Origin: an uncultured Clostridia bacterium | GTDB taxonomy: Bacteria > Bacillota > Clostridia > Christensenellales > Borkfalkiaceae | Direction of reading: 5' to 3' | Length of the DNA stretch: 64,000 bases | Assembly: GCA_934254725.1 (NCBI GenBank) | Contig: CAKQLR010000003.1 | Coordinates: forward strand, 18,754 to 82,753 | Shown: positions 1-64,000 of the stretch, in pieces | How positions within the stretch are numbered: the first letter of the stretch is position 1 | How the letters are laid out: every line of letters starts with the position of its first letter | Notes under the pieces: model-generated | The model's database searches: none | Told to the model about the DNA's origin: nothing | What the model saw: the letters and a program-made list of their open reading frames with translations, nothing else | Position numbers and translations under genes: made by a program

Positions 1-665
1 GCTATACGTTCTACGGCGGGGTCGTTTGCAAGGTTCGTAAACAGAACCGTTCTTTCTATAGCGCCCGTCTTTCTGAAGTCGTTGATAAAATATTCGGCTT
101 CCTCAAATGTTATACCTACCGCGGCGAAAACTACCGCGAACTTACTGTCGCTGTTTCTTACCTTAGCCTGTCTTGCAATCTGAGCGGCAAGTTCCGCATG
201 GGGAAGTCCGCTCATACTGAACACGGGTAATTTCTGTCCTCTTACGAGAGTATTAAGCCCGTCTATCGCGGAAATACCCGTCTGAATGAACTCGTTGGGG
301 TAATCCCTTGCGGCGGGGTTAATCGGCTCGCCGTTTATGTCAAGTTTCATTTTCGGGATAACCGGCGCGCCGCCGTCACGCGGGTTGCCCATACCGTCGA
401 AAACTCTGCCAAGCATATCTTCCGAAACGGAAAGCTCTATGCTGTGACCTAAAAATCTCGCTTTTGCGGTGGAAATCTGAAGCCCGTGGGAGGATTCGAA
501 AAGCTGAACGACGGCTTTATCTCCGTTTACTTCCAGCACCTTGCCGCGACGGATTCCGTCAACGGTTTCTATTTCTACAAGCTCGTTATATTTAACGCCG
601 TCCACGCCTTCGACGAGCATAAGCGGTCCTACGACTTCTTTAATGGTCTTGTATTCTTTATACAT
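1..665 (-). CDS. ntpB: V-type ATP synthase subunit B, N-terminal ~221 aa; the 3' end runs off the window
   Basis: Absent from the ORF track because it is truncated by the window edge. My own minus-strand translation from the ATG at 665-663 gives [33 protein letters not shown]...[10 protein letters not shown]...[13 protein letters not shown], typical of a V/A-type B subunit. It overlaps the subunit A stop by 8 nt and follows A as in ntp operons. Confidence 0.85.
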
Positions 666-2424
666 TGTCCGAGCCTCCTTCTTTAAGCGCAGTCATCTCG
701 CTGTTTAAAAGCGAAAGAATTTCGTCAAACTGACCGAGGTCGTCCTCAGGTATATATTTTGCCCTGCCTATCTTTTCCTTGGAGACGGAATTGAGAATAT
801 CGTCGAGGTCGGCGTAGTTATCCACAGCCTCGCCCGCAAGGCGATTGAATTCGTATATAATTTTAAGCATAAGATACTGCTTTTTAAGCGAAGCGTAAGT
901 ATCCGTTTCGTGGAAGGCGTTCTGATGCAGGAAGTCCTCCCTTACAATCTTAGCAGTTTCCATAGTGATACGGTCTCTCGAAGAGAGCGCGTCTATACCT
1001 ACAAGACGAACTATTTCGTCAAGTTCGGCTTCTTCCTGAAGTATCTTCATAATGAAAGCGCGCAGCGTAAAGTAATCGGAAGCCACGTTTTCGTCATACC
1101 AATCGGCAAGCCTGTCCGCATAGAGAGAATAACTTATCATCCAGTCGATTGCGGGGAAGTGTCTTTTGTATGCGAGCGAAGCCGAAAGCCCCCAGAACAC
1201 CTTTACTATACGCAAGGTTGCCTGAGCGACAGGCTCTGAAAGGTCGCCGCCCGGAGGAGATACCGCGCCTATCGCGGTTATCGAACCGGTCTTACCCTCT
1301 TTGCCGAGCACTTTGACGATACCCGCTCTCTCGTAAAACTCCGCAAGTCTGCCCGAAAGATAAGCGGGGTAGCCTTCGTCGCCGGGCATTTCTTCAAGAC
1401 GACCGGACATTTCCCTCAAAGCTTCCGCCCATCTGGAAGTGGAGTCCGCCATGATAGCCACGTTGTAGCCCATATCGCGGAAGTACTCCGCAATCGTTAT
1501 ACCCGTGTAAATGGAAGCCTCTCTCGCGGCAACGGGCATATCCGAAGTATTCGCTATAAGAACGGTACGCTTCATAAGCGGTTCGCCTGTTTTCGGGTCT
1601 TTAAGTTCGGGGAACTCGTTTAAAACGTCGGTCATTTCGTTACCGCGCTCGCCGCAGCCGACGTAAACTATAATTTCCGCGTCCGCCCACTTTGCAAGTT
1701 GGTGCTGAACTACCGTTTTGCCGCTTCCGAAAGGACCTGGTACCGCCGCAACGCCGCCCTTCGCCACGGGGAAGAGCGTATCTATAACCCTTTGACCCGT
1801 AACCATAGGCATCGACGGGGTAAGTTTTTCGGCATAAGGTCTTGCCTTTCTTACCGGCCACTTCCTGAGCATCGAAATTTTCTTTTCTCCGCTGTCTGTG
1901 GAAAGAGTAGCTACGGTGTCAACTATGGTAAATTCGCCGTCGTGGCAGGAAAGCACTTTTCCCTTTATTCCGAACGGCACGGTTATATAATGTTTTACCG
2001 CCTTGGTTTCCTGAACGAAACCGAGTACGTCGCCCGCGACAAGCTCCTCGCCGACCTTACAGGTGGCTACGAACTGCCACTTCTTTTCGTGGTCCAGATT
2101 GTTTACCGAAATACCCCTCGAAATTCTGTCGCCGTACTTCTGAACAAGCGTTACGAGCGGGCGTTGTATTCCGTCGAATATCCCCTCGATAAGTCCGGGG
2201 GCAAGTTCTACGGAAAGAGGTTCGCCCGTGCTTTCCACGACTTCGCCGGGCCCCAGACCGCTCGTTTCCTCGTAAACCTGAATGGAAGCTTTATCGCCCC
2301 TCAGCTCTATAACTTCGCCTATGAGCTTCTTGTCCGAAATCCTCACGACGTCGTTCATCTTGCAATCCGCCATATTTTCCGCCACGATAAGCGGGCCGGA
2401 TACCTTTACTACTTTTCCTTGCAT
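658..2424 (-). CDS. ntpA: V-type ATP synthase catalytic subunit A
   Basis: 588 aa. It has the Walker A motif GPFGSGKTV and A-subunit-specific non-homologous-region sequence. It sits in operon context between F and B. Confidence 0.95.
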
Positions 2425-2512
2425 TTACGTCCTCCCGATGAAGGTCTTTTTCTGTTTGAAATATATTGTTTATGCGCGTTTTACGTGGTTTTTATCTAAC
2501 CCGAAAAACATT

Positions 2513-2833
2513 TTACTTTTTGTCTTTAAATAGAATATCTATGCCGAGGGCTTTCTCCGAAGCTTTCCTCAGCTCCTCCATACCGAAGCCTGTGCTTCCT
2601 TTTTTGGAGGGTATGCTCAGTATAGCAGGGTAAGGCGTTTCGTTAAAGCGCTTTAAAAAATCGCCGAGAGCCTCGGCAAGCTCCTCGGTCAGAAATATAA
2701 CCGAGTACTCCTTGGCTATCTGCCTTAAAATTTCTTTAGCTTTCTTTTCGTCCTCCGCGCCGAAAGCGTCAACCCCCGCCGCTTTAAAAACGAGAACGCT
2801 GTCGTTATCGCCGACTACCGCCATTTTGTTCAT
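2513..2833 (-). CDS. ntpG: V-type ATP synthase subunit F (NtpG in E. hirae nomenclature)
   Basis: 106 aa starting MNKMAVVGDNDSVLVFKAAGVDAF, a typical V-type F subunit N-terminus. It lies directly upstream of subunit A. Confidence 0.85.
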   Translation of the reverse strand: MNKMAVVGDNDSVLVFKAAGVDAFGAEDEKKAKEILRQIAKEYSVIFLTEELAEALGDFLKRFNETPYPAILSIPSKKGSTGFGMEELRKASEKALGIDILFKDKK

Positions 2834-2867
2834 AATGTTCTCTCCGGAAACACCGTTTTATAAACGG

Positions 2868-3869
2868 CTATTTTGTTTTTCTGAGCCTATCTTTTATTTG
2901 TTTTGCGTCAAGCCCGGCATTCAGGCACACCATTACTATACGCGCGTTTTTTATTTCCGCACGGCGGGTGTAAACGTAACCGATAAACGGCTGCGCGCCT
3001 TTCATATCGTAACGCGTCAGCCCGAGCAGCTCAACGGGATAATCGTCCGCCTGCTTTTCAAAAGTCCTCAGCGGTTGCCCGTTGTTCTTTTCCCTGACAG
3101 CCGAAACGACCCTTTCGTCAAACGAGGGCAGGCTGTTGCTTATCTGCTTGATCTTTTTATTGAAAGTTCCGCCGCTTAAAATTTCTTCCTCGCCGAGCGT
3201 TCTGAGTCTTATAAACTCTTCTAGCGGAACTCTCCCGCCCGTGACGAACGCCTGTTTAAGCGCGTTATCATCCGCACATCTTAATGCGGAAGAAAGATTT
3301 GCGCTGTCGGCTCTGTCCTGCAAAATCCGTTTTAATTCAAGGCTTTTTGCATTCTGATTAAGATAGACGAACAACTGCCTTTTAAACGCGCAATCTACCT
3401 TGAAGCCGTCGGCTTCGCCCTTTTTATAAAGTTCGGCGCATTCGATTATCGCTGCCGAAAGAGCCGCGGGAAGCTTGGAATAATCCTCTTTTTCGACGCA
3501 TTCTTTAAGCGTAACCTTGGGGATAAACCCGTCCGCGCTTGCAATGCGCCACTCGTCCGCGCCGAAGTATTTGCTTTTTAAGAAAGCCTCCGCATTGTGA
3601 AAATCATAATCGGCAAGCAGAAATCTTTCCGTTTTTTCGTCGGTGGAATACTCGCGGACAAAATCGTTTACGCGCTCTTCCTCCGTACGGAAAAGCCCCT
3701 CGCTGAGCGAAGGATTATCGCAGTCCGCGCCACCGCCGAAGCCGCTTTCCTTCAGAATATTCAACGCTTCGACAGGCGTGCTTTCAGCCATTTTTTCAAT
3801 TTTACCGCCGAGCAAATCCCTCTCGCGCGATTTTATCACACCGTTTGTGAACGCAACGTCATAACGCAT
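2868..3869 (-). CDS. ntpC: V-type ATP synthase subunit C (d-type central stalk/rotor coupling subunit)
   Basis: 333 aa helical protein. Its size and its position between E and F match the ntp operon order. Confidence 0.8.
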   Translation of the reverse strand: MRYDVAFTNGVIKSRERDLLGGKIEKMAESTPVEALNILKESGFGGGADCDNPSLSEGLFRTEEERVNDFVREYSTDEKTERFLLADYDFHNAEAFLKSKYFGADEWRIASADGFIPKVTLKECVEKEDYSKLPAALSAAIIECAELYKKGEADGFKVDCAFKRQLFVYLNQNAKSLELKRILQDRADSANLSSALRCADDNALKQAFVTGGRVPLEEFIRLRTLGEEEILSGGTFNKKIKQISNSLPSFDERVVSAVREKNNGQPLRTFEKQADDYPVELLGLTRYDMKGAQPFIGYVYTRRAEIKNARIVMVCLNAGLDAKQIKDRLRKTK

Positions 3870-3920
3870 CGTTTACCTCATATTGCTTTTGCCGCCGCTG
3901 TTTTCAGGCGCGGCATATAC

Positions 3921-4487
3921 TCAGCCGAAAAGCTTTCCGGCGATTTCCGCTTGCTTTTTTTCTTTTTCCAAAGCGATAAGAGCCTCGAAAGTAAGGTTCT
4001 TATCCGTCTTTTCATTGGCGAGAATCACCCCGCCGGCAAACGAAGCAATCTTTCCCGTTTTTAAAGAAAGTGCCTTTATCGCAGGTAAAGCGTTAATTTT
4101 TTCGCGGTAGCGACAGGAAGCGGACAGAATAAGCTCGTCGCCTTCCTCCGCGTACTTTTCAATCAATCGGCTGCACAGTTCGACGTAATCCTTCTCCGGA
4201 AGCTTCGTAAGCTTATCGAGAGCTAAAGCGAAAACTTCGTCCAGAATATCGCGTTTCGCGCCGAGAATGAGCTTATTGCAATCAAGCCTTGCGTTGATTT
4301 TTCTCTTTTCCACGTAGTCGCTGTTTTTCTTTTCAAGAAGCTCGAACTGCTCTTTCCGTGTATTTTCGGCTTGTATCTCCGCATTTTTCAGCGTGTCCGC
4401 AGCCGCGCGTTCGGCGTCCGCAACCGTAAGGTTAGCCTTAGCCTCCGCGTCAGCAATAATTTTTTCGATTATGGGATTCTCTTTCAT
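3921..4487 (-). CDS. ntpE: V-type ATP synthase subunit E (peripheral stalk)
   Basis: 188 aa with a charged coiled-coil N-terminus (IIADAEAKANLTVADAERAAAD...). Position is between K and C. Confidence 0.8.
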   Translation of the reverse strand: MKENPIIEKIIADAEAKANLTVADAERAAADTLKNAEIQAENTRKEQFELLEKKNSDYVEKRKINARLDCNKLILGAKRDILDEVFALALDKLTKLPEKDYVELCSRLIEKYAEEGDELILSASCRYREKINALPAIKALSLKTGKIASFAGGVILANEKTDKNLTFEALIALEKEKKQAEIAGKLFG

Positions 4488-4903
4488 TACTGTATAAGAA
4501 TGGAAACAACGAGTGAGAGTATCGCGTAGGTTTCAATCATAGCGGGGAACAGCAAAAGTTTACCCGAGAGAGTTTCCTGCTTTGCAACCGCGTAAATACA
4601 GTTAGCTGCGGTTATGCCCTGGAATATAGCGGAAACCAAGCCCGTAACTGCCATAGGCATTACTTTTGCGAAAAGCTCCCAACCGGTTAACCCTGCCGAT
4701 ACGCCTAAAATGGAGATAACGAAGCCGTAAATACCCTGCGTTGCGGGGAGAACTACGAGTATCATTACCTTACTGAACTTTTTGGGGTCTTCGGAAAGTA
4801 CGCCCGCCGCCGCGGTGCCCGCTTTGTAAAGGCCGATGGACGAGCCGAGTCCGCACAGAATCATACACAGTGCCAGTCCGAAAAATCCGATTGCTTTTTC
4901 CAT
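4487..4903 (-). CDS. ntpK: V-type ATP synthase subunit K (proteolipid c-ring subunit)
   Basis: Four-TM proteolipid. I trimmed the ORF (4487..4975) to the ATG at 4903 (MEKAIGFFGLAL...), which has GGAGG 11 nt upstream. Motifs PATQGIYGF, SAIFQG and AMIETYAIL are present. Confidence 0.85.
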   Translation of the reverse strand: MEKAIGFFGLALCMILCGLGSSIGLYKAGTAAAGVLSEDPKKFSKVMILVVLPATQGIYGFVISILGVSAGLTGWELFAKVMPMAVTGLVSAIFQGITAANCIYAVAKQETLSGKLLLFPAMIETYAILSLVVSILIQ

Positions 4904-5040
4904 ATTGTTTATTTCCTCCGTTTGCCTTATTATAAGGCTTTTGTTTATGATTTTTTTGCCGTCTATCGCCTGCATTTACGCAGTTAATGCGCGATATACG
5001 GGCTTTTTACTTTTATAAATCCCGAAAATCGGGAACGGTT

Positions 5041-7044
5041 TTACTTTAAATAAACGTACTTGCGGTTGCTGCCGAGGGGAGCGAAAAGTTCTCCGTCACC
5101 CGTGTAAAACCTTGAGAAGTATTCTATATACTGCAACCTTGCGTCGTGGATGTACGCCCCGAGAATGTTCATTGCAAGATTGAAAACGTGACCTATAATT
5201 ATAATGAGAACGCCTAAAGCAGCAAGCACGGGATTGCCGCCGTTTATAAGCAACATTCCCTGCCCCGAAACTATCTGAGCGATTACCGCGCCGGAAAGCA
5301 TAAGCCCGTAAAGCCTTGCGTAGCTTAAGATATCCGAAAGGTAATTGATTACGCCGTACACCGCGCCGAAGCCCTTGGTGAACTTGCCTAAGCCTTTTTC
5401 GTGCATGCCTGCCGTTACCGCCGCTATAAACAGCGCAACTACGGCAACTATTCCGCCGGGCATTGCAAGGTACGGCATGTTCAGCTGTTCTATAAGCCCC
5501 AACACCATAACAGCCATTCCGCCGAGGAATACAACCCAGATAAGCCCGAAAAATATTCCGTCCGCAATCCTGCCCTTTTTAAATTCGCTGTACGCCCTGA
5601 ACGCGTTGGAAGCCATTAACTGTACCACGCCCATTCCGAGAGCTATAAGAAGTACCGACGGAACGGTTATGCCTGCAAGAGAAGCGAAATCCTTAGTCGC
5701 GTCCGGCAAAATAGCCTTCGGCAGGAACGAAACGGCAAATTGATTGCTGTCTGTCGGCGACGAAGAAAAACCAAAGTACGAACCGAACAGCACGCCGAAC
5801 AATATCGTGAACAAACCGCCTATGCCTATTACGTTGGCAAGGCGTTTCATGCCCGTATCGCGCTTTATTGTGGAAGCGTAAATAAATCCGCCCAACGCCA
5901 TAAGCAAGCCGTAGCCCGCGTCGCCCATAATAAACCCTAAGAATATGCTGAAGAATATACTCATTACGGGATTCGGGTCCTGTTCGCGATAGTTGGGTGC
6001 GGAGTACATATTCGTAACGAACTCGAAGTTCTTTACCACTTTATTGTTCTTCATAAGCGTGGGGGGCATTTCGTCCTTATCCACGTCGAAGAACTCGTAA
6101 CAAACGTACTCCGTACAATTATTAAGCGCGTCGGCAACCTTTTTCTGTCCGTCCTTAGGAACATAAGCTTCCAGAACGAAACTCGTGGCGGTGCCGGGCG
6201 CCATCTCCATAGCGTTTATCTTTTCTATTTCAAACGCGTAGTAATCTGCGAGGATTTTCATAGAACTAAGCTCGTCCTTAAACGAAACAAGTTCTTTCTC
6301 CGCCTCGGCTATCTCTTTCGTTAAAACGGAAATTTCCTTTTGATTGTACGCTTTAAGTTTTTCGGCGGTATCTTCGCCCGCAAACGGGCAACGCTGGAAG
6401 CCTATGGAATTGAGAAAAGGCAGAACGTTCTCCGCATTATCCCTGTGCGCGGCAACCACCACGGCGGTAAAATCCGAGAGACTCTCCCATTCCTCGTAGT
6501 CGGTAGCTTCCTCCCCGTCGATAAACGCCTTGAACTCGTTTAATCTGTCGGTCGGTATTGCGCCGAAGTACACTTTTGCAAGTTTCGTATCGGTAAACTG
6601 GCAGAACTTCTCCTTTACGTTCATGTAAGGTTCAAGTTGCTTAATAGTGGTTTCCGCCTGCGTTATAGAATTTTTGCAGGCAAAAATCTTATCGTTTACC
6701 CCCTTAACCCGACCGACAAGGTCAAGCACCATCTGCTCGTCCTCGCCTGCGGAAGTAAAGCGTTTAAACTCCACTTCTACCTCGCCGCCTACCTTTTCCT
6801 TGCCCTTGTGCTCCTTAAGGTACCTTTCCGCATATGAAGAAACAAACTCTATGCACTCGTTCAGCTCGGAAAGTTTCTTTTCCAGAGCCTCTTTCCTTTC
6901 GGGCTCGCGGATAAGTTCGGTATCGGGCAGAAGCTCCGTCCCTTTCACCTCGGCAAGTCCGGTGGAAGCGAGCGCGTTAAGAATAACGTCTCTTTCCTTT
7001 GTAAGTCCCGCAAGTTTAAGACGGGACATTTCAGCAATTGCCAC
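5041..7044 (-). CDS. ntpI: V-type ATP synthase subunit I (a-type stator/membrane subunit)
   Basis: 667 aa with a soluble coiled-coil N-terminal half and a polytopic C-terminal half ending ...ARLYGLMLSG...HDARLQYIEYFSRFY, typical of the I/a subunit. Confidence 0.9.
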   Translation of the reverse strand: MAIAEMSRLKLAGLTKERDVILNALASTGLAEVKGTELLPDTELIREPERKEALEKKLSELNECIEFVSSYAERYLKEHKGKEKVGGEVEVEFKRFTSAGEDEQMVLDLVGRVKGVNDKIFACKNSITQAETTIKQLEPYMNVKEKFCQFTDTKLAKVYFGAIPTDRLNEFKAFIDGEEATDYEEWESLSDFTAVVVAAHRDNAENVLPFLNSIGFQRCPFAGEDTAEKLKAYNQKEISVLTKEIAEAEKELVSFKDELSSMKILADYYAFEIEKINAMEMAPGTATSFVLEAYVPKDGQKKVADALNNCTEYVCYEFFDVDKDEMPPTLMKNNKVVKNFEFVTNMYSAPNYREQDPNPVMSIFFSIFLGFIMGDAGYGLLMALGGFIYASTIKRDTGMKRLANVIGIGGLFTILFGVLFGSYFGFSSSPTDSNQFAVSFLPKAILPDATKDFASLAGITVPSVLLIALGMGVVQLMASNAFRAYSEFKKGRIADGIFFGLIWVVFLGGMAVMVLGLIEQLNMPYLAMPGGIVAVVALFIAAVTAGMHEKGLGKFTKGFGAVYGVINYLSDILSYARLYGLMLSGAVIAQIVSGQGMLLINGGNPVLAALGVLIIIIGHVFNLAMNILGAYIHDARLQYIEYFSRFYTGDGELFAPLGSNRKYVYLK

Positions 7045-7363
7045 TTAAAACACCTCTCGCAATTTCTTCGGCGAATTTTTCTACGCTTTTCACGCTTTCG
7101 TACTTAAGGTTCTGCGCCTCTTTTTTACCTTCGAGAAGAATCTCGTTATAGATTTCTTCCGCAAGGGCTTTTGTTTTTTCCGTTTCGATTGAGAGATCCT
7201 CTCTCAGCTTAACGTCTGCGGCTTTAAGCTGTTCGCCCGCCTTTACGCGCGCCTCGTCCGATATGCTCTGAGCGCGAACGGACGCTTCCGCAGTTATTTC
7301 CGAAGCCCTCTGTTCGGCTTCCAATATTGAAGATACAAGCTCGTTTATCATACGCCGCTCCAA
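7031..7363 (-). CDS. ntpF: V-type ATP synthase subunit G/H (small peripheral stalk subunit; NtpF in E. hirae nomenclature)
   Basis: 110 aa charged helical protein. It is the first gene of the operon and overlaps the ntpI start by 14 nt. Confidence 0.7.
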   Translation of the reverse strand: MERRMINELVSSILEAEQRASEITAEASVRAQSISDEARVKAGEQLKAADVKLREDLSIETEKTKALAEEIYNEILLEGKKEAQNLKYESVKSVEKFAEEIARGVLSGNC

Positions 7364-7552
7364 ACTGTGTATTGATTTTATTCTAATACTTTCGCTTTAA
7401 GTAAATGTTAACTTTATATTATATTAATAAAGATTGTAAGAACCTCTATCGGCTTAATTGTAGCACAAAGAAAAAATTTTTTCAAACATTTGCACGAGAT
7501 TTTTTACAATAAAAAAGCGGCGCGGAGTATATTAACTCTTTGCCGCCGAGTT

Positions 7553-8401
7553 TTATTTTTTAATATACAGTACACCGAGCGTGCCCTGTCCGCAGTGGCT
7601 GGTTACAACGCAGCCTGCCGTGGTAACTTCTATGTCATTAAACGAAAACTTTTCTTTTACCTTTTCCTTGATAAGCTCCACAATATCGTCCGAGCAATGC
7701 GAGTGAGTGATGAAAACCCTCGTATCGTCGTAATCGGGGTAATCTACGGCAAGGTCGTCAACGTACGAGCCGATGCAACGCTTGAGATTGCCCATATACT
7801 TTTTCCTTACGGCAAGCTTTCCGTCAGCCATAAAAATCGAAGGGTGAATCTTCAGAATTTTAGAAACTACTGCGGCTGCGGCGGTACATCTGCCGCCTTT
7901 ATAAAGATAGTCTACGGTGTCTACGACGAAAGACGTCTGTACCTTGTCGGTGAGAGATAAAACGGTGTTGTAAATATATTCCGCGTTTCTGCCCTCAGCA
8001 AGAAGGTCGCACGCTTTTAATGCGAGAAGCCCTTGCCCCGTGGAAAGCTGACGGGTATCTACGACGAGAACTCTTCCGTCGAAGTCTTTTGCCGCTTCAA
8101 CGGCGTTAGCATTCGACGACGAGCATTCCGCCGATATGTTGAAATGGATTACCGTTTCTGCGTCTTCCAGCTGACGGCTGAAAAACGATTTATACTCTTC
8201 CACCGCGCACGCGCTTGTCTTAGGCAGAATGTTGGTCTTTTTCACGTACTCGAAAATATCCTGCGGGGTTGCGTCCACACCGTCGCGGTATTCGTTGTCA
8301 CCGAGCAAAACGTGAAGCGGCGATACTCTTATATCGTTTTTTTCGATCAGTCCTTTGGACAAATCGGCTGTGCTGTCCACGGTAATAACTACGTTTTTCA
8401 T
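7553..8401 (-). CDS. DegV family fatty-acid-binding protein
   Basis: 282 aa with ITVDSTADL near the N-terminus, and TSACAVEEY and GGRCTAAAA-type DegV motifs. Confidence 0.9.
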   Translation of the reverse strand: MKNVVITVDSTADLSKGLIEKNDIRVSPLHVLLGDNEYRDGVDATPQDIFEYVKKTNILPKTSACAVEEYKSFFSRQLEDAETVIHFNISAECSSSNANAVEAAKDFDGRVLVVDTRQLSTGQGLLALKACDLLAEGRNAEYIYNTVLSLTDKVQTSFVVDTVDYLYKGGRCTAAAAVVSKILKIHPSIFMADGKLAVRKKYMGNLKRCIGSYVDDLAVDYPDYDDTRVFITHSHCSDDIVELIKEKVKEKFSFNDIEVTTAGCVVTSHCGQGTLGVLYIKK

Positions 8402-8554
8402 TTAAAAAGTCTCCTTTTTCTCACGTTATTTAATTTTTTACACCCTAAAACTATTCTTCCGCGCACCGTTTAGCAAAAAAGATTGCAGCCTTTCGATGCG
8501 CAAAAGAATGATTTAAAGATGATATTTACTTTGTGTTTATATCCGAAAAAATTT

Positions 8555-9490
8555 TCAGACGTTTTTCGTCATAATCTTTTTGAATATGGAATGGCGATCT
8601 TTTTTATCGTTTACGGGCTGAGCCTCTTTTTCTACCTTGGTTTCGCCCTCGATATACAGAAAACCTATTGCGTTCGGACCTGCGTGTACGGCAACCGTCG
8701 CGCCCGCTTCGGTAACGATTATCTCTTTGAATTTAAACAGTTCCTTAACCTTTTTGACGACCGCGGAGACGATTTCTTCCGAACACCCGCTGTGAGTGAT
8801 AAACGCCCGTTTATCGTCGTAACAGGGTACTTTTTCGGCAACGTCCTCCACGTACGAACCGATGCAGCGGGTAAGACTGCCTGCGTATTTTTTCATTAAG
8901 GAAAGCTTACCGTCCTTCATATAAACAGAAGGGTGAATTTTCAATATTTTGCTTATCAGCGCAGCCGCGGCGGTACATCTGCCACCCTTATGAAGGAACT
9001 CCGCAGAATCCACCAGCGTAGAAGTCTGCACTCTGTCCGTCAGGGCAACCGACGCCTCGGCTATTTCGTCGAACGTTCTGCCTTCGTCGCGATAGTCGCA
9101 GGCTTTCAGGACAATAAGTCCCTGCCCTGAGGAAAGATATCTGCTGTCGATAACTTTAACCCTGCCGCAGAACTCTTCCGCCGCGGTGTTCGCATTGAAA
9201 TGCGAACACGAACACTCGGAAGATATGCTGAAGTGTATCAATTTATCTCCGTCCGAGAGATTTTTTTCAAAAAAACATCTGTATTCTTCCTGAGAGCAAG
9301 CGCTCGTTTTAGGAAGATTACCCGTTTGCTTATAATAATCGAATAAATCCTTTAAAGTCACGTCGACTCCGTCGGTATATTCTTTATCGCCTAAAATAAC
9401 GTGCAGCGGAGAAACTCTTATGTCTCTTTTCTTCGCAAGCGACGCGGGTATGTCCGCCGTGCTGTCTGTAGTAATTATAATCTTATTCAT
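8555..9490 (-). CDS. DegV family fatty-acid-binding protein (tandem paralog)
   Basis: The ORF track gives 8555..9586. I trimmed it to Met33 (MNKIIITTDSTADIP) because that aligns with the paralog's N-terminus and avoids overlap with the upstream gene, which ends at 9570. Confidence 0.85.
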   Translation of the reverse strand: MNKIIITTDSTADIPASLAKKRDIRVSPLHVILGDKEYTDGVDVTLKDLFDYYKQTGNLPKTSACSQEEYRCFFEKNLSDGDKLIHFSISSECSCSHFNANTAAEEFCGRVKVIDSRYLSSGQGLIVLKACDYRDEGRTFDEIAEASVALTDRVQTSTLVDSAEFLHKGGRCTAAAALISKILKIHPSVYMKDGKLSLMKKYAGSLTRCIGSYVEDVAEKVPCYDDKRAFITHSGCSEEIVSAVVKKVKELFKFKEIIVTEAGATVAVHAGPNAIGFLYIEGETKVEKEAQPVNDKKDRHSIFKKIMTKNV

Positions 9491-9569
9491 GATGTCTCCT
9501 AATAAAATAATCCCCCGGCACCTTTTATGTATTCCCTTTTTAATTACCGCGTATTTTACATGTTTTACG

Positions 9570-10277
9570 CTACTTTTTAAGAACAAGCCCTTGCTTTGTG
9601 AGCGAGTTTATTACTTCCTCCGCCATAAAGCGATGACCTTGTTCGTTCGGATGAATGCCGTCCTCGCAATAGTTTCTCAAGTATTTTCTGTCGAGCAAGA
9701 ATCCCGACCTGAGGTCGATAATCGGGCAATCGTATTTCGCCGCGCACTTTACGAGTACAAGATTGTAGCACTCCTGAGAGCGAGAAATATTCGTAACGTC
9801 ACCGTCGAAAAACTCCAGAACCTTTTCGCCGTCGGTCACTTTAGAAATAACTTCTCTGAAATATCTTTGAGAATCGACGGGCGGAATTGTCGTTATAATA
9901 ACGTGCACGCCCGCGTTTTGTAATATTGTAATGTTTTCGGACAGAAGCGCTTCGAACTCGTCTATCGGAGTGAAAGGCAAATGCTCCTCGAGCGGGGTTT
10001 TCGCAACTGCAGCCCAATCGTAATCGGCGTCGTTGCCGCCTATACAGAATACGGCGTAGTCACCCTTTTTGCCGCCTTCTTCCAAAAACTTTTTTACTGC
10101 GTTTCTTTCCGTAAGTTTTTTAAGCGTCTGACCGTATTTAGAATAATTCACAACATCAAGCACGTATTCCTCGGCAACGATATTGACCATACTGTCTTTC
10201 AATTTGAGTAATTTTTTGTTTTCGTAAATTATGCCTTTAGATATTGAATCACCGAAAATAGCAACTTTGCTTGCCAT
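9570..10277 (-). CDS. SGNH/GDSL family hydrolase
   Basis: Block I FGDSISKG, block III GGND and block V DGIHPN are all present. Confidence 0.85.
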   Translation of the reverse strand: MASKVAIFGDSISKGIIYENKKLLKLKDSMVNIVAEEYVLDVVNYSKYGQTLKKLTERNAVKKFLEEGGKKGDYAVFCIGGNDADYDWAAVAKTPLEEHLPFTPIDEFEALLSENITILQNAGVHVIITTIPPVDSQRYFREVISKVTDGEKVLEFFDGDVTNISRSQECYNLVLVKCAAKYDCPIIDLRSGFLLDRKYLRNYCEDGIHPNEQGHRFMAEEVINSLTKQGLVLKK

Positions 10278-10414
10278 AAATTATTCCTCCTTCGAGCGGT
10301 TTGCCGCCTGTTATTCCGATGGGTTTCAACGTAAATTATTGCCGATTTCCCCGTCGGTGAAAACACTATACACCAAAGGTTACGAAAAAATCAACCTAAG
10401 AATACCTGTTTTTC

Positions 10415-10514
10415 CTCTACCATTGCGGCAAGCCCCTCTACTCGTTAAAATTTCGTCTCTACCGACCGAAAACACAACTCTACGATCGACAAAACCATCT
10501 CTACTCACGGTAGA
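10415..10514. repeat. Five CTCTAC hexamers at exact 21-bp phasing, plus one inverted copy
   Basis: CTCTAC starts at 10415, 10436, 10457, 10478 and 10499. The last copy forms TCTAC-N5-GTAGA with 10510-10514. A-tracts sit mid-unit in units 2-4. The array lies in the divergent region between the SGNH hydrolase and XRE regulator genes. Confidence 0.8.
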
Positions 10515-10530
10515 AAGGCCTTTAAAACGC

Positions 10531-10559
10531 TTGTAATCGGCATTATAATGTGCTATAAT
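10531..10559 (+). promoter_or_regulatory. Sigma-A type promoter for the XRE regulator gene
   Basis: TTGTAA (10531-10536), 17-nt spacer with a TGc extended -10, then TATAAT (10554-10559). The ATG is at 10597 with an AGGAAAG ribosome binding site. Confidence 0.6.
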
Positions 10560-10596
10560 ATTTAAGTATAGATTTTTAATTACAGGAAAGACAGTT

Positions 10597-11229
10597 ATGG
10601 ATGATATCAAGAATAATATAGCCGTGAATATCGCCGAATGCAGAAAGAGACTAAATCTTACGCAGGCGCAACTGGCTGAAAAATTGAATTATTCGGATAA
10701 AGCCGTATCCAAATGGGAAAGGGCGGAAGCCGTTCCCGATATTTACATTTTGTCCGAACTCGCAAAAATCTTCGGCACTACCGTGGACGAGCTTATTTCT
10801 TCCGAGCCGCATCTGCCGGAACAAAAACAAAAGCCCGTATTCTTCTTCAACAAGACTATAATAGCTTTGCTTTCCGGCGTCCTCGTATGGGTTGTCGCCA
10901 CGCTTTGTTTCGTTATTTTAGAGTGGTGCGGGGTAGATTTTAAAAATTGGCTTTGCTTTATTTACGCTATCCCCGCTACGGCAATAGTGGAAATAGTTTT
11001 TAACGCAATCTGGGGCAAAAGAGTCGGTTCTATTCTTTTGGTTTCCGCGCTTATATGGACTCTTGCCCTTTCGTTCTTTCTTACTTTTCCGAAAACGAAC
11101 ATCTGGCTGATATTCATAATTTGTATACCCTTACAGGTGCTCACGATACTGTGGCTGTTTTTAAAACGCCCGAAGAAAGAGCCTGCTGCAAACAAAAACG
11201 GCGAAAGCAAAAAAGCCGACAAGAACTAA
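10597..11229 (+). CDS. XRE-family HTH transcriptional regulator with a C-terminal 4-TM membrane domain
   Basis: The N-terminus LNLTQAQLAEKLNYSDKAVSKWERAEAVPD is a classic Cro/C1 HTH. The C-terminal ~130 aa are hydrophobic. Confidence 0.85.
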   Translation: MDDIKNNIAVNIAECRKRLNLTQAQLAEKLNYSDKAVSKWERAEAVPDIYILSELAKIFGTTVDELISSEPHLPEQKQKPVFFFNKTIIALLSGVLVWVVATLCFVILEWCGVDFKNWLCFIYAIPATAIVEIVFNAIWGKRVGSILLVSALIWTLALSFFLTFPKTNIWLIFIICIPLQVLTILWLFLKRPKKEPAANKNGESKKADKN

Positions 11230-11270
11230 AAAGGGGCGTTTATCGCACGTTAACCGCGATATTATAGATT

Positions 11271-12029
11271 ATGAAGGAACAGTATAAAGGATTTTTAAAC
11301 GGCAATATGCTGAAAATAGCCGCCGCCGTTTTTATGTTGGCGGATCATATCGGTGCGGTTTTCGGCCCCTCTTTGATAAGTGACGAATGCTGGGTGGTGC
11401 TCCGTTGCATCGGGCGCCTTTCCATGCCGATTTTCGCATTTTTGATTTCCGAAGGTTGCCGCTATACTCGCGACAGAAAAAAGTATTTTCTTTTTATGTT
11501 TCTGCTCGGCGCGGTATGCGACGCGGCGTTTTACATCGCAATGCAATCGGTTTACTTCTGCATACTGACAACCTTTTCCCTTTCCGTGCTTTTGATTTAT
11601 ACATACGACGAGTTTTTAAATCAGATTAAATCCGAAGAAAAAACTTTTAAAAAAATTACCGGCGCGGCATATGCGGCGGTAAAGTTTCTTCTGATAATAG
11701 CGTTATGCCTGTTTTTATTGGATTTGTGCGAAAGATACGACGGGGTATTCGATTACAGAATGCCCGGGATCATGCTACCCCTTTTGTGCTATATATTCAA
11801 AAACAGATGGCTTCGCCTTATTCTCTTCACTGCGGGCATAGCCTGGTCGGTATTCACGTATCCTTACGCCACGCAGATACCTTATTTTGCATTTCTTGCC
11901 GTGCCGATAGTAGCGCTTTACAACGGCGAACGAGGAAAACTTAACCTTAAATATTTTTTCTATTTGTTTTACCCCGTCCACCTTCTTCTGCTTGAGGGTA
12001 TCTATATGCTCATTATGCTTTTAAGGTGA
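11271..12029 (+). CDS. TraX family membrane protein
   Basis: 252 aa polytopic protein with LKIAAAVFMLADHIG and RLSMPIFAFLISEG motifs typical of TraX. Confidence 0.75.
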   Translation: MKEQYKGFLNGNMLKIAAAVFMLADHIGAVFGPSLISDECWVVLRCIGRLSMPIFAFLISEGCRYTRDRKKYFLFMFLLGAVCDAAFYIAMQSVYFCILTTFSLSVLLIYTYDEFLNQIKSEEKTFKKITGAAYAAVKFLLIIALCLFLLDLCERYDGVFDYRMPGIMLPLLCYIFKNRWLRLILFTAGIAWSVFTYPYATQIPYFAFLAVPIVALYNGERGKLNLKYFFYLFYPVHLLLLEGIYMLIMLLR

Positions 12030-12038
12030 CGAAATAAC

Positions 12039-13664
12039 ATGAACGCAAAACAGTTTTTCTCATACATAAGATATACGTTATTCCCGATAGCAGTTTACGG
12101 TATAGCCATAGGTCTTGCCACGGGAACGATAATATGGGGCTACTCCCTCGCCGCGGAATTCATAGGCGAACAGAGCGCAAACATCTATGCGTTTTTCAGG
12201 GCAAATCCGTCGTTTATCCCCTTGCTTTTTCTGGGGCTTCTGGCGCTTGCGCTTGTTTCTTACTTTGTAATAAAGTTCGTGCCGGAAGTAACGGGCAGCG
12301 GCGTTCCGTATTCGGAAGGCGTTATGCGCGGACTTTTGCCCTTGAGATGGGTGATAGTTCTCCCCGCCATGATAATCAACAGCTTTATTTCGTTTATCGC
12401 GGGCATTCCTCTCGGCAGCGAAGGGCCGAGCGTACTCATCGGTTCATGCATCGGCGCGGGTTCCAACGACGTAACCATCAACGGAAACAAACCCCGTCTT
12501 GCCTGGAAAAGACAGTCCATAACGGGCGGCGCTTCCGCGGCTTTCGCGGTGGCGTTCAACGCTCCCCTCGCAGGCATAATCTTCGCGCTCGAAGAAATAC
12601 ACAAACGTTTTTCCCCGATGATACTTTTGCCCGCTTCGGCTTCGGTAATAGTCGCCTCGATAACGGCTAACGGGCTTACCGCGCTTACGGGGCACGGCAT
12701 AAGCGAAGTTATCTTCACTGAGTTCGAAATGCTTGCCGAACCAACATTAAGGGAATTACCATTCCTCGCCCTCCTCGGCGTGATGATGGGCTTGTTTTCC
12801 GTTTTCTTCAGCCTGCTTTACAACGCGGTCGCGAGCGGAATGAATAAAATAAAAGTGCCAGTAATAGTAAAAATTATTTCGGCGTTTCTGCTTACCGGCG
12901 TAGCTGGCTTGCTCGTTGCGGATTCCATAGGCTCCGGCGGCAACCTGATAAGAAAAATAGCCCTTATGAAAACGGAGTGGAAGTTGCTTCTACTCATACT
13001 CGCTATAAAGCTCGTGCTAGTAACATTCTGTTCAAACGGCGGTGTGACGGGCGGCTTGTTCTTCCCCATTCTTGCGATAGGCGCGATATTCGGCGGGCTG
13101 ACCGCAAAGCTGTTTATCCTTATGGGAATGAGCGATAAATACTATAATATGATAGTGCTTATAAGCATGTGCGCGTTTTTGGGCGGAGTTATGCGCTCAC
13201 CCATAACCGCGGTGGTGCTTATAATAGAAATGACCGATACGCTTACGGCGGATCTTTGGGCAACCTGTTTTGTAATTCTGCTCGCTTATTTCATCATAGA
13301 ATTATTCAACGTAGAGCCGGTTTACGATAAACTTCTCGGCAACATTCTCGGCAAGCGCAACGCGGGCAAAAAGCGCAAGCTTGTAGTTTATGAAATAGAA
13401 ATAGAAGAAAATTCTTTTGCCGTGGGCAGAAGCGTGCGCGATATTCTCTGGCCGGCAAGCGCGCTCGTTATAAAGGTGAAAGAAACGGACGACCAGGGCA
13501 ACATAATCTACCGCATGGATAAGGACGGCGAACGCAAAATTCACGCAGGCGATAAGTTCGTTATTCAGGCGGAAACCGCAGAACCGAAAGAAATTTATAA
13601 ACAACTCTGCTATATAGTAAAACGCCCGGAATATTTCCACAATAATCCCGAGTTTAATGATTGA
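12039..13664 (+). CDS. ClC family voltage-gated chloride channel/antiporter with a C-terminal TrkA-C domain
   Basis: GSGVP, GSEGPSV and GGLFFP selectivity-filter-type motifs, followed by a soluble ~100 aa C-terminal domain. Confidence 0.85.
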   Translation: MNAKQFFSYIRYTLFPIAVYGIAIGLATGTIIWGYSLAAEFIGEQSANIYAFFRANPSFIPLLFLGLLALALVSYFVIKFVPEVTGSGVPYSEGVMRGLLPLRWVIVLPAMIINSFISFIAGIPLGSEGPSVLIGSCIGAGSNDVTINGNKPRLAWKRQSITGGASAAFAVAFNAPLAGIIFALEEIHKRFSPMILLPASASVIVASITANGLTALTGHGISEVIFTEFEMLAEPTLRELPFLALLGVMMGLFSVFFSLLYNAVASGMNKIKVPVIVKIISAFLLTGVAGLLVADSIGSGGNLIRKIALMKTEWKLLLLILAIKLVLVTFCSNGGVTGGLFFPILAIGAIFGGLTAKLFILMGMSDKYYNMIVLISMCAFLGGVMRSPITAVVLIIEMTDTLTADLWATCFVILLAYFIIELFNVEPVYDKLLGNILGKRNAGKKRKLVVYEIEIEENSFAVGRSVRDILWPASALVIKVKETDDQGNIIYRMDKDGERKIHAGDKFVIQAETAEPKEIYKQLCYIVKRPEYFHNNPEFND

Positions 13665-13720
13665 CAAAAGAAAAGTCCCGTTTTTCGCGCATTAACGCGC
13701 GTTCAGGGCAAGGAGCTACC

Positions 13721-15160
13721 ATGACTTTTTTAAAGAAAATCGAAAAGTTCTGCTCTACCGAAATGTTTATTTTGATAGTCGCTTTTCTGACTTATGTACT
13801 TCACGTCGTCGCGGCAGACATCGTAGGGATACTTCTCTACGGCGTGCTTGCGGGGGTGGGTTTCGTTCTTCTTAAAGACTTCCGCCCGTCGTTCACGTTT
13901 ATGGCTTCCGCTATATTTATAGTATCCATGCAAAACAGCCCCGGATACACGAACGGCAACAATTATTATACCACCCCGACGGTTCTTGCTCTTGCGGGCG
14001 TTGCGGTGTTCTTCGTTCTTGCGGGGCTTGCGTTCAGAACCGTACGTTACAGAAGCAACCTTAGAACGGGTAAGCTGTATGTTCCGTTCGCGCTCCTCGC
14101 CGTTTCGCTTTTACTTGCCGGCGTGGGTCAGGAATTCTATAAAGACAGCGTTACCCTTGCGGCTCTACTCACCGTGAGCGGCGTAGGGCTGTACTTCCTT
14201 TTCAGCGGAGCGTTCGATTGCTTTGACTGCATACTCGATTATATCACTTCTCTTTTCTCTATACTTGCCGTGCTTATAGCCGTGCAGATACTCACCGTTC
14301 CCGTCTATCGCATAATACAAGGAACGTTCGACAAAATGCTTGACAACTGGAAAGGCAACCTTATAATCGGCTGGGGAGTAAACAACCTTGCCGGGGAAAT
14401 GATTATATTCCTTATCCCGTTTATGTTCAGAAAGCTTCAGCAGGGCGATCATATAATCGTCTGGTCGGCAATGATAGTATTCTGTACGATGATGGTGTTC
14501 TTTACGTTCTGTCGTGCGGCGATGCTTTTCGGCTTCCCGATGATTTTTGCACTCGGGGTGTATACTCTTGTTAAAAATCCCGAAAGAAAGAAAATAGCCT
14601 TAACGGTGGGCATATTCTTCGGCGTTCTGGCTTTAGCGTTGCTTATAGTCTGCTTGTGCACCGACTTCAACACCATATTCAAATATTTCAAAACGGCTTT
14701 CAAAAAAGACGATAAATTCGCGTGGAGCAGCCGCGACGTTATATGGGCAAAACGTTGGAATTACTTCCTTGAAAAACCCTTCTTCGGTGTTGGTTTCGCA
14801 AGGGAATTCCACGATACGGGCAAAATCAACCAAGGGCACTCCATTTACATGTGGCTTGCGCATAATTTCGTTATGGAGATAGTCGGCGGCGCGGGGCTGC
14901 TCGGAATTATCTCCACGCTGTTCCTCTGCGTAAGCACTGCCATAAGACTTATAAAGAACAAGTTCGAAGGCAAACTGTTCTTGTGCGCCACCATTCTCGT
15001 CTACGCGTTGATTTCGCTGTTCGATACGGTCTACTTCAACTCCTACTGTCACATTTACATCATATTTGCGCTTGTAGTTGCGGAAAAGCTAATCGAACGC
15101 AAAAAGGCAGAAGATACTCAACCCTGCGACTGCGAGCAGGCGGAACAACCGAACGCATAA
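13721..15160 (+). CDS. O-antigen ligase (Wzy_C) family membrane protein
   Basis: Polytopic protein with the WLAHNFVMEIVGGAGLLG loop motif. The ORF track starts at a TTG at 13661; I prefer the ATG at 13721 (MTFLKK), which has AAGGAG 6 nt upstream. Confidence 0.7.
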   Translation: MTFLKKIEKFCSTEMFILIVAFLTYVLHVVAADIVGILLYGVLAGVGFVLLKDFRPSFTFMASAIFIVSMQNSPGYTNGNNYYTTPTVLALAGVAVFFVLAGLAFRTVRYRSNLRTGKLYVPFALLAVSLLLAGVGQEFYKDSVTLAALLTVSGVGLYFLFSGAFDCFDCILDYITSLFSILAVLIAVQILTVPVYRIIQGTFDKMLDNWKGNLIIGWGVNNLAGEMIIFLIPFMFRKLQQGDHIIVWSAMIVFCTMMVFFTFCRAAMLFGFPMIFALGVYTLVKNPERKKIALTVGIFFGVLALALLIVCLCTDFNTIFKYFKTAFKKDDKFAWSSRDVIWAKRWNYFLEKPFFGVGFAREFHDTGKINQGHSIYMWLAHNFVMEIVGGAGLLGIISTLFLCVSTAIRLIKNKFEGKLFLCATILVYALISLFDTVYFNSYCHIYIIFALVVAEKLIERKKAEDTQPCDCEQAEQPNA

Positions 15161-15175
15161 GACCTTAGTATGTTA

Positions 15176-15216
15176 AAAGGCAAGCTTCTTATATGAAAGC
15201 CTGCCTTTTTTATTTT
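15176..15216 (+). terminator. Intrinsic terminator after the ligase-like gene
   Basis: AAGGCAAGCTT-loop-AAGCCTGCCTT stem with one mismatch, followed by TTTTTATTTT. Confidence 0.6.
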
Positions 15217-15310
15217 CCCGAAAAATCATAAAAAACCGCCGTTCAAAGCAAATCCCTTATATATTATAAAAAGCAGCTTTAAAAAAACGCAATTTCCGCA
15301 TACTTGTAGT

Positions 15311-16474
15311 ATGAAAAAACAACTATGGCAAAATAAGCCGACGGCTTTTAAAATATTATTCGTCGCATTCGTTTCCGTTGCGGGATTTTTACTGAGCGCT
15401 TTCTCGCTGCCCAAAACGGATTTTACGCTTACGATTTACGCGGGCGACAGCGTTTACGTGCTCGGCTATCCTGATATTTTTCCGTCTTTCGGAGAACTGA
15501 AATTAAACGACATAGACGGTGTTGTAGACAGAATTTTTCTTGACAACGTAATTCCTCCCGTTGACGCCGAGGTTTTGTTTACGCCCGACGCGGAAAACAT
15601 TTTTACCTATAAAGCGGAAAAGTACGGGCGTGCCCCCGACAGAGAAAAGTTGAAAAAAGACATTACCCTTGCGTTAAATGAAAGATACCCTTTCGTAACG
15701 GCGGAGTCTGTCACGTTAAAGCCAGATTTTACTCTTGAAAAAGCCTATGCTTCAACCAAAGAACGAGGGCATTTTTGCACGTTTTACGGCACTTCTTCGC
15801 GCGAGCGAAAGAAAAACATAGAGCTTGCAGCCGACAAAATAAACGGGCTGATTTTAGAAAACGGCGAGGTGTTTTCTTTTAACGAAATGGTCGGCGACAG
15901 GACAAAAGAGAACGGCTACCTTGACGCAAAGATAATAAAAGACGGAAAATTTATAGACGGCGTAGGCGGTGGCGTGTGCCAGGTTTCCACCACATTCTAC
16001 AACGCCGCGCTGCTCTCCGCGGTCGAAGTGACCGAAAGGCACGCACACTCTGTCGCGGTAGGCTATGTTTCCCCGTCGTTCGACGCGGCGGTTTCATACG
16101 GGTGGTACGATTTAAAACTTAAAAATACGTCCGGCGGCAGGCTGTACGTTAAAAGCGAAGCGGACGGCAACAACCTGACTTTCACTATTTTTGGGATCGA
16201 AAACGAATACGAAATCAAACGCGTTTCCGAGGTGTACAAAAAGGAAAGCCCGGGATACGAAATCGTTGAGGATTTTTCGGGAAGCCTGTGCGGCGATCTG
16301 ACCGAAAAAGTTCTTATTTCTCCCAAATACGAAATTACGAGCATCGGCAAACTGCTATATAAAAGCAAAAAAGATAAAAACAAAAAGTTTTTCGTCACCC
16401 TCGGGACTGATAAGTACAGAGGAATAAAAGGCGTAATAGCAAAACGGGTGCGCCGAGCGGAGGTAAACAATTGA
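15311..16474 (+). CDS. VanW family protein
   Basis: N-terminal TM segment, then FSFNEMVG...GGGVCQVSTTFYNAAL...ERHAHS, the VanW domain signature. Confidence 0.85.
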   Translation: MKKQLWQNKPTAFKILFVAFVSVAGFLLSAFSLPKTDFTLTIYAGDSVYVLGYPDIFPSFGELKLNDIDGVVDRIFLDNVIPPVDAEVLFTPDAENIFTYKAEKYGRAPDREKLKKDITLALNERYPFVTAESVTLKPDFTLEKAYASTKERGHFCTFYGTSSRERKKNIELAADKINGLILENGEVFSFNEMVGDRTKENGYLDAKIIKDGKFIDGVGGGVCQVSTTFYNAALLSAVEVTERHAHSVAVGYVSPSFDAAVSYGWYDLKLKNTSGGRLYVKSEADGNNLTFTIFGIENEYEIKRVSEVYKKESPGYEIVEDFSGSLCGDLTEKVLISPKYEITSIGKLLYKSKKDKNKKFFVTLGTDKYRGIKGVIAKRVRRAEVNN

Positions 16475-17844
16475 AAGAAAGGCGCCGCCTTGTCGGAAAA
16501 AAGTATCTCGTTTTGTTTTTCGCCTCGGTGGCGTTATCCGTGCTGTTCATCGCGCTTACCGTTCGGTTCATCGCCACGGACGTTTTTTATATAGTTGAAA
16601 TTTTCTGCCTTGCATTCACTGTTTTTATAACGGCAAGGCTTTTTAAAGACGTGCGCCTGACCTCTCTTTTTTGCATTTTATCGCTGTTCTTTCCCGTCTC
16701 TTCTCTTTTATTCTGCGCATCGGCGCTGTCGTTCGGGAAAAAGACAAAAAGAAAATTAAGGGCAAACGGAAAAACAAACGAGAACTTTTCCTCTTCTTTT
16801 ACCGCGACGGAATACTACCCCACGGGCGAGGAATTTTTCAAAAGCCTTATGCTCGGTCTTGAGAACGCGAAGGAACTGATTTTACTCGAATACTATATAG
16901 TCAAACCCGGCAAAGTTTGGGAAAGCATAAAAAACGTGTTGGAGAAAAAGAGCCGCTCGGGCGTCAAAATAATTATTATACTTGATAATTTCGGCTCCGC
17001 AAAAATGCCGCAAAACTTACAAAAGTGGCTCAAATCTCACAATATCGAGTGTTTTTTATACAACAGACTTTTGCCGCTGCCCGACCTCGGCTTTACTTTC
17101 AGAACTCACAGAAAAATTGCGGTTATCGATGACGAGGTGTATTTGGGCGGAATAAACCTTGCGGACGAATATATAAACGAGGGGCAATCATTCGCTTATT
17201 TCAAGGACGCCGCCGTTAAATTAAAAGGGGAAACAGCCGCCCGCTTCGCCGAATATTTTTCGGCAGAATTTAAAGCAGTCACAGTTCAAAGCACCAAAAA
17301 CAAGTGCGACGTGCTGTTCAACACCCCGCTTACGAATAATGCGATAACGGAAAGAATTATCGCGGAAATTTACAAAGCAAAGCAAGTGCTTATCGCCACA
17401 CCCTATCTTGCGCCGACCGAGGGAGAACTTTCTGCGATAAAGTACGCCGCTAAAAACGGCGCGGAAGTAAAAATATTTTTACCTGCCGTTCCCGATAAAA
17501 AAACGGCTTTCTCCGTTTCGCTTGCCAATGCCGAAATTCTTTTGCGCTACGGGTTGAAAATCTATTTATTTACGCCGGGGTTTCTTCATTCAAAACTCTT
17601 TCTGACGGAAAACGTCGCCGCCGCAGGAAGCGCGAATTATGATTACCGCAGTGCGTTTTTTCAAAGAGAAGTCTTTGTTTTTACGGACGAAAAAACTTTA
17701 AGCGACAAAATAAAAAACGACTTTTCCATGATAGAAAAATCGTCGTCGGTATTTTCGCCGGACGCGGGCAACAAAAGCAAAACGTCCGTATTTTTTATGA
17801 AAATCAAAAGGGCGTTCTTCTTTTTTATCTCCCCGCTGTTCTAA
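16471..17844 (+). CDS. cls: Cardiolipin synthase / phospholipase D family protein
   Basis: Two HKD motifs (HRKIAVIDD and HSKLFL) and N-terminal TM helices. The TTG start overlaps the VanW stop by 4 nt. Confidence 0.8.
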   Translation: MKERRRLVGKKYLVLFFASVALSVLFIALTVRFIATDVFYIVEIFCLAFTVFITARLFKDVRLTSLFCILSLFFPVSSLLFCASALSFGKKTKRKLRANGKTNENFSSSFTATEYYPTGEEFFKSLMLGLENAKELILLEYYIVKPGKVWESIKNVLEKKSRSGVKIIIILDNFGSAKMPQNLQKWLKSHNIECFLYNRLLPLPDLGFTFRTHRKIAVIDDEVYLGGINLADEYINEGQSFAYFKDAAVKLKGETAARFAEYFSAEFKAVTVQSTKNKCDVLFNTPLTNNAITERIIAEIYKAKQVLIATPYLAPTEGELSAIKYAAKNGAEVKIFLPAVPDKKTAFSVSLANAEILLRYGLKIYLFTPGFLHSKLFLTENVAAAGSANYDYRSAFFQREVFVFTDEKTLSDKIKNDFSMIEKSSSVFSPDAGNKSKTSVFFMKIKRAFFFFISPLF

Positions 17845-18764
17845 GCTTTCGAGCCTTGAATTATATTTCTTTTTTCAAATTCCGCATTTATATAATTAAG
17901 TACGCGCTTTTTGTCCACCGTCCAAAGAGGGGCAATCACGCTTCTCTTTGGCGGGTCGCCGGTGAGCCTGAAAATCGTCTTTTCTTTCGGGATAACAGGC
18001 AGAAGCTCGCACAAAACATCCGCGTATTCTTCAAGCGAAAGAACGGAGAAGTCCCTTTTTTCAAACATTAACGCTAGTTTTGTTCCCCTTAAAACGTGCA
18101 GAAGCTGCAACTTTACGCCGTCGGTATTTTCGCACGCGCACCTGACGGTTTTTATGTAATCGGTTAAATTTTCACCGGGTAAACCGATTATTATATGCGT
18201 AACGGTTTCTATATTTTCCCTGCGAAGGCGCATTGCCGCGTCCGTATATTCCGAAAGGGCGTATCCCCTGTTGATAAGCTTTGCAGTGTCGTCGTTACTC
18301 GTCTGAAGCCCGAGTTCCACAAAAACTTTTTTCTTTTTATTGAAATCGGAAAGGATTTTAAGCACGTCATCCGGAATGCAATCCGGGCGTGTAGCCACCG
18401 AAACGGCAACAATTCTTTCGTCGCAAGCGGCGGGAGCAAGCATTCTTTCAAACTCTTTTGCGGGCATATACGTGGAGGTAAAACTTTGAAAATACGCTAT
18501 AAATTTTTTGCATTTTGTTTTGCCGTCCAGCCTTTGTATCGCGCGCTCTATCTGCGCGGAAAACACTTCGGAATCGCTTTTGCAAGCAAAATTTTCTCTC
18601 TTTTCGGCAAAATCTCCGCTGCCTTCTTCTCCGCAAAAAATACAACCGCCTACGCCTTTTGTGCCGTCGCGGTTCGGGCAGGTTACCCCGCCCTCGAGAG
18701 CGAGTTTATAGGTTTTCTCACCGAAAAGCTCTTTGTATCTGTCGCTTGCGCTTTTGTATCTCAA
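17841..18764 (-). CDS. TIGR01212 family radical SAM protein
   Basis: CPNRDGTKGVGGCIFC cluster motif and ~300 aa size. Confidence 0.85.
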   Translation of the reverse strand: MRYKSASDRYKELFGEKTYKLALEGGVTCPNRDGTKGVGGCIFCGEEGSGDFAEKRENFACKSDSEVFSAQIERAIQRLDGKTKCKKFIAYFQSFTSTYMPAKEFERMLAPAACDERIVAVSVATRPDCIPDDVLKILSDFNKKKKVFVELGLQTSNDDTAKLINRGYALSEYTDAAMRLRRENIETVTHIIIGLPGENLTDYIKTVRCACENTDGVKLQLLHVLRGTKLALMFEKRDFSVLSLEEYADVLCELLPVIPKEKTIFRLTGDPPKRSVIAPLWTVDKKRVLNYINAEFEKRNIIQGSKA

Positions 18765-18782
18765 AGCAATTACCCGCCTTTT

Positions 18783-19745
18783 TCACGTGTTATCTATTGA
18801 TTTTCTATGCCTTCTGTTCGCTTCAATAAAGTTTTCCGCTTCGGTTAAATATCTTTCTTTCCCGTATAAAAAGCTTAGCCCGTGCCCCGCTTCGGGGAAA
18901 GTAATTCTTGTAACTTTATCCGGGTTCGCAACCCTTATTCTCTCGCTCTTTTCGGGATAGACGAATTTATCGCACTCCCCGTGTATTATCAGCGCGGGGC
19001 GGGTAGCTTTTCTCACCTCTTCCGACGCGGAAGTCTGTTCCAACTTAAACTTTCCGAAAACAAGCGCGCCGAGTTTTAACAACGGATAGCACAGCCAAAC
19101 GGGGTATTTGCGTATTCTGCAAACCGTTTTAATGATGTCCGACGGGCTGTCGAACGGGCAATCCGCAATAGCGCAAATTACGTTTTCGGGCAGATTGTCG
19201 CCCAAAGCCATCAACGCGGTGGTCGCGCCCATAGATACGCCGAAAAGCACTATGTCGCAGTCCTTCCCGAAAATCTCTACGGCTTTTTCGCACCAGGTGC
19301 GAGCGTCCTTTCTCTCCTTTATTCCGAAGGTTATCGTATGCCCCTCGCTTTCCCCGGTGGCGCGCTGGTCAACGATTATTACGTTATGCTTAAGCTCTAT
19401 AAGAGCGGCGCCGCCCATGGAAAAGTCCTTGATTCCGTTTCCTCTGTACCCGTTAAGGCAAATATCGACGGGTGCGCCTTCCTCGCCGCGGTACATTCTT
19501 GCAACAAGCTTCAAACCGTCAAAAGAAGTTACCTCTACCCTTTCAAACGGAACGGCGTCAAGCTTTTTGATTGCGGCAATCATCAACTCTCTGTTTTCTT
19601 CGAACTGCTCCCCCTGGGGCAAATTTTCTATATCGTTCTGCCCTTTATGCGGCGAGTAGAACGCAAGATAATATGTTATAAAAGAAGCGACGAGAACGAG
19701 CAACGCAGCCCCCAGAACGCAAAGCAAAATAATCAGGAAAACCAA
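18783..19745 (-). CDS. Alpha/beta hydrolase with an N-terminal membrane anchor
   Basis: GVSMGA nucleophile elbow (GxSxG), an N-terminal TM helix and a C-terminal GHG motif. Confidence 0.8.
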   Translation of the reverse strand: MVFLIILLCVLGAALLVLVASFITYYLAFYSPHKGQNDIENLPQGEQFEENRELMIAAIKKLDAVPFERVEVTSFDGLKLVARMYRGEEGAPVDICLNGYRGNGIKDFSMGGAALIELKHNVIIVDQRATGESEGHTITFGIKERKDARTWCEKAVEIFGKDCDIVLFGVSMGATTALMALGDNLPENVICAIADCPFDSPSDIIKTVCRIRKYPVWLCYPLLKLGALVFGKFKLEQTSASEEVRKATRPALIIHGECDKFVYPEKSERIRVANPDKVTRITFPEAGHGLSFLYGKERYLTEAENFIEANRRHRKSIDNT

Positions 19746-19816
19746 AACAAAAACCTCTCTTATATAATTGTTGCCCGACGGCGGGGCTTCTAATCATTTG
19801 AAAAAACCGCGCAGAA

Positions 19817-20089
19817 TTAACCCGCGCAGTTTCCCGTTAAAAGCATCATTACAAAATACAAAACTATTATTACGGACAAAACAACCGCCGTAGGGAAAAG
19901 CATCATTTTGAAAGCCGCCCAGAACGTAGTCATCTTTTCCTTGGTGGTAGAATTGCTTTTCTTCATCGCGCTTTTGGTTATCTTGTTTATAACCGTGGGC
20001 TTTACGCCGGACATATCGCTTATGGTAGAATTGTCATCGTAATAAATTATCTTTTCTTTTTTCTTTTTATTTTTCTTTCCCATTGGCAA
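19817..20089 (-). CDS. Small tail-anchored membrane protein, unknown function
   Basis: 90 aa with a Lys-rich N-terminus and a single C-terminal TM. I recognise no family. Confidence 0.5.
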   Translation of the reverse strand: MPMGKKNKKKKEKIIYYDDNSTISDMSGVKPTVINKITKSAMKKSNSTTKEKMTTFWAAFKMMLFPTAVVLSVIIVLYFVMMLLTGNCAG

Positions 20090-20181
20090 ATAGTCCTTTT
20101 AATTTATAACAAACGCCCTATTTCTCACATTATCGCGCTTTTTTACTTCTGCGCCGTAGCTTTACGCGGACACAAAAAATG

Positions 20182-20709
20182 TCAGTCTTTTTCGTAAATG
20201 CAAACGGAGTTATCCCCGTCCGTTTCGCATAAACGCACTATGATTTCCTCTTTCATGGAAGTGGGTACGTTCTTTCCCACGAAGTCCGCCCTGATAGGCA
20301 GTTCTCTGTGCCCTCTGTCCACAAGAACGGCAAGCCTTATGCTTTTTGCCCTGCCCGAAGCCATAACCGCCTCTATAGCCGCCCTCGTCGTTCTGCCTGT
20401 AAACAGAACATCGTCCACAAGAATAACGTCCTTGTTTTCGACGGGAAGCACTTCGCCCGTGTGATTCACCCGCACCTCGCTTGAAACGTCATCGCGAAAG
20501 TGGGTTATATCGAGTTCGTAAACTTTCAAATCGTAACCGGAAGAAGCCAGAATGTTTTCCCTTATCCTCTTAGCAAGCGGAACGCCGCGCGTTTTAATGC
20601 CGACAAGCAAGGCATTTTGCAAATCAACACGTTCCACAATTTCAAACGAAATTCTCGTCATTGCGCGTTTTACGGACAATTCGTCCAATATCTGAGCCTT
20701 AAATTTCAT
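20182..20709 (-). CDS. pyrR: Bifunctional pyrimidine operon regulator / uracil phosphoribosyltransferase PyrR
   Basis: 175 aa with the VILVDDVLFTGRT PRPP-binding motif and a typical PyrR N-terminus. Confidence 0.9.
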   Translation of the reverse strand: MKFKAQILDELSVKRAMTRISFEIVERVDLQNALLVGIKTRGVPLAKRIRENILASSGYDLKVYELDITHFRDDVSSEVRVNHTGEVLPVENKDVILVDDVLFTGRTTRAAIEAVMASGRAKSIRLAVLVDRGHRELPIRADFVGKNVPTSMKEEIIVRLCETDGDNSVCIYEKD

Positions 20710-20719
20710 ACAACCAAGA

Positions 20720-21712
20720 CTAATCCGCCTTCACTTCAAACGGCGAACGCTCTCCTTTTTCTTTACTTTCTATTCCGAGGAACACGCTCTCCACCATCTG
20801 AGAGACAGCCTGTTCTGTAAAAAACGCTATGTGCGGCGTATAAATTACGTTGGGGAATTGCTTGATGTAAAAGAGATTTTTCTTCTGCACGATTCTCGTT
20901 TTCATATCGACGTGACAGATGCCTTCCTCCCCTTCGATGGTATCGAGCCCCGCGCCGCCGACTTTTCCGCTTTCGAGCGCGTGAATGAGCGCTTCCGTAT
21001 CTATAAGCCTGCCCCTCGCGGTGTTTATAAGAATAACCCCTTCCTTCATTTTTGCGATGGCATCGCCGTCAATCATATGGTAGCTTTCATCCGTCATGGG
21101 AAGATGCAGAGTTATAACGTCCGCCCTTTTATAAATTTCTTCCAAAGAAACGTACTCGCCGTACTTCTTTGCATTTTCGTTTTCAAATAAATCGTAACAG
21201 ATAATTTTACAACCGAAGCCCGAAAGATTTTTCATAACCTTCTGCCCGATTTTTCCCGTGCCGATAACCCCGACCGTTAAAGAAGATAAATCCCTGCCCT
21301 CCAACTCGTCAAGCGAAAAATTGTTTACGAGGGCGCGTATCACAGTGACTTTTACGCTTCTTAAAAGCATAAGAATGAGCATTACTGTGTAATCCGCCAC
21401 GTTCGTGGAATTATAGCAGGCGTGAGCAACGGTAATCCCCGCCTCATTCGCGGCTTTCAAATCAATATGCTCGAAACCGACCGTACGGGTACAAAAATAC
21501 CTTACACCGTTCCTTTTGAGCGCTTTCATTATCTCCCCGTCCGCACGGCTGAAACCCAGCGTGGAAACGGCGTCGCACCCGGTGGAAAGCCCCACGTTTT
21601 CAAGAGATAAAAGTTCCTGAGTGTAACCGACGAGAGCATAACCGTATTCCGAAGCGTACTGCTCTATGTACTTGACTTCGTAATCCTTTACCTCATAAAA
21701 GAATATTTTCAT
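20720..21712 (-). CDS. D-isomer-specific 2-hydroxyacid dehydrogenase (D-lactate dehydrogenase-like)
   Basis: GVIGTGKIGQ NAD-binding motif, plus NTARG and HIAFFT catalytic-region motifs. Substrate cannot be determined from sequence alone. Confidence 0.8.
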   Translation of the reverse strand: MKIFFYEVKDYEVKYIEQYASEYGYALVGYTQELLSLENVGLSTGCDAVSTLGFSRADGEIMKALKRNGVRYFCTRTVGFEHIDLKAANEAGITVAHACYNSTNVADYTVMLILMLLRSVKVTVIRALVNNFSLDELEGRDLSSLTVGVIGTGKIGQKVMKNLSGFGCKIICYDLFENENAKKYGEYVSLEEIYKRADVITLHLPMTDESYHMIDGDAIAKMKEGVILINTARGRLIDTEALIHALESGKVGGAGLDTIEGEEGICHVDMKTRIVQKKNLFYIKQFPNVIYTPHIAFFTEQAVSQMVESVFLGIESKEKGERSPFEVKAD

Positions 21713-21760
21713 AGTCCTCTCCTTTTTCCGTCTGCCATATCGGAAACACTAATACAAAAA

Positions 21761-21784
21761 GCCCGTTTATCGCGCATTATCGGC
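21761..21784 (-). terminator. Hairpin flanked by A/T tracts downstream of argS (member of the CGCGC-loop family)
   Basis: AAAAA-GCCCGTTTAT-CGCGC-ATTATCGGC-TGTTTTT. The stem is imperfect. Confidence 0.45.
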
Positions 21785-21815
21785 TGTTTTTATTAAATAC
21801 CGAACTATGCTATTA

Positions 21816-23498
21816 TTACATTCTCTCCGGAACGCCTATGCCGAGGAGCTTTAAGCATACCGAAAGAGTGATATGTGTAGCCTTGGTCAACGCCAGGCGG
21901 AAGTTCTTTACGTTTTCTTCCTCGCCGAGAATTTTGCAATCGAAATAGAATTTATTGTACAGCTGAGCCAAATCCACGGCATAGCGTGTTATAAAAGACG
22001 GCTCGTACTTTTCAAGCGAGGACGAAAGCGTTTCGTTCAGCTTGGAGATATGCGAAGCTAAATCGTACTCGCATTTATTCATATCTTTAATTTCGTAGTT
22101 GCCGATTTCTCCGCCCTTTGCAAGAACGCTGAAACATCTTGCGGCGGTGTACTGAACGTACGGACCCGTTTCGCCGTCGAAGTTAAGCACCTTGTCGTAG
22201 CTGAAAACGGTGTCCTTAATTCTTCCGCTCGAAAGCGCGCCGAACACTACCGCGCCCGTACCTACCTGCTCGGCAATTTTTTCCTTTCCGGGCAACTCGG
22301 GATTCTTTTCCGTTATGATGGCAAGGCATTTTTCAACGGCTCTGTTAAGGACGTCCTCAAGGAACACAACCTTGCCGTGGCGGGTACTCATAGCGCCGTC
22401 CTCCATAGAAACCATGCCGAACGCTACGTGAACGCAATCCTTTGCCCATTCCTTGCCCATAAGTTCGAGCACCTTGAAAAATTGCTTGAAATGCAAATTC
22501 TGCTGGTAAGCTACAACATACAAACTCTTGGCGAAGTCATACGTATTCTTTCTGTAAATAGCGGCTGCGAGATCGCGCGTGGCATAAAGCGACGCCCCGT
22601 CCGAACGCAATATAATACACGGGGGCATATTGTATTCACTGAGGTCCACGATTTCCGCACCCTCGCTCTTCTTTAAAAGACCTTTTTCTCTCAGCTCGTC
22701 AACGACGGGTTGCATTTTGTCGTTATAGAAACTTTCGCCCGCGTAAGAATCAAAGCTGACGTTAAGTCTGTCGTAAATCTTTCCGACCTCTTTAAGCGTA
22801 AGCGCCTTAAAGAACTCGAAAAGCTCGTTGGCTTCTTTATCTCCCTGTTCTATTTTTTTGAATTCATGGCGAGCGGCTTCGTCAAGCGCAGGGTTCTTCT
22901 CCGCTTCCTCGTGGAAACGAACGTAAAGACGCATAAGCTCCCTTACGCCGCCTTGCTCTACGGTCTTTCTGTCACCCCAGGTGTTGAATGCAACTATCAG
23001 TTTGCCGAACTGAGTGCCGTAATCGCCGAGGTGATTTATACCCACGGCATTGTAGCCGAGGAATTTATACGTTCTGTAAAGTGCTGCGCCTATAACCGTG
23101 GTCGAAAGGTGCCCGATATGAAAGGGCTTGGCTATGTTTACGGACGAATAGTCTATACAAATAGTTTTCCCCTTACCCTCGTCGGACGAGCCGTATTTTT
23201 CACCCGCGGACAAAACGTTTGAAAGCACGTCCCTTACAAACGTTTTTCTGTTTACCCTGAAATTAAGGTAACCCGAAGCCACGTTTACTTCCTCTATAAA
23301 CTCGTCGGGCGCAAATTCCCCTTTAAGTTTTTCGGTAATCGCCACGGGCGACATATGCATCGCCTTGGCAAAACGGAAGCACGGCAGGGCGTAATCGCCA
23401 AGCTCGGTATTCGGAGGTAGGCATATAAATGAGCAAATTTCCTCGCTTGTAAAGCCTTCTACCTTAAGTTTAGTTGCTATGTGTTTTTTGTAATCCAT
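21816..23498 (-). CDS. argS: Arginine--tRNA ligase
   Basis: 560 aa with the class I HIGH-type motif (PFHIGHL), an MSTRHG KMSKS-like motif and an ArgRS-type N-terminal domain. Confidence 0.95.
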   Translation of the reverse strand: MDYKKHIATKLKVEGFTSEEICSFICLPPNTELGDYALPCFRFAKAMHMSPVAITEKLKGEFAPDEFIEEVNVASGYLNFRVNRKTFVRDVLSNVLSAGEKYGSSDEGKGKTICIDYSSVNIAKPFHIGHLSTTVIGAALYRTYKFLGYNAVGINHLGDYGTQFGKLIVAFNTWGDRKTVEQGGVRELMRLYVRFHEEAEKNPALDEAARHEFKKIEQGDKEANELFEFFKALTLKEVGKIYDRLNVSFDSYAGESFYNDKMQPVVDELREKGLLKKSEGAEIVDLSEYNMPPCIILRSDGASLYATRDLAAAIYRKNTYDFAKSLYVVAYQQNLHFKQFFKVLELMGKEWAKDCVHVAFGMVSMEDGAMSTRHGKVVFLEDVLNRAVEKCLAIITEKNPELPGKEKIAEQVGTGAVVFGALSSGRIKDTVFSYDKVLNFDGETGPYVQYTAARCFSVLAKGGEIGNYEIKDMNKCEYDLASHISKLNETLSSSLEKYEPSFITRYAVDLAQLYNKFYFDCKILGEEENVKNFRLALTKATHITLSVCLKLLGIGVPERM

Positions 23499-23719
23499 AT
23501 TTATACACCTTTGTCCGCTGTACTATATACTAATATACTAAATTATATACTCAAATATATTAACACATTTTTTTGCGTTTAGCAACTTTTTAGATAGAAT
23601 TTTTTTAGTCGAAGAATTGAAATTCCGTTATATAAAAACAGCGTGTGAGAAAAGTTTTTCACAATTCCCGCACGCCGTATATACTAAAAAAATCCGTTAC
23701 CCGCCTTTTTCGCACATTA

Positions 23720-24676
23720 TCACATATTTTTCGGATTATTTCTTTCAAACTCCACAAGCTTTTTCGAAGCAATCACGCCCAAAACAAACAGAACTGCGCC
23801 GAGGATAATCTCCCACCACGAAGCGGAGCCCGCCCCCCAGGAAAGATACACTTCGTATATTTCGGGGTTGAAAAACATAGTCAACGCCGCGCCTACCGAA
23901 AGCCCGGTTATAAAGAAATACGCCCCGCCCTCATAGTTCTTCAAAAGGCTTGTCATAACCGAAGAAAAGGTCAAAAGCCCGATAACAAACCCGACTACAA
24001 GGCACACGAATACCATAAGCAACGGTAAATTACTCAAAAGCCCGAAGCTTACCGAATTCATAAGCGGGGTAAACAGCCCGAGCGCCATAAGCAGAGCCGT
24101 CGCGCTGAGCCCGGGCACTATCTGCGTTATCGCAACGGCGTACCCGAGAATTATAAACAATAAATAATGATACGCGCTAAGGTTTTCGAGAGAACGTTCG
24201 TAAGAATCGAAAAATACAGAGAATACCGAAATTCCTATAGGTAAAATCACGCCCGCCGCAAGCAGAACAAAGCGCAACGGCGTTCTCTCTTTTTCCTTTA
24301 TTTTGTCCGTTATTACGGGCAGTGCGCCAATCATAAGCCCCGCAAACAGAGCTACAACCGCAAACGGAATTACATTCATAAGTTTCCTTACGCCGAAAAA
24401 TCCGCCGGCTATTCCGATAACCCCGCCTATTATCACGGGCAACAAAAACAAAAAGCATTTTTTAAATTTTTTAAAAAGGTTGCCCATGGCGAAAAGAAGC
24501 TTTTCGTACAAGCCGAAAATAATAGAAACCGCCGCGCCGCTGACGCCCGGCACTATTATGGCAAGTCCTATAAAAAAGCCGAGAATCCCGCCCTTAAAAA
24601 CATCGGATTTACTCCGATATCCGAGCGAAAGCTCTCCCTCGGTTACTTTTTCGGCGTTGGTTTTTTCTTTTTCCAT
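23720..24676 (-). CDS. DUF368 family membrane protein (putative polyprenyl-phosphate transporter family)
   Basis: Duplicated PGVSGA and PGLSAT motifs in a polytopic ~320 aa protein. Confidence 0.75.
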   Translation of the reverse strand: MEKEKTNAEKVTEGELSLGYRSKSDVFKGGILGFFIGLAIIVPGVSGAAVSIIFGLYEKLLFAMGNLFKKFKKCFLFLLPVIIGGVIGIAGGFFGVRKLMNVIPFAVVALFAGLMIGALPVITDKIKEKERTPLRFVLLAAGVILPIGISVFSVFFDSYERSLENLSAYHYLLFIILGYAVAITQIVPGLSATALLMALGLFTPLMNSVSFGLLSNLPLLMVFVCLVVGFVIGLLTFSSVMTSLLKNYEGGAYFFITGLSVGAALTMFFNPEIYEVYLSWGAGSASWWEIILGAVLFVLGVIASKKLVEFERNNPKNM

Positions 24677-25127
24677 AACTTTCTCCGTCGGTTTTATCTA
24701 CAAATATTTATCGTCTTACTCCGCACTGTTTATTCTTCAAGAATAACTTTAAAACAAAAAGCGGCGTTTATCGCGCAAAAACGGCGTATTTTTCTTTTTA
24801 TTCCGAAAGGCGGCATCCTTCCTCTAAGGCTCAAAAACGTTTAAGTTACTTAGCCGAGCGGAAAATAAACCACCTAGGAATTTAAATGAGGCTTTTTTTA
24901 ATCGTAACCGCTTCGTTACAAAATCAATATATTCCTTTAAAGCGGCCGTAATAACAAAACTTTAAATTTTACGCTTTTATTTTATCACTGCATAGTTTTT
25001 TGTCAAGCAAATGAGCCTTTATCTCAAGTCTTTTGTTTTTTACTTGACTATTTATGCCGATAGTAGTAAAATTAACCGTGCAAGAATTTAAGATATAAAA
25101 TATCTTTTCGGAATAAAAGAGAATCTT

Positions 25128-26237
25128 ATGGATAAAATCATAAAACTGACCCCGGCGATAAAAGATTACGTCTGGGGTGGAGAAAAGCTTAAAAAGTACG
25201 GCAAAACGGCGGATACTAATATCGCCGAAACTTGGGAACTTTCTTTTCATAAAGACGGCCTGTGTCTGTGCGAGGACGGCACTCCCTTGCGCGACGCGGT
25301 AACCGCTGCGGATCTCGGCGAAAACGTTAAGGATTTTCCCTTCTTCCCTATGCTCATTAAGCTGATAGACGCCAAGGACAATCTTTCGGTGCAGGTTCAC
25401 CCGTCCGACGAATACGCCCTTAAAAACGAAGGACAGTTCGGCAAAACCGAAATGTGGTACGTTGTAGAGGCGGACGAGGGCGCGGGGCTTTACCTCGGCT
25501 TAAAAAAGGACGTGACGAAAGAAGAATTTGCCGCTTCCATAGAAAACAACACAGTGCTTTCCCTTTTAAACTTCGTCAAAGTGAAAAAAGGCGACCATTA
25601 CTTTATCAAGTCCGGAACCATTCACGCCATAGGCAAGGGCTGCACGATATGCGAAATACAGCAAAACAGCAACCTGACATACCGCGTTTACGACTACGAC
25701 AGACGTGATAAAAACGGCAACCCCAGAGAGCTTCACGTGGAAAAGGCAAAATTAGTAGCAGATCTCCACGGCAAGAAACCCGTCTCCGTAGATATAGAAG
25801 AACCCGGTTGCCGCCTTATCGGTTGCAGCAAATATTTCACCGTAAGGTATGCCGAAGTGAACGGTAACGCAACGTTCGATGCAACCGCTCAAAGCTTTTT
25901 CGCCGTAACGGTGGTTGCGGGCAATTGCGATATAGAAGGCAGAACGGCAAGCGCGGGCGATACGTTCTTCGTCCCCGCAGGCTACGGAAGATTCACGTTG
26001 AGCGGCAATGCGGAAGTTATTCTTTCCGACGTAGAAAAATACTTTGCGACCGTCACCCGCGACGATATTTCCGTTAAAGCCGAAGTGGTTTCTTCAAACG
26101 GCAACGTTATAGCCGTAGGAATGAAGCGCATAGAAAATGAAAATCCGGAAGAAGAGAAAAGCAGACTTCTTGAAAAAATCCTTCTTTTCCTCGGTATGGA
26201 TACAAGCGATTTATCCGGAATAAAATCAGATTTTTAA
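25128..26237 (+). CDS. manA: Mannose-6-phosphate isomerase, class I
   Basis: YVWGG, QVHPSD, EMWYV and IHAIG motifs. It carries a ~55 aa C-terminal extension relative to a typical ~315 aa enzyme. Confidence 0.85.
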   Translation: MDKIIKLTPAIKDYVWGGEKLKKYGKTADTNIAETWELSFHKDGLCLCEDGTPLRDAVTAADLGENVKDFPFFPMLIKLIDAKDNLSVQVHPSDEYALKNEGQFGKTEMWYVVEADEGAGLYLGLKKDVTKEEFAASIENNTVLSLLNFVKVKKGDHYFIKSGTIHAIGKGCTICEIQQNSNLTYRVYDYDRRDKNGNPRELHVEKAKLVADLHGKKPVSVDIEEPGCRLIGCSKYFTVRYAEVNGNATFDATAQSFFAVTVVAGNCDIEGRTASAGDTFFVPAGYGRFTLSGNAEVILSDVEKYFATVTRDDISVKAEVVSSNGNVIAVGMKRIENENPEEEKSRLLEKILLFLGMDTSDLSGIKSDF

Positions 26238-26246
26238 AACATAAAA

Positions 26247-26273
26247 ACGCCCTATATCAAACATAAACGGCGT
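26247..26273 (+). terminator. Intrinsic terminator after manA (CAAAC-loop variant of the hairpin family)
   Basis: ACGCCCTATAT-CAAAC-ATAAACGGCGT followed by ATTTTAT. Confidence 0.55.
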
Positions 26274-26300
26274 ATTTTATAAATATTCAGGAGTAAAAAC

Positions 26301-27116
26301 ATGAGCGAAAACTGCACACACGATTGCTCTACCTGCAGCGAAAATTGTTCGGAAGCGAACGCTATTCCGAAGGAAAAACTGAACGAGCTTTCTTCCGTAA
26401 AAAAAGTAATTGCGGTAGTAAGCGGCAAAGGCGGAGTAGGTAAATCTTCTATAACGGCTATGCTTGCCGTACTCGCAAGAAGAAAAGGCTTTGAAACGGC
26501 TGTGCTCGACGCGGACATCACAGGTCCTTCCATTCCTAAAATGTTCGGGCTTACGGAAAAGGCGGAAGGCTCCGAAACGGGAATTTTCCCCGTAAGAACC
26601 AAGACGGGCATCAAAACCATGTCTTTAAACCTTCTTCTCGAAAACGACACAGACCCGGTTGTCTGGCGCGGTCCGGTCATTGCCGGTTGCGTAAAGCAAT
26701 TCTGGACGGACGTCATCTGGGACAAAGTGGATTATATGTTCGTGGATATGCCCCCGGGAACGGGCGACGTTCCGCTGACGGTATTCCAGTCCCTGCCCGT
26801 TGACGGAATAATCATCGTAACCACCCCGCAGGAGCTTGTTTCGATGATAGTGGAAAAAGCCGTTAAAATGGCGGAACTTATGAACATCCCCGTCCTCGGC
26901 ATTGTTGAAAATATGGCGTACTTCAAGTGCGATCAATGCGGCAAAAAACACTATATTTACGGCAAGGGCGACGTTAAAAAAGTCGCCGAAGAACACAATA
27001 TAAAACTGACGGCGGAGCTTCCCGTAAACCCCGCGCTCACCTCTCTTTGCGACAAGGGGCTTATCGAACTGTTTGAAGAAACGGCGCTCGACGAGCTTTC
27101 GGACGGCATAGAGTAA
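26301..27116 (+). CDS. Mrp/NBP35 (ApbC) family Fe-S cluster carrier ATPase
   Basis: Deviant Walker A SGKGGVGKS, an N-terminal Cys-rich CTHDCSTCSENC segment and a CxxC (CDQC) motif. Confidence 0.9.
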   Translation: MSENCTHDCSTCSENCSEANAIPKEKLNELSSVKKVIAVVSGKGGVGKSSITAMLAVLARRKGFETAVLDADITGPSIPKMFGLTEKAEGSETGIFPVRTKTGIKTMSLNLLLENDTDPVVWRGPVIAGCVKQFWTDVIWDKVDYMFVDMPPGTGDVPLTVFQSLPVDGIIIVTTPQELVSMIVEKAVKMAELMNIPVLGIVENMAYFKCDQCGKKHYIYGKGDVKKVAEEHNIKLTAELPVNPALTSLCDKGLIELFEETALDELSDGIE

Positions 27117-28238
<1,122 letters not shown>

Positions 28239-28323
28239 TTAAAATTTCAGATGATTTTTTAATTGATTTTACGGGTCGTTTTTATAAAAGTGCGCTAAAT
28301 CGCACAAAAACGGCTTGTTTTAT

Positions 28324-28400
28324 GTACCCGTAGTGTAACTGGATAACATTATGGCCTCCGACGCCATCGAGTTCGGGTTCGAGCCCCGACGGGTACACCA
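28324..28400 (+). tRNA. tRNA-Arg (anticodon CCG)
   Basis: Folded by hand. Acceptor GTACCCG/CGGGTAC; anticodon stem ATGGC/GCCAT with loop CT-CCG-AC; T arm TCGGG-TTCGAGC-CCCGA; discriminator A and an encoded CCA. Confidence 0.9.
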
Positions 28401-28437
28401 ATTTTCGAGGACTTCGCTTTTTTGTCCAAATAAAAAC

Positions 28438-28466
28438 AGACAGGTTTTTATCCCTGTCTTTTTTTA
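28438..28466. terminator. Bidirectional intrinsic terminator
   Basis: AGACAGG-TTTTTATC-CCTGTCT followed by T7 and preceded by an A-tract. It lies between the tRNA (+) and the convergent membrane protein gene (-). Confidence 0.7.
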
Positions 28467-28541
28467 TTTCTCCTTTTTTGCTTGTCCTCTCTTCATTTCC
28501 CCGTCGCATTTACGAAATAATGTAGCGCGCCCTATCGGAAA

Positions 28542-29243
28542 TCACATGGCTTTTCGCGTGTTTCGGGCTTCAACAGCCTCATAACATCCGTGATATTTGT
28601 TGTTTAACTTTATAAACAACCTCACAGCAAAGCGGAACGCGGTTACAAGCAACGCGTAATATACGGCAATTAAAATTGCGTTCAGTGACATATTTCGGAA
28701 TAAAAACAAAAACTCCGGTTTGATTATGTAGTATATAAATGTTATACCGCGCATTTCCATATCGTAGAACACCAAAGCCCAACTCAGCATGGCAAAAATC
28801 GTTACCCATATTTTTAGCCTGTCTGTTTTGTTTAATGCGTTCGTTCTGAATAAATGAATTCCCGCAACAAACAGAAACCCGTGACTAAAACAGCTGATTA
28901 AAACCTCTTTTAAGGTAAAACTGTTTGCGACCGTGAATCCGAATAAAGAATAAAACGTAAAATAACCCAAGCCTGCCATTATTCCGTAAAACGCGCCTAC
29001 GCCGTAAAGAGATTTTATTTTAAAGACCAAAATAACGCACATCAAAAAGTATGTTACGGAGCTTATTTCTACGGGGATAGCTAAATACCCCCTTACGTTC
29101 TGCATAACGTAATAAACAAGTTTGTACACAAACACCACTATGCTTAAAATCCTTAAAATAAGTTCGTTTCTCTTCGTTTTTTCGAGAAAATGACTTAATA
29201 AAAACATAACTGCAAAACTGCAAGCGCTTACTAAATTGAACAT
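28542..29243 (-). CDS. Integral membrane protein (YwaF/TIGR02206-like, uncertain)
   Basis: 233 aa with ~7 TM segments. The IPVEISS motif resembles the LPLxLC motif of that family. The assignment is weak. Confidence 0.5.
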   Translation of the reverse strand: MFNLVSACSFAVMFLLSHFLEKTKRNELILRILSIVVFVYKLVYYVMQNVRGYLAIPVEISSVTYFLMCVILVFKIKSLYGVGAFYGIMAGLGYFTFYSLFGFTVANSFTLKEVLISCFSHGFLFVAGIHLFRTNALNKTDRLKIWVTIFAMLSWALVFYDMEMRGITFIYYIIKPEFLFLFRNMSLNAILIAVYYALLVTAFRFAVRLFIKLNNKYHGCYEAVEARNTRKAM

Positions 29244-29422
29244 TTTTTCTCTCCTTTGTCAAAAAAAACTATTATGTCTTATAGACTATTAAATATTATA
29301 TAGTAGTCTGTTAAAAAAATATATCGCCCTCAGGCAACATATTTTTAAATATCAAAGCAAAAATTCGGTTTTATATAATATATTGAAGTAATTTCGTATG
29401 TTTTGCAAACTTGCTTTACTTC

Positions 29423-30124
29423 TTACATAAACCAGTTCCACACGTGCCAGGGTTCAAAAGAGCCTGCAGCAATACACATGGAAGCATACCCGATTATAAA
29501 TGCGGCTAAGAAGCAAACAAGCCCTATAATCGCAACTAATTTCAATTTGAATGCAGTCTTTTTGGAAATCGCGGGGTGCATGGAAATCGACGGATAAGCT
29601 CTGTCGTTTGCCGTATTTTTACACCATCTTACATAGACCTTTCCCCACTGTTTTGCGTACATAAACAAGTAAAACGTTCCGATTGCGGAAAGCACCGAAA
29701 GACCGATGCAGGCAATACCTAAAAGTAACGCAGGGAAATACGGGATATACGGAATAAGCTCTGCGATATTAACGGTTGTAATCAGGCAGCCGCCGGTAAC
29801 GAGACACGCGACTGAAAAACCGCCGAGCGCAATAACCGACGCCCATATCAACACATACACCATCGCAGCGGGAACAGACAAAAACACCAGACCGGTAACT
29901 TTAACGCCTTTCTTTAATTTATTTTCGGGTTCGGCTTTCGGCAAATATTCTTTTGCTATTTCCTTCGGCGAAGAAAGTTTCTTTACAATTTCTTCTTCCG
30001 TCAACCCCTCCTCGAGTTTAAATTCAAAATGACCTTCGAATTCCGAAATAATATCGTCTATTTCGTCAACATTGTTTAACTTAAGCTCTTTTCTTAATTC
30101 GTCAAGATATTCTTGCTTTGTCAT
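29423..30124 (-). CDS. DUF1700 domain membrane protein (PadR-associated)
   Basis: The N-terminus MTKQEYLDELRKELK...EEIVKKLSSPKEIAKEY is typical of DUF1700. The C-terminal part is multi-TM. It lies 1 nt downstream of padR. Confidence 0.75.
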   Translation of the reverse strand: MTKQEYLDELRKELKLNNVDEIDDIISEFEGHFEFKLEEGLTEEEIVKKLSSPKEIAKEYLPKAEPENKLKKGVKVTGLVFLSVPAAMVYVLIWASVIALGGFSVACLVTGGCLITTVNIAELIPYIPYFPALLLGIACIGLSVLSAIGTFYLFMYAKQWGKVYVRWCKNTANDRAYPSISMHPAISKKTAFKLKLVAIIGLVCFLAAFIIGYASMCIAAGSFEPWHVWNWFM

Positions 30125-30125
30125 A

Positions 30126-30440
30126 TTATTTTTCTCCTTGTATTATTTTATTTACGATTGCCGTAAAACTCAGCCACTCTGCCGAGTCGTTTTCGAATTC
30201 TTCTTTCCCGAGTTGCGTTAACGAATAATATTTTCTCGGCGGTCCGCCGCTGTCCTCGGATAAATACGTTTTAACAAGCCCGTCGGCTTTTAATTTTCTT
30301 AAAATCGGGTACACCGTGCCGTCCGATATATCTATCTGATTTGAAATATATTCGGAAAGTTCGTATCCGTACATATCCTTTTTACTGAGTATTGCCAGAA
30401 TACACAGTTCGATAACGCCTTTTTTATATTGAATATTCAC
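30126..30440 (-). CDS. PadR family transcriptional regulator
   Basis: 104 aa with LCILAIL...MYGYEL...GTVYPILRKLKADGLV, the PadR wHTH signature. It uses a GTG start with AAGGTGG upstream. Confidence 0.9.
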   Translation of the reverse strand: MNIQYKKGVIELCILAILSKKDMYGYELSEYISNQIDISDGTVYPILRKLKADGLVKTYLSEDSGGPPRKYYSLTQLGKEEFENDSAEWLSFTAIVNKIIQGEK

Positions 30441-30475
30441 TCTATCGCCACCTTTTTTATTTTGTTTACTACTAT

Positions 30476-30506
30476 ATATTATTCAATAGTTGACGGTTTG
30501 TCAACT
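30476..30506 (-). promoter_or_regulatory. padR promoter with an overlapping perfect palindrome (candidate PadR operator)
   Basis: On the minus strand: TTGACA (30504-30499), 17 nt, TAATAT (30481-30476). The palindrome AGTTGAC-N5-GTCAACT at 30488-30506 covers the -35 box and spacer. Confidence 0.6.
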
Positions 30507-30591
30507 GTTTTTATCAAAAAAATAAAAAAAGTTTAAAAATTTTGAATTCAAGCCTGTACAGCTTCGGATTTTTAGCTCATTATAACAACAA

Positions 30592-30618
30592 AAGCAGCCA
30601 CATTCAATGTGACTGCTT
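30592..30618 (-). terminator. Intrinsic terminator ending the locus A operon
   Basis: AGCAGCCACAT-TCA-ATGTGACTGCT with one mismatch, followed on the minus strand by TTTTGTTGTT. It lies 60 nt downstream of the 761-aa gene stop. Confidence 0.65.
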
Positions 30619-30679
30619 TTATAAAAAACGCATCAAGCGCTTTCTGTGAAAAACGAATTATTATATCGTTTAAAGCTTT

Positions 30680-32965
30680 TTATTTGAATTTTCTTGACTT
30701 TTTAAAACCGTAAACGGCAAAGCCCAGGAATACCAGACATACAAAAGACTGAGCGATTGCAATACTGCCCGAACAACCCGAAGAAGATTCCGAAGGTTTA
30801 TCACCAGTGCTGTTTCCGCCGCCCACGATATTCATTTCGACACTGCAATCGAAACCGCCGTATTCGAACTTAACCGTGCACGTACCCGAAGCAGTATTAT
30901 CGAACCCGCTGAAATACACGTCGTTATGAGCCAACGAAATTTCGCCTATTCTGCCGCTCTGGAAAGTCAGTTTTAAAGAACCGTCTCTCAAGTCGATAAT
31001 TTCGCCCACGTTGTATTCTGTTTTAGGGCTGTCTTTAATTTCGATGGCAAGCAGAACGTCCTGCAATACGTTGATCGTAAAATCGCATTCGCAACCTTCG
31101 TATTTTATCTTCAGGGTTTGTTCTCCTGCGTCGGTACTGTAATAGCCCTCGTAACTTACGGACTCGTCTCCCAAATCCACTATAACGAAATCTACGCTGT
31201 TACCTTTTGCCGTGCCCGCCTCAAACCAGGCTTTAAGCTTGCTACCGCTTAAATCCAGGCTTTCATAGCCCGTGTAATACTTTTTATCGGCAGTTTCGAT
31301 TACCTCGATCGCTCTTATATAATCGGAACACTCCAAATCCACATCACACGTGTATGTGTTGCCGTTCGCCCCAAAGGATAACTCAACCGTATTCTTACCT
31401 ATTTGCGAAAGCTTTTCGAGCGAAGTAACGCAATCGCTCATCGAAACGTACGTCAGAGAGTTGTCGGCAAATTCAACTTTTAATCTTCCGCCGCTGAGAT
31501 CCAATTTTTTATTATACAAAAACTTTTCCGCAGCGGGCATATCGGAAACGGAAACCTTGCTCACCTGAGCGGCTTCGCGTACGGTGATAGCGACGGGGAC
31601 GTCTTTTTTATTAAGATTACCGTCCGTGGCTGTTACCGTAACATTATAAGTACCAGTGCTGTCGGGGGTAAAAGAAATACCCGATTCGTTAAGCGATACG
31701 TCCGAACCGTCTTGTTTTTTAACGGTATACGATAAATCCGCGCCGTATCCGACCGCTCCCGATTTAGCCGTTACTACGGATAAATCCACAGGGAATCCCA
31801 CTACGCCGCTATTCAGCGTGTCGGGTACCGTAACCACGGGTTCGCCTTGATATTTATAGACGGAAGAAACTTTAAGCCCGGAAAGGTACGCGCCGCCGTC
31901 CGCCTTATCGTTGTCGCTGGCATCGGTAATACGAACATATATCACTTTTGAAGAGTCCAAAAACTTTGTAACATCTAAAGTATATATTTGTTTATCCGCA
32001 GACCTCGAACCGCAAAGTATATCCGTCCACAACGCCAAAGAAGTGTACGCGGCAGGTTCTTCGCTTGTAATCTTGTTGCCGGTAGAAACGGACAATCTGA
32101 AAGTTCCCCAGACGTCTGCTTTCAACAACAAATTAGAAAAAACGTAGTTATCGGTATCTTCTTCGGGGACGCTGAATTTGTATACTCCGTAGGGTGCATC
32201 TATCAAAGCGTAAGAGCAGTGCGACAAATTGTTGCCCACTTCGCCGTTGCTTATGTAGGTGTTATACATAACGCCCTTATAAGTGTCGGTAGTTTTTTCG
32301 CCGTAAATACGGTAAGCGTCGTCTTTTAAATCTTTGACGGTTGCGGCAAAACCCGTTTCTTTTTCAGTATAAACTTCAGGGAAAAATTCGCTTTCCGCTA
32401 CAGAACCGTCGTGGAAGAACCTAAGACGGTCTACAACCTGCAACGAACCGCCTATCTTCGGGTTGCTTCTCATTCTGAAAAACAGCCTGTCCGTTTCGGG
32501 TTTCCCGTTCAGATACTCCTCGGCAAAGACGTCGATGGTCGTATAAATGTGTTTAACGCCCGCCATCGGATCGAAAACTTTATAATTCTCAAAATCGTCG
32601 GTCGTGGAAATTAACATTACGCCGTCGCCGCTGAAAACGCCGTCTATATAAAAATGTTTTGTGTCTTTCGGGATATCCACGGCGTAGTCTATATAATTTT
32701 CTACGTTCCCGGTCTGTCCGCCTACCAAACGAATTTTAAACGTGGGGTTCGACATAATGGAAGAACCGAGTTCGTCATAGAAGTCCGCCCCTTCATAAAT
32801 CTGACAGTCGTAAAAACTTTTAACGGTCATATCTATAACGGTGCCCGTTTTAATTTCAGCCGCCGCGATTGTATTTCCGAAAAGAGAAAAAGCAGTTCCC
32901 GTTACCGCGGCGAACAACACCGCGGTAAGTAAACTTAAAATTATTTTTTTTAATGACTTAATCAT
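30680..32965 (-). CDS. Cell-surface protein: signal peptide, two N-terminal beta-sandwich modules, Ig-like repeats, and a Gly-Cys C-terminal anchor signal
   Basis: 761 aa. It has three ~85-aa repeats resembling bacterial Ig-like group 3 domains (Y..G..LDLSG..L...), each ending in C-D/S-V/F. The tail is SGCSGSIAIAQSFVCLVFLGFAVYGFKKSRKFK. Confidence 0.85.
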   Translation of the reverse strand: MIKSLKKIILSLLTAVLFAAVTGTAFSLFGNTIAAAEIKTGTVIDMTVKSFYDCQIYEGADFYDELGSSIMSNPTFKIRLVGGQTGNVENYIDYAVDIPKDTKHFYIDGVFSGDGVMLISTTDDFENYKVFDPMAGVKHIYTTIDVFAEEYLNGKPETDRLFFRMRSNPKIGGSLQVVDRLRFFHDGSVAESEFFPEVYTEKETGFAATVKDLKDDAYRIYGEKTTDTYKGVMYNTYISNGEVGNNLSHCSYALIDAPYGVYKFSVPEEDTDNYVFSNLLLKADVWGTFRLSVSTGNKITSEEPAAYTSLALWTDILCGSRSADKQIYTLDVTKFLDSSKVIYVRITDASDNDKADGGAYLSGLKVSSVYKYQGEPVVTVPDTLNSGVVGFPVDLSVVTAKSGAVGYGADLSYTVKKQDGSDVSLNESGISFTPDSTGTYNVTVTATDGNLNKKDVPVAITVREAAQVSKVSVSDMPAAEKFLYNKKLDLSGGRLKVEFADNSLTYVSMSDCVTSLEKLSQIGKNTVELSFGANGNTYTCDVDLECSDYIRAIEVIETADKKYYTGYESLDLSGSKLKAWFEAGTAKGNSVDFVIVDLGDESVSYEGYYSTDAGEQTLKIKYEGCECDFTINVLQDVLLAIEIKDSPKTEYNVGEIIDLRDGSLKLTFQSGRIGEISLAHNDVYFSGFDNTASGTCTVKFEYGGFDCSVEMNIVGGGNSTGDKPSESSSGCSGSIAIAQSFVCLVFLGFAVYGFKKSRKFK

Positions 32966-33007
32966 TAAAACAGCTCCTTAAAACTAATGATATTTGCCCT
33001 CGTAAAC

Positions 33008-34504
33008 TTAACGAGATTTTTTACGGAGCAACGTAGCCGAAAAACCTAAAACCATCAAAGCAGCCATAATGTTTACGGACATGATACTGCTTCCGCAACC
33101 GCCGTCTTCTTCATTGCCGGAGGGTTCAGTGCCGCTGCCAGTATCGCCGGTATTATCTCCGCTGTTACCGGAACTGCTGTCGTCGGGACCGGGAGCAGGT
33201 GTCTCTTCTTCTACGGTAATAGTGAGTTCTTCACTTGCAACGCCGTCGATTACAACTTTAATTTTGTAAGTTCCGGCTGCGGTATCGGTGCCTAAAGTAT
33301 ACGTTAATGCCGTATAATCTTCCACTACGGTATCGTTTACGTACCATACAACGGTAGCGGGAGTTGTGGTTGCGGGGGTGTGAGCCGCTGTAACGGTAAC
33401 AGCCGTACCTACGGTAACGGTAGTATTATCCGCGCTTAAAGATACAGCGGTGATTGTGGGATCTTCTTCTTCGTAATATCCCGTCAAAGACATGCCTATT
33501 ACCTGAGCACCGCCGCCGGAAACGCCCGTTGCGTCGGAAAATCTTACATATAAACCGCCGTTTTCGTTCAGATAGTCGGTTACGTCAATCGTGTATTCGG
33601 TTACTGCCGCGGTAAACGGGCACAAAACGAACTGCCAGTTTTCAACTCCGAAAGGATCCGGGGTGCCTTCACCGGTATAAATAGCAACGGCTGCGTCGCA
33701 CGCGAAAACAAGCTTTAATTTAGCGCCTGCGAAACCATTTTCCATATCCAACGTATTAACGCCGTCGAATTTATAGGTCAGAACGCCGCCGTGTACCTTA
33801 CCGCTGCGCGAAGCGTCGATGGGGAAGCCGCCGTCCGCATAACGAACGCCGCTCTCGAGCTGTCCGCCGACGGACATATTGCTTACAAAAAATTCTGAAT
33901 CGAAATTGCTGTTTTCGCTATCCACGCTGAATCCGACGGTATCCGTCGTATAGTAACTCGGGAAGGTTTCCCCTGCAGTAAGAATAGTTCCGTTGTGTGC
34001 AAAGTTAACGTAATCGCGCAGTTTGAAAGATTTATTGTCCGCCGAACCGGTAACTTTAATATACACGGTACCCGTGTGCTGAACGCCTTCGAGCAAGTTC
34101 GAAGTATCCGCTATCTGTAAATCCTGATCTACGCTCCATTTTTTAGAATAGCTTTCGCCGTCGGTAGAAACGGATAAAGCAACGGTATTAAAACAGCTTG
34201 ATATTTTCAATATCGTAGTATCTTCGGGAAGAAGAATTTTCCAGACTATGTAACTGTCCTCACCATTTTTTCGACCGAATCTCGTTTCGCTGTTTCCTCC
34301 GCCGTAATCGGTCAAACCGGTTTCTACATTCTCGTAAGCGTCGGTCATATTTACCTGGTCTACAACGTAAAACGCGTTTTCTCTCATATCGATTTCGGGT
34401 TTGGAGGGTGTTGCCGCCTCATCTGCAGAAACCGAAGTAACGCCGCAGAGAGCAGTTACTGCCATCGCAAAAGCGATCAATAAAGTAAGTAATTTTTTCT
34501 TCAT
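33008..34504 (-). CDS. Cell-surface protein, paralogous N-terminal modules, Ig-like domain, and a Gly-Cys C-terminal anchor signal
   Basis: 498 aa with a signal peptide (AMAVTALCGVTSVSA). YVRFSDATGVSGGGAQVIGMSL matches YVRITDASDNDKADGGAYLSGLKV in the 761-aa protein. The tail is GGCGSSIMSVNIMAALMVLGFSATLLRKKSR. Confidence 0.85.
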   Translation of the reverse strand: MKKKLLTLLIAFAMAVTALCGVTSVSADEAATPSKPEIDMRENAFYVVDQVNMTDAYENVETGLTDYGGGNSETRFGRKNGEDSYIVWKILLPEDTTILKISSCFNTVALSVSTDGESYSKKWSVDQDLQIADTSNLLEGVQHTGTVYIKVTGSADNKSFKLRDYVNFAHNGTILTAGETFPSYYTTDTVGFSVDSENSNFDSEFFVSNMSVGGQLESGVRYADGGFPIDASRSGKVHGGVLTYKFDGVNTLDMENGFAGAKLKLVFACDAAVAIYTGEGTPDPFGVENWQFVLCPFTAAVTEYTIDVTDYLNENGGLYVRFSDATGVSGGGAQVIGMSLTGYYEEEDPTITAVSLSADNTTVTVGTAVTVTAAHTPATTTPATVVWYVNDTVVEDYTALTYTLGTDTAAGTYKIKVVIDGVASEELTITVEEETPAPGPDDSSSGNSGDNTGDTGSGTEPSGNEEDGGCGSSIMSVNIMAALMVLGFSATLLRKKSR

Positions 34505-34586
34505 TTTTTCTTCTCCTTATGAAAAAATATATTTTCTTTTCCCTTTCGAGGAAAATTAACTTGATTAGCCGACGTTTTCAGACGTA

Positions 34587-36257
34587 TCAGCCTTTTAAAG
34601 AAACGTTTACGTGCGGAACGTTTTCGCGTATCAGTTGGAAAAACTGTTCTGCCGTTACGATCTCTACGTCGTCGTCCAGATTTTGATACATTTCCACGGC
34701 GTCGCTGTAATCTCTGCTCCACGGATGAAGATTTACGAGAGTGTAACCTTCTATTGAACGGGGATTAACGGGGAAATTGTTGATTTTTTCCGCAATGGAA
34801 GCGCCCGTTTCGGGCTCCCACAAAGAAAGCCTGCAGGTTACGAACGGCATACCGTTCTCCGACCAATAGACGGAACCTTTTTCCGCTGCATAATAATCGC
34901 CTATCATACACTGAACGCCAAGCAATCCGGGAACACGCGAATAGTATTCGACAACGTCCTCCGTTACGCACGTATCGAGGATTTGCAGCGTCGTTAAGTC
35001 TCCGCGTTTCAAATAAGTTGCAAGTCTGCCGCAAAAATCGGACAGGTCGGGATACACCGAAGGATTTATATAACCTTGACCGGAAACGGCAGCCACGAGG
35101 TAATCGCCCGCGGAACCTATCTGGTTGTAAATATATCTTTGTAAAGCGGGCTGTATATCTATCGCCGAGGGCGAAATATTCCATCCCATCGGGAAATCCG
35201 CGCGTTCGGCGGCAAAATATTTTTTACTTGCATCGGGAGACAACGTATTGGAAAGCGCCTGTATATTATCCCCGTCGGAACATACGATGCACACGTAATG
35301 CTTGTTTTCTACTTCTTTGCGCTCGTATTGAACCATTTGTTTTAACTGTTTTACGCCGAAAAACTCGGTACAGCTAAAAACGGAAAGGTTTGCGCTCCAG
35401 TCGGAGGCGATAGTAAAATTGCCGTTCATAGAACTCACGTTTACGTGCGAAGTTTCGTCTATCGGGCCCCAACCGAAAACAGGGCTGTCGGTCTTCGTCC
35501 ATTCGTGCACTTCGCCGCGGAGTTGCAACGCTTCCAAAGTTTCTTTGCTTTGATAAAAACTGTAGTATTTGCAGGCGATCGCGTAATCGCACATCATCTC
35601 CACGCCTCCGGCAAGCTGACACAGACCGGAATTGTTTAATTTGTCCTTATAATTTTCGAAACACCATCTGTCGTTTTTATCGGTAACGTCAAGTTTTTTC
35701 GTCAATCCCAAATCTATATACTTTTGCTCTACGGACGCGTCTACAGGGATCCACCCCTCTACTCCGCATATTGTTACGGCCACGTTTTTGGACTCGCCGT
35801 TTTGCGAACGGTTATATAGAATATAGCCTGCGTTTTCGCCGAAACGCGTTTTGTAGTCCTCTACCATCTGCGCTATCGTTACGTTCTCGGTCGTTAAGCC
35901 GTATTCTTTGCAAATTTCGTTAAGCCACATCGAATGATGATAGCTTCCCGAGCAATAATATTCTGCCGCGGTCTGAGCAAAAAGCCCCTGAATCGCAGCT
36001 CCCGCAAGGATATCGCTGCCGCTCAAACCTCTTTCCACGTTGTAACCGAAAACTTTTAAATGACGGTTTTCGTTCATTTTAAAACTTTCGAAATACGTAA
36101 AATCGTCATCTGCGAGGTTAAGTTCATAAGGATCCTGCTCGGCAGGTTCGGTTGAGTCGGATGGTCCCGAAGAGTCGTTTTCTTTGCACGCGACCATTCC
36201 GAAAAGCAAGCAAAGGATCAGCAAAAAGGGAAATATTTTTATAAGCTTTTCTTTCAT
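34587..36257 (-). CDS. GxGYxYP family lipoprotein (putative glycoside hydrolase of an uncharacterised family)
   Basis: It contains the family-naming motif SGQGYINPSVYP and the lipobox LLFGMVAC. I trimmed the ORF (..36281) to MKEKLIK at 36257 to avoid overlap with the upstream gene. Confidence 0.75.
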   Translation of the reverse strand: MKEKLIKIFPFLLILCLLFGMVACKENDSSGPSDSTEPAEQDPYELNLADDDFTYFESFKMNENRHLKVFGYNVERGLSGSDILAGAAIQGLFAQTAAEYYCSGSYHHSMWLNEICKEYGLTTENVTIAQMVEDYKTRFGENAGYILYNRSQNGESKNVAVTICGVEGWIPVDASVEQKYIDLGLTKKLDVTDKNDRWCFENYKDKLNNSGLCQLAGGVEMMCDYAIACKYYSFYQSKETLEALQLRGEVHEWTKTDSPVFGWGPIDETSHVNVSSMNGNFTIASDWSANLSVFSCTEFFGVKQLKQMVQYERKEVENKHYVCIVCSDGDNIQALSNTLSPDASKKYFAAERADFPMGWNISPSAIDIQPALQRYIYNQIGSAGDYLVAAVSGQGYINPSVYPDLSDFCGRLATYLKRGDLTTLQILDTCVTEDVVEYYSRVPGLLGVQCMIGDYYAAEKGSVYWSENGMPFVTCRLSLWEPETGASIAEKINNFPVNPRSIEGYTLVNLHPWSRDYSDAVEMYQNLDDDVEIVTAEQFFQLIRENVPHVNVSLKG

Positions 36258-36261
36258 ATAA

Positions 36262-37914
36262 TCAGTTCTCCGTACAATCAACGTCTACCTGAGGTACGTT
36301 TGCGCGAATCATTTTAAAGAAATTATCCGCAGTTACGACGATTGTATTTTCATCGAGATTTTTAACGAGTTCCACAACGTCTGTGTACGACGTAGACCAG
36401 GGATGCACGTTGATTACGCTGTATCCGTTAATGGAAGTCGGATCCTTTTCGCACACATTTACCTGCGCGGCGATATTAGCGCCCGTCGTTTCCCAAAGAG
36501 AGAAGCGGCACGTAACGAACGGCATTCCGTTTTTCCAATAAACCGAACCGTGTTTAGCGGCATATTTCCAACCGGACATAACCGCGCAACCGTACAGACC
36601 TTCGATTTTTGAATAATATTCGAAAGCGTCGACGTCGATGGCTTCTTCCAAAATCTGCAAACTGTGGCAATCCGCCCTCTTAAGATAGTTACCGAGACGC
36701 TCCGTGAACAGCTTGAGCGCTTCCTGCGGGTAAGACGACGGATACATATAACCCGCACCCGAAACCGAAGCTACGAAATAATCATTCTCATCCATATTGC
36801 GATAGAGATAATTCATAATGCTCGGCTGCAAATCGACACAACTTACGTTAAGCGTCCAACCCATTTTGAAATTTTCTCTGTCTGCAAGATAATAAGCCGC
36901 GCTGAACGGGAAAGTATTGGAAACCGCCTGTATGTTATCTCCGTCGCTCATCATAATGCAAACGTAATGTTTGCCTTTTTGCGCAGTTACTTCTTTATGT
37001 AGGCTTTTCTGCGTGAAGGAAGTCCCCCACGCATCCGAACATAAAACGGTCATGTTGGCGCTCGTGTCCGAAGCGACGGTAAACTCTGCGTTATTCGACG
37101 CGATGGTTACGTCCTGACCTTCGGTGGTGGGTCCCCAACCGAATATAGGCGAATCGTCATCCGTCCAGCTCTGCACTCTGTTTCTGAAAGCAAGCGTCGA
37201 AATATCCGTATCTACCTGATAAAATCCGTAATATTTCCCGGCTATCCAATAATCGCGCGGGTACCATAAATCGGGCGAAAGCTGAAAGAGCGCGTCCGTA
37301 GCGAACTTATCTTTATAATCGTAATAACAGTCGGATTCCGTCATTTCGGTTACGTCCATAAGTTTTTCCATGTTGTAACCTTTTTTGCTGGAAAACTGCC
37401 TTTCCTGAGTAGTGTCCACGGGGATTGCGTTAAAAATACCCGCAAGGCTTGTCGCCACGTTTACGGATTCGGGGTTCTTAGCTTTATCGTACAAAATGTA
37501 TTTGGCGTCCGCGCCGAATTTTTCTTTATACGCGTTAACCATCGAATCGAACGTAACGGTTTCGGTGGTAACCCCGTACGTATCTTTCAGATCCTGCAAC
37601 CAAAGTTCGTTTGCGGAAAAAGTTAAATTATAATAAGTGATCTCGTCCCTGTTGAACAATCCCTGTATGGCGATAGCGGTAAACGCCTGAGCAAAATTGT
37701 CGTCCTCCCCCTTCCACACGAGCAATTTATTATCGCCGTTCATTTTAAAATTTTTGTAATAATCGTACTCTACGGTTGTCGGAGTTTCACCCGAAGATGA
37801 GTCGTCGGACGGTTTGTCCGATTGATCTCCGTTATTTTGTCCGCAACCTGCAAAACACGCAAAAACAAGCATTATCGCAAGAAAAAATGTAAAAAACTTC
37901 TTCATCTTTTTCAT
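36262..37914 (-). CDS. GxGYxYP family lipoprotein (paralog)
   Basis: SGAGYMYPSSYP motif and lipobox FACFAGC. Long shared blocks with the downstream paralog include HYVCIMMSDGDNIQAVSNT and GMPFVTCRFSLWE. Confidence 0.75.
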   Translation of the reverse strand: MKKMKKFFTFFLAIMLVFACFAGCGQNNGDQSDKPSDDSSSGETPTTVEYDYYKNFKMNGDNKLLVWKGEDDNFAQAFTAIAIQGLFNRDEITYYNLTFSANELWLQDLKDTYGVTTETVTFDSMVNAYKEKFGADAKYILYDKAKNPESVNVATSLAGIFNAIPVDTTQERQFSSKKGYNMEKLMDVTEMTESDCYYDYKDKFATDALFQLSPDLWYPRDYWIAGKYYGFYQVDTDISTLAFRNRVQSWTDDDSPIFGWGPTTEGQDVTIASNNAEFTVASDTSANMTVLCSDAWGTSFTQKSLHKEVTAQKGKHYVCIMMSDGDNIQAVSNTFPFSAAYYLADRENFKMGWTLNVSCVDLQPSIMNYLYRNMDENDYFVASVSGAGYMYPSSYPQEALKLFTERLGNYLKRADCHSLQILEEAIDVDAFEYYSKIEGLYGCAVMSGWKYAAKHGSVYWKNGMPFVTCRFSLWETTGANIAAQVNVCEKDPTSINGYSVINVHPWSTSYTDVVELVKNLDENTIVVTADNFFKMIRANVPQVDVDCTEN

Positions 37915-37936
37915 ATAAATCTACACCTTATCTTTT

Positions 37937-38812
37937 TTATTTAATTCCGGAAATACTCATGGACGCCAGGAAATATTTCTGGCATACAAAATACGTAGCG
38001 ACCACGGGAACCGTAATGGATATAAGAGCCGCCGCGCGAAGATAAGAGTCTCCGCTGCCCTCGAACTGAGGATAAAAGCTCATAAGTTTCAACTGAATTA
38101 CAAATTTGGACGGGTCGTGCGTAACAATCAACGGCCAAAGATACTCGTTCCATTTAGCGGTAAAGGTCATAATGCAAAACGTAAGTATGACCGAACGGCA
38201 CATGGGAAAAGCAATCTGGAAAATTTTTCTCAACTCGCCCGCGCCGTCTATATCTGCGGCTTCGAGGCACGCGTCCGGTATCTGATGCATAAACTGACGG
38301 AACATAAACACGCCGAATACGTTGATAAATCCGGGAAGAAATACGCCCGTCAATGTCTCGGTAACGCCCAAGCCGTCAACGATGATATAAATCGGAATGA
38401 GCAATACTTCGCCCGGGACCATCATCGAAGCCAATATAAGCCAGAACCAGACGTCCCTTCCTTTAAATCTCAGTTTGCCGAAGCAATAGCCGAGAACAAA
38501 CGCAAACACCAGACTTACGACGAGACTTACGACAACTACAACTATACTGTTGAAAAAGCCTTGCCATAAATCGCCTACTCTGAAAGCTTCCGCGTAGTTG
38601 GAAAAATGAATGCCGCCTTGCGGCCACCAATAAATCTTTCCGGGTTTTCCTATAAAATCGAGCGAAGTCAGCGACGACGCCAACTGCAACCAATACGGAA
38701 AAACCAGCAAAAAGCCCATAAACGCCATAAATAAGACGCAAAAAGTAACGACAAGCGCGTTAACGACCTTTTTTCTCTTACTTACAAGAGGTTTCAATTC
38801 GGTATTATTCAT
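37937..38812 (-). CDS. Carbohydrate ABC transporter permease (CUT1 family, MalG-like)
   Basis: 6-TM protein with the EAA loop EAADIDGAGELRKIFQIAFP. Confidence 0.9.
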   Translation of the reverse strand: MNNTELKPLVSKRKKVVNALVVTFCVLFMAFMGFLLVFPYWLQLASSLTSLDFIGKPGKIYWWPQGGIHFSNYAEAFRVGDLWQGFFNSIVVVVVSLVVSLVFAFVLGYCFGKLRFKGRDVWFWLILASMMVPGEVLLIPIYIIVDGLGVTETLTGVFLPGFINVFGVFMFRQFMHQIPDACLEAADIDGAGELRKIFQIAFPMCRSVILTFCIMTFTAKWNEYLWPLIVTHDPSKFVIQLKLMSFYPQFEGSGDSYLRAAALISITVPVVATYFVCQKYFLASMSISGIK

Positions 38813-39728
38813 ACGAAACCTCCTTATTGTTGAGCTTCATCTGTATGACAGAAAATATCATGACTACTAAAAACAATACCATGGCATAAGCGCTCGCCAC
38901 GCCCATTTTGGAGCGCTCGAAGGCAAGATAGTAAACGTACAGCACCGAAGACTGCGTTTTGCTTCCGCCGCTGGTAATAAGTTGCATGGGACCTATTACC
39001 TTAAAGCCGTTGATTATAGAATTGACAAGATTTAACGTAATGGTATTTGAAATCAAAGGGAGCGTAATGTAAATATACGCCTTTAATTTGCTGTCCGTTT
39101 CGAGGCTTGCGGCTTCAAGGTAAGTATCGGGTACGCCGATAATAGCCGCATAATAAATAAGCAACCCGCCGCTGAACCCTAAAAATACGGACGTAAACAT
39201 TAAAGCAAAAAGCGCATATTTTTCTTCGTTAAAATAGTTTATCGGGTTATCCAACGCGCCTATCGACATAAGCAGCGAATTAACTATGCCCGATTCGCTG
39301 CCGTCGAAAAGCAACTGAATAATGTTGCTCCCGACAACTGCTGAAACAAGTGCCGGCCAATACAGCACGGCAAGAAAAATCTTTTTACCGCGGGGTATTC
39401 TGGTAAGCATAAAGCCGAGTAACAACCCGAAAAAATTGCTCCCTATAGTGGTAAAAAACGCCCACTTGACGGATACCCAGAGCGACGACCAGAATTCGGC
39501 GTCGTACAGTTCGTGGTTTTTATCGAAAATTCTTATGTAATTATCAAAAGTAAAGCGAGTAATGTTGGCAACGCTCGTCTTCATATTCGTAAAGCTTATA
39601 ACTATAGCGAATATGAAGGCGGCGGCAAAAAACACAAGCCAGAAAATCAAGGGTATCGCCATCAGGGAATACGCCTTTATTTCATTGCGATATTTAAATT
39701 TGACAGAATTATTTTTTTTATTAGTCAC
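38805..39728 (-). CDS. Carbohydrate ABC transporter permease (CUT1 family, MalF-like)
   Basis: EAA loop EAASLETDSKLKAYIYITLP. The ORF track starts at a TTG at 39761, inside the SBP gene. I prefer the GTG at 39728, immediately after the SBP stop. The start is uncertain. Confidence 0.85.
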   Translation of the reverse strand: MTNKKNNSVKFKYRNEIKAYSLMAIPLIFWLVFFAAAFIFAIVISFTNMKTSVANITRFTFDNYIRIFDKNHELYDAEFWSSLWVSVKWAFFTTIGSNFFGLLLGFMLTRIPRGKKIFLAVLYWPALVSAVVGSNIIQLLFDGSESGIVNSLLMSIGALDNPINYFNEEKYALFALMFTSVFLGFSGGLLIYYAAIIGVPDTYLEAASLETDSKLKAYIYITLPLISNTITLNLVNSIINGFKVIGPMQLITSGGSKTQSSVLYVYYLAFERSKMGVASAYAMVLFLVVMIFSVIQMKLNNKEVSYE

Positions 39729-39729
39729 T

Positions 39730-41127
39730 TTAAGAATACAACTCCTTGAGATCTTTGGCAAGAGTCGTCTGAATTTTATCCAAGGTCTTAGCTTCCCCGT
39801 TCTTGAGCCATGCGGTCATAAGTCCGCTAAGCTCTTTCTGCGTCTGGCTCCATATGCCCGTTCCGGGACGAACCACCGCTTTTTCCAACGACGCGCCGAA
39901 CATCTGCCAGCTTTCGCTGTTATAATAATCGCTTTCCGCAAACGCCGCTTTTAAAGCGGGCATCTGATAAGAACCCTCTGCATACGCAAGCATGGAAGTC
40001 TGATCTTTTATCAAATATTTCATAAAGTCCAAAGCCAAAGCCTTGTTTTTGCTGCGACGGCTCATAGCCAAAGAATAAAGCCCCGCGCAGGATTTCGCTT
40101 CGTAACCGTCTTTAAGCGTTATAAGGTCCGCCCACCCCGCATTAAATATGCTTTCTACGGTAGGATCTTTACCGAGCTGATCATACTTTGCAATTTTCCA
40201 GCAACCTTCTTCGATAAATAAAACTTTACCTTCTTCGAACTTTGCTTCTTCAAACGTAGAAGATACAACACCGGTAGCGCCGAGTTGTTTTACTATCGTC
40301 TCAAGCTCTGCATTTGCAGCCTTGTCTGCAGGATATTCGTCGTTGCAAATAGTAACTTTGGAGAAATCGTCGTTCATAACAGAACCGCCGAGTCTTGCAA
40401 GCATGGAAACGTACTGCATAGAAGCAACGGACGCGTATTCGTTACCGGAAGGAATTGTCCACGCGCCTATCTGCTTTCCTGTCGTTCTGTTGTAATCGTT
40501 AACCTGTTTGCACCACCACAACATGGAATATTCTTCCTGCTCGCTGCCTAATTTTGTGGGAACACAGGCGTCGATATCGGTATATTGAATTCCGTTAGTG
40601 TCCAGAACGTTTTTCATCAGAACACGGTTATAAGCCAAACCGAACGTATTTGCCGCATAAGGAAGCGCATAAACGTCGCCGCCGTAATATCCCGTGTTAT
40701 ATAAAGAGGAATACAACGTATCTTTTACTTCGCTTAACAATTCGGGAGCAATACTGCTGAGGTCTGCAAGTGCCGGATCTCCGAAATAATAAGCAAGTAC
40801 CTGAATGTACACGCTATCCAACAATAATAAGTCGGGTTCGTTCTTTTTGCCGACCACCATAGCGTAGCTGGTGTAAAAATTATCGGCAGGCTGCGGCGTT
40901 AAGTTGATGGTAACGCCTTCGTGCTCTTGTTCGTAAGCTTTCTTGGCTTGCTTAGCGGCTTCGAACTGTGCGTCCGCGCCCGGCCACCATACGGTAATAG
41001 ACCCGCTTAACGGAGCGTCGGGGTTAACACTGTCGCCGCTGTTGTCCGATCCGCCGCATGCGCAGAAGGCGCATGCGAGCACTGCTATGAGTACACCTGT
41101 CACAAATTTTTTCAAAAATCCAGACAT
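39730..41127 (-). CDS. ABC transporter extracellular solute-binding lipoprotein (family 1)
   Basis: 465 aa with a lipobox (LACAFCACG). It is the first gene of the operon, with GGAG 9 nt upstream of the ATG. Confidence 0.85.
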   Translation of the reverse strand: MSGFLKKFVTGVLIAVLACAFCACGGSDNSGDSVNPDAPLSGSITVWWPGADAQFEAAKQAKKAYEQEHEGVTINLTPQPADNFYTSYAMVVGKKNEPDLLLLDSVYIQVLAYYFGDPALADLSSIAPELLSEVKDTLYSSLYNTGYYGGDVYALPYAANTFGLAYNRVLMKNVLDTNGIQYTDIDACVPTKLGSEQEEYSMLWWCKQVNDYNRTTGKQIGAWTIPSGNEYASVASMQYVSMLARLGGSVMNDDFSKVTICNDEYPADKAANAELETIVKQLGATGVVSSTFEEAKFEEGKVLFIEEGCWKIAKYDQLGKDPTVESIFNAGWADLITLKDGYEAKSCAGLYSLAMSRRSKNKALALDFMKYLIKDQTSMLAYAEGSYQMPALKAAFAESDYYNSESWQMFGASLEKAVVRPGTGIWSQTQKELSGLMTAWLKNGEAKTLDKIQTTLAKDLKELYS

Positions 41128-41157
41128 AAAAATTCACTCCTAAATTTTTTTTCTTCT

Positions 41158-41185
41158 ATTATACACCCCCCCCCCGCATTGTCAA
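41158..41185 (-). promoter_or_regulatory. Consensus sigma-A promoter of locus A with a G10 tract in the spacer
   Basis: The minus strand reads TTGACA-atgcGGGGGGGGGGtg-TATAAT. The -35 box is at 41185-41180, the 16-nt spacer at 41179-41164 and the -10 box at 41163-41158. The ATG at 41127 lies 30 nt downstream of the -10 box. Confidence 0.75.
41166..41175. repeat. Homopolymeric C10/G10 tract
   Basis: Counted directly: C at 41166-41175 on the plus strand. I saw no other G/C homopolymer approaching this length while reading the window. Confidence 0.95.
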
Positions 41186-41468
41186 CACAAAAGACACACA
41201 AATTACAAATTTTTTTCCGTGGGGGCAGTTTTTTTGAGGAATTATAAGGAATATTAGCCGAAAGGGCAACAAGAAAAATGCGGAAAAATTTACAAAAAAT
41301 TGTTTTTTGCAGAGTACGGATACAAAAATTTCAGTATGTATCAACCCTGCGAATCAACTGCCGGCACGAGGTTTTCTCTGCATACAACTGCCTGAAAAAT
41401 ATAAAAAAATCCGAGCGAAACGCCTCCGAACAGAGACCCGAATCGCACGGATTTTTATGATAAGATTT

Positions 41469-41888
41469 TTATTTACAACAATTTTTACTCGGTAAAATTC
41501 TTGTTGAGGGGTTTGTATCGTCGGCGGTTTTACCCGCTATCACATCGTCATAATGAGCGACTTTTTTCGTGATATAGTCAAAAATTTCCTGAGCTTCTTT
41601 CAATTTTTGCCTGGCTAAAGCAAGTTGCCTGTTCATGATTTCTCTGCGTTCTGCAAGCGTTTCGTCGCCCTGCAAACATAAATCGCCGTAGCGCTTTATA
41701 TCTTCGATGGACATTCCGCAACCTTTCAGACATTTTATGCCCATAAGCCAGTTGACCGATTCCTCATCGAACACACGGCGGTTTCCGCTATCGCGTTTTA
41801 CGGGTAAAAGGTTAAGGTTGGTATAATAACGAATGGTATGTTCGCTCATTCCCATAATTTCGGCTATTTGTTTTACGGTATATTTCAT
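41469..41888 (-). CDS. MerR family transcriptional regulator
   Basis: YTVKQIAEIMGMSEHTIRYYTNLNLLP HTH motif and a C-terminal coiled coil. Confidence 0.9.
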   Translation of the reverse strand: MKYTVKQIAEIMGMSEHTIRYYTNLNLLPVKRDSGNRRVFDEESVNWLMGIKCLKGCGMSIEDIKRYGDLCLQGDETLAERREIMNRQLALARQKLKEAQEIFDYITKKVAHYDDVIAGKTADDTNPSTRILPSKNCCK

Positions 41889-41919
41889 AAAAAATCTCCT
41901 GAAAAAATAGTAAAAACCC

Positions 41920-41950
41920 TTGACTTCGAGTAACTCTAACTTATTATACT
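41920..41950 (+). promoter_or_regulatory. MerR-type promoter with a 19-bp spacer, driving the aldo/keto reductase gene
   Basis: TTGACT (41920-41925), a 19-nt spacer and TATACT (41945-41950). A partial dyad ACT-TCG-AGT sits in the spacer. The promoter is divergent from merR. Confidence 0.6.
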
Positions 41951-41984
41951 GTATTTACCTGAAAAAATCAAAGGGAGAACTGTT

Positions 41985-42833
41985 ATGAAAACGATTATAT
42001 TTAACAACGGTGTAGAAATGCCAATGCTCGGATTCGGAACTTTTCAGATTACCGAGCCGAAACAATGCGAAAAAAGTGTAATTACCGCGATAAATGCAGG
42101 TTACAGATTAATCGATACGGCGGAAGCTTACGGAAACGAAAAATACGTCGGTAACGCAATTAAAAACTGCGGAATTAACAGAAAAGAACTCTTTATAACT
42201 ACAAAACTTAACTTCAACCATTTTGAATCGGATGCGGCAAGAGAAACTCTCAATAAGTCATTAGAAAATCTGCAAACGGACTATATCGACCTTGTTTTAT
42301 TGCACTGGGGCTTCGGAAATCGTTACGCCGCATGGCGCGTTCTGGAAGAGTTTTACGAGCAAGAAAAAATACGCGCGATAGGCGTATCGAATTTCGAACC
42401 GGATATGCTCATCGACTTGATAAACTTCAACAAGGTGAAACCTGCCGTAAATCAGACAGAGACGCATTTGTATTGCCAGCGTAAAGCCGTGCACGAATGG
42501 GAAAACAAATACGGGATCGCACATCAGGCATACGCGCCGCTCGGACAGGGTCGGGCAAACGAAATGTTTAATGAAAAAGCCGTAGTTCGTATTGCCGAAA
42601 AATACGGAAAAACTCCCGCGCAGGTTTTACTCCGCTATCAGATAGAAAACGGCGTTATCGTTATACCTAAATCCGTTCACGAAAACAGAATTAAAGAAAA
42701 TATAGACGTTTTCGATTTTTCGCTTGCCAAAGAAGAAATTAACGAACTCGCCGCGCTCGATAAAAACGAGCCGATGATAGGCAAGCCCGAACAGCCGGAT
42801 TTTACGGAATTTGCAATGACGTGGATTAAATAA
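41985..42833 (+). CDS. Aldo/keto reductase (2,5-diketo-D-gluconate reductase-like)
   Basis: 282 aa with GFGTFQ, DTAEAYGNE and LLHW motifs. Confidence 0.9.
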   Translation: MKTIIFNNGVEMPMLGFGTFQITEPKQCEKSVITAINAGYRLIDTAEAYGNEKYVGNAIKNCGINRKELFITTKLNFNHFESDAARETLNKSLENLQTDYIDLVLLHWGFGNRYAAWRVLEEFYEQEKIRAIGVSNFEPDMLIDLINFNKVKPAVNQTETHLYCQRKAVHEWENKYGIAHQAYAPLGQGRANEMFNEKAVVRIAEKYGKTPAQVLLRYQIENGVIVIPKSVHENRIKENIDVFDFSLAKEEINELAALDKNEPMIGKPEQPDFTEFAMTWIK

Positions 42834-42871
42834 AATTTACCATTCTTTGCGCGAAAAACGGGGTTTTTCGG

Positions 42872-43390
42872 TTAAAACATAATTCCGAATTTATTGCTTA
42901 CGTCGGCGCTAATTCTTATATAATTATCGGAAAAGTAAAAAGATATTTTTCTTTTTTCAAACGAAATGCCGTACGAATTTTCATCCGAAAGTTTAAAACC
43001 GTAATTTGTCATAGCGGTTTTTATTTCGTCTTTTGATGATCTGAAAGTAAGCCCGTATATGATTATAGTCGGGTCGGTAATCGTTATTCTCGTAATATGT
43101 TTAGCTTTGTCGGAGTAGTCGGGATAAGAAGTAACAGTATAAATAACGCATTCCTCGGGATCGGTCTGCTCCCCGTTCTCATTTATTGCAGGCGTGTAAG
43201 CTGAACCGTAATATTCCTGCCCGCCCATAATCCCGTAACGTTCTTTACAATTTGAAAAATCTATGTCGTCTGCATTGTCGCATATCCAGAATTCAAGATT
43301 CGTTTCGGGCTTTTCGATGCCGCCGCTGCCGCAACCGAAAAACATAAGCAGAAGCATGACGGCTAAAATTGTCACTGAAATTCTTTTCAT
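42872..43390 (-). CDS. Lipoprotein, unknown function
   Basis: 172 aa with a signal peptide and lipobox LMFFGC. I recognise no family. Confidence 0.6.
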   Translation of the reverse strand: MKRISVTILAVMLLLMFFGCGSGGIEKPETNLEFWICDNADDIDFSNCKERYGIMGGQEYYGSAYTPAINENGEQTDPEECVIYTVTSYPDYSDKAKHITRITITDPTIIIYGLTFRSSKDEIKTAMTNYGFKLSDENSYGISFEKRKISFYFSDNYIRISADVSNKFGIMF

Positions 43391-43488
43391 GGATAATTTC
43401 TCCTTTTCGCAATCTTCGACATACTTATTATATTATAGTTTCTACTGTTTGTCAATACCGGATTAAAAATATCAATTTAACAAAAAAA

Positions 43489-43515
43489 ACGCCGTAAATC
43501 ACACATTAACGGCGT
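43489..43515 (-). terminator. Intrinsic (bidirectional) terminator downstream of the protease gene; best-formed member of the hairpin family
   Basis: A8-ACGCCGTAAAT-CACAC-ATTAACGGCGT-T6, with 10 of 11 stem pairs. Confidence 0.75.
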
Positions 43516-43540
43516 TTTTTGTAATTTATGGATGCAATAA

Positions 43541-44926
43541 TCAATCTACACAGTAAGAGGAAGAAAGAGTAACGGTTACTTCTTTTTCCGTGCCGTTTCT
43601 CTTTATAAAGAATTTAACGGTTTTGCCTTTTTCAAACATAATTTCGGCGTCGGTTAAATTGAACAATCTGGTAACGGTGACTTTTTCTCCCTCGTATTCT
43701 ATCGCGGTAACAATGTCGCCCATCGCGAGAATTCCTTCCGCAGGGCTTGAAGAAGCGACCGCGCTAACCGTAACTTCTTCCGAAATACGGGTATCCAAAA
43801 GTTCGTAATCGTAATACGCAAAGCTTGAAGAAATCATGTAAGTCACGCCGAGGTTAGCCATAACAAGCTGCGTTTTGGTACCGTTGCAGTTCTTAACGAT
43901 GTTGTTATAAACTTTTTCCACAATGGACGACGGTATCGCGTAGGCGATGTTATCCACTTTTGTTGAAACAACCTTTGCGTTTACTATACCTATCAGTTTT
44001 CCGTTCTTGTCGTAAAGACCGCCGCCGCTGTTTCCGCCGTTGACCGCGGCGTCAATTCTTATAACCCTGTAACTTACGGTCGTTTTCTCGTCCTTGGGCG
44101 AGGTCATCTGAATATACTCCGAATCCACGCTGACAATGCCCGCCGTTGCGGAAATACCCTTCGCTTCGGGGTTGCCAACCGCGAGTATGCCGTCGCCCGC
44201 GCCGAGCAGGTTGCTGTCGCCGAACTCCGCCGCGCGCAGATATTTACTGCGGAACACAACGGAATCGGTTATTTTAAGAACGGCTATATCGTACGTTGCC
44301 GTTGCTCCGACGATTTCGGCATTCACCGCATAAGCGTCATACTCCCTGCCGTACACGAAAACTTTTACAGTTTCCGCAACGCCTTTGGTTACGTTGCTGT
44401 CGGCATCGTGAACTACATGGTAGTTTGTTATAACGAATGCGTTGCCCTCGTCGCTGTCTAAATACGCGATGACGCCCGCGCCTTCGCCCGTATATGCTTG
44501 CTCCGTATACGACTTACGCCCGTAAAAATCATAGCTGATGACGTATTTTTTAAACGTGCTTACAACCTTGACGGTGGAAAGCAACGCGGTATCGGCAACT
44601 TTTGATAAATCCGTGCCGAAAGTCTCCGAAATGTATTCGGGCATATACGCGTTCATAAAATCGTCAAAGGTTTTATTCTCGTTGCCCTCCTGCTTTTTCC
44701 ACTCTTCGAAAAGTGAAACGACTGTGGGTTGCGCGTCGGCGCCGTTTTTGCCTTTAAGGCTTTCGAGCCACTCGGCTTCCGTGCCCTTAAAACCGTTCTG
44801 TACGGCTATCTGGTATGCGCTAAGACCCGCGTTGTCGTTCGAATTCAAAAGGCAGGAGCCGCCAAACGACATGACTAATATCGCCACCAAAGCGATTATG
44901 AATACTACAAGCTTGTTTCTTTTCAT
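43541..44926 (-). CDS. Membrane-anchored trypsin-like serine protease (S1C/HtrA-like) with a C-terminal PDZ-like region
   Basis: N-terminal TM, VITNYHVV (catalytic His), GNSGGGLY (catalytic Ser) and a C-terminal ~90 aa beta-rich domain. Confidence 0.85.
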   Translation of the reverse strand: MKRNKLVVFIIALVAILVMSFGGSCLLNSNDNAGLSAYQIAVQNGFKGTEAEWLESLKGKNGADAQPTVVSLFEEWKKQEGNENKTFDDFMNAYMPEYISETFGTDLSKVADTALLSTVKVVSTFKKYVISYDFYGRKSYTEQAYTGEGAGVIAYLDSDEGNAFVITNYHVVHDADSNVTKGVAETVKVFVYGREYDAYAVNAEIVGATATYDIAVLKITDSVVFRSKYLRAAEFGDSNLLGAGDGILAVGNPEAKGISATAGIVSVDSEYIQMTSPKDEKTTVSYRVIRIDAAVNGGNSGGGLYDKNGKLIGIVNAKVVSTKVDNIAYAIPSSIVEKVYNNIVKNCNGTKTQLVMANLGVTYMISSSFAYYDYELLDTRISEEVTVSAVASSSPAEGILAMGDIVTAIEYEGEKVTVTRLFNLTDAEIMFEKGKTVKFFIKRNGTEKEVTVTLSSSYCVD

Positions 44927-44986
44927 TTATAACACCTCGCTTGTTTTTTATGATGATAAAACTCCAATCTTAAATTTTTCTTAAAA

Positions 44987-45007
44987 CAGGGACGTTCTTC
45001 ATCCCTG
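44987..45007 (-). terminator. Intrinsic terminator downstream of hemW
   Basis: The minus strand reads CAGGGA-TGAAGAACG-TCCCTG followed by TTTTAAGAAAAATTT. Confidence 0.6.
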
Positions 45008-45065
45008 CGCCCAAATATATTTTAAACCGGACGCCCGCGTTTTAAACCGAGCGCCCGATTAAAAA

Positions 45066-46175
45066 TCATTTTAAGAAGTCGACTATTATCGAATTCTGAA
45101 CGAAAATGTATTCCGGACGTATTTTCACCCTGCGGGGAGAAACGTCCATAACCGCAGCGTATTTGTTCAGCTCTTCGGAAAACTCCGCAGTGAAATCCGT
45201 GCCGAAAAGTCTTTTATATTCCTTTCTGTCAATGCCGTCGTCCGTGCGAAGGGCAAGCATGATAAATTCGTTTTTAATCTCGTCGCCCTCTATAACTTCG
45301 CTGTTCTCCTCGGCAAAGTAACCCGAAATAATGCACTTAACGTAATCGTCTATATAAGGAATATTGTTAAACCTTCTGTTCTCCATATGGCTCGAAGCCG
45401 CCACGCCTAAGCCGATATACTCGCCGCGCTTCCAGTAGTTTTCGTTGTGCCTCGAGCGAAACCCGGGTTTTGAAAAGTTTGAAACTTCGTAACGCTTGTA
45501 GCCGAGGGTGTCGAGATAATCCACGCCGTAAGCGTACAGCTCGGCAACCGCGTCGTCGTCGGGAAGCTCGCCGTTCAGATAGTTTGTATACATCGGCGTG
45601 CCGTCCTCCGCTTTAAGCGCGTACATCGAAACGTGCGTCGCTCCGCTTTCCGCAATAACGTCCAGCGTCTTTTTAAGGTCGTCCGAGGTCTGGTCGAAAA
45701 GCCCTATCAGTGCGTCCGCATTGAAATTTTCGCCCTTAAGCATAGCCGCGCAGTCGAGGTAATCTTTCAGCGTGTGTATTCTGTTAAGCCGCGAAAGCAT
45801 TCTGTCGTCCGCCGACTGAAGCCCCACGCTGAACCTGTTTATGCCTGCTTTTCTGTACGCATCAAGCTTAGCCTCGGTAAGTGTGCCAGGATTTATCTCC
45901 ACGGTAATTTCCGCGTCCGGGAAAAGATTGAATTTTTCCTTGGCTTGCTTCACAACCCCGGTTATGTACTTTTCGTCTACGAAAGACGGAGTGCCGCCGC
46001 CTATATACAGCGTATCGAACCGATGATTTTTATATTGATTTGCGCGCGCCTTCATCTCCTTGTACAGACACGCGAAATACAGTTCCGCCTTGCCGTACTC
46101 GTTGGGGTAAGAAGCAAAATCGCAATAAGTGCATTTGCTTTTGCAGAACGGAACGTGAACGTATATTCCTGCCAT
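45066..46175 (-). CDS. hemW: Radical SAM family heme chaperone HemW (oxygen-independent coproporphyrinogen III oxidase-like)
   Basis: VHVPFCKSKCTYCDF motif, 369 aa, and the classic lepA-hemW synteny. Confidence 0.9.
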   Translation of the reverse strand: MAGIYVHVPFCKSKCTYCDFASYPNEYGKAELYFACLYKEMKARANQYKNHRFDTLYIGGGTPSFVDEKYITGVVKQAKEKFNLFPDAEITVEINPGTLTEAKLDAYRKAGINRFSVGLQSADDRMLSRLNRIHTLKDYLDCAAMLKGENFNADALIGLFDQTSDDLKKTLDVIAESGATHVSMYALKAEDGTPMYTNYLNGELPDDDAVAELYAYGVDYLDTLGYKRYEVSNFSKPGFRSRHNENYWKRGEYIGLGVAASSHMENRRFNNIPYIDDYVKCIISGYFAEENSEVIEGDEIKNEFIMLALRTDDGIDRKEYKRLFGTDFTAEFSEELNKYAAVMDVSPRRVKIRPEYIFVQNSIIVDFLK

Positions 46176-46266
46176 ATTTTTTCCTTTAAAGTGTTCTCTT
46201 TTATAAATAAGTAGCCTTTTTCGCGCAAAAACGGCACTTTATGCTTTTTGTCAAATTCAGTGGCGG

Positions 46267-48078
46267 CTATTCGGAATCTATCTTCAGAATGGAAGTAAAC
46301 GCCTCGCTCGGAACTTCTACCGTGCCGAGTTTACGCATTTTCTTTTTGCCTTCCTTTTGCTTTTCGAGTAGCTTCTTCTTTCTCGTTATATCGCCGCCGT
46401 AGCACTTGGCGAGAACGTCCTTTCTGAGCGCCTTAACCGTTTCGCGGGCAATTACCTTGCCGCCTATGCAAGCCTGAATGGGTATTTCGAACATCTGACG
46501 GGGGATAACTTCTTTGAGCTTTTCTCCTATCGCCCTGCCGCGCGCGTAAGCTTTTTCCCTGTGAACTATTATGGAGAGCGCGTCGCAAATATCTCCGTTA
46601 AGCATCATATCCAGCTTGACAAGGTCGCTCTTCTCGTAGCCGTCAAGCTCGTAATCGAAGCTGGCATAGCCGCGCGTTCTCGACTTCAATCCGTCGAAGA
46701 AATCGTAAATAATCTCGTTTAACGGAAGTTTGTACAACAAACGCACCCTGTTGGAATCGAGATAGGTCATATCGAGGAACACCCCTCGTTTTTCCTGACA
46801 CAAATCCATTATGGGCCCCAGATAATCGGGCGGCGAATATATGCTCGCCTTTACGATAGGCTCTTCCATATATTCGATGTCCGACGGGTCGGGCAGGTGC
46901 GACGGGTTGTTTACGACAATCATAGATTTATCAGTCTTGTAAACCTTATAAGAAACGGACGGTGCCGTGGTTATGATATCGAGGTCGAACTCCCTTTCTA
47001 TTCTTTGCTGAATGATTTCCATATGCAGAAGCCCTAAGAAACCGCATCTGAAACCGAAGCCGAGAGCGATGGAATTATCCGGCTCGAACGTAAGAGAAGC
47101 ATCGTTCAGTTTAAGCTTTAAAAGGGCGTCTTTAAGGTCGTTGAATTTACTGCCGTCAAGAGGAAAAACCCCCGAAAACACGACGGGAAGCACCTTTTTG
47201 TATCCCGGGAGAGCTTCGCTTGCGGGATTGTCCGCATCGGTAATAGTGTCGCCCACGGTGGTGTCCTGTATGGTTTTTATGCTCGCGGCAATGTAGCCTA
47301 CCTCGCCCGAAACAAGCGAAGCCTTGGGGCGAAGATGCGGGTCGAAAGTACCTACTTCCACCACGTCGAAAACTTTGTTCGACGTAAAGGTTTTAATTCT
47401 GCTGCCCGCTTTAACCTCGCCGTCCATTATTCTTACAAAGCAGATAACGCCCTTGTAGTTATCGTAATAGGAATCGAAAATCAAAGCTTTGAGCGGCGCT
47501 TCGTCATCGCCCGACGGCGCGGGAATGTGCGTTACTATCTGCTCTAAAACCTCTTCGATATTTATGCCTTCCTTTGCGGAAATTCTCGGTGCGGAAGAAC
47601 CGTCCAACCCGATAACGTCCTCTATTTCCTTGGCAACCTCGTCGGGGCGGGCGGAAATAAGGTCTATTTTGTTTATTACGGGGAGAATTTCGAGGTTGTT
47701 ATCGAGCGCAAGATAGGTGTTTGCAAGCGTCTGAGCTTCTATGCCCTGCGACGCGTCAACGATGAGTATTGCCCCCTCGCACGCGGCGAGCGAGCGCGAA
47801 ACCTCGTAGGTGAAGTCAACGTGACCCGGTGTATCTATAAGGTTAAAGATGTAATCTTTTCCGTCCTTAGCCTTGTACGACATTCTTACCGGCGTAAGCT
47901 TTATGGTAATGCCGCGTTCTCTTTCAAGGTCCATGGAGTCGAGAAGCTGATCCTCCATATCCCTTTCCGCAACCTGACCTGTCATCTCTATAATGCGGTC
48001 GGCAAGCGTGGATTTACCGTGGTCTATGTGCGCTATTATACAAAAATTTCGTATGTTTTCTTTTACTCTTTTTGCCAT
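46267..48078 (-). CDS. lepA: Translation elongation factor 4
   Basis: 603 aa with [20 protein letters not shown] and a LepA-specific C-terminal domain. Confidence 0.95.
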
Positions 48079-48174
48079 ATTTTTTTAAAGTGTTTTTTAA
48101 CAAGCTGCGTATATCGCGCGTTATCGCGCTTTTTCTGTGTATAATTCTGCTCGGAAATACTGTTTTATATTCCG

Positions 48175-50055
48175 TTATTTCTCCATAAGTTTAACCCAGG
48201 CGGGAAACTTCGCAACGAATTCCTCGTTGTTTTCCGTTCTGCCTATCATGCTGATAAGCGACTCCACACCCTCCTCTCTCGAGATAAACCTGCGGACGAG
48301 GAACGAACAATCAAGTTCCTTTTTGGAAAGAAGAAGTTCTTCCTTTCTCGTGCCGGAACGGTATAAATCGAACGCGGGGAATATCCTCTTTTCTGCAAGT
48401 TCGCGGGTTAAGTGAATTTCCATATTGCCGGTGCCCTTAAACTCTTCGTAGATAACGTCGTCCATCTTGCTGCCCGTGTCTATAAGCGCGGTCGCAAGGA
48501 TTGTAAGGCTTCCGCCCTCTTTTATGTTTCTCGCCGCGCCGAAGAACTTTTTGGGAAGCTGAAGCGCCGCGGGGTCGATACCGCCGGAAAGAATTTTGCC
48601 CGACGACGGAACAACCTGGTTGTACGCGCGGGTAAGGCGGGTTATCGAATCGAGAAGAATAACTACGTCCTTTTCAAGCTCCACAAGGCGTTTAGCCCTC
48701 CACATAACAAGCTCCGCCGCCCTGATGTGATGTTCGGGCGGTTCGTCGAACGTGGAGTAAACTACCTCGCCCTTTATACTGCTTTTAAGGTCGGTAACTT
48801 CTTCGGGGCGTTCGTCAATCAGAAGGACTATAAGGTGAATGTCCGGGTGGTTGGCTTCTATCGCCTGCGCAACATTTTTAAGCAACGTGGTCTTGCCCGT
48901 TTTAGGGGGCGCAACCACCAGCCCGCGCTGACCTTTGCCGAGAGGGCAAAGCAAATCCATCATTCTTAAAGTGAAGCAGTTTTCATCGTCCTTCCTCTCG
49001 AGGCTTAAGCGCTCCTGCGGGTAACAAGGGGTAAGGTCGTCGAAGTTTCTGCGCGGAGTTCTCGGCGGCAATCCGTTAACGGAAAGCACTTCCGTCAAAG
49101 ATGACGAACCCGTTTCCCTCGTCCTTTCTGCTCTGCCCACGACAAAATCGCCCCGCCTCAGCCCGAAATACTTTACCTGCTGACGGGCAAGGAACGTATC
49201 GCCCGTGGGGGAAGACTCGTAATTGTTCGCCCTGAGGAAGCCGTAGCCGTCCATATGCATTTCCAGAACGCCGCTGACGGTGTCCGGTTTTTTCTGCTGT
49301 TCGTTATCCGCAAACCTCGCGCCCGAGGAAGTCTGATAATCCTTCCGCTCGTAAGGCGTTCTGTTGCCTCTGTTGAAACCTTCGCGCTGACCGTTTTGTC
49401 TCTGTCTGTCCGCGTCCCTGTAGAACGTGTTCCCCCTGCCGTCGCGGTTTGTCTGAGAGTTTCCTATAAACACCCCCGTTCTCTGCTGCCTGTTGCCGCC
49501 CTGCTGTCTGTCTCTGCCGGCATATTGCTCGGTTTTGTACGAACGGGAATGATCGTCGTTTTTATTTTGCGAGGACTTTCCGTCATCTTCGCAATAGCTT
49601 TCTTCGGGAGAAACGGGATCCGTTCCGTTAGAGAAAATCGCACCGCTTGCAGTAAAGCCTTTGTCCTTTTCGTCCGTGTATGCGGGCGTCTCTCCGAAGC
49701 CCTGTCCGCCGAAGCCGTACGGCGCGGGCTGTTGTTTGAATTCCTCGCTTTCCGCCCCGTCCTCGGGCATAATGTAATCGTTCGTGTTTTCCGAAAGTTC
49801 TTCTTTCTCTTCGGGAAGAGAGGGCAAACTCTCTTTCTTTGTTTCCTGCGGCGGAATGTCCGAAGTGGATTTAACCGCCTTGCGTCCTCTTGTGCTTCTT
49901 ACCGGCATGTTGCCTGTCTCCAGAATGTTTTTAATTTCATCAATTATAACGCCCTTCGGCTTTACGCCGGGCGTCCCCCCGAGCGAACGGAGAATTCTTC
50001 TTAAATCGTAAATACCGTAAAGATGAAGTTGTTCCTTATCAAAATTTTCCGACAT
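48175..50055 (-). CDS. rho: Transcription termination factor Rho with a ~200-aa low-complexity N-terminal insertion
   Basis: Rho N-terminal helix bundle ([12 protein letters not shown]), CSD-like RNA-binding domain ([14 protein letters not shown]) and Walker [12 protein letters not shown]. At 626 aa it is much longer than the ~420 aa canonical Rho. Confidence 0.95.
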
Positions 50056-50142
50056 TTTTCTACTCCTTATATAGCTATGTTATTCCGCAAAATCGTTGTT
50101 TTTGTGTGAAATACGAGACTTTTAAGAAAAGCCTCTTTACTT

Positions 50143-50754
50143 TTATTCGAATTGCATAAACGTTACGGGGGAGAAATCGTCAATATTTTCCCTCGTTATC
50201 TCTATGCGTTTATCCGCCGTTTTATAGTCGTTAAAGTACTTTAAAAACTCCGCAGGGGGAGCTATGTCTATATTGCAATCGTTTGTTTTGAAGTGCATGG
50301 GAATGGTAACTTTAGCCCCGATGGCTTTTGCGTACTGAGCCGCTTCCTTTCCGGAAATCGTGTAATTTCCGCCCACGGGTATAAATACAATATCCGCGTC
50401 TACTTTAAACTTCTGTGCGTTTTCTTTCGTAAACTTTTCGCCCAGATCGCCGAGGTGAAGTATTCTAAGCCCTTCAGCGTCAAAGTAAAAAGCCGTGTTT
50501 TGCCCGCGTTTGCGCCCGTTTTCGTCATCGTGATAGCATTTTATAGCATGGAAAATCGGCGTCGGCTGAGTAACTATTATTCCGGCGTTCAAGCCCTGGG
50601 CGTAGCTGTGGTCGTAATGCAAATGAGAAATGAGCGCGTAATCGCAGGAAACCTTTTTCATTTTGTAGCCGATGCCGTCAAACGGGTCGGTAACCACGGA
50701 TAGTCCTTTGGCTTTTATAAAAAAGCAAGAGTGTCCTAAATATTCTATAATCAT
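50143..50754 (-). CDS. MBL-fold metallo-hydrolase (UPF0173-like)
   Basis: 203 aa with YLGHSCF and the SHLHYDH metal-binding motif. Confidence 0.85.
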   Translation of the reverse strand: MIIEYLGHSCFFIKAKGLSVVTDPFDGIGYKMKKVSCDYALISHLHYDHSYAQGLNAGIIVTQPTPIFHAIKCYHDDENGRKRGQNTAFYFDAEGLRILHLGDLGEKFTKENAQKFKVDADIVFIPVGGNYTISGKEAAQYAKAIGAKVTIPMHFKTNDCNIDIAPPAEFLKYFNDYKTADKRIEITRENIDDFSPVTFMQFE

Positions 50755-50785
50755 AATATCTCCGTACGAAACAGAATAAAAAATT

Positions 50786-51172
50786 TTATAATTTCAAAGC
50801 GGTAACGCTTACGTCAAAGCGCTCCGACATACCGCCCGTAAACGATGTGTAAACCAGTTTAAGCATAACGGAATCTTCCGTACTATCCTGCACTATATCC
50901 GTCGTGTGGGTTTCCACGGGTATCTCTCCGTACTCGGTGAAAAGCTCGGAAAATGTGGTTTTACCCCTCTCGAAAAGAAAAACGGTGTTGATTTCCCCCT
51001 CTTTAATTATGCTGACCATGTCCTCGCCTATGACGATTTTAGAGTAATTCCCGGTTACCTCGTCGGTAAATTCTATTACGGTAGAACCGTATTCGTTAAA
51101 TACGTCTCCGTAGGCTACGATTTCGTTCAACTCGCCGTCAACGGTTGATTTTATAGTAATTTTATAAGCCAT
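50786..51172 (-). CDS. DUF1934 domain protein (YwiB-like beta-barrel)
   Basis: 128 aa. Composition and length are typical of the family. The family call is from recall only. Confidence 0.6.
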   Translation of the reverse strand: MAYKITIKSTVDGELNEIVAYGDVFNEYGSTVIEFTDEVTGNYSKIVIGEDMVSIIKEGEINTVFLFERGKTTFSELFTEYGEIPVETHTTDIVQDSTEDSVMLKLVYTSFTGGMSERFDVSVTALKL

Positions 51173-51271
51173 ATTTTAATAATGATAAAGCGTGAAATTT
51201 TTTCGATAGGTATAAATTTTATAAACAGACCGTTTTTGGCCTAAACAGACAGACGTTTACGTCTAAATTAA

Positions 51272-51300
51272 ATTATAACGCATTTCGTTAAAAAAGTAAA
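51272..51300 (-). promoter_or_regulatory. Candidate promoter for the DUF1934-MBL(-rho) transcription unit
   Basis: The minus strand reads TTTACT-17 nt-TATAAT, about 100 nt upstream of the ATG at 51172. Confidence 0.4.
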
Positions 51301-51475
51301 GAGTTTTTAAACGATGTGTTTTTCGTATCCGAACAACCCCGCCCGTAACCCGCAAAACGTTAATTTTTAAAGTTTTTATAAAAGAAAGTTTATATTTAAT
51401 GGCGGAAAATATGCATTTTTGCCAGAACAACTCCGATTTTATCGGAAATAATTTAAACTTTTTTTAATTTTGGTA

Positions 51476-51504
51476 TTGACAAAGCCATTTTCCCGTGTTA
51501 CAAT
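51476..51504 (+). promoter_or_regulatory. Sigma-A promoter of locus B
   Basis: TTGACA (51476-51481), a 17-nt spacer and TACAAT (51499-51504). This predicts a ~125-nt leader before the ATG at 51638. Confidence 0.65.
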
Positions 51505-51637
51505 ACTTTTATAAACGAAGGATTCCCGGATATCAAAAAACGCTTCTTTCCTTAAAAAGAAAAAAAGTTGAAATTTTCAGCAAAAAAATACATGATTGAA
51601 GTTTCGGGAATATCATAAAATAGACAAGGGAGGTTTT

Positions 51638-53047
51638 ATGAAAAAGATTATTATGTTTCTTTTATCCGCAGTGCTTGCTGCAAGTTTTACGGCATGTAAA
51701 GCCGCCGCCGAGCCTCAATACTCTTCGGACGAAAAATTCGACATCGGCATGTGGGTAGGCGTTTCCGACAAAATCGTTGAATATGACGATTGGGGGAAGA
51801 AAACAGGCAAAGAAAGAATGCTTACCGACGACGAATTCCTTGAAAAATATCAATGGATTGCGGAAGCGGGCTTTACAATTGCTTACCCCGGTTACGAATA
51901 TATGCTTTGGGCTACCGAAAATTATAACAAAAAATGCCTTAAAGCCGCTCACGAGGTCGGCATAAAGCAAATTATAACCATTTCTTCGCTCAATGAATAT
52001 ATTAAAAAGCTTGACGTATTACTTAAATCCGGCGTCGAAACGGAAGAGCAGGCTATAAAAAAGATTCAGGATTTCGCCAAACCGTACCTCGAAAGCGAGT
52101 ATTCGGACGCATTCTACGGCTGCTTTATAGGCGACGAACCTGCCGCGGACAAATTCGATATGCACTCGGTAGCGTACGAAGTATTCCACAAAGCTCTGCC
52201 CGATTTGTGTTACTACGTAAACCTGTTCCCCGTTATCGCAACGGGCGCGCAGCTCGGCGGGGTTACGCCCATCAGCTATGAAACGTACATCGCGCAGTAC
52301 TTAAATAAGATAAAAACGCCGTATATAAGTTACGACCACTATCCCCTTTATAAGACGCGTTCGTATTATCTCGAAGCAAGCTTCCTGCAGAATATGCAAA
52401 TAATAAAAAAGGCGGTAAAAGAAGAGGGCGAGAACAGAAAAATATGGACGTTCCTACAGAGTATATCTTTCGGTAAAAACCGCAAACTCGAAAGCGCGGG
52501 CGACGCGACCTTCCAAGCGTACAGCTTCCTCGCTTACGGCGGAGACGGAATACAGTGGTTCTGTTTCTGCTGCCCGCCGCCCAACGACGGCTCCACAAAT
52601 TTCGGCAACGACGCGCTTTTGGACAGAGATTTACAGAAAACAGACGTTTACGATTACGTAAAACAAGCGAATTTAAACGTTCAGGCGATAATGCCTTATT
52701 ATAAAAACTTCACATGGAAAGGCGTAATGACATCTTCCGCAGACGGCGGCGAGGGCAACTTCGAAAGAATAGAGCGCCTTGAAAGCACCAAAACGCTTAA
52801 AAAAGTTTCAGGAACGGAAGACGTTCTCGTAGGCGTATTCGAAGATAAAGACGGCAGAGAAGGTTTCATGGCCGTAAACTTTACCGACCCGGGAAGAAAA
52901 CTCGACAACGAAGTTACGCTCAAACTGAACGGAGTAAGCAACGCGATAGTGGTGCTCAACGGAGAAAAAACGGTAATGCCCGTAAAACGCGGAGAGTTGA
53001 AATTATCCCTTAAATCGGGCGAAGGCTGTTTCGTAATACCTTATTAA
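51638..53047 (+). CDS. Secreted lipoprotein, putative TIM-barrel glycosidase-like protein of an unrecognised family
   Basis: The ORF track starts at a TTG at 51596; I prefer the ATG at 51638 (MKKIIMFLLSAVLAASFTAC), which has AGGGAGG upstream. The GCFIGDEP block resembles the clan GH-A NEP acid/base motif. It is a paralog of 59328..60779. Confidence 0.75.
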   Translation: MKKIIMFLLSAVLAASFTACKAAAEPQYSSDEKFDIGMWVGVSDKIVEYDDWGKKTGKERMLTDDEFLEKYQWIAEAGFTIAYPGYEYMLWATENYNKKCLKAAHEVGIKQIITISSLNEYIKKLDVLLKSGVETEEQAIKKIQDFAKPYLESEYSDAFYGCFIGDEPAADKFDMHSVAYEVFHKALPDLCYYVNLFPVIATGAQLGGVTPISYETYIAQYLNKIKTPYISYDHYPLYKTRSYYLEASFLQNMQIIKKAVKEEGENRKIWTFLQSISFGKNRKLESAGDATFQAYSFLAYGGDGIQWFCFCCPPPNDGSTNFGNDALLDRDLQKTDVYDYVKQANLNVQAIMPYYKNFTWKGVMTSSADGGEGNFERIERLESTKTLKKVSGTEDVLVGVFEDKDGREGFMAVNFTDPGRKLDNEVTLKLNGVSNAIVVLNGEKTVMPVKRGELKLSLKSGEGCFVIPY

Positions 53048-53069
53048 AATATTATCGGAGGAAAAAACG

Positions 53070-54527
53070 ATGAAAAGTAAAAGATTTTTGACAATGCTTC
53101 TTCTCGTTGTAATGACGTTCGCCTTTTTCGGCATGAACGCGTGCAAGAAGGATGAAAAACCGAGCGGTAATTACGGCAACGTTACTTTCGTAGAAAAAAC
53201 AGGCGAAATGTACCTTAAAGACAAAGAAGGCAAAACGCCCGTAAAAATTACATATTCCGAAGGCAACGGAAGCGAATGGATAAGAACCCTTTCCGCAAAA
53301 TTCCTCGAAGACGAAGCGGGTAAAAACTACTATATCGTTCTCACCGTAGACGAGCAGGCTACAACGGCTATGAGTTCCAAACTCGAAGACGGCGCAAACC
53401 TCGACGATATATATTATCTTTTAGCTTCTCCGTGGCAGAGCTATGCGGCTCTTGACCAGCTCGAATGCCTTGACGATCTTTATAACTCCACCCCCGACGG
53501 CGAAACCAGAACCATTCTCGACAAAATAACGGGCAGCTGGAAAACTTACGGTCAGGCGTACAACAAAAACGAACTGCACTATTATATCTTTCCGAACAAT
53601 ACACCCGTAACGGGTCTTGTTTACAACAAGACGATGTTCGACGAATACGGCTGGGAAGTTCCCGAGACCACCGCGGAACTCGAAGCGCTCTGCAAAAAAA
53701 TAGTTGCCGATACCAAAGGCAAAGTAGCGCCCATCGTATACCCCGGAAAGGTTGCCGGCGGTTACTGGGATTTCATCGGCACGACCTGGTGGCTTCAGGT
53801 TTCCGGCGAAGAAAAGATGAACGAGTTTATGCAGTTCGAGTCCGCCGAAGTATTCAACAGCGACAAAAAATCCTCGCCGTCCTACGGTAAACTCGAAATG
53901 CTCGAAACATTCCAGAACATCTTCGCAAAAAACAAAGACTCGTTCATTTATAAAATGTCCGGTTCTCTCGACCACTATCAGGCACAGCAAACGTTCGGCG
54001 CGGGGCTTGCCGCTATGATCCCCAACGGAAGCTGGATACAGAACGAATCCGGCGAGGACATCGAAGACGAAATAAGAATGATGCCCGTCCCCTATATGGA
54101 GAACGCGATTAAGGACGAAAACGGAAAGAGAATAGCTTACAACTACAGCGGTCAGCCCTCTTTCACTATTATCCCCAAGAATGCCGAAAACAAAGAAGGC
54201 GCGAAGGCTTTCCTTAAATTCATATCAAAAGACGACAGCCTTAAAACTTACACGCAGGTTACCGGCACGCCAATGCCTTTCGATTACGACATTTCTTCGC
54301 TTGAATTCAACGGCTTCCAGCAGTCCTGCGTGGACATCTGGGCAAACTCCGTAACCTGGTTCGAAGATTCCAAAAGTCCTTTATGGACAGGACTTAAACT
54401 CAGAAAATTCAATGGAGCGAATCCCTACACGAACATTATAATAAACTATCCTTCCGTAACCGCGGAAAGCTGGTGCGCAGCCGAATATGCGAGCGTAAAA
54501 GGCTCCTGGTCGGGCTTTAACGTTTAA
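53070..54527 (+). CDS. ABC transporter extracellular solute-binding lipoprotein (family 1)
   Basis: 485 aa with lipobox FFGMNAC. Size and composition are typical of CUT1 SBPs. Confidence 0.85.
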   Translation: MKSKRFLTMLLLVVMTFAFFGMNACKKDEKPSGNYGNVTFVEKTGEMYLKDKEGKTPVKITYSEGNGSEWIRTLSAKFLEDEAGKNYYIVLTVDEQATTAMSSKLEDGANLDDIYYLLASPWQSYAALDQLECLDDLYNSTPDGETRTILDKITGSWKTYGQAYNKNELHYYIFPNNTPVTGLVYNKTMFDEYGWEVPETTAELEALCKKIVADTKGKVAPIVYPGKVAGGYWDFIGTTWWLQVSGEEKMNEFMQFESAEVFNSDKKSSPSYGKLEMLETFQNIFAKNKDSFIYKMSGSLDHYQAQQTFGAGLAAMIPNGSWIQNESGEDIEDEIRMMPVPYMENAIKDENGKRIAYNYSGQPSFTIIPKNAENKEGAKAFLKFISKDDSLKTYTQVTGTPMPFDYDISSLEFNGFQQSCVDIWANSVTWFEDSKSPLWTGLKLRKFNGANPYTNIIINYPSVTAESWCAAEYASVKGSWSGFNV

Positions 54528-54541
54528 ATCCGTAAGTACAA

Positions 54542-55501
54542 ATGGAAAAAACTTTAACCTTAGCAACAAATACGCCTAAGCGTAAAAAGAGGAAGAAAAG
54601 CGCTAACGAGATAGCCTTTATGATCACCATGATGGCTATCCCCGTTATCCATTTTTGCGTGTTCTGGCTATATATAAACGTGGATTCGATTTTCCTGTCA
54701 TTCAAGGCTTTCGATATGAAAACCGGCGTATGGAAATGGACGGGATTCTCCAACTACGTCGAGCTGTACCGGCAGTTCACCAAAGAGGGCAGCGTTTTAC
54801 CAAGGGCATTGTTCAACTCGTTTTCGGTATTCCTGTGGAACGATTTTATAATAGTTCCCCTATCGCTGTTCTGTTCGTACATGCTGTACAAAAAGATGCC
54901 TTTAAACAACGTTTTCAAGGTTATATTCTTTTTGCCCTCTATAATTTCCGTAAGCGTTCTTACGCTTGCTTACTCGTATATGCTTAACTCTTCCATTCCC
55001 GACTTTCTGGAAAAAATAGGGCTTGAAGACCTCGTTCCGTACGGCGGGTTCTTTGCAAACCCCGCTACCGCATGGTGGACGATTCTCATATACGGGCTTT
55101 GGTCGGGCATAGGCGGCAACGTAGTGCTTATTTCCGGTGCGATGGCGCGAATTCCCGACGAGGTTATAGAAGCGGGTAAAATAGACGGTTTAGGGCTTAT
55201 GGGCGAATTTTTCCACGTAATAATTCCGCTTATCGGCTCTACGTTAGCCACTCTGCTGCTTATGGGCACGGCGGTAATATTCAGTTACTTCCTGCAACCG
55301 AAGCTTATTCTCGGCGACGCGGCGGAGTCCGCCAAGGGCTTTACGATTGGTTTGTATATAGTAAACAACGTGCGCGACAACGGCACGCCTCAAATGGCTA
55401 TGGGCGCTACGATCGGCGTCATATGCGCTATTATCGGTACGCCGTTAGTTATTTTCACGAGAAATATTCTCGATAAGCTCTTCCCGGCTTACGAGTATTA
55501 A
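54542..55501 (+). CDS. Carbohydrate ABC transporter permease (MalF-like)
   Basis: EAA loop EAGKIDGLGLMGEFFHVIIP and 6 TM segments. Confidence 0.9.
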   Translation: MEKTLTLATNTPKRKKRKKSANEIAFMITMMAIPVIHFCVFWLYINVDSIFLSFKAFDMKTGVWKWTGFSNYVELYRQFTKEGSVLPRALFNSFSVFLWNDFIIVPLSLFCSYMLYKKMPLNNVFKVIFFLPSIISVSVLTLAYSYMLNSSIPDFLEKIGLEDLVPYGGFFANPATAWWTILIYGLWSGIGGNVVLISGAMARIPDEVIEAGKIDGLGLMGEFFHVIIPLIGSTLATLLLMGTAVIFSYFLQPKLILGDAAESAKGFTIGLYIVNNVRDNGTPQMAMGATIGVICAIIGTPLVIFTRNILDKLFPAYEY

Positions 55502-55544
55502 AAAAATAAAACAGGCACCGCCTGAATAAAAAAGGAGAAAAAAG

Positions 55545-58316
55545 ATGAGAAAAAGTTTACTCTTCACGTTTGTGATCGCGTTGACGGTTGCACTTCTCTG
55601 CTTTTCCATGGTGACGGCTTCCGCCGCTACGGTTGAAAGCAAGCCCGCCGGCGACGGTCTCATCACAAGCGAAAACGAAATCAACTCCACAAACTTCAAA
55701 GTTCTGGAGCAGGACGATGGCGACGCGGACGCGTACAAAACCGTTAAAGTCACCGATAACGTTCTTCGCTACAACAACGGCGAATGGCAGGAAATGATTG
55801 TAGGTACGCCCGTTTCCAAAGAACTTATGGCTAAAGAGAACGCCAAAGTTACGCTTACTTACAACATCATAGGTTTGAATGCGGACGGCGCTCAGCTTAT
55901 GATAGAGCCGGGTGCAAAGAACTCCGACGAAATTTTTAATTACGGTTATGTTCTTACCGGCAGCGATAACGGTATTGCAGTAGTTCCCGCTTACAGAACA
56001 AAAGCAGCAACGACCGATCCCGTTTCCAAGCTTATCGCTCACCACGGCGGGGACACACAATACGATATTCCCGTTCAGTGGCAGGCTTATTCCTGGAGCT
56101 GCGGAACCTTTAAAAACTACATTAATGCATATAAAAACGCAACGTTCAAAATCGAAATGGCCGTAAACGAAGGCGGTTGGGTAGACGTTACTCTTATAAG
56201 CGGTTTCTTCTATGAATGGCAGAGATGGACTAACGGCGGCGCGACCATAACCAACTGGGCACCCTACGACGGAACGCACGATTTCTACACCAACGTATGG
56301 GCGCGTTATTGCGACGGTATGGTTCTCGACGGAGCTAAGCTCGAAGTTTCCTACACCGAAGACGGCGAAGCTAAAAACACAGTTCTTTTCAACAGCAATT
56401 TCGATGACGAAAGCAAAGTAATAACGACTCAGGGCGCTACGGCGGAAAGCGGCAAGTTTATCGCGCGCGGCGTTGCATACGGACCTAACGGTTCCAGCGG
56501 ACTTCGCGTTACCAATCCTGCGGAAAACACCGGTATAATCACGAGAGCCGCTCTCGTTGCGGATACTTCTCTTTCCAGGAATTTCGAGCTTAACGCGAAC
56601 GTTATTCTCGAAAGCATGACGGAAGGTCAGAAAGTAGGTTTCGGCTTCGGATTCGAAGACTCGAGAGACCTTACGAAAAATCACAAATACCTCTATTTAA
56701 CCGTGAAAAACGGCACTATTATGTTCGGCGGCGAAGAAGTTACCGCTGACGGCACCATCTTTATTCTTGCCGAATACGAAGTAACCGGCGCGGCTCTAAA
56801 TCAACCCGTAACCGTTCAGCTTGCGGGCGCGGGCGCAGACCTTAAAATTAACGTCGGCGACGCTGCGGAAGCTACTATAGAGGATTTCGACCTTAACGGT
56901 TTCTTTGCTATCTTCCATAAAGGCACGGGTGACATAACTTATATGCTCAAAGATAACCTCACCATGACGGGTTATAAATTTACGGAGAACGAAGAAGGCG
57001 CAGAAGCCGTTACTTCCAACTTCAACGGAAATTACCTCAACACGAACAAATTCCAGATGTCTTCGCACATCGCTCCCGATATCCACATGGTTAAAACGGA
57101 AAATTCCCACGAGCTTACCGGTCTTACCCCCGAAAACGGCAAACTCGGCTTCTACGGAACTTCCACCGGAACACGTATTTTAACCACCAAGAAATATGCG
57201 GACTTCGTAATGCAGTTCGATTATATTTCTCTTCCCGCACAGCAGCGCGGCGGACTCGTACTCCCCGGCAACAGACCTTCTCCCCTCTTCCTCGTATTCG
57301 GCATGAAAGAGGGCGGCTTGCCAATCGACGACGCTTCCGTTTACGCTATCGGTCTTTACGAAGGTATAGCAACGGAATTCTACGGCTTTAACGAAACGGT
57401 TATCTCTTCTCTCGGTATGGCAAATACCTGCGGAATGAATACCGTAGGCATTGCCAAAGTAAAAAAAGCGACCGAAAAATCCGATATATCCATTCCCTAC
57501 TACGCTTCAGGCAAAGGCTACGACGCTTCTGCGGAAAACAATAACGTAGCCGCTTGGTACGACCCCGATCCGCAAGCGGAAGGCACCGTTTACAGCCTTT
57601 ACAACAAGGTGACGCGCATTAAACTCGTTTGCGTAGACAACAACGTAAAATTGTTCTTTACGGAAGTAGCTTCCGACGGTACTACTGGCAATTATATCGA
57701 AGTAGCTTCCTTTAAAGCTCAGGACGCGGAAGGATACCTCGGCATCGCTACCGATTCCCCCGCTTTCTTTGAAATCGACAACCTTGCTATCACCCCCGTA
57801 ACCAAAGAACAGGTTCTTACGTTTGTTGCTTCCGGCGAGGCTCTCACCGCTTCTGTCGTAGCAGACGTGGCACCCGAAGATATGGACGAAGATTTAGCGC
57901 CCACTCCGCTTGCGAAACCCGTTATCGAAGTAAACGCTAAAACCAAAAAGGCTACCTGGCAAGCTGTCGAAGGAGCTAAAGATTACACCGTAACACTTAA
58001 GAAAGGCACCGAAACAATCCTTGAAAGCACCATAACCGCTACGGAAATAGATCTTTCTTCCGTCACCGAACTCGGCGAATACAAGCTCACCGTCGTTGCC
58101 AACCCCGCAAACGAAAACGTTCACCTCTCTTCGAGAAACACCGTTGACTATAAGGTAGAAGCTCAGGGCAGCGACACTTCGGGCGGCACTACCGGCGATA
58201 CCTCGGGTGATACCGACGACGGCGGTTGCTTCAGCGGAATAGGCGTTACGCTTTTCGCAGGTATATTCGCTATAGCATTCGCGGGCGCTAAGCTCAGGAA
58301 AAAACAGGACAGATAA
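55545..58316 (+). CDS. Large cell-surface protein with multiple ConA/LamG-like beta-sandwich modules, an FN3-like module and a Gly-Cys C-terminal anchor signal
   Basis: 923 aa with a signal peptide (MVTASAAT). Several modules end in DN/DDF-type strands (FFEIDNLAITPV). The FN3-like block is KATWQAVEGAKDYTVTLKKG. The tail is GGCFSGIGVTLFAGIFAIAFAGAKLRKKQDR. Confidence 0.85.
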   Translation: MRKSLLFTFVIALTVALLCFSMVTASAATVESKPAGDGLITSENEINSTNFKVLEQDDGDADAYKTVKVTDNVLRYNNGEWQEMIVGTPVSKELMAKENAKVTLTYNIIGLNADGAQLMIEPGAKNSDEIFNYGYVLTGSDNGIAVVPAYRTKAATTDPVSKLIAHHGGDTQYDIPVQWQAYSWSCGTFKNYINAYKNATFKIEMAVNEGGWVDVTLISGFFYEWQRWTNGGATITNWAPYDGTHDFYTNVWARYCDGMVLDGAKLEVSYTEDGEAKNTVLFNSNFDDESKVITTQGATAESGKFIARGVAYGPNGSSGLRVTNPAENTGIITRAALVADTSLSRNFELNANVILESMTEGQKVGFGFGFEDSRDLTKNHKYLYLTVKNGTIMFGGEEVTADGTIFILAEYEVTGAALNQPVTVQLAGAGADLKINVGDAAEATIEDFDLNGFFAIFHKGTGDITYMLKDNLTMTGYKFTENEEGAEAVTSNFNGNYLNTNKFQMSSHIAPDIHMVKTENSHELTGLTPENGKLGFYGTSTGTRILTTKKYADFVMQFDYISLPAQQRGGLVLPGNRPSPLFLVFGMKEGGLPIDDASVYAIGLYEGIATEFYGFNETVISSLGMANTCGMNTVGIAKVKKATEKSDISIPYYASGKGYDASAENNNVAAWYDPDPQAEGTVYSLYNKVTRIKLVCVDNNVKLFFTEVASDGTTGNYIEVASFKAQDAEGYLGIATDSPAFFEIDNLAITPVTKEQVLTFVASGEALTASVVADVAPEDMDEDLAPTPLAKPVIEVNAKTKKATWQAVEGAKDYTVTLKKGTETILESTITATEIDLSSVTELGEYKLTVVANPANENVHLSSRNTVDYKVEAQGSDTSGGTTGDTSGDTDDGGCFSGIGVTLFAGIFAIAFAGAKLRKKQDR

Positions 58317-58366
58317 TCAGGTAAAATTATTATCGGTAAACAAACAATTAAACGAAATTTGTTTAA

Positions 58367-58388
58367 GGGGAGGAGAACTCTCCTCCCC
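58367..58388 (+). other. Very stable intra-operon hairpin
   Basis: GGGGAGGAG-AACT-CTCCTCCCC, a perfect 9-bp G/C-rich stem, 51 nt after the surface-protein stop and 17 nt before the permease ATG. There is no adjacent U-tract. Confidence 0.7.
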
Positions 58389-58404
58389 GAAACAAGAGGT
58401 TTTT

Positions 58405-59259
58405 ATGAGAAGAAATAAGATGAAAATGCAAAAAAAAGACGCGATTTTTATGTGGATAATGTTCGTATTATTCGCGATATACGCAATATCCTTGCTTTTT
58501 CCGTTCCTTTGGTGTCTGAACAACTCGTTCAAAACAAAAAAAGATTTCTTCTACAACGTCAACGGGTTGCCTACGGAATTCGTCCTCGATAACTGGATTA
58601 ACAGCTTCTCTCTTTCAGCGGACAGGGTTTCCATTCCGATGATGTATTTCAACAGTATATTTTTAACAATAGGCGCAACGTTCATTGCTCTGATGGCAAA
58701 CTCCGCCACGGCATACGTCATCACAAAATACGATTTTAAAGGAAAAGAACTATTCTATTCGTTCGCGGTCATCGTTATGATGATACCCACGATGGGTTCT
58801 ATGGCTTCCACTTATAAAATGTACAACACCATAGGGCTTACAAATACTTATACGGGCTATTTCATTTTTGCCTGCGGCGGGTTCGGAACGTATTTCCTTA
58901 TTATGTACGGGTTTTATAAAAACCTGTCCTCCACTTACTCGGAAGCCGCTCAGATAGACGGAGCGGGACACTTCCGCATTTACTTCACTATAATTCTCCC
59001 TATGGCAATGCCAATTCTCTTTTCGCTCGGCATACTTCTCGCCATAGGCTATTGGAACGATTATTTTACCGTATACATGTACTTGCCGCAAAAGGCGACC
59101 ATTGCTTACGGATTACAGCGTATTTCCGATAAAAACAAAAATAATCTTCCGCAGGTTTTCGCCGCGATGTTGTTTTCAATGCTGCCCGTTCTGATCGTAT
59201 TCAGCATTTTCCAGAAAACGATTATGACAAATACCACCGTCGGCGGCATCAAAGGTTAA
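58405..59259 (+). CDS. Carbohydrate ABC transporter permease (MalG-like)
   Basis: EAA loop EAAQIDGAGHFRIYFTIILP and 6 TM segments. Confidence 0.9.
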   Translation: MRRNKMKMQKKDAIFMWIMFVLFAIYAISLLFPFLWCLNNSFKTKKDFFYNVNGLPTEFVLDNWINSFSLSADRVSIPMMYFNSIFLTIGATFIALMANSATAYVITKYDFKGKELFYSFAVIVMMIPTMGSMASTYKMYNTIGLTNTYTGYFIFACGGFGTYFLIMYGFYKNLSSTYSEAAQIDGAGHFRIYFTIILPMAMPILFSLGILLAIGYWNDYFTVYMYLPQKATIAYGLQRISDKNKNNLPQVFAAMLFSMLPVLIVFSIFQKTIMTNTTVGGIKG

Positions 59260-59327
59260 ATTAAAAAGTAATATAAATTCGGAAAAAACAGGATAAACTC
59301 CTTTTAAAATAAAACCGGAGGGGAAAA

Positions 59328-60779
59328 ATGAATAAATACATTAAAAAAGTTATAAATCTGCTTTTATGCTTTATAATGTCTCTTGCCTTTTGCGGGTGTA
59401 ACGTCACGGGGGATTCCGGTTCCGACAGCGGGAATTCGTCCTCCGGCTCAGGGGAAGATAAGATAACTTATTCCACGTACGGTTCGTATTGGTTTAACAA
59501 TCACGGATATAAAGTTATGCCCGTGGGCGCGTACAATTCCCTTCCTCCCGCAAAATACGGGTACACGAAGAATTTCCTTACCGACGAAAACATTTTCATA
59601 GATTATGCCGAAGCAGGCGTAAACACGCTTATGGGGCTTACCGATTACGTGGGGCTTAATCAGCAGGACGTACTTACCGCTCTCGATTACGCGTACGAAT
59701 ACGGTATGGCTTACCTTCTCGCGTACTCGGGCGCTGCCGACGCGAATAATTCCGCAACGATTAAAAGCACACTTTCAAGGGTTATGTACCACGACTCCTT
59801 TGCGGGAATAATGCTTTCGGACGAACCCGGCAAAGTTATGTTTGAAAAGCTTGCAACCGCCCGCAACGCCTTTTCTATCGCGTTATCGGACGTTGACGGC
59901 AAACTATATCACGTAAACCTCTTCCCGACGTATGCAAGCTCGAAACAACTTTGGTTCAGATCTTACGCCTCTGACGACGTTCTGCCCGTAGAAAGCTATT
60001 CTTACGAACAATACCTGAAAGATTACATGCAAACTTATAATCCGCAGGTGCTTTCCTACGACTTCTATCCCATAACGGGCAGCTTCCCGAAGCTGGCAAA
60101 CGGATATTTTGAAAATATGTCCGTTATCCGCAGTACCGCGGCGGAAGCGAATATCCCGTTCTGGACGTACATTCAGACTTGTTCTTTCGCCAACGGTCAG
60201 CGCCTTTCCACGCAAGCGGATTTAAACTGGAACGTAAACACCTGCCTTGCATACGGCGCGAAAGGCATACAGTACTTCTGCGGAGTAAACCCGATGGCTT
60301 CGGGCGGAGAGCATTTTGACGGCTCTATGTTCGACATTAACGGGAACAAAACGGAAATGTACGACAGAGTTAAAAATATAAATAAAACCATAGCCGCGGT
60401 GGACGAATACCTTATGTGCGCAAAGAGCAAGGGCGTCATCGTGGCGGGCGTTATGCCCCAACTTAACGGCGGCGAAAACAGAATGTCTATCCCCGAAAAA
60501 GATTTGCTTTCTTCTTTCAACGAACTAAGCTCCGTCGTTTCTAATCACGCGCTTGTAGGGTGCTTCGATTACAACGGCAAGACGGCTTTATACGTCGTGA
60601 ACAACGCCGTTGCGGACGATACCGTAGAAAACTTTACGGCAAATACGGACGTAACGCTTACGTTCGGCAAGAGCGTTTCGGGCACGGTAATAACCGCCGC
60701 AAAAAAAACGGATTTCAACGGCACTACTCTCACCGAAAATCTGGACGCGGGCGAAGCGTTCCTTGTAGTATTAAACTAA
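59328..60779 (+). CDS. Secreted lipoprotein, paralog of 51638..53047 (putative glycosidase-like)
   Basis: Lipobox LAFCGC. Blocks shared with the paralog, written as this protein vs the paralog: GIMLSDEP vs GCFIGDEP; VLSYDFYPIT vs YISYDHYPLY; FWTYIQTCSF vs IWTFLQSISF; CLAYGAKGIQYFCG vs FLAYGGDGIQWFCF. Confidence 0.75.
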   Translation: MNKYIKKVINLLLCFIMSLAFCGCNVTGDSGSDSGNSSSGSGEDKITYSTYGSYWFNNHGYKVMPVGAYNSLPPAKYGYTKNFLTDENIFIDYAEAGVNTLMGLTDYVGLNQQDVLTALDYAYEYGMAYLLAYSGAADANNSATIKSTLSRVMYHDSFAGIMLSDEPGKVMFEKLATARNAFSIALSDVDGKLYHVNLFPTYASSKQLWFRSYASDDVLPVESYSYEQYLKDYMQTYNPQVLSYDFYPITGSFPKLANGYFENMSVIRSTAAEANIPFWTYIQTCSFANGQRLSTQADLNWNVNTCLAYGAKGIQYFCGVNPMASGGEHFDGSMFDINGNKTEMYDRVKNINKTIAAVDEYLMCAKSKGVIVAGVMPQLNGGENRMSIPEKDLLSSFNELSSVVSNHALVGCFDYNGKTALYVVNNAVADDTVENFTANTDVTLTFGKSVSGTVITAAKKTDFNGTTLTENLDAGEAFLVVLN

Positions 60780-60797
60780 AAAACAAAGGGGTAAAAC

Positions 60798-62018
60798 ATG
60801 ATGAAAAAGATTGTTTCAAACATAGCGCTGTTTTGCTTAATTGCCTGTTTATGCGCGTTTTACGGGGTATTTCCTGTTAAGACGTCGGCGAACGGCGGAG
60901 AAAAACTTGCCGATTTCGGCGACGATTTCGAAAGCTATCAAACGGGCAATTATATAGAAAATACCCCCACCTTCTCCAAAAAATGGACGAACAACTATCT
61001 TGCCGGCGGAGAGGCTCAGGGAATGGACGCACATCTTATAAAAATAGCCAAACCGGAATACGAAAACGGTTCTTCGGGCAATAAGGTTCTGCACCTGAAC
61101 AACGCCGCCACCGGGCTTGATTCCTTCTTTCATATAGGTCCCGCAGGCGACTACAGGGTAAAGAATTTTACCGTTTCGTTCAGGGTTAAGTTCCTGACAG
61201 AAAGCGTCGGCGAGCGCAGTTGGGTAGGTATTTCGTTCAGAAAGAAAGCCGAAAGCGCGTATACCGGGACGAACAATCTTTTGTTCACGATACAGCGTTA
61301 CGTCAGCGGAAACAAGATAACGGCGCACTCCTACGCAATATTCGACGGCGGTTCGGCAAACGACATATCGGACGTTTCGATGAAGTCCTTATTCGGTGAT
61401 AAACTCGATTATTCTTCGTCCGTATACACCGTTCCCGACGGGCAAAGCAACGCCGACCTCCCCTGGGTGGAATATAAACTTACGGCCAACGGAAATCATT
61501 ATCAGACTTTCGTAAACGGCATTAACGTCGTCGATTGTACTTTCGATATACCATCTTACGATTATTTCGGCTATCTGAGCCTGAATTGCTGTACTGCAAA
61601 CGTTCTTGTGGATGATTTTGCCTTGCAGGTTCAGGACGAAACTCTGCCCCCTGTAATCGGTAAATTAAACGCGCCCGTTCTTACCCTTAACGAAGAGGAA
61701 AAGTCCGTTTCGTGGGAAGCGATAGACGGGGCTAATCTCTACACCGTTTATCTTGACGGCACAGCCGTAAAAACTTTTGCGAAAACAAAATACACGTTTG
61801 AAAGCGATTTGCCCGCAGGCGAATATAAAATTGCGGTAAAAGCCGTTTCGGAAGACGCCTTCGTCGTTCGCGACAGCGATTTATCCGAAGAAATAACTTA
61901 CACGGTAAAGGCGGCAGGCGGAGAAAAGAAAGGCTGTAAAGGTTCTTTGCTTTCCCCCGTTTCGCTCGGCGCGGTCGTTTTATTAAGCTGTGCAACCCTA
62001 AAAAAGAAACGCAAATAA
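60798..62018 (+). CDS. Cell-surface protein with a ConA/LamG-like module, an FN3-like module and a Gly-Cys C-terminal anchor signal
   Basis: 406 aa with a signal peptide. VLVDDFALQV is a jelly-roll end strand. The FN3-like block is SVSWEAIDGANLYTVYLDG...GEYKIAVKA. The tail is KGCKGSLLSPVSLGAVVLLSCATLKKKRK. Confidence 0.85.
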   Translation: MMKKIVSNIALFCLIACLCAFYGVFPVKTSANGGEKLADFGDDFESYQTGNYIENTPTFSKKWTNNYLAGGEAQGMDAHLIKIAKPEYENGSSGNKVLHLNNAATGLDSFFHIGPAGDYRVKNFTVSFRVKFLTESVGERSWVGISFRKKAESAYTGTNNLLFTIQRYVSGNKITAHSYAIFDGGSANDISDVSMKSLFGDKLDYSSSVYTVPDGQSNADLPWVEYKLTANGNHYQTFVNGINVVDCTFDIPSYDYFGYLSLNCCTANVLVDDFALQVQDETLPPVIGKLNAPVLTLNEEEKSVSWEAIDGANLYTVYLDGTAVKTFAKTKYTFESDLPAGEYKIAVKAVSEDAFVVRDSDLSEEITYTVKAAGGEKKGCKGSLLSPVSLGAVVLLSCATLKKKRK

Positions 62019-62049
62019 CGATTGATTCCTCCTCTTGTCGCGTTTCTTA

Positions 62050-62097
62050 TTGACTATTTGCGGATTTTGGATTAAAATGTTATTCAAAACATTTTAA
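62050..62097 (+). promoter_or_regulatory. Promoter of the ROK regulator gene overlapped by a perfect 10+10 bp palindrome (candidate operator)
   Basis: TTGACT (62050-62055), 17 nt, TAAAAT (62073-62078). The palindrome TTAAAATGTT-attcaa-AACATTTTAA spans 62072-62097. Confidence 0.6.
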
Positions 62098-62119
62098 AAA
62101 CATTATTATCGGTGGGAAT

Positions 62120-63301
62120 ATGCAGGTAAGAAATCAATCTTATTTAAGACGTAAAAACAAAAACAGTATACTTGAAATACTCAGAACAAAAACTCAAAGC
62201 TACTCCGACATCGCGCGCGAGCTGAAACTAAGCAACACCGCCGTATCTAAAATCGTGGACGATCTTATCGAACAGGATTTAGTGTACAGGGAAAGCGACG
62301 CCAAAGGCAGAACGGGCATAAATTTATCCATAAACGAAAATTACGGGTATATTGTGGCAATCGACCTTTCACGCTGGCAAATAGTAATAAGCGCCGCGAA
62401 TTTTTCGAGCGAAATTCTCGAAACCGTTTATCTCGAGGGCATAAACTTCAGAAAGAGCGATCTTGAATTGATAGTAAACGCCGTACGAATGATTACGGAG
62501 AGTAAAAAACTCAAAGGTTTAAAACTTCGCTGTATCTCCATTGCCACACCGGGAAAAATAGACAAGGAAAGCGGAGAGTTTATCCTCAACCCTCGTTTCA
62601 GAGAACTCGGGGCCATCTCTTTAAAAACGCTTTTCGAAAAGGAATTCGGTTGTCTCGTCGTTTTAAAGAACGACATCAACCTTGCGCTCGCGGCAGAAAA
62701 AACGTACGGACAAACCTTGAGCGAAACGGTTAACGCGTTGATGCTTCACATAGACGTAGGCGTTGGCGCCGCGCTTCTTATCGACGGCAAAGTTTATGAG
62801 GGCAGCCACGGATTCGCCGGCGAAATAGGCTACTTTAAAGTCAATATGCTCCTCGACGAAAACAACTACGGCAACCTGAATTTCGGCAACTACTTCGACT
62901 CGACTTCGCTGTTCAGCTCCCTTTCGATAATAAAAAGAGAACTGAGCCTCGGCAGAAAAAGCGTTATTTCGGACTGGCTGAAAAAACGCGGGCAGAGCTG
63001 GGACGACGCGACGATCGCGGATATGATAAAAGCGTATAACGAAAACGACGAACTTACCGTAACCGTTCTTCACTCGGCGGCGAGGGTTATCGGGAACTTT
63101 GCCGTTTGCATTGCGGAGTTACTCGACGTAGACGCCATTATTCTCAACGGTTCGGTTTCGGAGTTCGGCGAAAGATATTTAAATTACATCTCCGCTTTTA
63201 CCAAAGAGTACAGAGTGGTATATTCCGAATTAAAAGAAAAAGCACCCACCATGGGTGCGATAAACGCGGGTATCCTGTCCGTTTACGACAAGATACTTTA
63301 A
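62120..63301 (+). CDS. ROK family transcriptional regulator (NagC/XylR-like)
   Basis: 393 aa with an N-terminal wHTH (SYSDIARELKLSNTAVSKIVDDL) and a sugar-kinase-like fold with ROK-type Gly-rich blocks (GFAGEIGY). Confidence 0.85.
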   Translation: MQVRNQSYLRRKNKNSILEILRTKTQSYSDIARELKLSNTAVSKIVDDLIEQDLVYRESDAKGRTGINLSINENYGYIVAIDLSRWQIVISAANFSSEILETVYLEGINFRKSDLELIVNAVRMITESKKLKGLKLRCISIATPGKIDKESGEFILNPRFRELGAISLKTLFEKEFGCLVVLKNDINLALAAEKTYGQTLSETVNALMLHIDVGVGAALLIDGKVYEGSHGFAGEIGYFKVNMLLDENNYGNLNFGNYFDSTSLFSSLSIIKRELSLGRKSVISDWLKKRGQSWDDATIADMIKAYNENDELTVTVLHSAARVIGNFAVCIAELLDVDAIILNGSVSEFGERYLNYISAFTKEYRVVYSELKEKAPTMGAINAGILSVYDKIL

Positions 63302-63311
63302 GAGATTTTAT

Positions 63312-64000
63312 ATGAATGTAACGGTTGATTTCGCCGCTTCCGAATTAAAGCGGTATTTAAACTTAATAACGGGAACAAACGGCGAAATAGCTCTTTTTGT
63401 TCGGGACGAAAGCGAGAACACAGGCGATATATTCGCGGAAAAGTGTACGGTCTGCGTACGCTCGGGCAAGGGAAGCATATCGGCAAACCGTCCGCGCGCG
63501 CTTCTTATCGGCGTGTACGAATTTTTAAGACGGCTCGGTTGTCGTTTTACCCGCCCCGGGAAAGACGGCGAAGTGATCCCCGAAATGAAATTAGAAGACG
63601 TTTCCGCGGAGTTCGAATTCATTCCAGAAAACCGCCACAGGGGCATTACAATCGAGGGCGCGGTCAGCTTCGAAAACATTTCGGAAACGATAGACTGGTC
63701 GGTGAAGAACGGCTTTAACAGTTATTTCACGCAGTTTATGAACTCGTACGAATTTTTCAACCGTTGGTACGAGCACATCGGAAACCCGTTCCTTAAGCCC
63801 GAAAAACTTGAAAAATCGACCGTAGAAGAATATATCAAAAAAATTGTGGCGGAACTGAAAAAACGCGATATGATCTACCACGCCGTAGGTCACGGTTGGA
63901 CGCCCGCCGCACTCGGAATAAACTGTAACGGCTGGAGCGATAACGACTATACGCTTCCGCCCGAAAAGAAAAATTTACTTGCCGAAATAGGCGGAAAACG
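63312..64000 (+). CDS. DUF4838-like / GH20-fold-like protein, N-terminal 229 aa; the 3' end runs off the window
   Basis: Absent from the ORF track. My own translation is open from the ATG at 63312 to the window end: MNVTVDFAASELKRYL...RALLIGVYEFLRRLGCRFTRPG...NRHRGITIEGA. There is no signal peptide. The family call is from motif recall only. Confidence 0.55.
   Translation, partial: MNVTVDFAASELKRYLNLITGTNGEIALFVRDESENTGDIFAEKCTVCVRSGKGSISANRPRALLIGVYEFLRRLGCRFTRPGKDGEVIPEMKLEDVSAEFEFIPENRHRGITIEGAVSFENISETIDWSVKNGFNSYFTQFMNSYEFFNRWYEHIGNPFLKPEKLEKSTVEEYIKKIVAELKKRDMIYHAVGHGWTPAALGINCNGWSDNDYTLPPEKKNLLAEIGGK

Follow-up and report, generated by a model that had tools for sequence, protein, structure and literature searches.

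In the literature covered here, proteins with the GxGYxYP domain are treated in the analysis of Rigden et al. 2014 (PMC4071793) and mentioned once in a CAZyme survey. A link between GxGYxYP, GH92 and GH38 genes and mannan-responsive loci was already recorded for Bacteroides and for Caldithrix, where GxGYxYP is paired with both GH92 and GH38 (PMC4071793). In B. thetaiotaomicron, the GxGYxYP genes BT3857 and BT3859 lie within the yeast-mannan-induced PUL-Man3, and a third, BT2200, adjoins the GH92 gene BT2199, whose product acts on yeast mannan at the cell surface (PMC4071793; PMC4978465). PUL-Man1-3 (PMC4978465) work across the outer membrane by SusC/SusD and use endo-enzymes of GH76 and GH99, and surface binding proteins and surface enzymes act together ahead of import. 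In the N-glycan pathway of S. pneumoniae (EndoD, SpGH92, ABC-NG/NgtS, GH38, GH125; PMC5215778), surface processing is followed by ABC import of manno-oligosaccharides and then by cytoplasmic exo-alpha-mannosidases, an order of steps that the mechanism proposed here shares.

How does the present locus compare? It is a single operon of seven genes from an uncultured human-gut Christensenellaceae bacterium, found in a 64-kb stretch of DNA (the window). All seven ORFs lie co-directionally on the minus strand, with intergenic gaps or overlaps of at most 82 nt. The two GxGYxYP proteins share with the described family (PF16216/PF20957/PF20958/PF14323; 3SGG) the four domains, the predicted Glu/Asp/Asp site and the GxG residues. 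However, they are lipoproteins of Bacillota (Clostridia), in which an outer membrane is presumed absent, they are coupled to an ABC importer and not to SusC/SusD, and they form a conserved tandem pair partnered with anchored beta-sandwich proteins. The substrate class is likely that of PUL-Man1-3, and PUL-Man3 also has two GxGYxYP genes, but the GH76 and GH99 enzymes of that system are absent here. The layout also resembles the gpPUL concept, reportedly put forward by Sheridan et al. in 2016 for colonic Firmicutes, with extracellular carbohydrate-active proteins encoded beside a CUT1 ABC transporter and a LacI/GntR regulator in related loci. Unlike gpPULs, the window copy has no regulator, ATPase or established-CAZy enzyme, and its candidate enzymes all come from an uncharacterised family. 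On balance we favour, with modest confidence, the view that the operon is an uncommon form of a cassette which recurs in Bacillota and serves to harvest glycans rich in alpha-mannosides, fungal or yeast alpha-mannan being the likeliest.

GxGYxYP lipoproteins, importer and surface proteins

GxGYxYP lipoprotein A (GxG-A; 36262..37914, minus strand, 550 aa) is a putative extracellular glycan-active enzyme, and GxG-B (34587..36281, minus strand) is its paralog. Each matches the four GxGYxYP Pfam domains (the C-terminal one at 5.4e-51 in GxG-A), both are of the 'short' type, and they are 42% identical (E 1e-150). GxG-B is 564 aa long from a TTG codon, but the ATG at 36257, giving 556 aa, is the more likely start. 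An earlier note on this DNA had described the pair as paralogs with lipoboxes and had quoted their motifs. All of this holds: SGAGYMYPSSYP and SGQGYINPSVYP are both present, the GxG-B motif GQGYINP having an N in place of the name-giving second Tyr, and the translations show the lipoboxes FAG-C (GxG-A) and MVA-C (GxG-B). GxG-A matches 3SGG/BT2193 by sequence at E 1.3e-43; in the structural modelling suggested in the same note, its AF2 model (pLDDT 90.8) has 3SGG as the sole Foldseek match at E <= 0.001 (TM 0.79/0.85). Residues E265, D324 and D326 of GxG-A are invariant across 53 homologs and equal the BT2193 triad E272/D331/D333; GxG-B keeps the triad and the GxG residues, and both proteins are predicted to be hydrolases acting through this Glu/Asp/Asp site. 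Up to April 2026 the PDB offers a single relative, whether compared by sequence or by fold: 3SGG, the structure of BT2193, which has no assigned function. Together with the literature this bears out, within the reach of these searches, the earlier remark that the family has no characterised member.

The assignment of an SBP and two CUT1 permeases, also made earlier, agrees with the profile matches. The SBP (39730..41127, minus strand, 465 aa; SBP_bac_1, 2.6e-15, Pfam) is a lipoprotein of a CUT1-type sugar ABC importer, with a lipobox readable in the translation as LAC or FCAC. It matches the carbohydrate SBP equivalogs of NCBIfam weakly, and in the PDB it comes closest to MalE-like sugar binders, none with an E-value better than 8e-9. 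Permease 1 (38805..39761, minus strand) is MalF/UgpA-like (UgpA-like 2.8e-20, NCBIfam), reaches 16.5 bits against Pfam BPD_transp_1, below the 26.4-bit cut-off, and is 285-318 aa long according to which gene caller is used, with alternative starts and an uncertain start codon. Permease 2 (37937..38812, minus strand, 291 aa) is MalG/UgpE-like (BPD_transp_1 3.7e-17, Pfam; UgpE-like 3.6e-30). Identity to related GxGYxYP loci is 33-36% for the SBP, 44-49% for permease 1 and 40-49% for the permeases overall. As had been stated, neither an ABC ATPase nor a classical GH Pfam family is found among the seven proteins.

Surf1 (33008..34504, minus strand, 498 aa) consists of a signal peptide, an uncharacterised double beta-sandwich module (~30-350), one putative Ig-like region, a G/S/D-rich linker, GGCGSS, a TM helix and RKKSR. 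Surf2 (30680..32965, minus strand, 761 aa) has a signal peptide, a beta-sandwich module (~36-377), a PKD-like region and Big_3 repeats, then a linker, an SGCSGS motif, a TM helix and KKSRKFK. Their N-terminal ~350 aa are 24% identical (E 1e-10), in line with the paralogy claimed before. Surf1 has no match in Pfam or NCBIfam and just three strong matches among 1.84 billion representative proteins in a context-blind exhaustive search. Of the Ig-like and CBM-like modules read into these proteins by the earlier note, the Ig-like part stands in Surf2 (Big_3 1.6e-13; PKD 3.7e-4, below the cut-off; Pfam), and the CBM-like part is not demonstrated, with no match in Pfam, NCBIfam or the PDB. The AlphaFold model here is poor, a low-confidence all-beta fold (pLDDT 48.6), with generic beta-sandwich matches only in Foldseek (TM about 0.2). 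Operon position and this low-confidence all-beta model suggest that Surf1 and Surf2 may bind carbohydrate. Both had been called anchored, and the C-terminal TM helix agrees with that, the anchor type being a conserved Gly-Cys, TM helix and basic cluster and not LPXTG. MYXO-CTERM-type signals have the same tripartite tail of Gly-Cys signature, hydrophobic helix and basic cluster (Haft, bioRxiv 10.1101/2023.06.07.544157; PMC11980579). However, the Surf tails fall just short of the NCBIfam cut-offs (17.9 against 20 bits and 14.3 against 15.85 bits; the Surf1 tail reaches 13.5-14.3 bits against the MYXO-CTERM model TIGR03382, cut-off 15.85) and come from Clostridia, of which the Haft preprint makes no mention. 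In the related locus L088, the Cys-containing tail is common to unrelated passenger domains. The window shows no sorting protease of the CPBP type.

Related loci and the probable glycan target

Dozens of Bacillota loci, from uncultured Clostridia and Mollicutes, share the core SBP-permease-permease-GxGYxYP-GxGYxYP, and across these the transporter is co-conserved with the GxGYxYP enzymes. We took a census of 78 related loci, counting mannose-specific genes within 10 kb. At least one such gene (GH38, GH125, GH92, PMI) is present in 30/78, a raw count without a background rate, and absent within that distance from 48/78, many of them on short contigs. GH38 occurs in 15 loci (plus two more where the GH38 N-domain is encoded separately), PMI in 11, GH125 in 8 and GH92 in 3; MalK is found in 7, ROK in 5 and LacI in 23. 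Any further GH family is confined to fewer than three loci in the gene-cluster census, and the remaining recurrent clusters that were identified are housekeeping. By this comparison, the 'unknown glycan' of the earlier note is narrowed to a likely target rich in alpha-mannose, either yeast/fungal mannan or high-mannose N-glycans.

The Surf-containing variant is rare, being limited to three lineages (the window, L001 and L010), and has Surf1 and Surf2 in place of the usual surface lipoprotein (U936) and long GxGYxYP paralog; the commoner cassette includes a regulator and in many cases an ATPase. In L001, the closest ortholog locus, all seven genes recur (proteins 55-77% identical), joined by a divergent GntR-HTH/periplasmic-binding (GntR/LacI-type) regulator and, directly downstream, a GH92 gene whose product has no signal peptide. 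As an independent check, distant relatives of the Surf module, found by context-blind search, directly follow a GxGYxYP gene in ABC operons; the next gene is GH38 in L088/L089, and GH38 and GH92 come next in L090/L091. A third relative lies within a sugar ABC operon (L086). Because GH92 follows the L001 operon directly and the Surf-like proteins P0095 and P0098 sit beside GxGYxYP plus GH38/GH92, the Surf-type variant is in its own right mannosidase-linked.

A signal peptide is absent from all neighbouring GH38, GH125, GH92 and PMI proteins, and at least 78 of 109 GxGYxYP proteins have an N-terminus that a rough pattern reads as lipobox-like. The predicted split, with GxGYxYP outside and the other enzymes in the cytoplasm, fits a system of capture, depolymerisation and import; this split and the recurring five-gene core support the earlier note, which had proposed such a system, and nothing contradicts it. 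Surf1 and Surf2, tethered by their Cys-containing C-terminal signal, would keep the polymer at the cell surface. The two membrane-tethered GxGYxYP lipoproteins would cut or debranch it extracellularly at the conserved Glu/Asp/Asp site, and the SBP and permeases, assigned to their families by profile, would take up the oligosaccharides with energy from a MalK/MsmK-type ATPase whose gene would lie elsewhere. Breakdown would be completed in the cytoplasm by exo-alpha-mannosidases, a sugar kinase and mannose-6-phosphate isomerase, as encoded in related loci. Of the genes for this last step, only PMI (25128-26237) is near the operon in the window, 4.4 kb away with unrelated genes between. Against the mannoside reading, the operon has no alpha-mannosidase, ATPase or sugar regulator, and its SBP is only weakly similar to characterised sugar binders.

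Might the same machinery act on high-mannose N-glycans of host or dietary glycoproteins instead of fungal mannan? We consider this unlikely, if worth weighing. GxGYxYP would release or trim the glycans, as EndoD and SpGH92 do in S. pneumoniae, ahead of ABC import and cytoplasmic trimming by GH38, GH125 and GH92. The GH92, GH38, GH125, ROK and ABC importer genes of the window-related loci do make up the pneumococcal pathway set (PMC5215778), the bacterium inhabits the human gut, and Rigden et al. raised the possibility that GxGYxYP acts on linkages of the N-glycan core (PMC4071793). However, GxGYxYP here takes the place of a GH85/GH18 endoglycosidase, and the Man-beta-1,4-GlcNAc core needs beta-mannosidase, GH130, GH18/GH85, GH20 or GlcNAc-catabolic genes, no cluster of which is found at three loci in the census. 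Nor is NgtS detectably close to the SBP of the operon: it does not figure in that protein's 60 listed PDB matches.

Less probable still is that GxGYxYP is no glycoside hydrolase and prepares or presents the substrate as an esterase/deacetylase, a mannosyl-phosphate phosphodiesterase or a non-catalytic binder; yeast mannan does bear mannosyl-phosphate groups. Man-1-P linkages are mentioned in PMC4978465. The C-terminal domain folds as a 7-stranded beta/alpha barrel closest to CE4 deacetylases and allantoinases, a phytase-like phosphatase is the sole catalytic domain on record in fusion with GxGYxYP, and attempts to assay activity of the mannan-PUL proteins from B. thetaiotaomicron failed (PMC4071793). 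Yet this barrel lacks the catalytic residues of CE4 enzymes and allantoinases, and the invariant Glu/Asp-Gly-Asp cluster sits within a conserved cleft where glycerol was bound, with a geometry like the GH9 site (PMC4071793). Without GxGYxYP as an enzyme, moreover, no extracellular depolymerase is left in these loci.

About as weak is the proposal that the subclade of the window, L001 and L010 has moved to another, non-mannose glycan, its loss of the long paralog and U936 and gain of Surf1/Surf2 making the wider-family context not transferable: no mannose gene belongs to the window operon, identity between its GxGYxYP proteins and those of mannose-gene loci is only 40-47%, and its accessory proteins differ from the wider family, but the GH92 retained by L001 and the GH38/GH92 beside P0095 and P0098 make such a shift improbable.

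Promoter, G-tract and terminator

One transcription unit running from promoter to terminator had been proposed, and the seven ORFs are indeed bounded by both. The sigma-70-type promoter (41158..41185, minus strand; TTGACA-16 nt-TATAAT) matches the consensus at 12/12 positions, and its -10 hexamer lies ~30 nt upstream of the start codon, so that a riboswitch leader would not fit. The intrinsic terminator (30582..30622, minus strand) has a 16-bp stem (30622..30588), a 3-nt loop and a U-rich tail, the stem being followed by UUUUGUUGUU; absent from the automatic scan output, it was found by folding (dG -24.7 kcal/mol, z = -4.55, 0/200 shuffles as stable). The earlier statement that no regulator is local is correct for sugar-type regulators, but MerR (41469-41888) and PadR (30126-30440) genes flank the operon, each with its own partner gene and MerR also with its own terminator.

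The promoter spacer contains a G10 homopolymer (41166..41175, minus strand; C10 when read on the plus strand), the sole homopolymer of at least 9 nt in the window. This G-tract is a candidate slipped-strand expression switch: in the alpha-mannoside cassette favoured here, a consensus promoter would act without a dedicated repressor, and the hypermutable tract may tune output. The tract is G10 in six assemblies, the window included (L002-L005, L084), and G12 in L083, whose sequence otherwise agrees across 4398 bp, with 0 mismatches and 1 gap. The contigs of L084 and L085 begin at or inside the tract.

The operon and its relatives

What might be the substrate of an operon whose polysaccharide-degrading enzyme is only putative and comes from the uncharacterised GxGYxYP family? 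Comparison with related loci indicates that the operon is a rare variant, without regulator and without ATPase, of a recurrent Bacillota cassette that joins GxGYxYP proteins to an ABC importer and is linked to alpha-mannoside catabolism. The single transcription unit proposed in the earlier note is borne out by seven head-to-tail ORFs on the minus strand, from 41127 to 30680, with overlaps or gaps of no more than 82 nt. The promoter, TTGACA-16-TATAAT at 41185..41158, is the sole 12/12 match in the 12 kb scanned, and 3' of the final stop codon a 16-bp hairpin with a U-rich stretch after it (30622..30582) forms a terminator. On folding, the hairpin has a dG of -24.7 kcal/mol (z = -4.55), and 0/200 shuffled sequences were equally stable.

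The family assignments of the solute-binding protein (SBP), the two permeases and the two GxGYxYP lipoproteins (GxG-A and GxG-B) were verified by Pfam and NCBIfam, one permease only weakly. The SBP is a family-1 extracellular solute-binding protein (SBP_bac_1, 57.7 bits against a 26-bit cut-off) and permease 2 exceeds its Pfam cut-off; permease 1 reaches 16.5 of the required 26.4 bits, is UgpA/MalF-like at 2.8e-20 and is 44-49% identical to the partner permeases of related loci. Of the earlier statement that no ABC ATPase, classical CAZy-family enzyme or local regulator is encoded, the first two parts stand, since neither an ABC ATPase nor an established GH Pfam family is present among the seven operon proteins, and the third holds for sugar-type regulators but not for regulators in general, because MerR and PadR genes flank the operon. 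No MalK/MsmK-type ATPase was found in the operon or in any scanned ORF of the window. In Firmicutes, ATPases are commonly encoded elsewhere and shared between importers. Unlike a Bacteroidota Sus-like PUL, the operon lacks a SusC/SusD pair, with no Pfam match to a TonB-dependent receptor or SusD family among its seven proteins. Gram-positive PULs are an established concept, defined by the combination of enzyme, transporter and regulator, and the operon differs from that definition in having no co-located sugar-type regulator.

The arginyl-tRNA synthetase encoded in the window belongs to a protein cluster, formed at 90% identity, that bears the name 'Christensenellaceae bacterium'. Several human-gut metagenome assemblies, Hadza samples among them, contain copies of the locus with 99.3-100% DNA identity, and among GTDB species representatives there is no ortholog closer than 44%. 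The closest ortholog locus, L001, matches the operon gene for gene and in gene order (protein identity 55-77%), and it has in addition a divergent regulator with GntR-HTH and periplasmic-binding domains and, directly downstream, a GH92 alpha-mannosidase without signal peptide. Uncultured Clostridia and Mollicutes are the source of some 90 homologs with 40-47% identity. The window SBP is 33-36% identical to the SBPs of related loci (E about 1e-75 to 1e-80) and the permeases are 40-49% identical to those of related GxGYxYP loci; because the SBP and permeases are specifically related to these loci, the transporter travels with the GxGYxYP enzymes.

Predicted substrate and fate of the product

For a census of gene content, all neighbouring ORFs of the related loci were clustered and recurrent clusters were identified by Pfam, over 78 non-redundant loci. 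The common cassette consists of LacI, a lipoprotein of about 900 aa (cluster U936), SBP, two permeases, a long GxGYxYP protein (~980 aa) and a short one, followed by phosphomannose isomerase (PMI), MalK and ROK, or by GH38. GH38 is present in 15 of the 78 loci, with two more carrying separate GH38 N-domain genes; PMI is found in 11, GH125 in 8, GH92 in 3, the MalK-type ATPase in 7, ROK in 5 and LacI in 23. At least one mannose-specific gene occurs within 10 kb in 30/78 loci, and the recurrent non-mannose clusters that could be identified are housekeeping genes common to one family of genomes. No further GH family appears in three or more of the 78 loci. Clusters U582, U528 and U397 were set aside as antisense shadow ORFs, as shown at least for U582, which overlies a GxGYxYP match.

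None of the GH38, GH125, GH92 and PMI proteins of the related loci has a signal peptide, and a rough pattern picks out a lipobox-like N-terminus in no fewer than 78 of 109 GxGYxYP proteins. The GxGYxYP proteins would thus act outside the cell, the products would be imported, and cytoplasmic exo-alpha-mannosidases together with mannose kinase and isomerase would complete their breakdown. Because of this pattern in the related loci, with GxGYxYP outside, import, and mannosidase inside, we assign alpha-mannoside-rich glycans as the predicted substrate of the operon. The capture, depolymerisation and import system envisaged in the earlier note is thereby supported and sharpened. Either alpha-mannan or N-glycans could supply such alpha-mannosides; no gene cluster for beta-mannosidase, GH130, ENGase or GlcNAc use occurs in three or more census loci, and this lack of a core-processing cluster weakly favours alpha-mannan over N-glycans. 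The Bacillota pattern agrees with what Bacteroides loci had shown: two studies place BT3857 and BT3859 inside PUL-Man3, which is induced by yeast mannan, and BT2200 next to BT2199, a surface alpha-mannosidase active on yeast mannan (PMC4071793; PMC4978465). Our literature search returned no characterised GxGYxYP protein and no report of mannan use by Christensenellaceae.

Two other features of the window concern sugar metabolism. A gene for a type-I phosphomannose isomerase (25128-26237, plus strand) lies 4.4 kb beyond the operon terminator, with PadR/HAAS genes, an unknown ORF, MnmA and an Mrp/ParA ATPase between them; PMI lies within 10 kb of the GxGYxYP genes in 10 related loci, and in some of them, such as L006, it is directly downstream of the pair. 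A second sugar-transport locus, locus B (51596-63301, plus strand), encodes an SBP, two permeases and then a ROK/MarR-type regulator, and four proteins without Pfam match (483, 923, 483 and 406 aa) are interleaved with the SBP and permeases. PDB searches gave no sequence relative for the 923-aa protein or for the second of the two 483-aa proteins (59328-60779).

The GxGYxYP proteins

GxG-A exceeds the cut-offs of all four GxGYxYP Pfam domains and GxG-B those of three, its GxGYxYP_N domain scoring 19.4 bits against a 23.9-bit cut-off. As the earlier note had read them, the two are paralogs (42% identity) with lipoboxes readable in both translations, and the two signature motifs that it gave are present. 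The motif is GAGYMYP in GxG-A and GQGYINP in GxG-B, the latter with Asn where the second Tyr is expected. A lipobox is readable in the SBP too. In an alignment of 53 homologs G386 and G388 are invariant and Y389 and P392 are at least 90% conserved. E265 and D324-G-D326 are invariant in the 53 sequences, both window paralogs included, and E265/D324/D326 correspond to E272/D331/D333 of BT2193, a B. thetaiotaomicron GxGYxYP protein, as checked residue by residue on the sequence alignment with its JCSG structure, 3SGG. These residues and the motif coincide exactly with the predicted catalytic triad and motif of Rigden et al. (PMC4071793). By sequence 3SGG is the only PDB relative (E 1.3e-43), and the AlphaFold (AF2) model built from the 53-sequence alignment (pLDDT 90.8) gave the same answer when submitted to Foldseek: 3SGG is its sole match in the PDB library to April 2026 (E 1.5e-33, TM 0.79/0.85, rmsd 3.1 Å), all others having E >0.01. 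Both window proteins are of the short type: they share 41-42% identity with the short forms and 29-31% with the long ones.

That the family has no characterised member, as had been surmised, is upheld by a full-text literature search, which gave one 2014 paper and one CAZyme survey with a single mention; no activity of any GxGYxYP member has been published in the searchable literature. Assays of the B. thetaiotaomicron mannan-PUL members had failed so far (Rigden et al. 2014, PMC4071793). The family, its PUL association and its GH92 and GH38 neighbours were already described in 2014; what is new is the Bacillota cassette itself, its fixed partnership with an unrecognised surface-protein module, a Cys-type tail in Clostridia and a poly-G promoter. 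GxGYxYP is a gut-enriched family with a crystal structure since 2011 and an activity still to be assigned. For experiments the Bacillota cassettes are a cleaner choice than the large PULs of Bacteroides; in them, no extracellular enzyme other than the GxGYxYP pair is a candidate. Since the pair lies next to an importer and, in relatives, next to cytoplasmic GH38, GH125, GH92 and PMI, its product should be restricted to importable alpha-manno-oligosaccharides, and the locus is a tidy system for testing which bond, if any, these putative enzymes cleave. An activity, once assigned, would found a new CAZy family. It would also explain by what possible route fungal mannan or host N-glycans are used by uncultured Christensenellaceae and related Clostridia, groups with repeated links to host health.

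Each of two adjacent genes in the complete Mycoplasmatota genome CP076021, a third one for GxGYxYP (L007:13058-14665) and one for GH38 (14754-17642), appears to be split into two ORFs, perhaps through frameshifts or as pseudogenes. One contig under the name 'Akkermansia muciniphila' (L069, CAVDSZ010000017.1) carries a typical Clostridia-type cassette of U936, long GxGYxYP and short GxGYxYP genes, with 41% identity to GxG-A; its presence there probably reflects contamination during binning, not a gene of Akkermansia.

Surface proteins, their tails and the promoter G-tract

The two anchored surface proteins, Surf1 and Surf2, are paralogs as proposed, their first ~350 residues being 24% identical (E 1e-10), and they have ordinary signal peptides, unlike the lipobox-bearing SBP and GxGYxYP proteins. 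They take the place of the U936 lipoprotein and the long GxGYxYP paralog, both of which the window lacks. U936 is a family of lipoproteins of ~900-1190 aa without Pfam match, encoded 5' of the SBP in 22 related loci (L006:1049-3712, L008:862-3606 and 20 others), and its C-terminal beta-sandwich repeats are homologous (hhalign 97%, E 2e-11) to the ~400-aa extension found at the C-terminus of long GxGYxYP proteins (for example L006:6988-9927). U936 probably binds the substrate, and in the window Surf1 and Surf2 would take over this part. Homology of the Surf module itself to U936 or to the extension, suggested by a shared C-terminal strand pattern, was rejected at an hhalign E of about 0.2.

The Surf N-module has no Pfam, NCBIfam or PDB match, even with a six-sequence profile; word-based searches returned orthologs only, and two JGI metagenome scans nothing. 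When 1.84 billion representative proteins were scanned exhaustively with HMMER, the strong matches were three, to Surf1, its L001 ortholog and Surf2, and 13 weak ones (E 1e-12 to 1e-3) fell in repeated ~100-residue segments of large proteins. An AF2 model from three sequences was poor (pLDDT 48.6), and its Foldseek matches (neuropilin b1b2, Vip3, SGBP-B; TM ~0.2) indicate tandem beta-sandwiches and nothing more, so these generic folds were given no weight as evidence for a CBM. Both Surf genes also follow a GxGYxYP pair in a third lineage, L010 ('Clostridia bacterium PG1894_211'). Three weak relatives were picked by sequence, blind to gene context: P0098 lies directly 3' of SBP-GxGYxYP and 5' of GH38 (L088/L089), P0095 directly 3' of SBP-GxGYxYP and 5' of GH38 and GH92 (L090/L091), and P0102 after perm-perm-SBP, behind a GntR-type regulator (L086). 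Their recovery from similar operons by a context-blind search independently supports a dedicated partnership between the Surf-type module and GxGYxYP/ABC systems.

In five of the six Surf proteins from the window, L001 and L010, the C-terminal tail consists of a Gly-Cys signature (GGCGSS, SGCSGS, GGCKGA, GGCGGA, GGCGKA), then hydrophobic residues and finally a group of basic ones. The window tails, reading ...GGCGSSIMSV... and ...SGCSGSIAIA..., are encoded at 33008-33110 (Surf1) and 30680-30800 (Surf2), and such tails also occur in L001, L010, L086, L088 and L090. The same tail is found on P0095, P0098, P0102 and two unrelated L088 proteins (one with Flg_new repeats, one with Big_2), so that 'GC', ~20 hydrophobic residues and an R/K cluster are shared by 10 proteins with at least four passenger architectures. 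Unlike LPXTG sortase-anchored proteins, the Surf proteins have no such motif before the TM helix, and the LPXTG model matched neither window tail. The tails share the tripartite form and invariant Cys of MYXO-CTERM but score below the curated NCBIfam cut-offs (at best 17.9 against 20 bits for TIGR03901 and 14.3 against 15.85 bits for TIGR03382); judged by sequence, they are MYXO-CTERM-like in form and are not assigned to the family. A tail common to unrelated passenger domains resembles a sorting signal, and it may be an undescribed Cys-type signal of gut Clostridia; if so, the concept of myxosortase-type anchoring would extend to Clostridia. Neither Firmicutes nor Clostridia are mentioned in Haft's preprint on signals that contain Cys (bioRxiv 10.1101/2023.06.07.544157). 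No CPBP-family sorting protease is encoded within the 64-kb window.

How might the operon be controlled? Including L001, 23 loci carry a regulator of LacI or GntR type, and in L001 three TGTACA/GTACA boxes (L001:3280-3330) between the genes for its dedicated GntR-type regulator and the SBP look like an operator. In the window, no sugar-type regulator lies beside the operon, no TGTACA-like box lies upstream of it, no cre-like site is present in its promoter region, and tblastn with the L001 regulator returned nothing and with the L001 GH92 no credible match. MerR, one of the flanking regulators, was rejected as the operon's own, since its gene, which is paired divergently with an aldo-keto reductase gene, is served by a separate terminator, and the operon spacer is 16 nt whereas MerR promoters typically have 19-20 nt; on the other flank is a PadR-HAAS pair. 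The spacer, ATGC-G10-TG, holds at 41166-41175 a run without equal in the 64 kb, where no other homopolymer, whatever the base, reaches 9 nt. A contig from another sample, L083, is identical to the window over 4398 bp with 0 mismatches and a single gap, G12 for G10, which gives an 18-nt spacer; two contigs of 100% identity (L084, L085) begin exactly at or inside the G-tract, and G10 recurs in four further assemblies of the 99.3% strain. The G10/G12 difference is possibly a homopolymer assembly error. The observations also fit a hypermutable tract that modulates promoter strength, possibly placing the operon under slipped-strand control, and such a promoter would exemplify a contingency locus that regulates an operon for nutrient harvest in a gut commensal.

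We regard it as improbable that all of these readings hold together, namely that the GxGYxYP lipoproteins are a new extracellular enzyme family active on alpha-mannan or N-glycans, partnered in gut Clostridia with an unrecognised class of surface glycan-binding proteins that carry a new Cys-dependent C-terminal sorting signal, and that poly-G spacer slippage, not a sugar-sensing repressor, switches or tunes the system in this species. Were they to do so, the signal would be a Clostridial counterpart of MYXO-CTERM, implying C-terminal lipidation and cleavage. The alignments of the 99.3% strain (L002-L005) to the window break at about 41305-41365, between the MerR terminator and the operon promoter, which indicates an indel or a replaced segment of ~60 nt upstream of the promoter.

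Follow-up and report, generated by a model that had tools for sequence, protein, structure and literature searches.

We report here a C-terminal tail with a Gly-Cys signature, which we name the GC-type tail. On the evidence of its sequence, the tail is a conserved and portable tag that gut Firmicutes carry on hundreds of surface proteins unrelated to one another, and there is strong reason to regard it as a true signal dedicated to sorting or anchoring. It probably marks a new way to fix proteins to the cell surface. The fuller reading that we favour, with moderate confidence, is that such tails form a novel family of tripartite sorting signals built around a Cys, in which the Cys is probably lipidated and the helix removed by a membrane protease. 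We found no paper on the GC-type tail in a search of the literature.

The tail was recognized on four proteins encoded in the window, the whole stretch of 64,000 nucleotides analysed here, which comes from an uncultured Christensenellales bacterium of the human gut. Translation returned the four tails exactly as first reported, each ending at a stop codon: SGC-SGS, a hydrophobic helix and KKSRKFK on the 761-aa protein (30680–30781, minus strand; SGCSGSIAIAQSFVCLVFLGFAVYGFKKSRKFK); GGC-GSS, helix and RKKSR on the 498-aa protein (33008–33103, minus strand; GGCGSSIMSVNIMAALMVLGFSATLLRKKSR); GGC-FSG, helix and RKKQDR on the 923-aa protein (58221–58316, plus strand; GGCFSGIGVTLFAGIFAIAFAGAKLRKKQDR); and KGC-KGS, helix and KKKRK on the 406-aa protein (61929–62018, plus strand; KGCKGSLLSPVSLGAVVLLSCATLKKKRK). 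They scored 44.9, 52.8, 44.2 and 31.7 bits, respectively, against the tail profile described below in a local scan. All four ORFs have a common C-terminal layout, in which a flexible linker is followed by G-C-x-[GS]-[SG], about 20 hydrophobic residues and a Lys/Arg cluster, and all four begin with an N-terminal Sec-type signal peptide. Among real genes of 100 aa or more, a six-frame scan of the window found a C terminus with a hydrophobic stretch and a basic cluster on these four alone; because no other window gene ends in this way, the motif is present in four of four. The tripartite tail of the preliminary description is confirmed and lies far above chance, and a check of the C-terminal motifs agreed with it that none of the four proteins has an LPXTG-like motif near the C terminus.

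Two of the proteins belong to locus A on the minus strand. The 761-aa ORF (30680–32965) encodes an N-terminal domain common to the 498-aa protein (BLASTP 1e-10 across residues 5–379), PKD/Ig-like and Big_3 repeats (Pfam Big_3 at 1.6e-13), a linker and the GC tail. The 498-aa ORF (33008–34504) comprises an unannotated N-terminal domain, an Ig-like domain, a Ser/Gly/Asp/Thr linker (about nt 33104–33196) and the tail; it matched no Pfam family in a Pfam scan, and a search of 5.8 billion proteins gave just two homologous clusters. Its 55%-identical homologue P0002 keeps the tail as GGCKGAL, helix and RRAK. The rest of locus A (34587–41127, minus strand; precomputed Pfam and Pfam scan) lies directly upstream of, and co-directional with, the two tail-bearing genes, and encodes a solute-binding lipoprotein, two ABC permeases and two GxGYxYP putative glycoside hydrolases. 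In locus B, on the plus strand, the 923-aa ORF (55545–58316) encodes tandem LamG/ConA-like beta-sandwiches, an FN3-like domain, a linker (about nt 58167–58220) and the tail. Its AF2 model (pLDDT 85.5) is essentially all beta, with pLDDT below 50 at residues 875–923, and Foldseek returned LamG/ConA-like matches (laminin LG, BoNT Hc and BT3469), bearing out for this protein the earlier description as a beta-sandwich. The 406-aa ORF (60798–62018) has a 3-keto-disaccharide-hydrolase-like (DUF1080/LamG) domain (Pfam 3keto-disac_hyd at 3.4e-5, under the cutoff), an FN3-like region resembling that of the 923-aa protein (BLASTP 3.8e-9) and the tail. The remainder of locus B (51596–60779, plus strand; ORFs and precomputed Pfam) consists of a 483-aa protein, a solute-binding lipoprotein, a permease, a second permease separated from the first by the 923-aa gene, and a 483-aa lipoprotein-like protein; a ROK regulator (62120–63301; same basis) follows. 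The tail genes are co-oriented with ABC sugar-importer genes, and in locus B they are interleaved among them. Six of nine independent loci place tail genes beside or within glycan loci with a solute-binding protein and permeases. At two more (L093 and L094) the tail genes adjoin glycoside-hydrolase genes without a neighbouring ABC transporter, and the ninth (L097) lies on a short contig uninformative on context.

The Gly-Cys pair is conserved where its surroundings are not. Across 22 homologues of the 923-aa protein with 33–99% identity, Cys is invariant and Gly precedes it in 21. In the family alignment Cys is present in 21 of 21 aligned members, and GC forms an island behind about 57 indel-rich, poorly occupied columns of a hypervariable linker. 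When 26 tails from two protein families were compared, Cys was the sole invariant column, with Gly at −1 in 25. Both proteins of the syntenic locus in a species at 55% identity likewise retain GGC. Such alignments indicate that Gly-Cys is under purifying selection.

A profile of 40 positions built from 23 tails was searched against 1.84 billion cluster representatives and gave 480 matches at E ≤ 1e-3 and a lowest E-value of 1.3e-10, with all top matches at the extreme C terminus. The new matches have [GS]-C 20–36 aa from the end in 140 of 142 cases, and 45 of the 54 matches of at least 280 aa start with a Sec signal peptide, a feature outside the profile. Their passengers represent 28 Pfam families, among which are GH3, CBM9, CBM26, Big_2, Big_3, Flg_new, Endonuclease_1 and F5/8-C. 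The hosts are Christensenellales/Clostridia MAGs, together with an unplaced group of 30% GC and one match whose source label reads Ca. Enteromonas (RFN20). As a local control, 6233 stop-to-stop ORFs were taken from 1.27 Mb of sequence; here true tails scored 25–53 bits versus at most 13.8 for the best non-tail noise, and plain TM-plus-basic anchors gave no match; a true but divergent tail on a 748-aa protein (L001) scored 10.9 bits, within the noise range, and a GGCGC tail (L011) was unmatched. The 916 kb that surround mnmA in 80 related species, taken as an unbiased sample, contained one variant tail only; enrichment in this genome is read from 4 genes in 64 kb together with the metagenome-wide search. 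A scan with a tail profile, a check that the preliminary description had proposed, finds hundreds of further C-terminal tails on unrelated secreted proteins, and the library-wide E-values and the invariant Cys confirm that the same Cys position in four of four proteins is no coincidence.

The consensus reads as a Pro/Thr/Glu/Ser/Asp-rich stalk, E-E-[KE]-[KGS]-G-C-G-[SG]-[SVA]-[IV], about 20 Ala/Gly/Val-rich hydrophobic residues and K-K-K-[KE]-[ED]-[DN] at the C terminus, with a conserved [AG]-[AG]-A 5–7 residues ahead of the basic cluster. Ala and Gly make up 41% of the helix versus 18% of ordinary TM-like windows in the same genomes, and Leu, Ile and Phe 24% versus 42%, although the logo and the helix composition were both drawn from profile-selected matches and are partly circular. 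In a 14-member subfamily the tails are 70% identical versus 12% for the 60 residues upstream. The Ala/Gly-rich helix, its conserved residues and this contrast in identity suggest that a partner embedded in the membrane recognizes the tail. Other surface enzymes of the same genomes, a 5'-nucleotidase (L093) and a GH3 enzyme (L094), carry plain C-terminal TM anchors.

No model in NCBIfam r20 or Pfam covers the motif at its curated cutoff. The best MYXO-CTERM scores were 14.4 against a cutoff of 15.85 (TIGR03382, which aligns from its position 1 onto G-C) and 15.9 against 20 (TIGR03901). Synerg-CTERM (TIGR04564) matched one of the 41 scanned tails at 14.2 bits (cutoff 22.5), and one of the 41, from a homologue, passed the GlyGly-CTERM cutoff (TIGR03501; 16.6 versus 15.5 bits). 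Firmicu-CTERM, CGP-CTERM and JDVT-CTERM gave no matches in the tail scans. Together with the spread of the profile and the invariance of Cys in orthologues down to 33% identity, these scans support the earlier proposal of an uncharacterised tripartite sorting signal.

Could the tail be a sortase signal in disguise? An unusual sortase might cut at or beside G-C-G and attach the protein to peptidoglycan; GC(G/S), which occupies the usual position of LPXTG, would then replace that element. The hosts are Bacillota, and TIGR01167 (LPXTG_anchor) scored above its cutoff in 8 of 20 individually scored tails (16.5–19.7 versus 15.9 bits) and matched weakly in 14 of 23; Pfam Gram_pos_anchor was weak in 15 of 23, and Rumino_NPXTG reached 21.9 bits against 23.5. 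However, the TIGR01167 matches cover positions 9–34 of 34, which correspond to the helix and basic tail, while the LPXTG positions are never included, and Pro-x-Thr or LPXTG occurs in 0 of 142 new tails and Pro-x-Thr in none of the four window proteins. To our knowledge, all described sortase motif classes retain Thr (or Ala) ahead of the bond that is cut, and we know of no role for an invariant Cys in sortase recognition. No sortase gene turned up in the window, in the neighbourhoods examined or, by a crude search for TLxTC, in 1.06 Mb of DNA from relatives, and we consider a highly divergent sortase signal quite improbable. Inheritance of one C-terminal module by paralogues, with Gly-Cys as a neutral relic, would fit the homology of the last ~110 residues of the 498-, 923- and 406-aa proteins (BLASTP 1e-7 to 6e-5) and the shared N-terminal domain in locus A. 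This explanation is effectively refuted by the profile matches, the near-constant [GS]-C and the diversity of passenger families: Cys stays invariant while linker and helix diverge freely, the tail is found on proteins whose architectures are unrelated, in genomes with GC contents of 30% and 45%, and the 40-position profile gives library-wide E-values down to 1e-10.

A more serious, though still rather unlikely, alternative is an uncleaved, permanent single-pass anchor, in which the juxtamembrane Gly-Cys serves another purpose. It could undergo reversible S-acylation with the helix kept, bond to a partner or wall polymer through a thioether or disulfide, or support metal-mediated or covalent oligomerisation of glycan-binding proteins. 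By itself the sequence describes a stop-transfer helix with a positive-inside cluster, the plain anchors mentioned above occur in the same genomes, and a processing enzyme was found near none of the nine loci. Yet these plain anchors are Leu/Ile/Phe-rich and lack the motif, whereas the GC tails share the Ala/Gly richness of cleavable sorting helices; the small residues of G-C-G-[SG] are near-invariant and helix residues are conserved over unrelated passengers, as in an enzyme recognition site; and a strict gut anaerobe would be unlikely to use disulfide chemistry at its surface. As for the enzyme, precomputed Pfam on every gene and our own scans agree with the first description that the window has no sortase, exosortase, rhomboid or CPBP gene, and none lies within 10 kb of the tail genes at the other loci examined. 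This is the pattern expected of a many-to-one housekeeping enzyme.

For the dedicated signal that we prefer, the sequence itself shows the first step: the proteins are exported by Sec through the N-terminal signal peptide, the C-terminal helix stops transfer and the Lys/Arg cluster stays cytoplasmic, so that the invariant Cys lies on the outer side of the membrane, where the long flexible stalk begins. [quoted passage not shown] Cleavage of MYXO-CTERM by the CPBP protease MrtX is Cys-dependent (PMC11980579), and the four known Cys-containing signals are all paired with CPBP enzymes (bioRxiv 10.1101/2023.06.07.544157). We put forward the specific route, Cys lipidation and cleavage by a CPBP-type protease, only tentatively. 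The tagged proteins here are predicted lectin-like and Ig-like glycan-binding, sugar-capturing proteins; with importer genes as neighbours, the tag would hold a glycan-capture layer at the surface. If true, the GC tail anchors the glycan-capture layer of Gram-positive polysaccharide-utilisation loci.

Among known systems, MYXO-CTERM is likewise tripartite and at the extreme C terminus, with a Gly-rich signature and an invariant Cys right before the helix; the double-Cys GGCGC variant in a related MAG adds to the likeness. It is carried by many unrelated surface proteins, and the gene of its enzyme (MrtX, or myxosortase, a CPBP/Rce1-family intramembrane protease) lies apart from the substrates. 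Its basic cluster is Arg-rich, whereas that of the GC tail is Lys-rich and then acidic (KKKED); its hosts are Myxococcota rather than Bacillota (Christensenellales and others), and no outer-membrane or T2SS step is expected for the GC tail. Known Cys-type signals occur in diderm bacteria (T2SS-coupled) or archaea, unlike the present lineage, which we take to be monoderm from its Bacillota taxonomy. Synerg-CTERM (TIGR04564, MrtS), a Ser/Gly-rich cluster ending in a single invariant Cys beside the helix (10.1101/2023.06.07.544157), is the nearest verbal description of the GC motif. The GC tail differs in having two or three small residues (G-S-x) between Cys and helix and, typically, E-E-K-K before GC, and Synerg-CTERM is confined to Synergistales and T2SS-linked. 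GlyGly-CTERM/rhombosortase also sets a small-residue motif against a Gly-rich helix start, and is known to yield a surface protein linked to lipid at its C terminus, but it has no invariant Cys and is proteobacterial and T2SS-coupled. The lipobox of lipoproteins (Lgt/Lsp) shares an invariant Cys with small-residue flanks at the outer face beside a hydrophobic helix that can be cleaved off. In the outward direction from the helix, [IV]-[SVA]-[SG]-G-C mirrors the [LF]-[VAT]-[AG]-C of the lineage's own lipoproteins, and the neighbours of Cys on the mature side are polar and charged in both. The polarity is reversed, with the helix C-terminal to Cys and the signal at the C terminus, and the four GC-tail proteins have ordinary type I N-terminal signal peptides. 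LPXTG/NPXTG anchors (TIGR01167, PF00746, NF033846) share the phylum Firmicutes, the position behind a long Pro/Thr/Glu-rich wall-spanning stalk, a closely similar Ala/Gly-rich helix and a Lys/Arg-then-acidic end; G-C-G-S stands in place of the pentapeptide. Of the likeness to MYXO-CTERM and Synerg-CTERM first suggested, the layout of the Cys signature stands, while the helix and basic part most resemble the LPXTG/NPXTG anchors of Firmicutes.

The preliminary description had claimed that the same tripartite Gly-Cys tail closes four large proteins, and coordinates, open reading frames (ORFs) and translation all agree on this point. The four ORFs encode proteins of 761 aa (30680-32965, minus strand), 498 aa (33008-34504, minus strand), 923 aa (55545-58316, plus strand) and 406 aa (60798-62018, plus strand), and the tail coordinates previously assigned to them translate exactly into the tail sequences that had been quoted. 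All four proteins begin with a Sec-type signal peptide and end in the same order: a Ser/Gly/Asp/Thr-rich linker, G-C-x-[GS]-[SG], about 20 hydrophobic residues and a Lys/Arg cluster, hereafter the GC tail. As had been noticed, the translated tails contain no LPXTG-like motif near the C terminus in any of the four. A six-frame scan of the 64 kb found a hydrophobic stretch with a basic cluster at the C terminus of only these four real genes, so that the count of four out of four with Gly-Cys holds for the whole window. Pfam assigned Big_3 and PKD-like repeats to the 761-aa protein and a DUF1080/LamG-like domain to the 406-aa protein. The 923-aa protein was modelled confidently as a chain of beta-sandwiches by AlphaFold2 with a 21-sequence alignment (pLDDT 85.5), and its residues 875-923, comprising the linker and the tail, have a pLDDT below 50. 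According to Foldseek, this model resembles LamG/ConA-like lectin folds (laminin LG, botulinum Hc and Bacteroides BT3469). The four window proteins are surface glycan-binding proteins.

A profile of 40 positions built from 23 tails was searched against 1.84 billion cluster representatives. This metagenome-wide scan, of the kind proposed in the preliminary description, brought up hundreds of C-terminal tails on unrelated secreted proteins: 480 proteins library-wide at E<=1e-3, with a best value of 1.3e-10. The top 150 matches all lie at the extreme C terminus, a position that the profile does not require, and [GS]-C is located 20-36 residues from the end in 140 of the 142 new matches. The motif variants among these 142 tails are GCGS (80), GCGG (33), GCKS (8) and GCKG (5), and LPXTG occurs in none of them. 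A Sec signal peptide was found at the start of 45 of the 54 matches of at least 280 aa, and a Pfam scan of the passenger regions of 53 of these carriers (proteins bearing the GC tail) hit 28 distinct families, among them Flg_new, Big_2, hyaluronate-lyase N-beta, CBM9, CBM26, GH3, Endonuclease_1, F5/8 type C and rhamnosidase. Alignment of 163 tails on the Cys yielded the consensus E-E-[KE]-[KGS]-G-C-G-[SG]-[SVA]-[IV]. The first basic pair is separated from the Cys by 19-26 residues, [AG]-[AG]-A is conserved 5-7 residues ahead of the pair, and the terminus is K-K-K-[KE]-[ED]-[DN]. The tails thereby have the make-up of a generic tripartite signal, in which a signature at the extreme C terminus, a helix and a basic cluster accompany an N-terminal signal peptide. 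We also regard their distribution as that of such a class, with many unrelated carriers and several per genome (28 families, four carriers in the window and two per locus in the related DNA stretches L001 and L090). As a specificity control, the profile was run on 6233 stop-to-stop ORFs from 1.27 Mb of DNA, where true tails scored 25-53 bits, the best non-tail scored 13.8 bits, and plain C-terminal TM anchors gave no match. The profile undercounts because variant tails are poorly caught; the GGCGC tail in L011 and that of a 748-aa protein in L001 were missed or weak. The former belongs to a 521-aa ORF ending at 1643 (plus strand) in L011, from the related Christensenellales MAG UMGS775, and has two Cys (GGCGCSGS, followed by a helix and KKKKEDRT), resembling the double-Cys form of MYXO-CTERM. 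As this tail escaped detection, the family is broader than the 480 matches. The carriers counted in DNA were four in the 64-kb window and one variant tail in an unbiased 916 kb sample of relatives.

Every carrier with a source name is annotated merely as a 'hypothetical protein'. These carriers come from MAGs of Christensenellaceae, Clostridiales or Clostridia, and one source bears the label Candidatus Enteromonas sp., a genus that corresponds to GTDB UBA733 of the order RFN20 (PMC8035907). Two carriers are found on contigs of 30% GC against 45.5% for the window, and this difference indicates that the tail is not confined to one lineage. Among nine independent neighbourhoods, six have the carrier beside or within glycan loci with a solute-binding protein and permeases, two (L093 and L094) have it beside glycoside-hydrolase genes with no adjacent ABC transporter, and one is a short, uninformative contig. 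Some of these loci contain additional carriers, such as a GDSL esterase in L090. Ordinary TM anchors rich in Leu/Ile/Val/Phe and without the motif were seen on a 5'-nucleotidase (L093, 7759-9663, minus strand) and a GH3 protein (L094, 9222-12338, plus strand), so both kinds of C-terminal anchor coexist in genomes using GC tails. P0063, a tiny ORF of 69 aa (L097, 323-532), combines a lipoprotein signal at its N terminus (…FTFTSC) with a Pro/Thr linker of 20 residues and a GC tail. Whether a naturally 'double-anchored' mini-protein or a remnant, we set it aside as an informative case since its contig is 1.4 kb long at 1.5x coverage.

MnmA, encoded 2.5 kb from locus A (the locus of the 498-aa and 761-aa proteins), has 95% identity to that of a 'Christensenellaceae bacterium' MAG and 76-87% identity to those of about 80 further Clostridia/Christensenellaceae MAGs, sampled from the guts of humans and ruminants. 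Loci identical to those of the window are present on contigs of 240-257 kb from human gut metagenomes, including Hadza samples. A scan of GTDB species genomes with the locus A protein family found no relatives; locus A is absent from, or unassembled in, the representative genomes. A second scan, with MnmA, provided the taxonomy and the 916 kb of related DNA. Both gene pairs sit in ABC-importer glycan loci. Locus A encodes a solute-binding lipoprotein, two permeases and two GxGYxYP putative glycosidases, followed by the 498-aa and 761-aa proteins. The order in locus B is a 483-aa protein, a solute-binding lipoprotein, a permease, the 923-aa protein, a permease, a 483-aa protein, the 406-aa protein and a ROK regulator. 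The 923-aa gene (55545-58316) thus lies between two ABC permease genes (54542-55501 and 58405-59259), an order retained in other samples of the species (L086 and L087), and this surface lectin-like protein is coupled unusually tightly to the importer operon. The two 483-aa proteins (51596-53047 and 59328-60779, plus strand) belong to no Pfam or NCBIfam family, and the second has a lipoprotein-like N terminus (…LAFCGC); we take them for uncharacterised components that probably act on or bind glycans. Just past the right-hand edge of the window, the ROK regulator of locus B is followed by DUF4838 and SASA (sialate O-acetylesterase-like) proteins (L086, 17768-21751), a hint that the substrate is a host glycan or a sialoglycan. 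Elsewhere in the window (11271-15160, plus strand), some 15 kb away from locus A, a CLC channel gene lies between genes for a TraX-family (PF05857) and a Wzy_C/O-antigen-ligase-like (PF04932) membrane protein, and no link of this cluster to the tails was seen.

The window contains no candidate sorting enzyme, and the earlier statement to this effect stands, as no sortase, exosortase, CPBP (the intramembrane protease family) or rhomboid gene was found there. Likewise, no CPBP, rhomboid, sortase, exosortase or Lgt gene lies within 10 kb of the tail genes at nine loci. These neighbourhood negatives are uninformative because housekeeping sorting enzymes that serve many substrates are usually unlinked to them. 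A crude motif scan of 1.06 Mb of related DNA gave one CPBP-like ORF (L056) and no sortase-like ORF, from a sample too small for either result to carry meaning. A 233-aa polytopic membrane protein (28542-29243, minus strand) is encoded two genes downstream of locus A, after a PadR/HAAS regulator pair (30126-30440 and 29423-30124), and is conserved beside locus A in all samples of the species. We rejected it as the enzyme, since neither Pfam nor NCBIfam gives a match and conservation of the neighbourhood does not extend to the locus of P0002, the 55%-identical homologue of the 498-aa protein.

A common tail could also reflect mere paralogy of the four genes, and the last ~110 residues of the 498-, 923- and 406-aa proteins do align with each other. 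The tails are partly homologous, yet with conservation centred on Gly-Cys. The 923-aa protein has 22 homologous clusters of 33-99% identity among 5.8 billion proteins, and in all 22 a Cys is located 24-33 residues from the end, preceded by Gly in 21. In the alignment of this family, the folded part stops ~57 columns before the Cys, these columns are indel-rich and mostly sparsely occupied, and the motif columns then read G (20/21), C (21/21), G (16/21) and S (16/21). The 498-aa protein has a single distant homologue (55%), whose syntenic locus encodes two surface proteins with the endings EGGCKGAL...RRAK and SGGCGGAL...RKKR. Across the 23-tail alignment, the Cys is the sole invariant column. 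Among strains of the same species (L002-L005), the linkers (33104-33196 and 30782-30830 in the window) vary by short indels, such as an additional GSDNT in the 498-aa protein or, in the 761-aa protein, GEDKP replacing GDKP, and the stalk evolves via repeat slippage; the tails of both proteins are identical in these strains save one I/V change. Mere paralogy is effectively excluded.

The sequence itself shows Sec export and a stop-transfer helix whose basic cluster stays inside, with the invariant Cys at the outer membrane face beneath a flexible stalk. By analogy with MYXO-CTERM, we propose that the Cys would then be modified, probably by S-lipidation, and the helix removed by a CPBP-type or, alternatively, a rhomboid-type protease encoded elsewhere. 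One rival reading is that the helix stays in place as an anchor, without cleavage, and that the Cys is functional there. Recognition of the tail by an enzyme embedded in the membrane, as opposed to a plain anchor, is favoured by three features, namely the surroundings of the Cys, the composition of the helix and the identity within a subfamily. The small residues flanking the Cys are near-invariant. With the caveat that the tails were selected by the profile, the helix contains 41% Ala+Gly against 18% in ordinary TM-like windows of the same genomes, and 24% Leu+Ile+Phe against 42% (p ~1e-64 for composition). Within one subfamily of 14 members, identity is 70% in the tails and 12% in the 60 residues before them. 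Another rival is a very divergent sortase signal, and LPXTG_anchor (TIGR01167) is indeed the commonest partial match (14 of 23 tails). Its cutoff of 15.9 is exceeded by 8 of 20 individually scored tails (16.5-19.7 bits), through profile positions 9-34 of 34 only. These matches cover just the helix and basic tail, and the full-length window proteins give none. Rumino_NPXTG shows the same partial behaviour below cutoff, and Pfam Gram_pos_anchor (PF00746) matches the tails weakly. Neither LPXTG nor the variant pentapeptide xPxT[GAN] occurs in the four window tails or the 142 related ones. The GC tail thus joins a Cys-type signature to a Firmicutes-sortase-like helix and tail. Its reading as an uncharacterised protein-sorting signal, put forward in the preliminary description, is supported as far as sequence analysis reaches.

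A more specific scheme, which we offer tentatively and hold to be somewhat doubtful, is a previously unknown pathway of monoderm gut Firmicutes in which a reverse-lipobox Cys is S-lipidated and a dedicated intramembrane protease then cuts the helix, giving C-terminally lipid-anchored surface proteins, mainly for glycan capture. The site would be a mirror-image G-C-G-S-[IV] lipidated at the outer face of the cytoplasmic membrane, and the lineages would comprise Christensenellales, further Clostridia that are uncultured, and a Bacillota group of low GC. If true, this would be a third route of protein display in Gram-positive bacteria, beside sortase and N-terminal lipoproteins, by which abundant, health-associated commensals mount chiefly glycan-capture proteins. 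Christensenellales rank with the most heritable human gut microbes and with those most associated with health, and nearly all of them are uncultured. The GC tail would represent an unannotated display system in an important gut group. A defined signal would allow prediction of the surface proteome for hundreds of species known only from MAGs, mark the glycan-binding components of ABC-type polysaccharide-utilisation loci, and avert mislabelling as LPXTG anchors or sortase substrates by automated annotation, to which those tails are open whose helix and basic region suffice to pass TIGR01167. Cys-containing sorting signals have been paired with CPBP/Rce1-type proteases in diderm bacteria and in archaea. 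The GC tail would offer a test of this pairing rule in bacteria without an outer membrane, and hence a direct way to examine in Firmicutes what the very large CPBP family of prokaryotes does. Should the tail prove to be cleaved and lipidated, it could be used as a surface-display tag for gut anaerobes.

For comparison with known sorting signals, the four full proteins and 41 isolated tails were scanned against NCBIfam release 20 and also Pfam, and no model in either covers the Gly-Cys motif, which answers the suggestion to test the tails against existing sorting-domain HMMs. Synerg-CTERM (TIGR04564), whose host is Synergistales and not Bacillota as for the GC tail, gave one weak match among the 41 tails (14.2 against a cutoff of 22.5). 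GlyGly-CTERM (TIGR03501) passes for one of the 41 (16.6 against 15.5); we do not take this as membership, and the window contains no rhomboid gene for a rhombosortase. JDVT-, CGP- and Firmicu-CTERM gave no match at E<=10 or E<=1 in the 41 tails and four full proteins, with the caveat that HMMER filters can drop very weak matches. An NCBIfam 'lipo-invert' (NF058595) match in the 761-aa protein is irrelevant, as it falls on an Ig-like strand outside the tail (residues 437-462, E=0.022). A lipobox, [LVI][ASTVI][GAS]C ending an N-terminal signal, differs from the GC tail in that its Cys is N-terminal, whereas the conserved Cys here is C-terminal, ahead of the helix, and the four proteins have type I signal peptides. 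In the lineage's own lipoproteins, Gly stands beside the Cys on the mature side in 12 of 30, and the likeness to a mirrored lipobox is suggestive, but weak, and is offered as an idea only. Full-text literature searches found no description of the Gly-Cys tail, and Firmicutes go unmentioned in the survey of Cys-containing sorting signals by Haft. We place the GC tail outside all described families because the defining HMM cutoffs and the associations with host and enzyme were tested and do not apply to it. MYXO-CTERM is the closest precedent; experiments have shown that the CPBP protease MrtX cleaves it in a manner that depends on the Cys, for which lipidation has been proposed (PMC11980579; 10.1101/2023.06.07.544157). 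Its models find no match in the four full-length window proteins and stay under cutoff in the 41 tails, with best scores of 14.4 against 15.85 (TIGR03382) and 15.9 against 20 (TIGR03901). Unlike MYXO-CTERM, which belongs to Myxococcota with the myxosortases MrtX/MrtC/MrtP and a T2SS, the GC tail is hosted by Christensenellales, in a window without a CPBP gene. Still below cutoff, the MYXO-CTERM model aligns onto the G-C from its first position, and the two signals share an invariant Cys in a short signature, a TM helix and a basic cluster at the extreme C terminus.

Follow-up and report, generated by a model that had tools for sequence, protein, structure and literature searches.

An uncultured gut commensal of the Clostridia carries an operon for carbohydrate uptake and surface proteins that is preceded by a perfect consensus promoter whose spacer contains a G tract of variable length. 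A spacer-length rheostat driven by slipped-strand mispairing, of the porA/fetA/hif/vlp type, is regarded as the best explanation of this arrangement, and as a probable one. On the minus strand of the analysed DNA stretch (the window, 64 kb in length), positions 41185-41158 read TTGACA-ATGC-G10-TG-TATAAT with a spacer of 16 nt (see Table 1); in public contigs of the same species the tract spans G9 to G12 while the hexamers are unchanged in all of them.

Promoter architecture and the operon downstream

Rereading of the sequence and a promoter scan, in which the hexamers scored 12/12 against the consensus, bore out the promoter layout and the 16-nt spacer described in an earlier inspection of the letters alone (hereafter the sequence-only reading). 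Haplotypes differ in the spacer base preceding the C, which is G in ATGC and A in ATAC; an extended -10 element is absent, because the TG abuts TATAAT rather than being one base away. The -10 hexamer is followed by AGAAG, an A8 run (41152-41145), TTT, the ribosome-binding site (RBS) AGGAG (41141-41137), 9 nt, and the ATG of the first operon gene at 41127, which corresponds to a promoter-to-ATG distance of 30 nt; the transcription start site (TSS) is predicted near 41151, taken as 7 nt past the -10 hexamer. As judged from predicted hexamers, this main promoter is the only strong promoter-like site adjoining the gene of the substrate-binding protein (SBP) and would be the one actually used. A second promoter-like site (TTGCCC-17-TATAAT, 41269-41241, minus strand; 10/12), its -35 element substituted in one haplotype, is positioned about 85 nt upstream of the main promoter and could supply tract-independent transcription.

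Chance is a poor explanation for the promoter and its tract, because both the count of exact promoters and the length of the G/C run far exceed expectation: exact TTGACA-N15-19-TATAAT arrangements were observed three times in the window versus 0.03 expected from shuffles, and a first-order model predicts approximately 0.04 G/C runs of at least 10 nt in 64 kb. The G10 tract is the sole G/C run longer than 6 nt in the 64 kb (36 runs of length 5, three of length 6, none of lengths 7-9 and one of length 10), in agreement with the sequence-only reading, which had noticed no comparable run. No G/C run longer than 7 nt occurred in about 65 kb of loci from relatives, and a TRF scan of the window revealed no other notable simple repeat or candidate for a simple-sequence-repeat (SSR) contingency locus. 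The other two perfect TTGACA/TATAAT pairs are located at 43427-43455 (minus strand), upstream of a 172-aa lipoprotein without known family, and at 14340-14367 (plus strand), inside the open reading frame (ORF) 13661-15160 and upstream of a gene at 15311.

The operon comprises seven tightly packed genes (10.5 kb, 41127 to 30680) with a terminator at each end and is, by prediction, a closed transcription unit; its composition (SBP, permeases, GxGYxYP lipoproteins, two anchored proteins) matches the 10.5-kb surface-protein/ABC operon that the sequence-only reading had outlined. The intrinsic terminator after the MerR/NmlR-like gene, which is the same site as inverted repeat I4, is predicted to insulate the promoter from read-through, and the strong hairpin past gene 7 is the likely operon terminator. 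Lipoprotein signals are present in three products, the SBP and both GxGYxYP proteins; the GxGYxYP family is over-represented in gut bacteria (PMC4071793). The surface exposure claimed for the products of the last two genes is likewise supported by prediction: Both proteins contain a signal peptide, a C-terminal Gly-Cys motif, a transmembrane (TM) helix and a basic tail, and they are distant paralogues (24% identity over approximately 400 aa, E 1e-10; a PKD match of gene 7 is weak and under the Pfam cutoff). The predicted surface products of the operon are, thus, three lipoproteins and two proteins with signal peptide and C-terminal TM anchor.

The C-termini of the latter two (encoded at 33008-33150 and 30680-30820) exhibit the motifs GGCGSS (498-aa protein) and SSGCSGS (761-aa protein), each followed by the TM helix and the basic tail, and LPXTG is absent from both. 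The tail of the 498-aa protein is weakly similar to the MYXO-CTERM sorting domain TIGR03382 (14.2 bits versus a cutoff of 15.85); the Gly-Cys tails may represent a hitherto uncharacterised signal for C-terminal sorting in a lineage of Clostridia.

Inspection of the adjacent genes revealed no sugar-responsive or cognate regulator next to the operon. At 41469-42833, an NmlR-like MerR-family gene is arranged divergently from an aldo-keto reductase gene, and the 96 nt between them contain promoter-like sites that overlap; the pair constitutes a typical aldehyde-stress module that is unrelated to the operon. Directly downstream of the operon terminator (29423-30440), a PadR-family regulator gene is followed by that of a HAAS-domain membrane protein, and this pair has its own promoter-like sites at 30476-30607.

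Table 1. Features of the promoter region and the operon in the window (two dots or a hyphen separate first and last position)
Feature	Position	Strand	Remarks
-35 hexamer TTGACA	41180..41185	(-)	same in every contig reaching that far
Spacer ATGC-G10-TG	41164..41179	(-)	16 nt in the window, 15-18 nt in other contigs
ATGC	41179-41176	(-)	window sequence
G10 homopolymer (C10 on the + strand)	41166..41175	(-)	length-polymorphic by contig comparison
TG	41165-41164	(-)	window sequence
-10 hexamer TATAAT	41158..41163	(-)	same in all contigs
Short leader with A run, RBS and predicted TSS	41128..41157	(-)	window sequence; TSS predicted
Gene 1, SBP_bac_1 carbohydrate-type ABC substrate-binding lipoprotein	39730..41127	(-)	465 aa
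Gene 2, ABC permease	38805..39662	(-)	285 aa from the ATG of other gene callers; ORF in the mechanical list runs to 39761
Gene 3, ABC permease (BPD_transp_1)	37937..38812	(-)	
Gene 4, GxGYxYP putative glycoside hydrolase, lipoprotein	36262..37914	(-)	
Gene 5, second GxGYxYP lipoprotein	34587..36257	(-)	556 aa by other callers; reaches 36281 in the ORF list
Gene 6, secreted protein with signal peptide and unknown N-terminal domain	33008..34504	(-)	498 aa
Gene 7, secreted protein with Big_3 domains and C-terminal anchor	30680..32965	(-)	761 aa
Intrinsic terminator after the MerR/NmlR-like gene	41405..41456	(-)	-24.1 kcal/mol, z -3.47, then U7
Strong hairpin and U-rich tail past gene 7	30588..30622	(-)	region -37.8 kcal/mol, z -5.0

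Length variation of the tract and distribution of the locus

The nearest named relatives of the LepA protein from the window are those of "Clostridia bacterium" MAGs (90-92% identity) and "Acidiphilium sp. CAG:727" (83%), and the window LepA is alone in its 90% cluster. The contigs of the species were recovered from human gut metagenomes, with Hadza in several of the names. They were gathered by the exact SBP, its 1-aa variant P0001, the variant P0008 or the MerR protein, and 65-nt flank queries exposed near-identical loci that were otherwise collapsed. Pattern scans of JGI metagenomes (ATGC, then ATRC, with variable gap) gave no match; the comparative data therefore all stem from ENA and Logan contigs.

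Counted were the contigs of the same species from public metagenomes that bound the tract on both sides (n=19). Taken as upper bounds on independent observations (a single 18,098-bp contig carries two ENA analysis accession numbers, ERZ28614050 for L034 and ERZ4561632 for L037, and further contigs may come from samples that were assembled more than once), the numbers are one contig with G9 and a 15-bp spacer (ERZ27237428), 12 with G10 and 16 bp (the window and 11 others), two with G11 and 17 bp (ERR15441334, SRR25572034), and four with G12 and 18 bp (ERZ28614788, ERZ27286956, ERZ4561663, ERR7738253); one more sample has a tract of at least G11. The sequence-only reading had named a tract invariant across strains as evidence against its proposal; in these 19 spanning contigs the tract varies at constant hexamers.

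Haplotypes can be told apart by ATGC/ATAC, by the leader run (A6, A7 or A8), by the T run of the terminator and by an upstream 59-bp indel, and in none of them is the tract ever interrupted, though substitutions and indels do occur in the leader and at the neighbouring spacer position. Between the window (G10) and contig L019 (G12), no mismatch was found in 21,653 bp, the GG in the tract being the sole difference. The window haplotype is represented by seven contigs (three with G10, four with G12) that are otherwise alike over the compared DNA; in the pair L023 (G11) and L022 (G10), one mismatch was present in 4,398 bp. The 64 A/T runs of at least 6 nt (14 of them at least 7 nt) in the same 21.65 kb served as a control and were all alike. 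The length of the leader A run (A8, A7 or A6) tracks the haplotype, and this run consequently changes slower than the G tract; it overlies the predicted TSS and could affect start-site choice or leader length. The 59-bp segment (approximately 41310-41368), which is part of the window haplotype and missing from the ATAC haplotype (L022, L023, L025, L027), holds short inverted repeats (arms of I8 and I10).

In at least four haplotypes, G10 is the commonest length (in the ATAC haplotype, seven of eight contigs). Since the same length predominates across several haplotypes, the tract lengths of different strains are not random; either the switching rate is modest, or selection or mutational bias favors G10.

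The SBP family is very small, with five proteins at E<=1e-20 among 5.8 billion, too few for judging deep conservation of the promoter; in a GTDB genome scan with the SBP, the only match listed was a 25%-identical Streptomyces protein, and no orthologous promoter was obtained. The nearest orthologous operon (L015; SBP 61% identical, same gene order) is accompanied by a divergent GntR/Peripla_BP regulator gene; its intergenic region is AT-rich, of ordinary appearance and free of G tracts. A more distant homologous locus adjoins a LacI gene. Sister species (LepA 91-93% identical) keep the Rho-LepA-HemN-HtrA synteny without the operon and its neighbours; since the operon is lacking in spite of the shared synteny, it is assigned to a variable, species-specific region. 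According to these comparisons, the tract arrangement appears to be confined to one species, without the deep conservation that would argue for selection. In the sister-species contigs L053 and L055, the whole block of 172-aa lipoprotein, aldo-keto reductase, MerR and operon is missing (compared with 26262-47912 of the window) and the gene content diverges right after HtrA; the region after HtrA is apparently an accessory-gene hot spot.

Proposed spacer-length control and rival explanations

At the sequence level, the locus shows the features of SSR promoter-spacer variation, namely an uninterrupted repeat of at least about 8 units located between -35 and -10, length variation among strains, and conserved flanks. 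Products exposed at the surface, as predicted here, are typical of such systems without belonging to their strict definition. Generally, a 17-bp spacer is optimal in sigma-70/sigma-A promoters and activity drops away from 17 bp; G/C runs of such length are indel hot spots via slipped-strand mispairing. In the proposed mechanism, the sigma-A-type promoter that would drive the seven-gene operon (ABC sugar importer, the two putative GxGYxYP glycosidases with lipoprotein signals, and the two surface proteins with membrane anchors) contains a hypermutable G homopolymer in its spacer. Replication would add or remove G residues by slipped-strand mispairing, and because of the tract position each G gained or lost must alter the hexamer spacing, which would shift by 1 bp (G9 = 15, G10 = 16, G11 = 17 as the optimum, G12 = 18). 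Each length step would reset the promoter strength, heritably and reversibly, with a graded output that would be highest at G11, lower at G10 and G12, and low at G9; spacers of 15 bp or less and of 19 bp or more should approach the OFF state, true OFF being probably reached below 9 or above 12 G residues.

Since the perfect hexamers likely keep spacers of 16-18 bp active, amplitude variation (a rheostat) is probably a better description than clean ON/OFF switching. The interpretation put forward in the sequence-only reading is supported, the proposed switch being for the same reason closer to a volume control than to an ON/OFF element. By analogy with the spacer tracts described below, operon expression would follow spacer length; the length presumably changes within clones at a high rate, and we infer that the tract arrangement is selected. 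A more far-reaching scenario is that the repressor control of the orthologue (GntR/LacI-type) was replaced by a constitutive consensus promoter set only by the poly-G tract, i.e. a contingency locus in a commensal Firmicute; this is conceivable, with the doubts prevailing.

The length differences could also originate from sequencing or assembly, with one fixed true length and with G9-G12 calls and contig breaks caused by polymerase or Illumina stutter and signal failure. Illumina chemistry fails and reads degrade at G tracts, known as the "G's end" effect (PMC9187656); indeed, five assemblies break at the tract, eight contig ends are situated within 12 nt of it, and most contigs are low-coverage metagenome assemblies (e.g. 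cov 4-10 in their names). One contig begins at ATGC-G10 and another stops at ATGCGGG, recurring in three samples, and three Logan samples are split with partner ends of G12/G9, G11/G11 and G11/G10. These breaks are suggestive and fit a de Bruijn graph branch from mixed lengths, and equally Illumina failure at the G tract. However, most assemblies run straight across the tract, no A/T homopolymer differs in the 21.65 kb, and four contigs of one haplotype agree on G12 and three on G10 across assembler styles; each of the two lengths was obtained from contigs of different naming styles (NODE/scaffold for metaSPAdes, k141 for MEGAHIT, Logan or the window), and an independently repeated consensus error of +2 is unlikely. 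The agreement of the length calls across three assemblers is less readily explained by an artefact, which is, as the origin of the variation altogether, considered distinctly improbable; the assembly error named as a caveat in the sequence-only reading is, in view of this recurrence and the 64 constant A/T runs, unlikely to be the sole cause.

A mutable tract might nevertheless be incidental, its length being of little consequence or not selected, possibly because another promoter or regulator dominates or because spacers of 16-18 bp are near-equal in output. This would be in line with the predominance of G10 (12/19), observed lengths that stay within 15-18 bp, the promoter-like site upstream at 41269-41241 and the occurrence in one species only; it is rather unlikely in view of the strong depletion of G/C runs elsewhere (none of 7-9 nt in the 64 kb, none above 7 nt in the 65 kb of relatives), of a tract that stays uninterrupted in all haplotypes despite nearby substitutions and indels and is placed exactly at the one position where length matters, and of a cognate regulator that, unlike in the orthologue, is not adjacent. 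Very improbable is an action of the G run by structure or bound factor (as operator, G-quadruplex, leader RNA fold or target of the neighbouring MerR protein), although a MerR-family gene is located directly upstream and a C5 run about 45 nt upstream could pair with the G run. MerR-type promoters have a spacer of 19-20 bp containing a dyad, in contrast to the 15-18 bp without dyad observed here, and the NmlR-like regulator is paired divergently with the aldo-keto reductase and separated from the operon by the strong terminator; MerR control was rejected on the grounds of spacer length, missing dyad and terminator position. Folding of the leader gave no advantage over shuffled sequences (z -1.45), by which a read-through leader pairing C5 with the G run was rejected as well; the Rfam search of the whole window returned tRNA only, leaving the leader without match, and a canonical quadruplex needs four G blocks, in contrast to the single run of G10-12. 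An invertible promoter as in C. difficile or Bacteroides is effectively refuted: The intergenic region does lie between AT-rich imperfect inverted repeats (I1, with arms of 20 nt that are 80% complementary and separated by 317 nt), but these are weak and of low complexity, no recombinase gene is present nearby, and all of approximately 25 contigs have the same orientation.

Known repeat-controlled loci and biological meaning

Promoter-spacer tracts of Neisseria were reportedly described by van der Ende in 1995 and by Carson in 2000. They include the poly-G tract of porA, which is subject to spacer variation, and the poly-C tracts of fetA/frpB and opc, that of fetA being positioned between -10 and -35 (summarised in PMC5320596). 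The Neisseria porA, fetA and opc promoters resemble the present one in the strain-variable G/C homopolymer of about 9-14 nt between -35 and -10 and in their surface products; one-base changes alter the spacing and, hence, the transcription level of the Neisseria genes, whereas for the locus considered here such a length effect is a prediction. They differ in that they control single outer-membrane protein genes of Gram-negative pathogens, in contrast to the seven-gene operon of an uncultured gut Clostridia commensal with both hexamers in perfect consensus.

Simple repeats are also found in the hifA/hifB promoter of Haemophilus influenzae (TA repeat) and in the promoter spacer of Mycoplasma hyorhinis vlp (poly-A). 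Both systems share with the proposed rheostat a repeat within the promoter spacer that results in graded or ON/OFF transcription of surface structures, and vlp in addition encodes surface lipoproteins in the Firmicutes-related Mollicutes; unlike here, the repeats are TA dinucleotides or poly-A, hif is bidirectional, and neither is known to drive a nutrient-uptake operon. Theiss and Wise are said to have described, in 1997, a poly-A frameshift in the ABC-transporter lipoprotein P78 of Mycoplasma fermentans. Homopolymer phase variation thus affects the substrate-binding lipoprotein of an ABC operon in that case also, but the tract is part of the coding region (a translational switch) and not of a promoter spacer. 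SusC/SusD-type loci of Bacteroides have invertible promoters; together with those of Bacteroides capsule loci and of C. difficile cwpV/flgB/cmr, they are comparable in the stochastic, heritable control of surface- or glycan-related loci and differ in using a site-specific recombinase and inverted repeats, a combination not found at the present locus.

The hif repeat is mentioned as well in PMC9187656, a study reporting G tracts, some of them in promoter spacers, in the gut commensal Bifidobacterium breve. The sortase-dependent pilus loci of this species are similar with respect to the commensal host, the surface structures and tracts of G11/G12 type that are heterogeneous within cultures; in contrast, the characterised tracts of this actinobacterium are intragenic frameshift switches and those in promoter spacers are merely mentioned (PMC9187656). 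In Treponema pallidum, variable promoter poly-G tracts precede surface-protein genes (tpr, including tprL, and TP0126), tract length affects promoter activity, and variation occurs among and within isolates; in this spirochaete pathogen, however, transcription of tprE/G/J (subfamily II) requires 8 G residues or fewer, which is a threshold rather than a spacer optimum (PMC7864442). G/C tracts of Campylobacter are a further example of slipped-strand indel hot spots (PMC8355987).

The literature searched on phase variation in Clostridia contained invertible elements only (C. difficile), and an SSR promoter switch on a carbohydrate-uptake operon of Clostridia was not found therein, an absence that is no proof of novelty. 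For gut anaerobes generally, the literature found deals mainly with invertible promoters (Bacteroides, C. difficile), and SSR switching is documented chiefly in small-genome pathogens and recently in Bifidobacterium. The tract would represent a clean promoter-spacer dial of the SSR kind, set on an operon for carbohydrate uptake and surface proteins in an uncultured commensal of the Clostridia, with the allele diversity of the locus already visible in public metagenomes. Its main value is that of a well-supported candidate which is directly checkable in existing read archives; as a practical caution, the locus fragments assemblies, and an annotated tract length reflects one state of the population.

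The modal G10 and the rare G11 fit two readings, selection against maximal expression of a membrane/surface operon or mutational equilibrium. In the more far-reaching scenario of a contingency locus, the clustering of alleles at G10 and G12, one step on either side of the optimum, would point to selection for intermediate expression or, alternatively, to a trade-off in which bet-hedging against phage or antibody is balanced with nutrient access. If spacer-length control holds true, such loci would be minable from metagenome assemblies via contig breaks and G-tract length polymorphism, and some accessory glycan loci may run on stochastic control instead of sensing; mutation-driven heterogeneity in nutrient foraging and surface display would, in consequence, reach this group of Clostridia.
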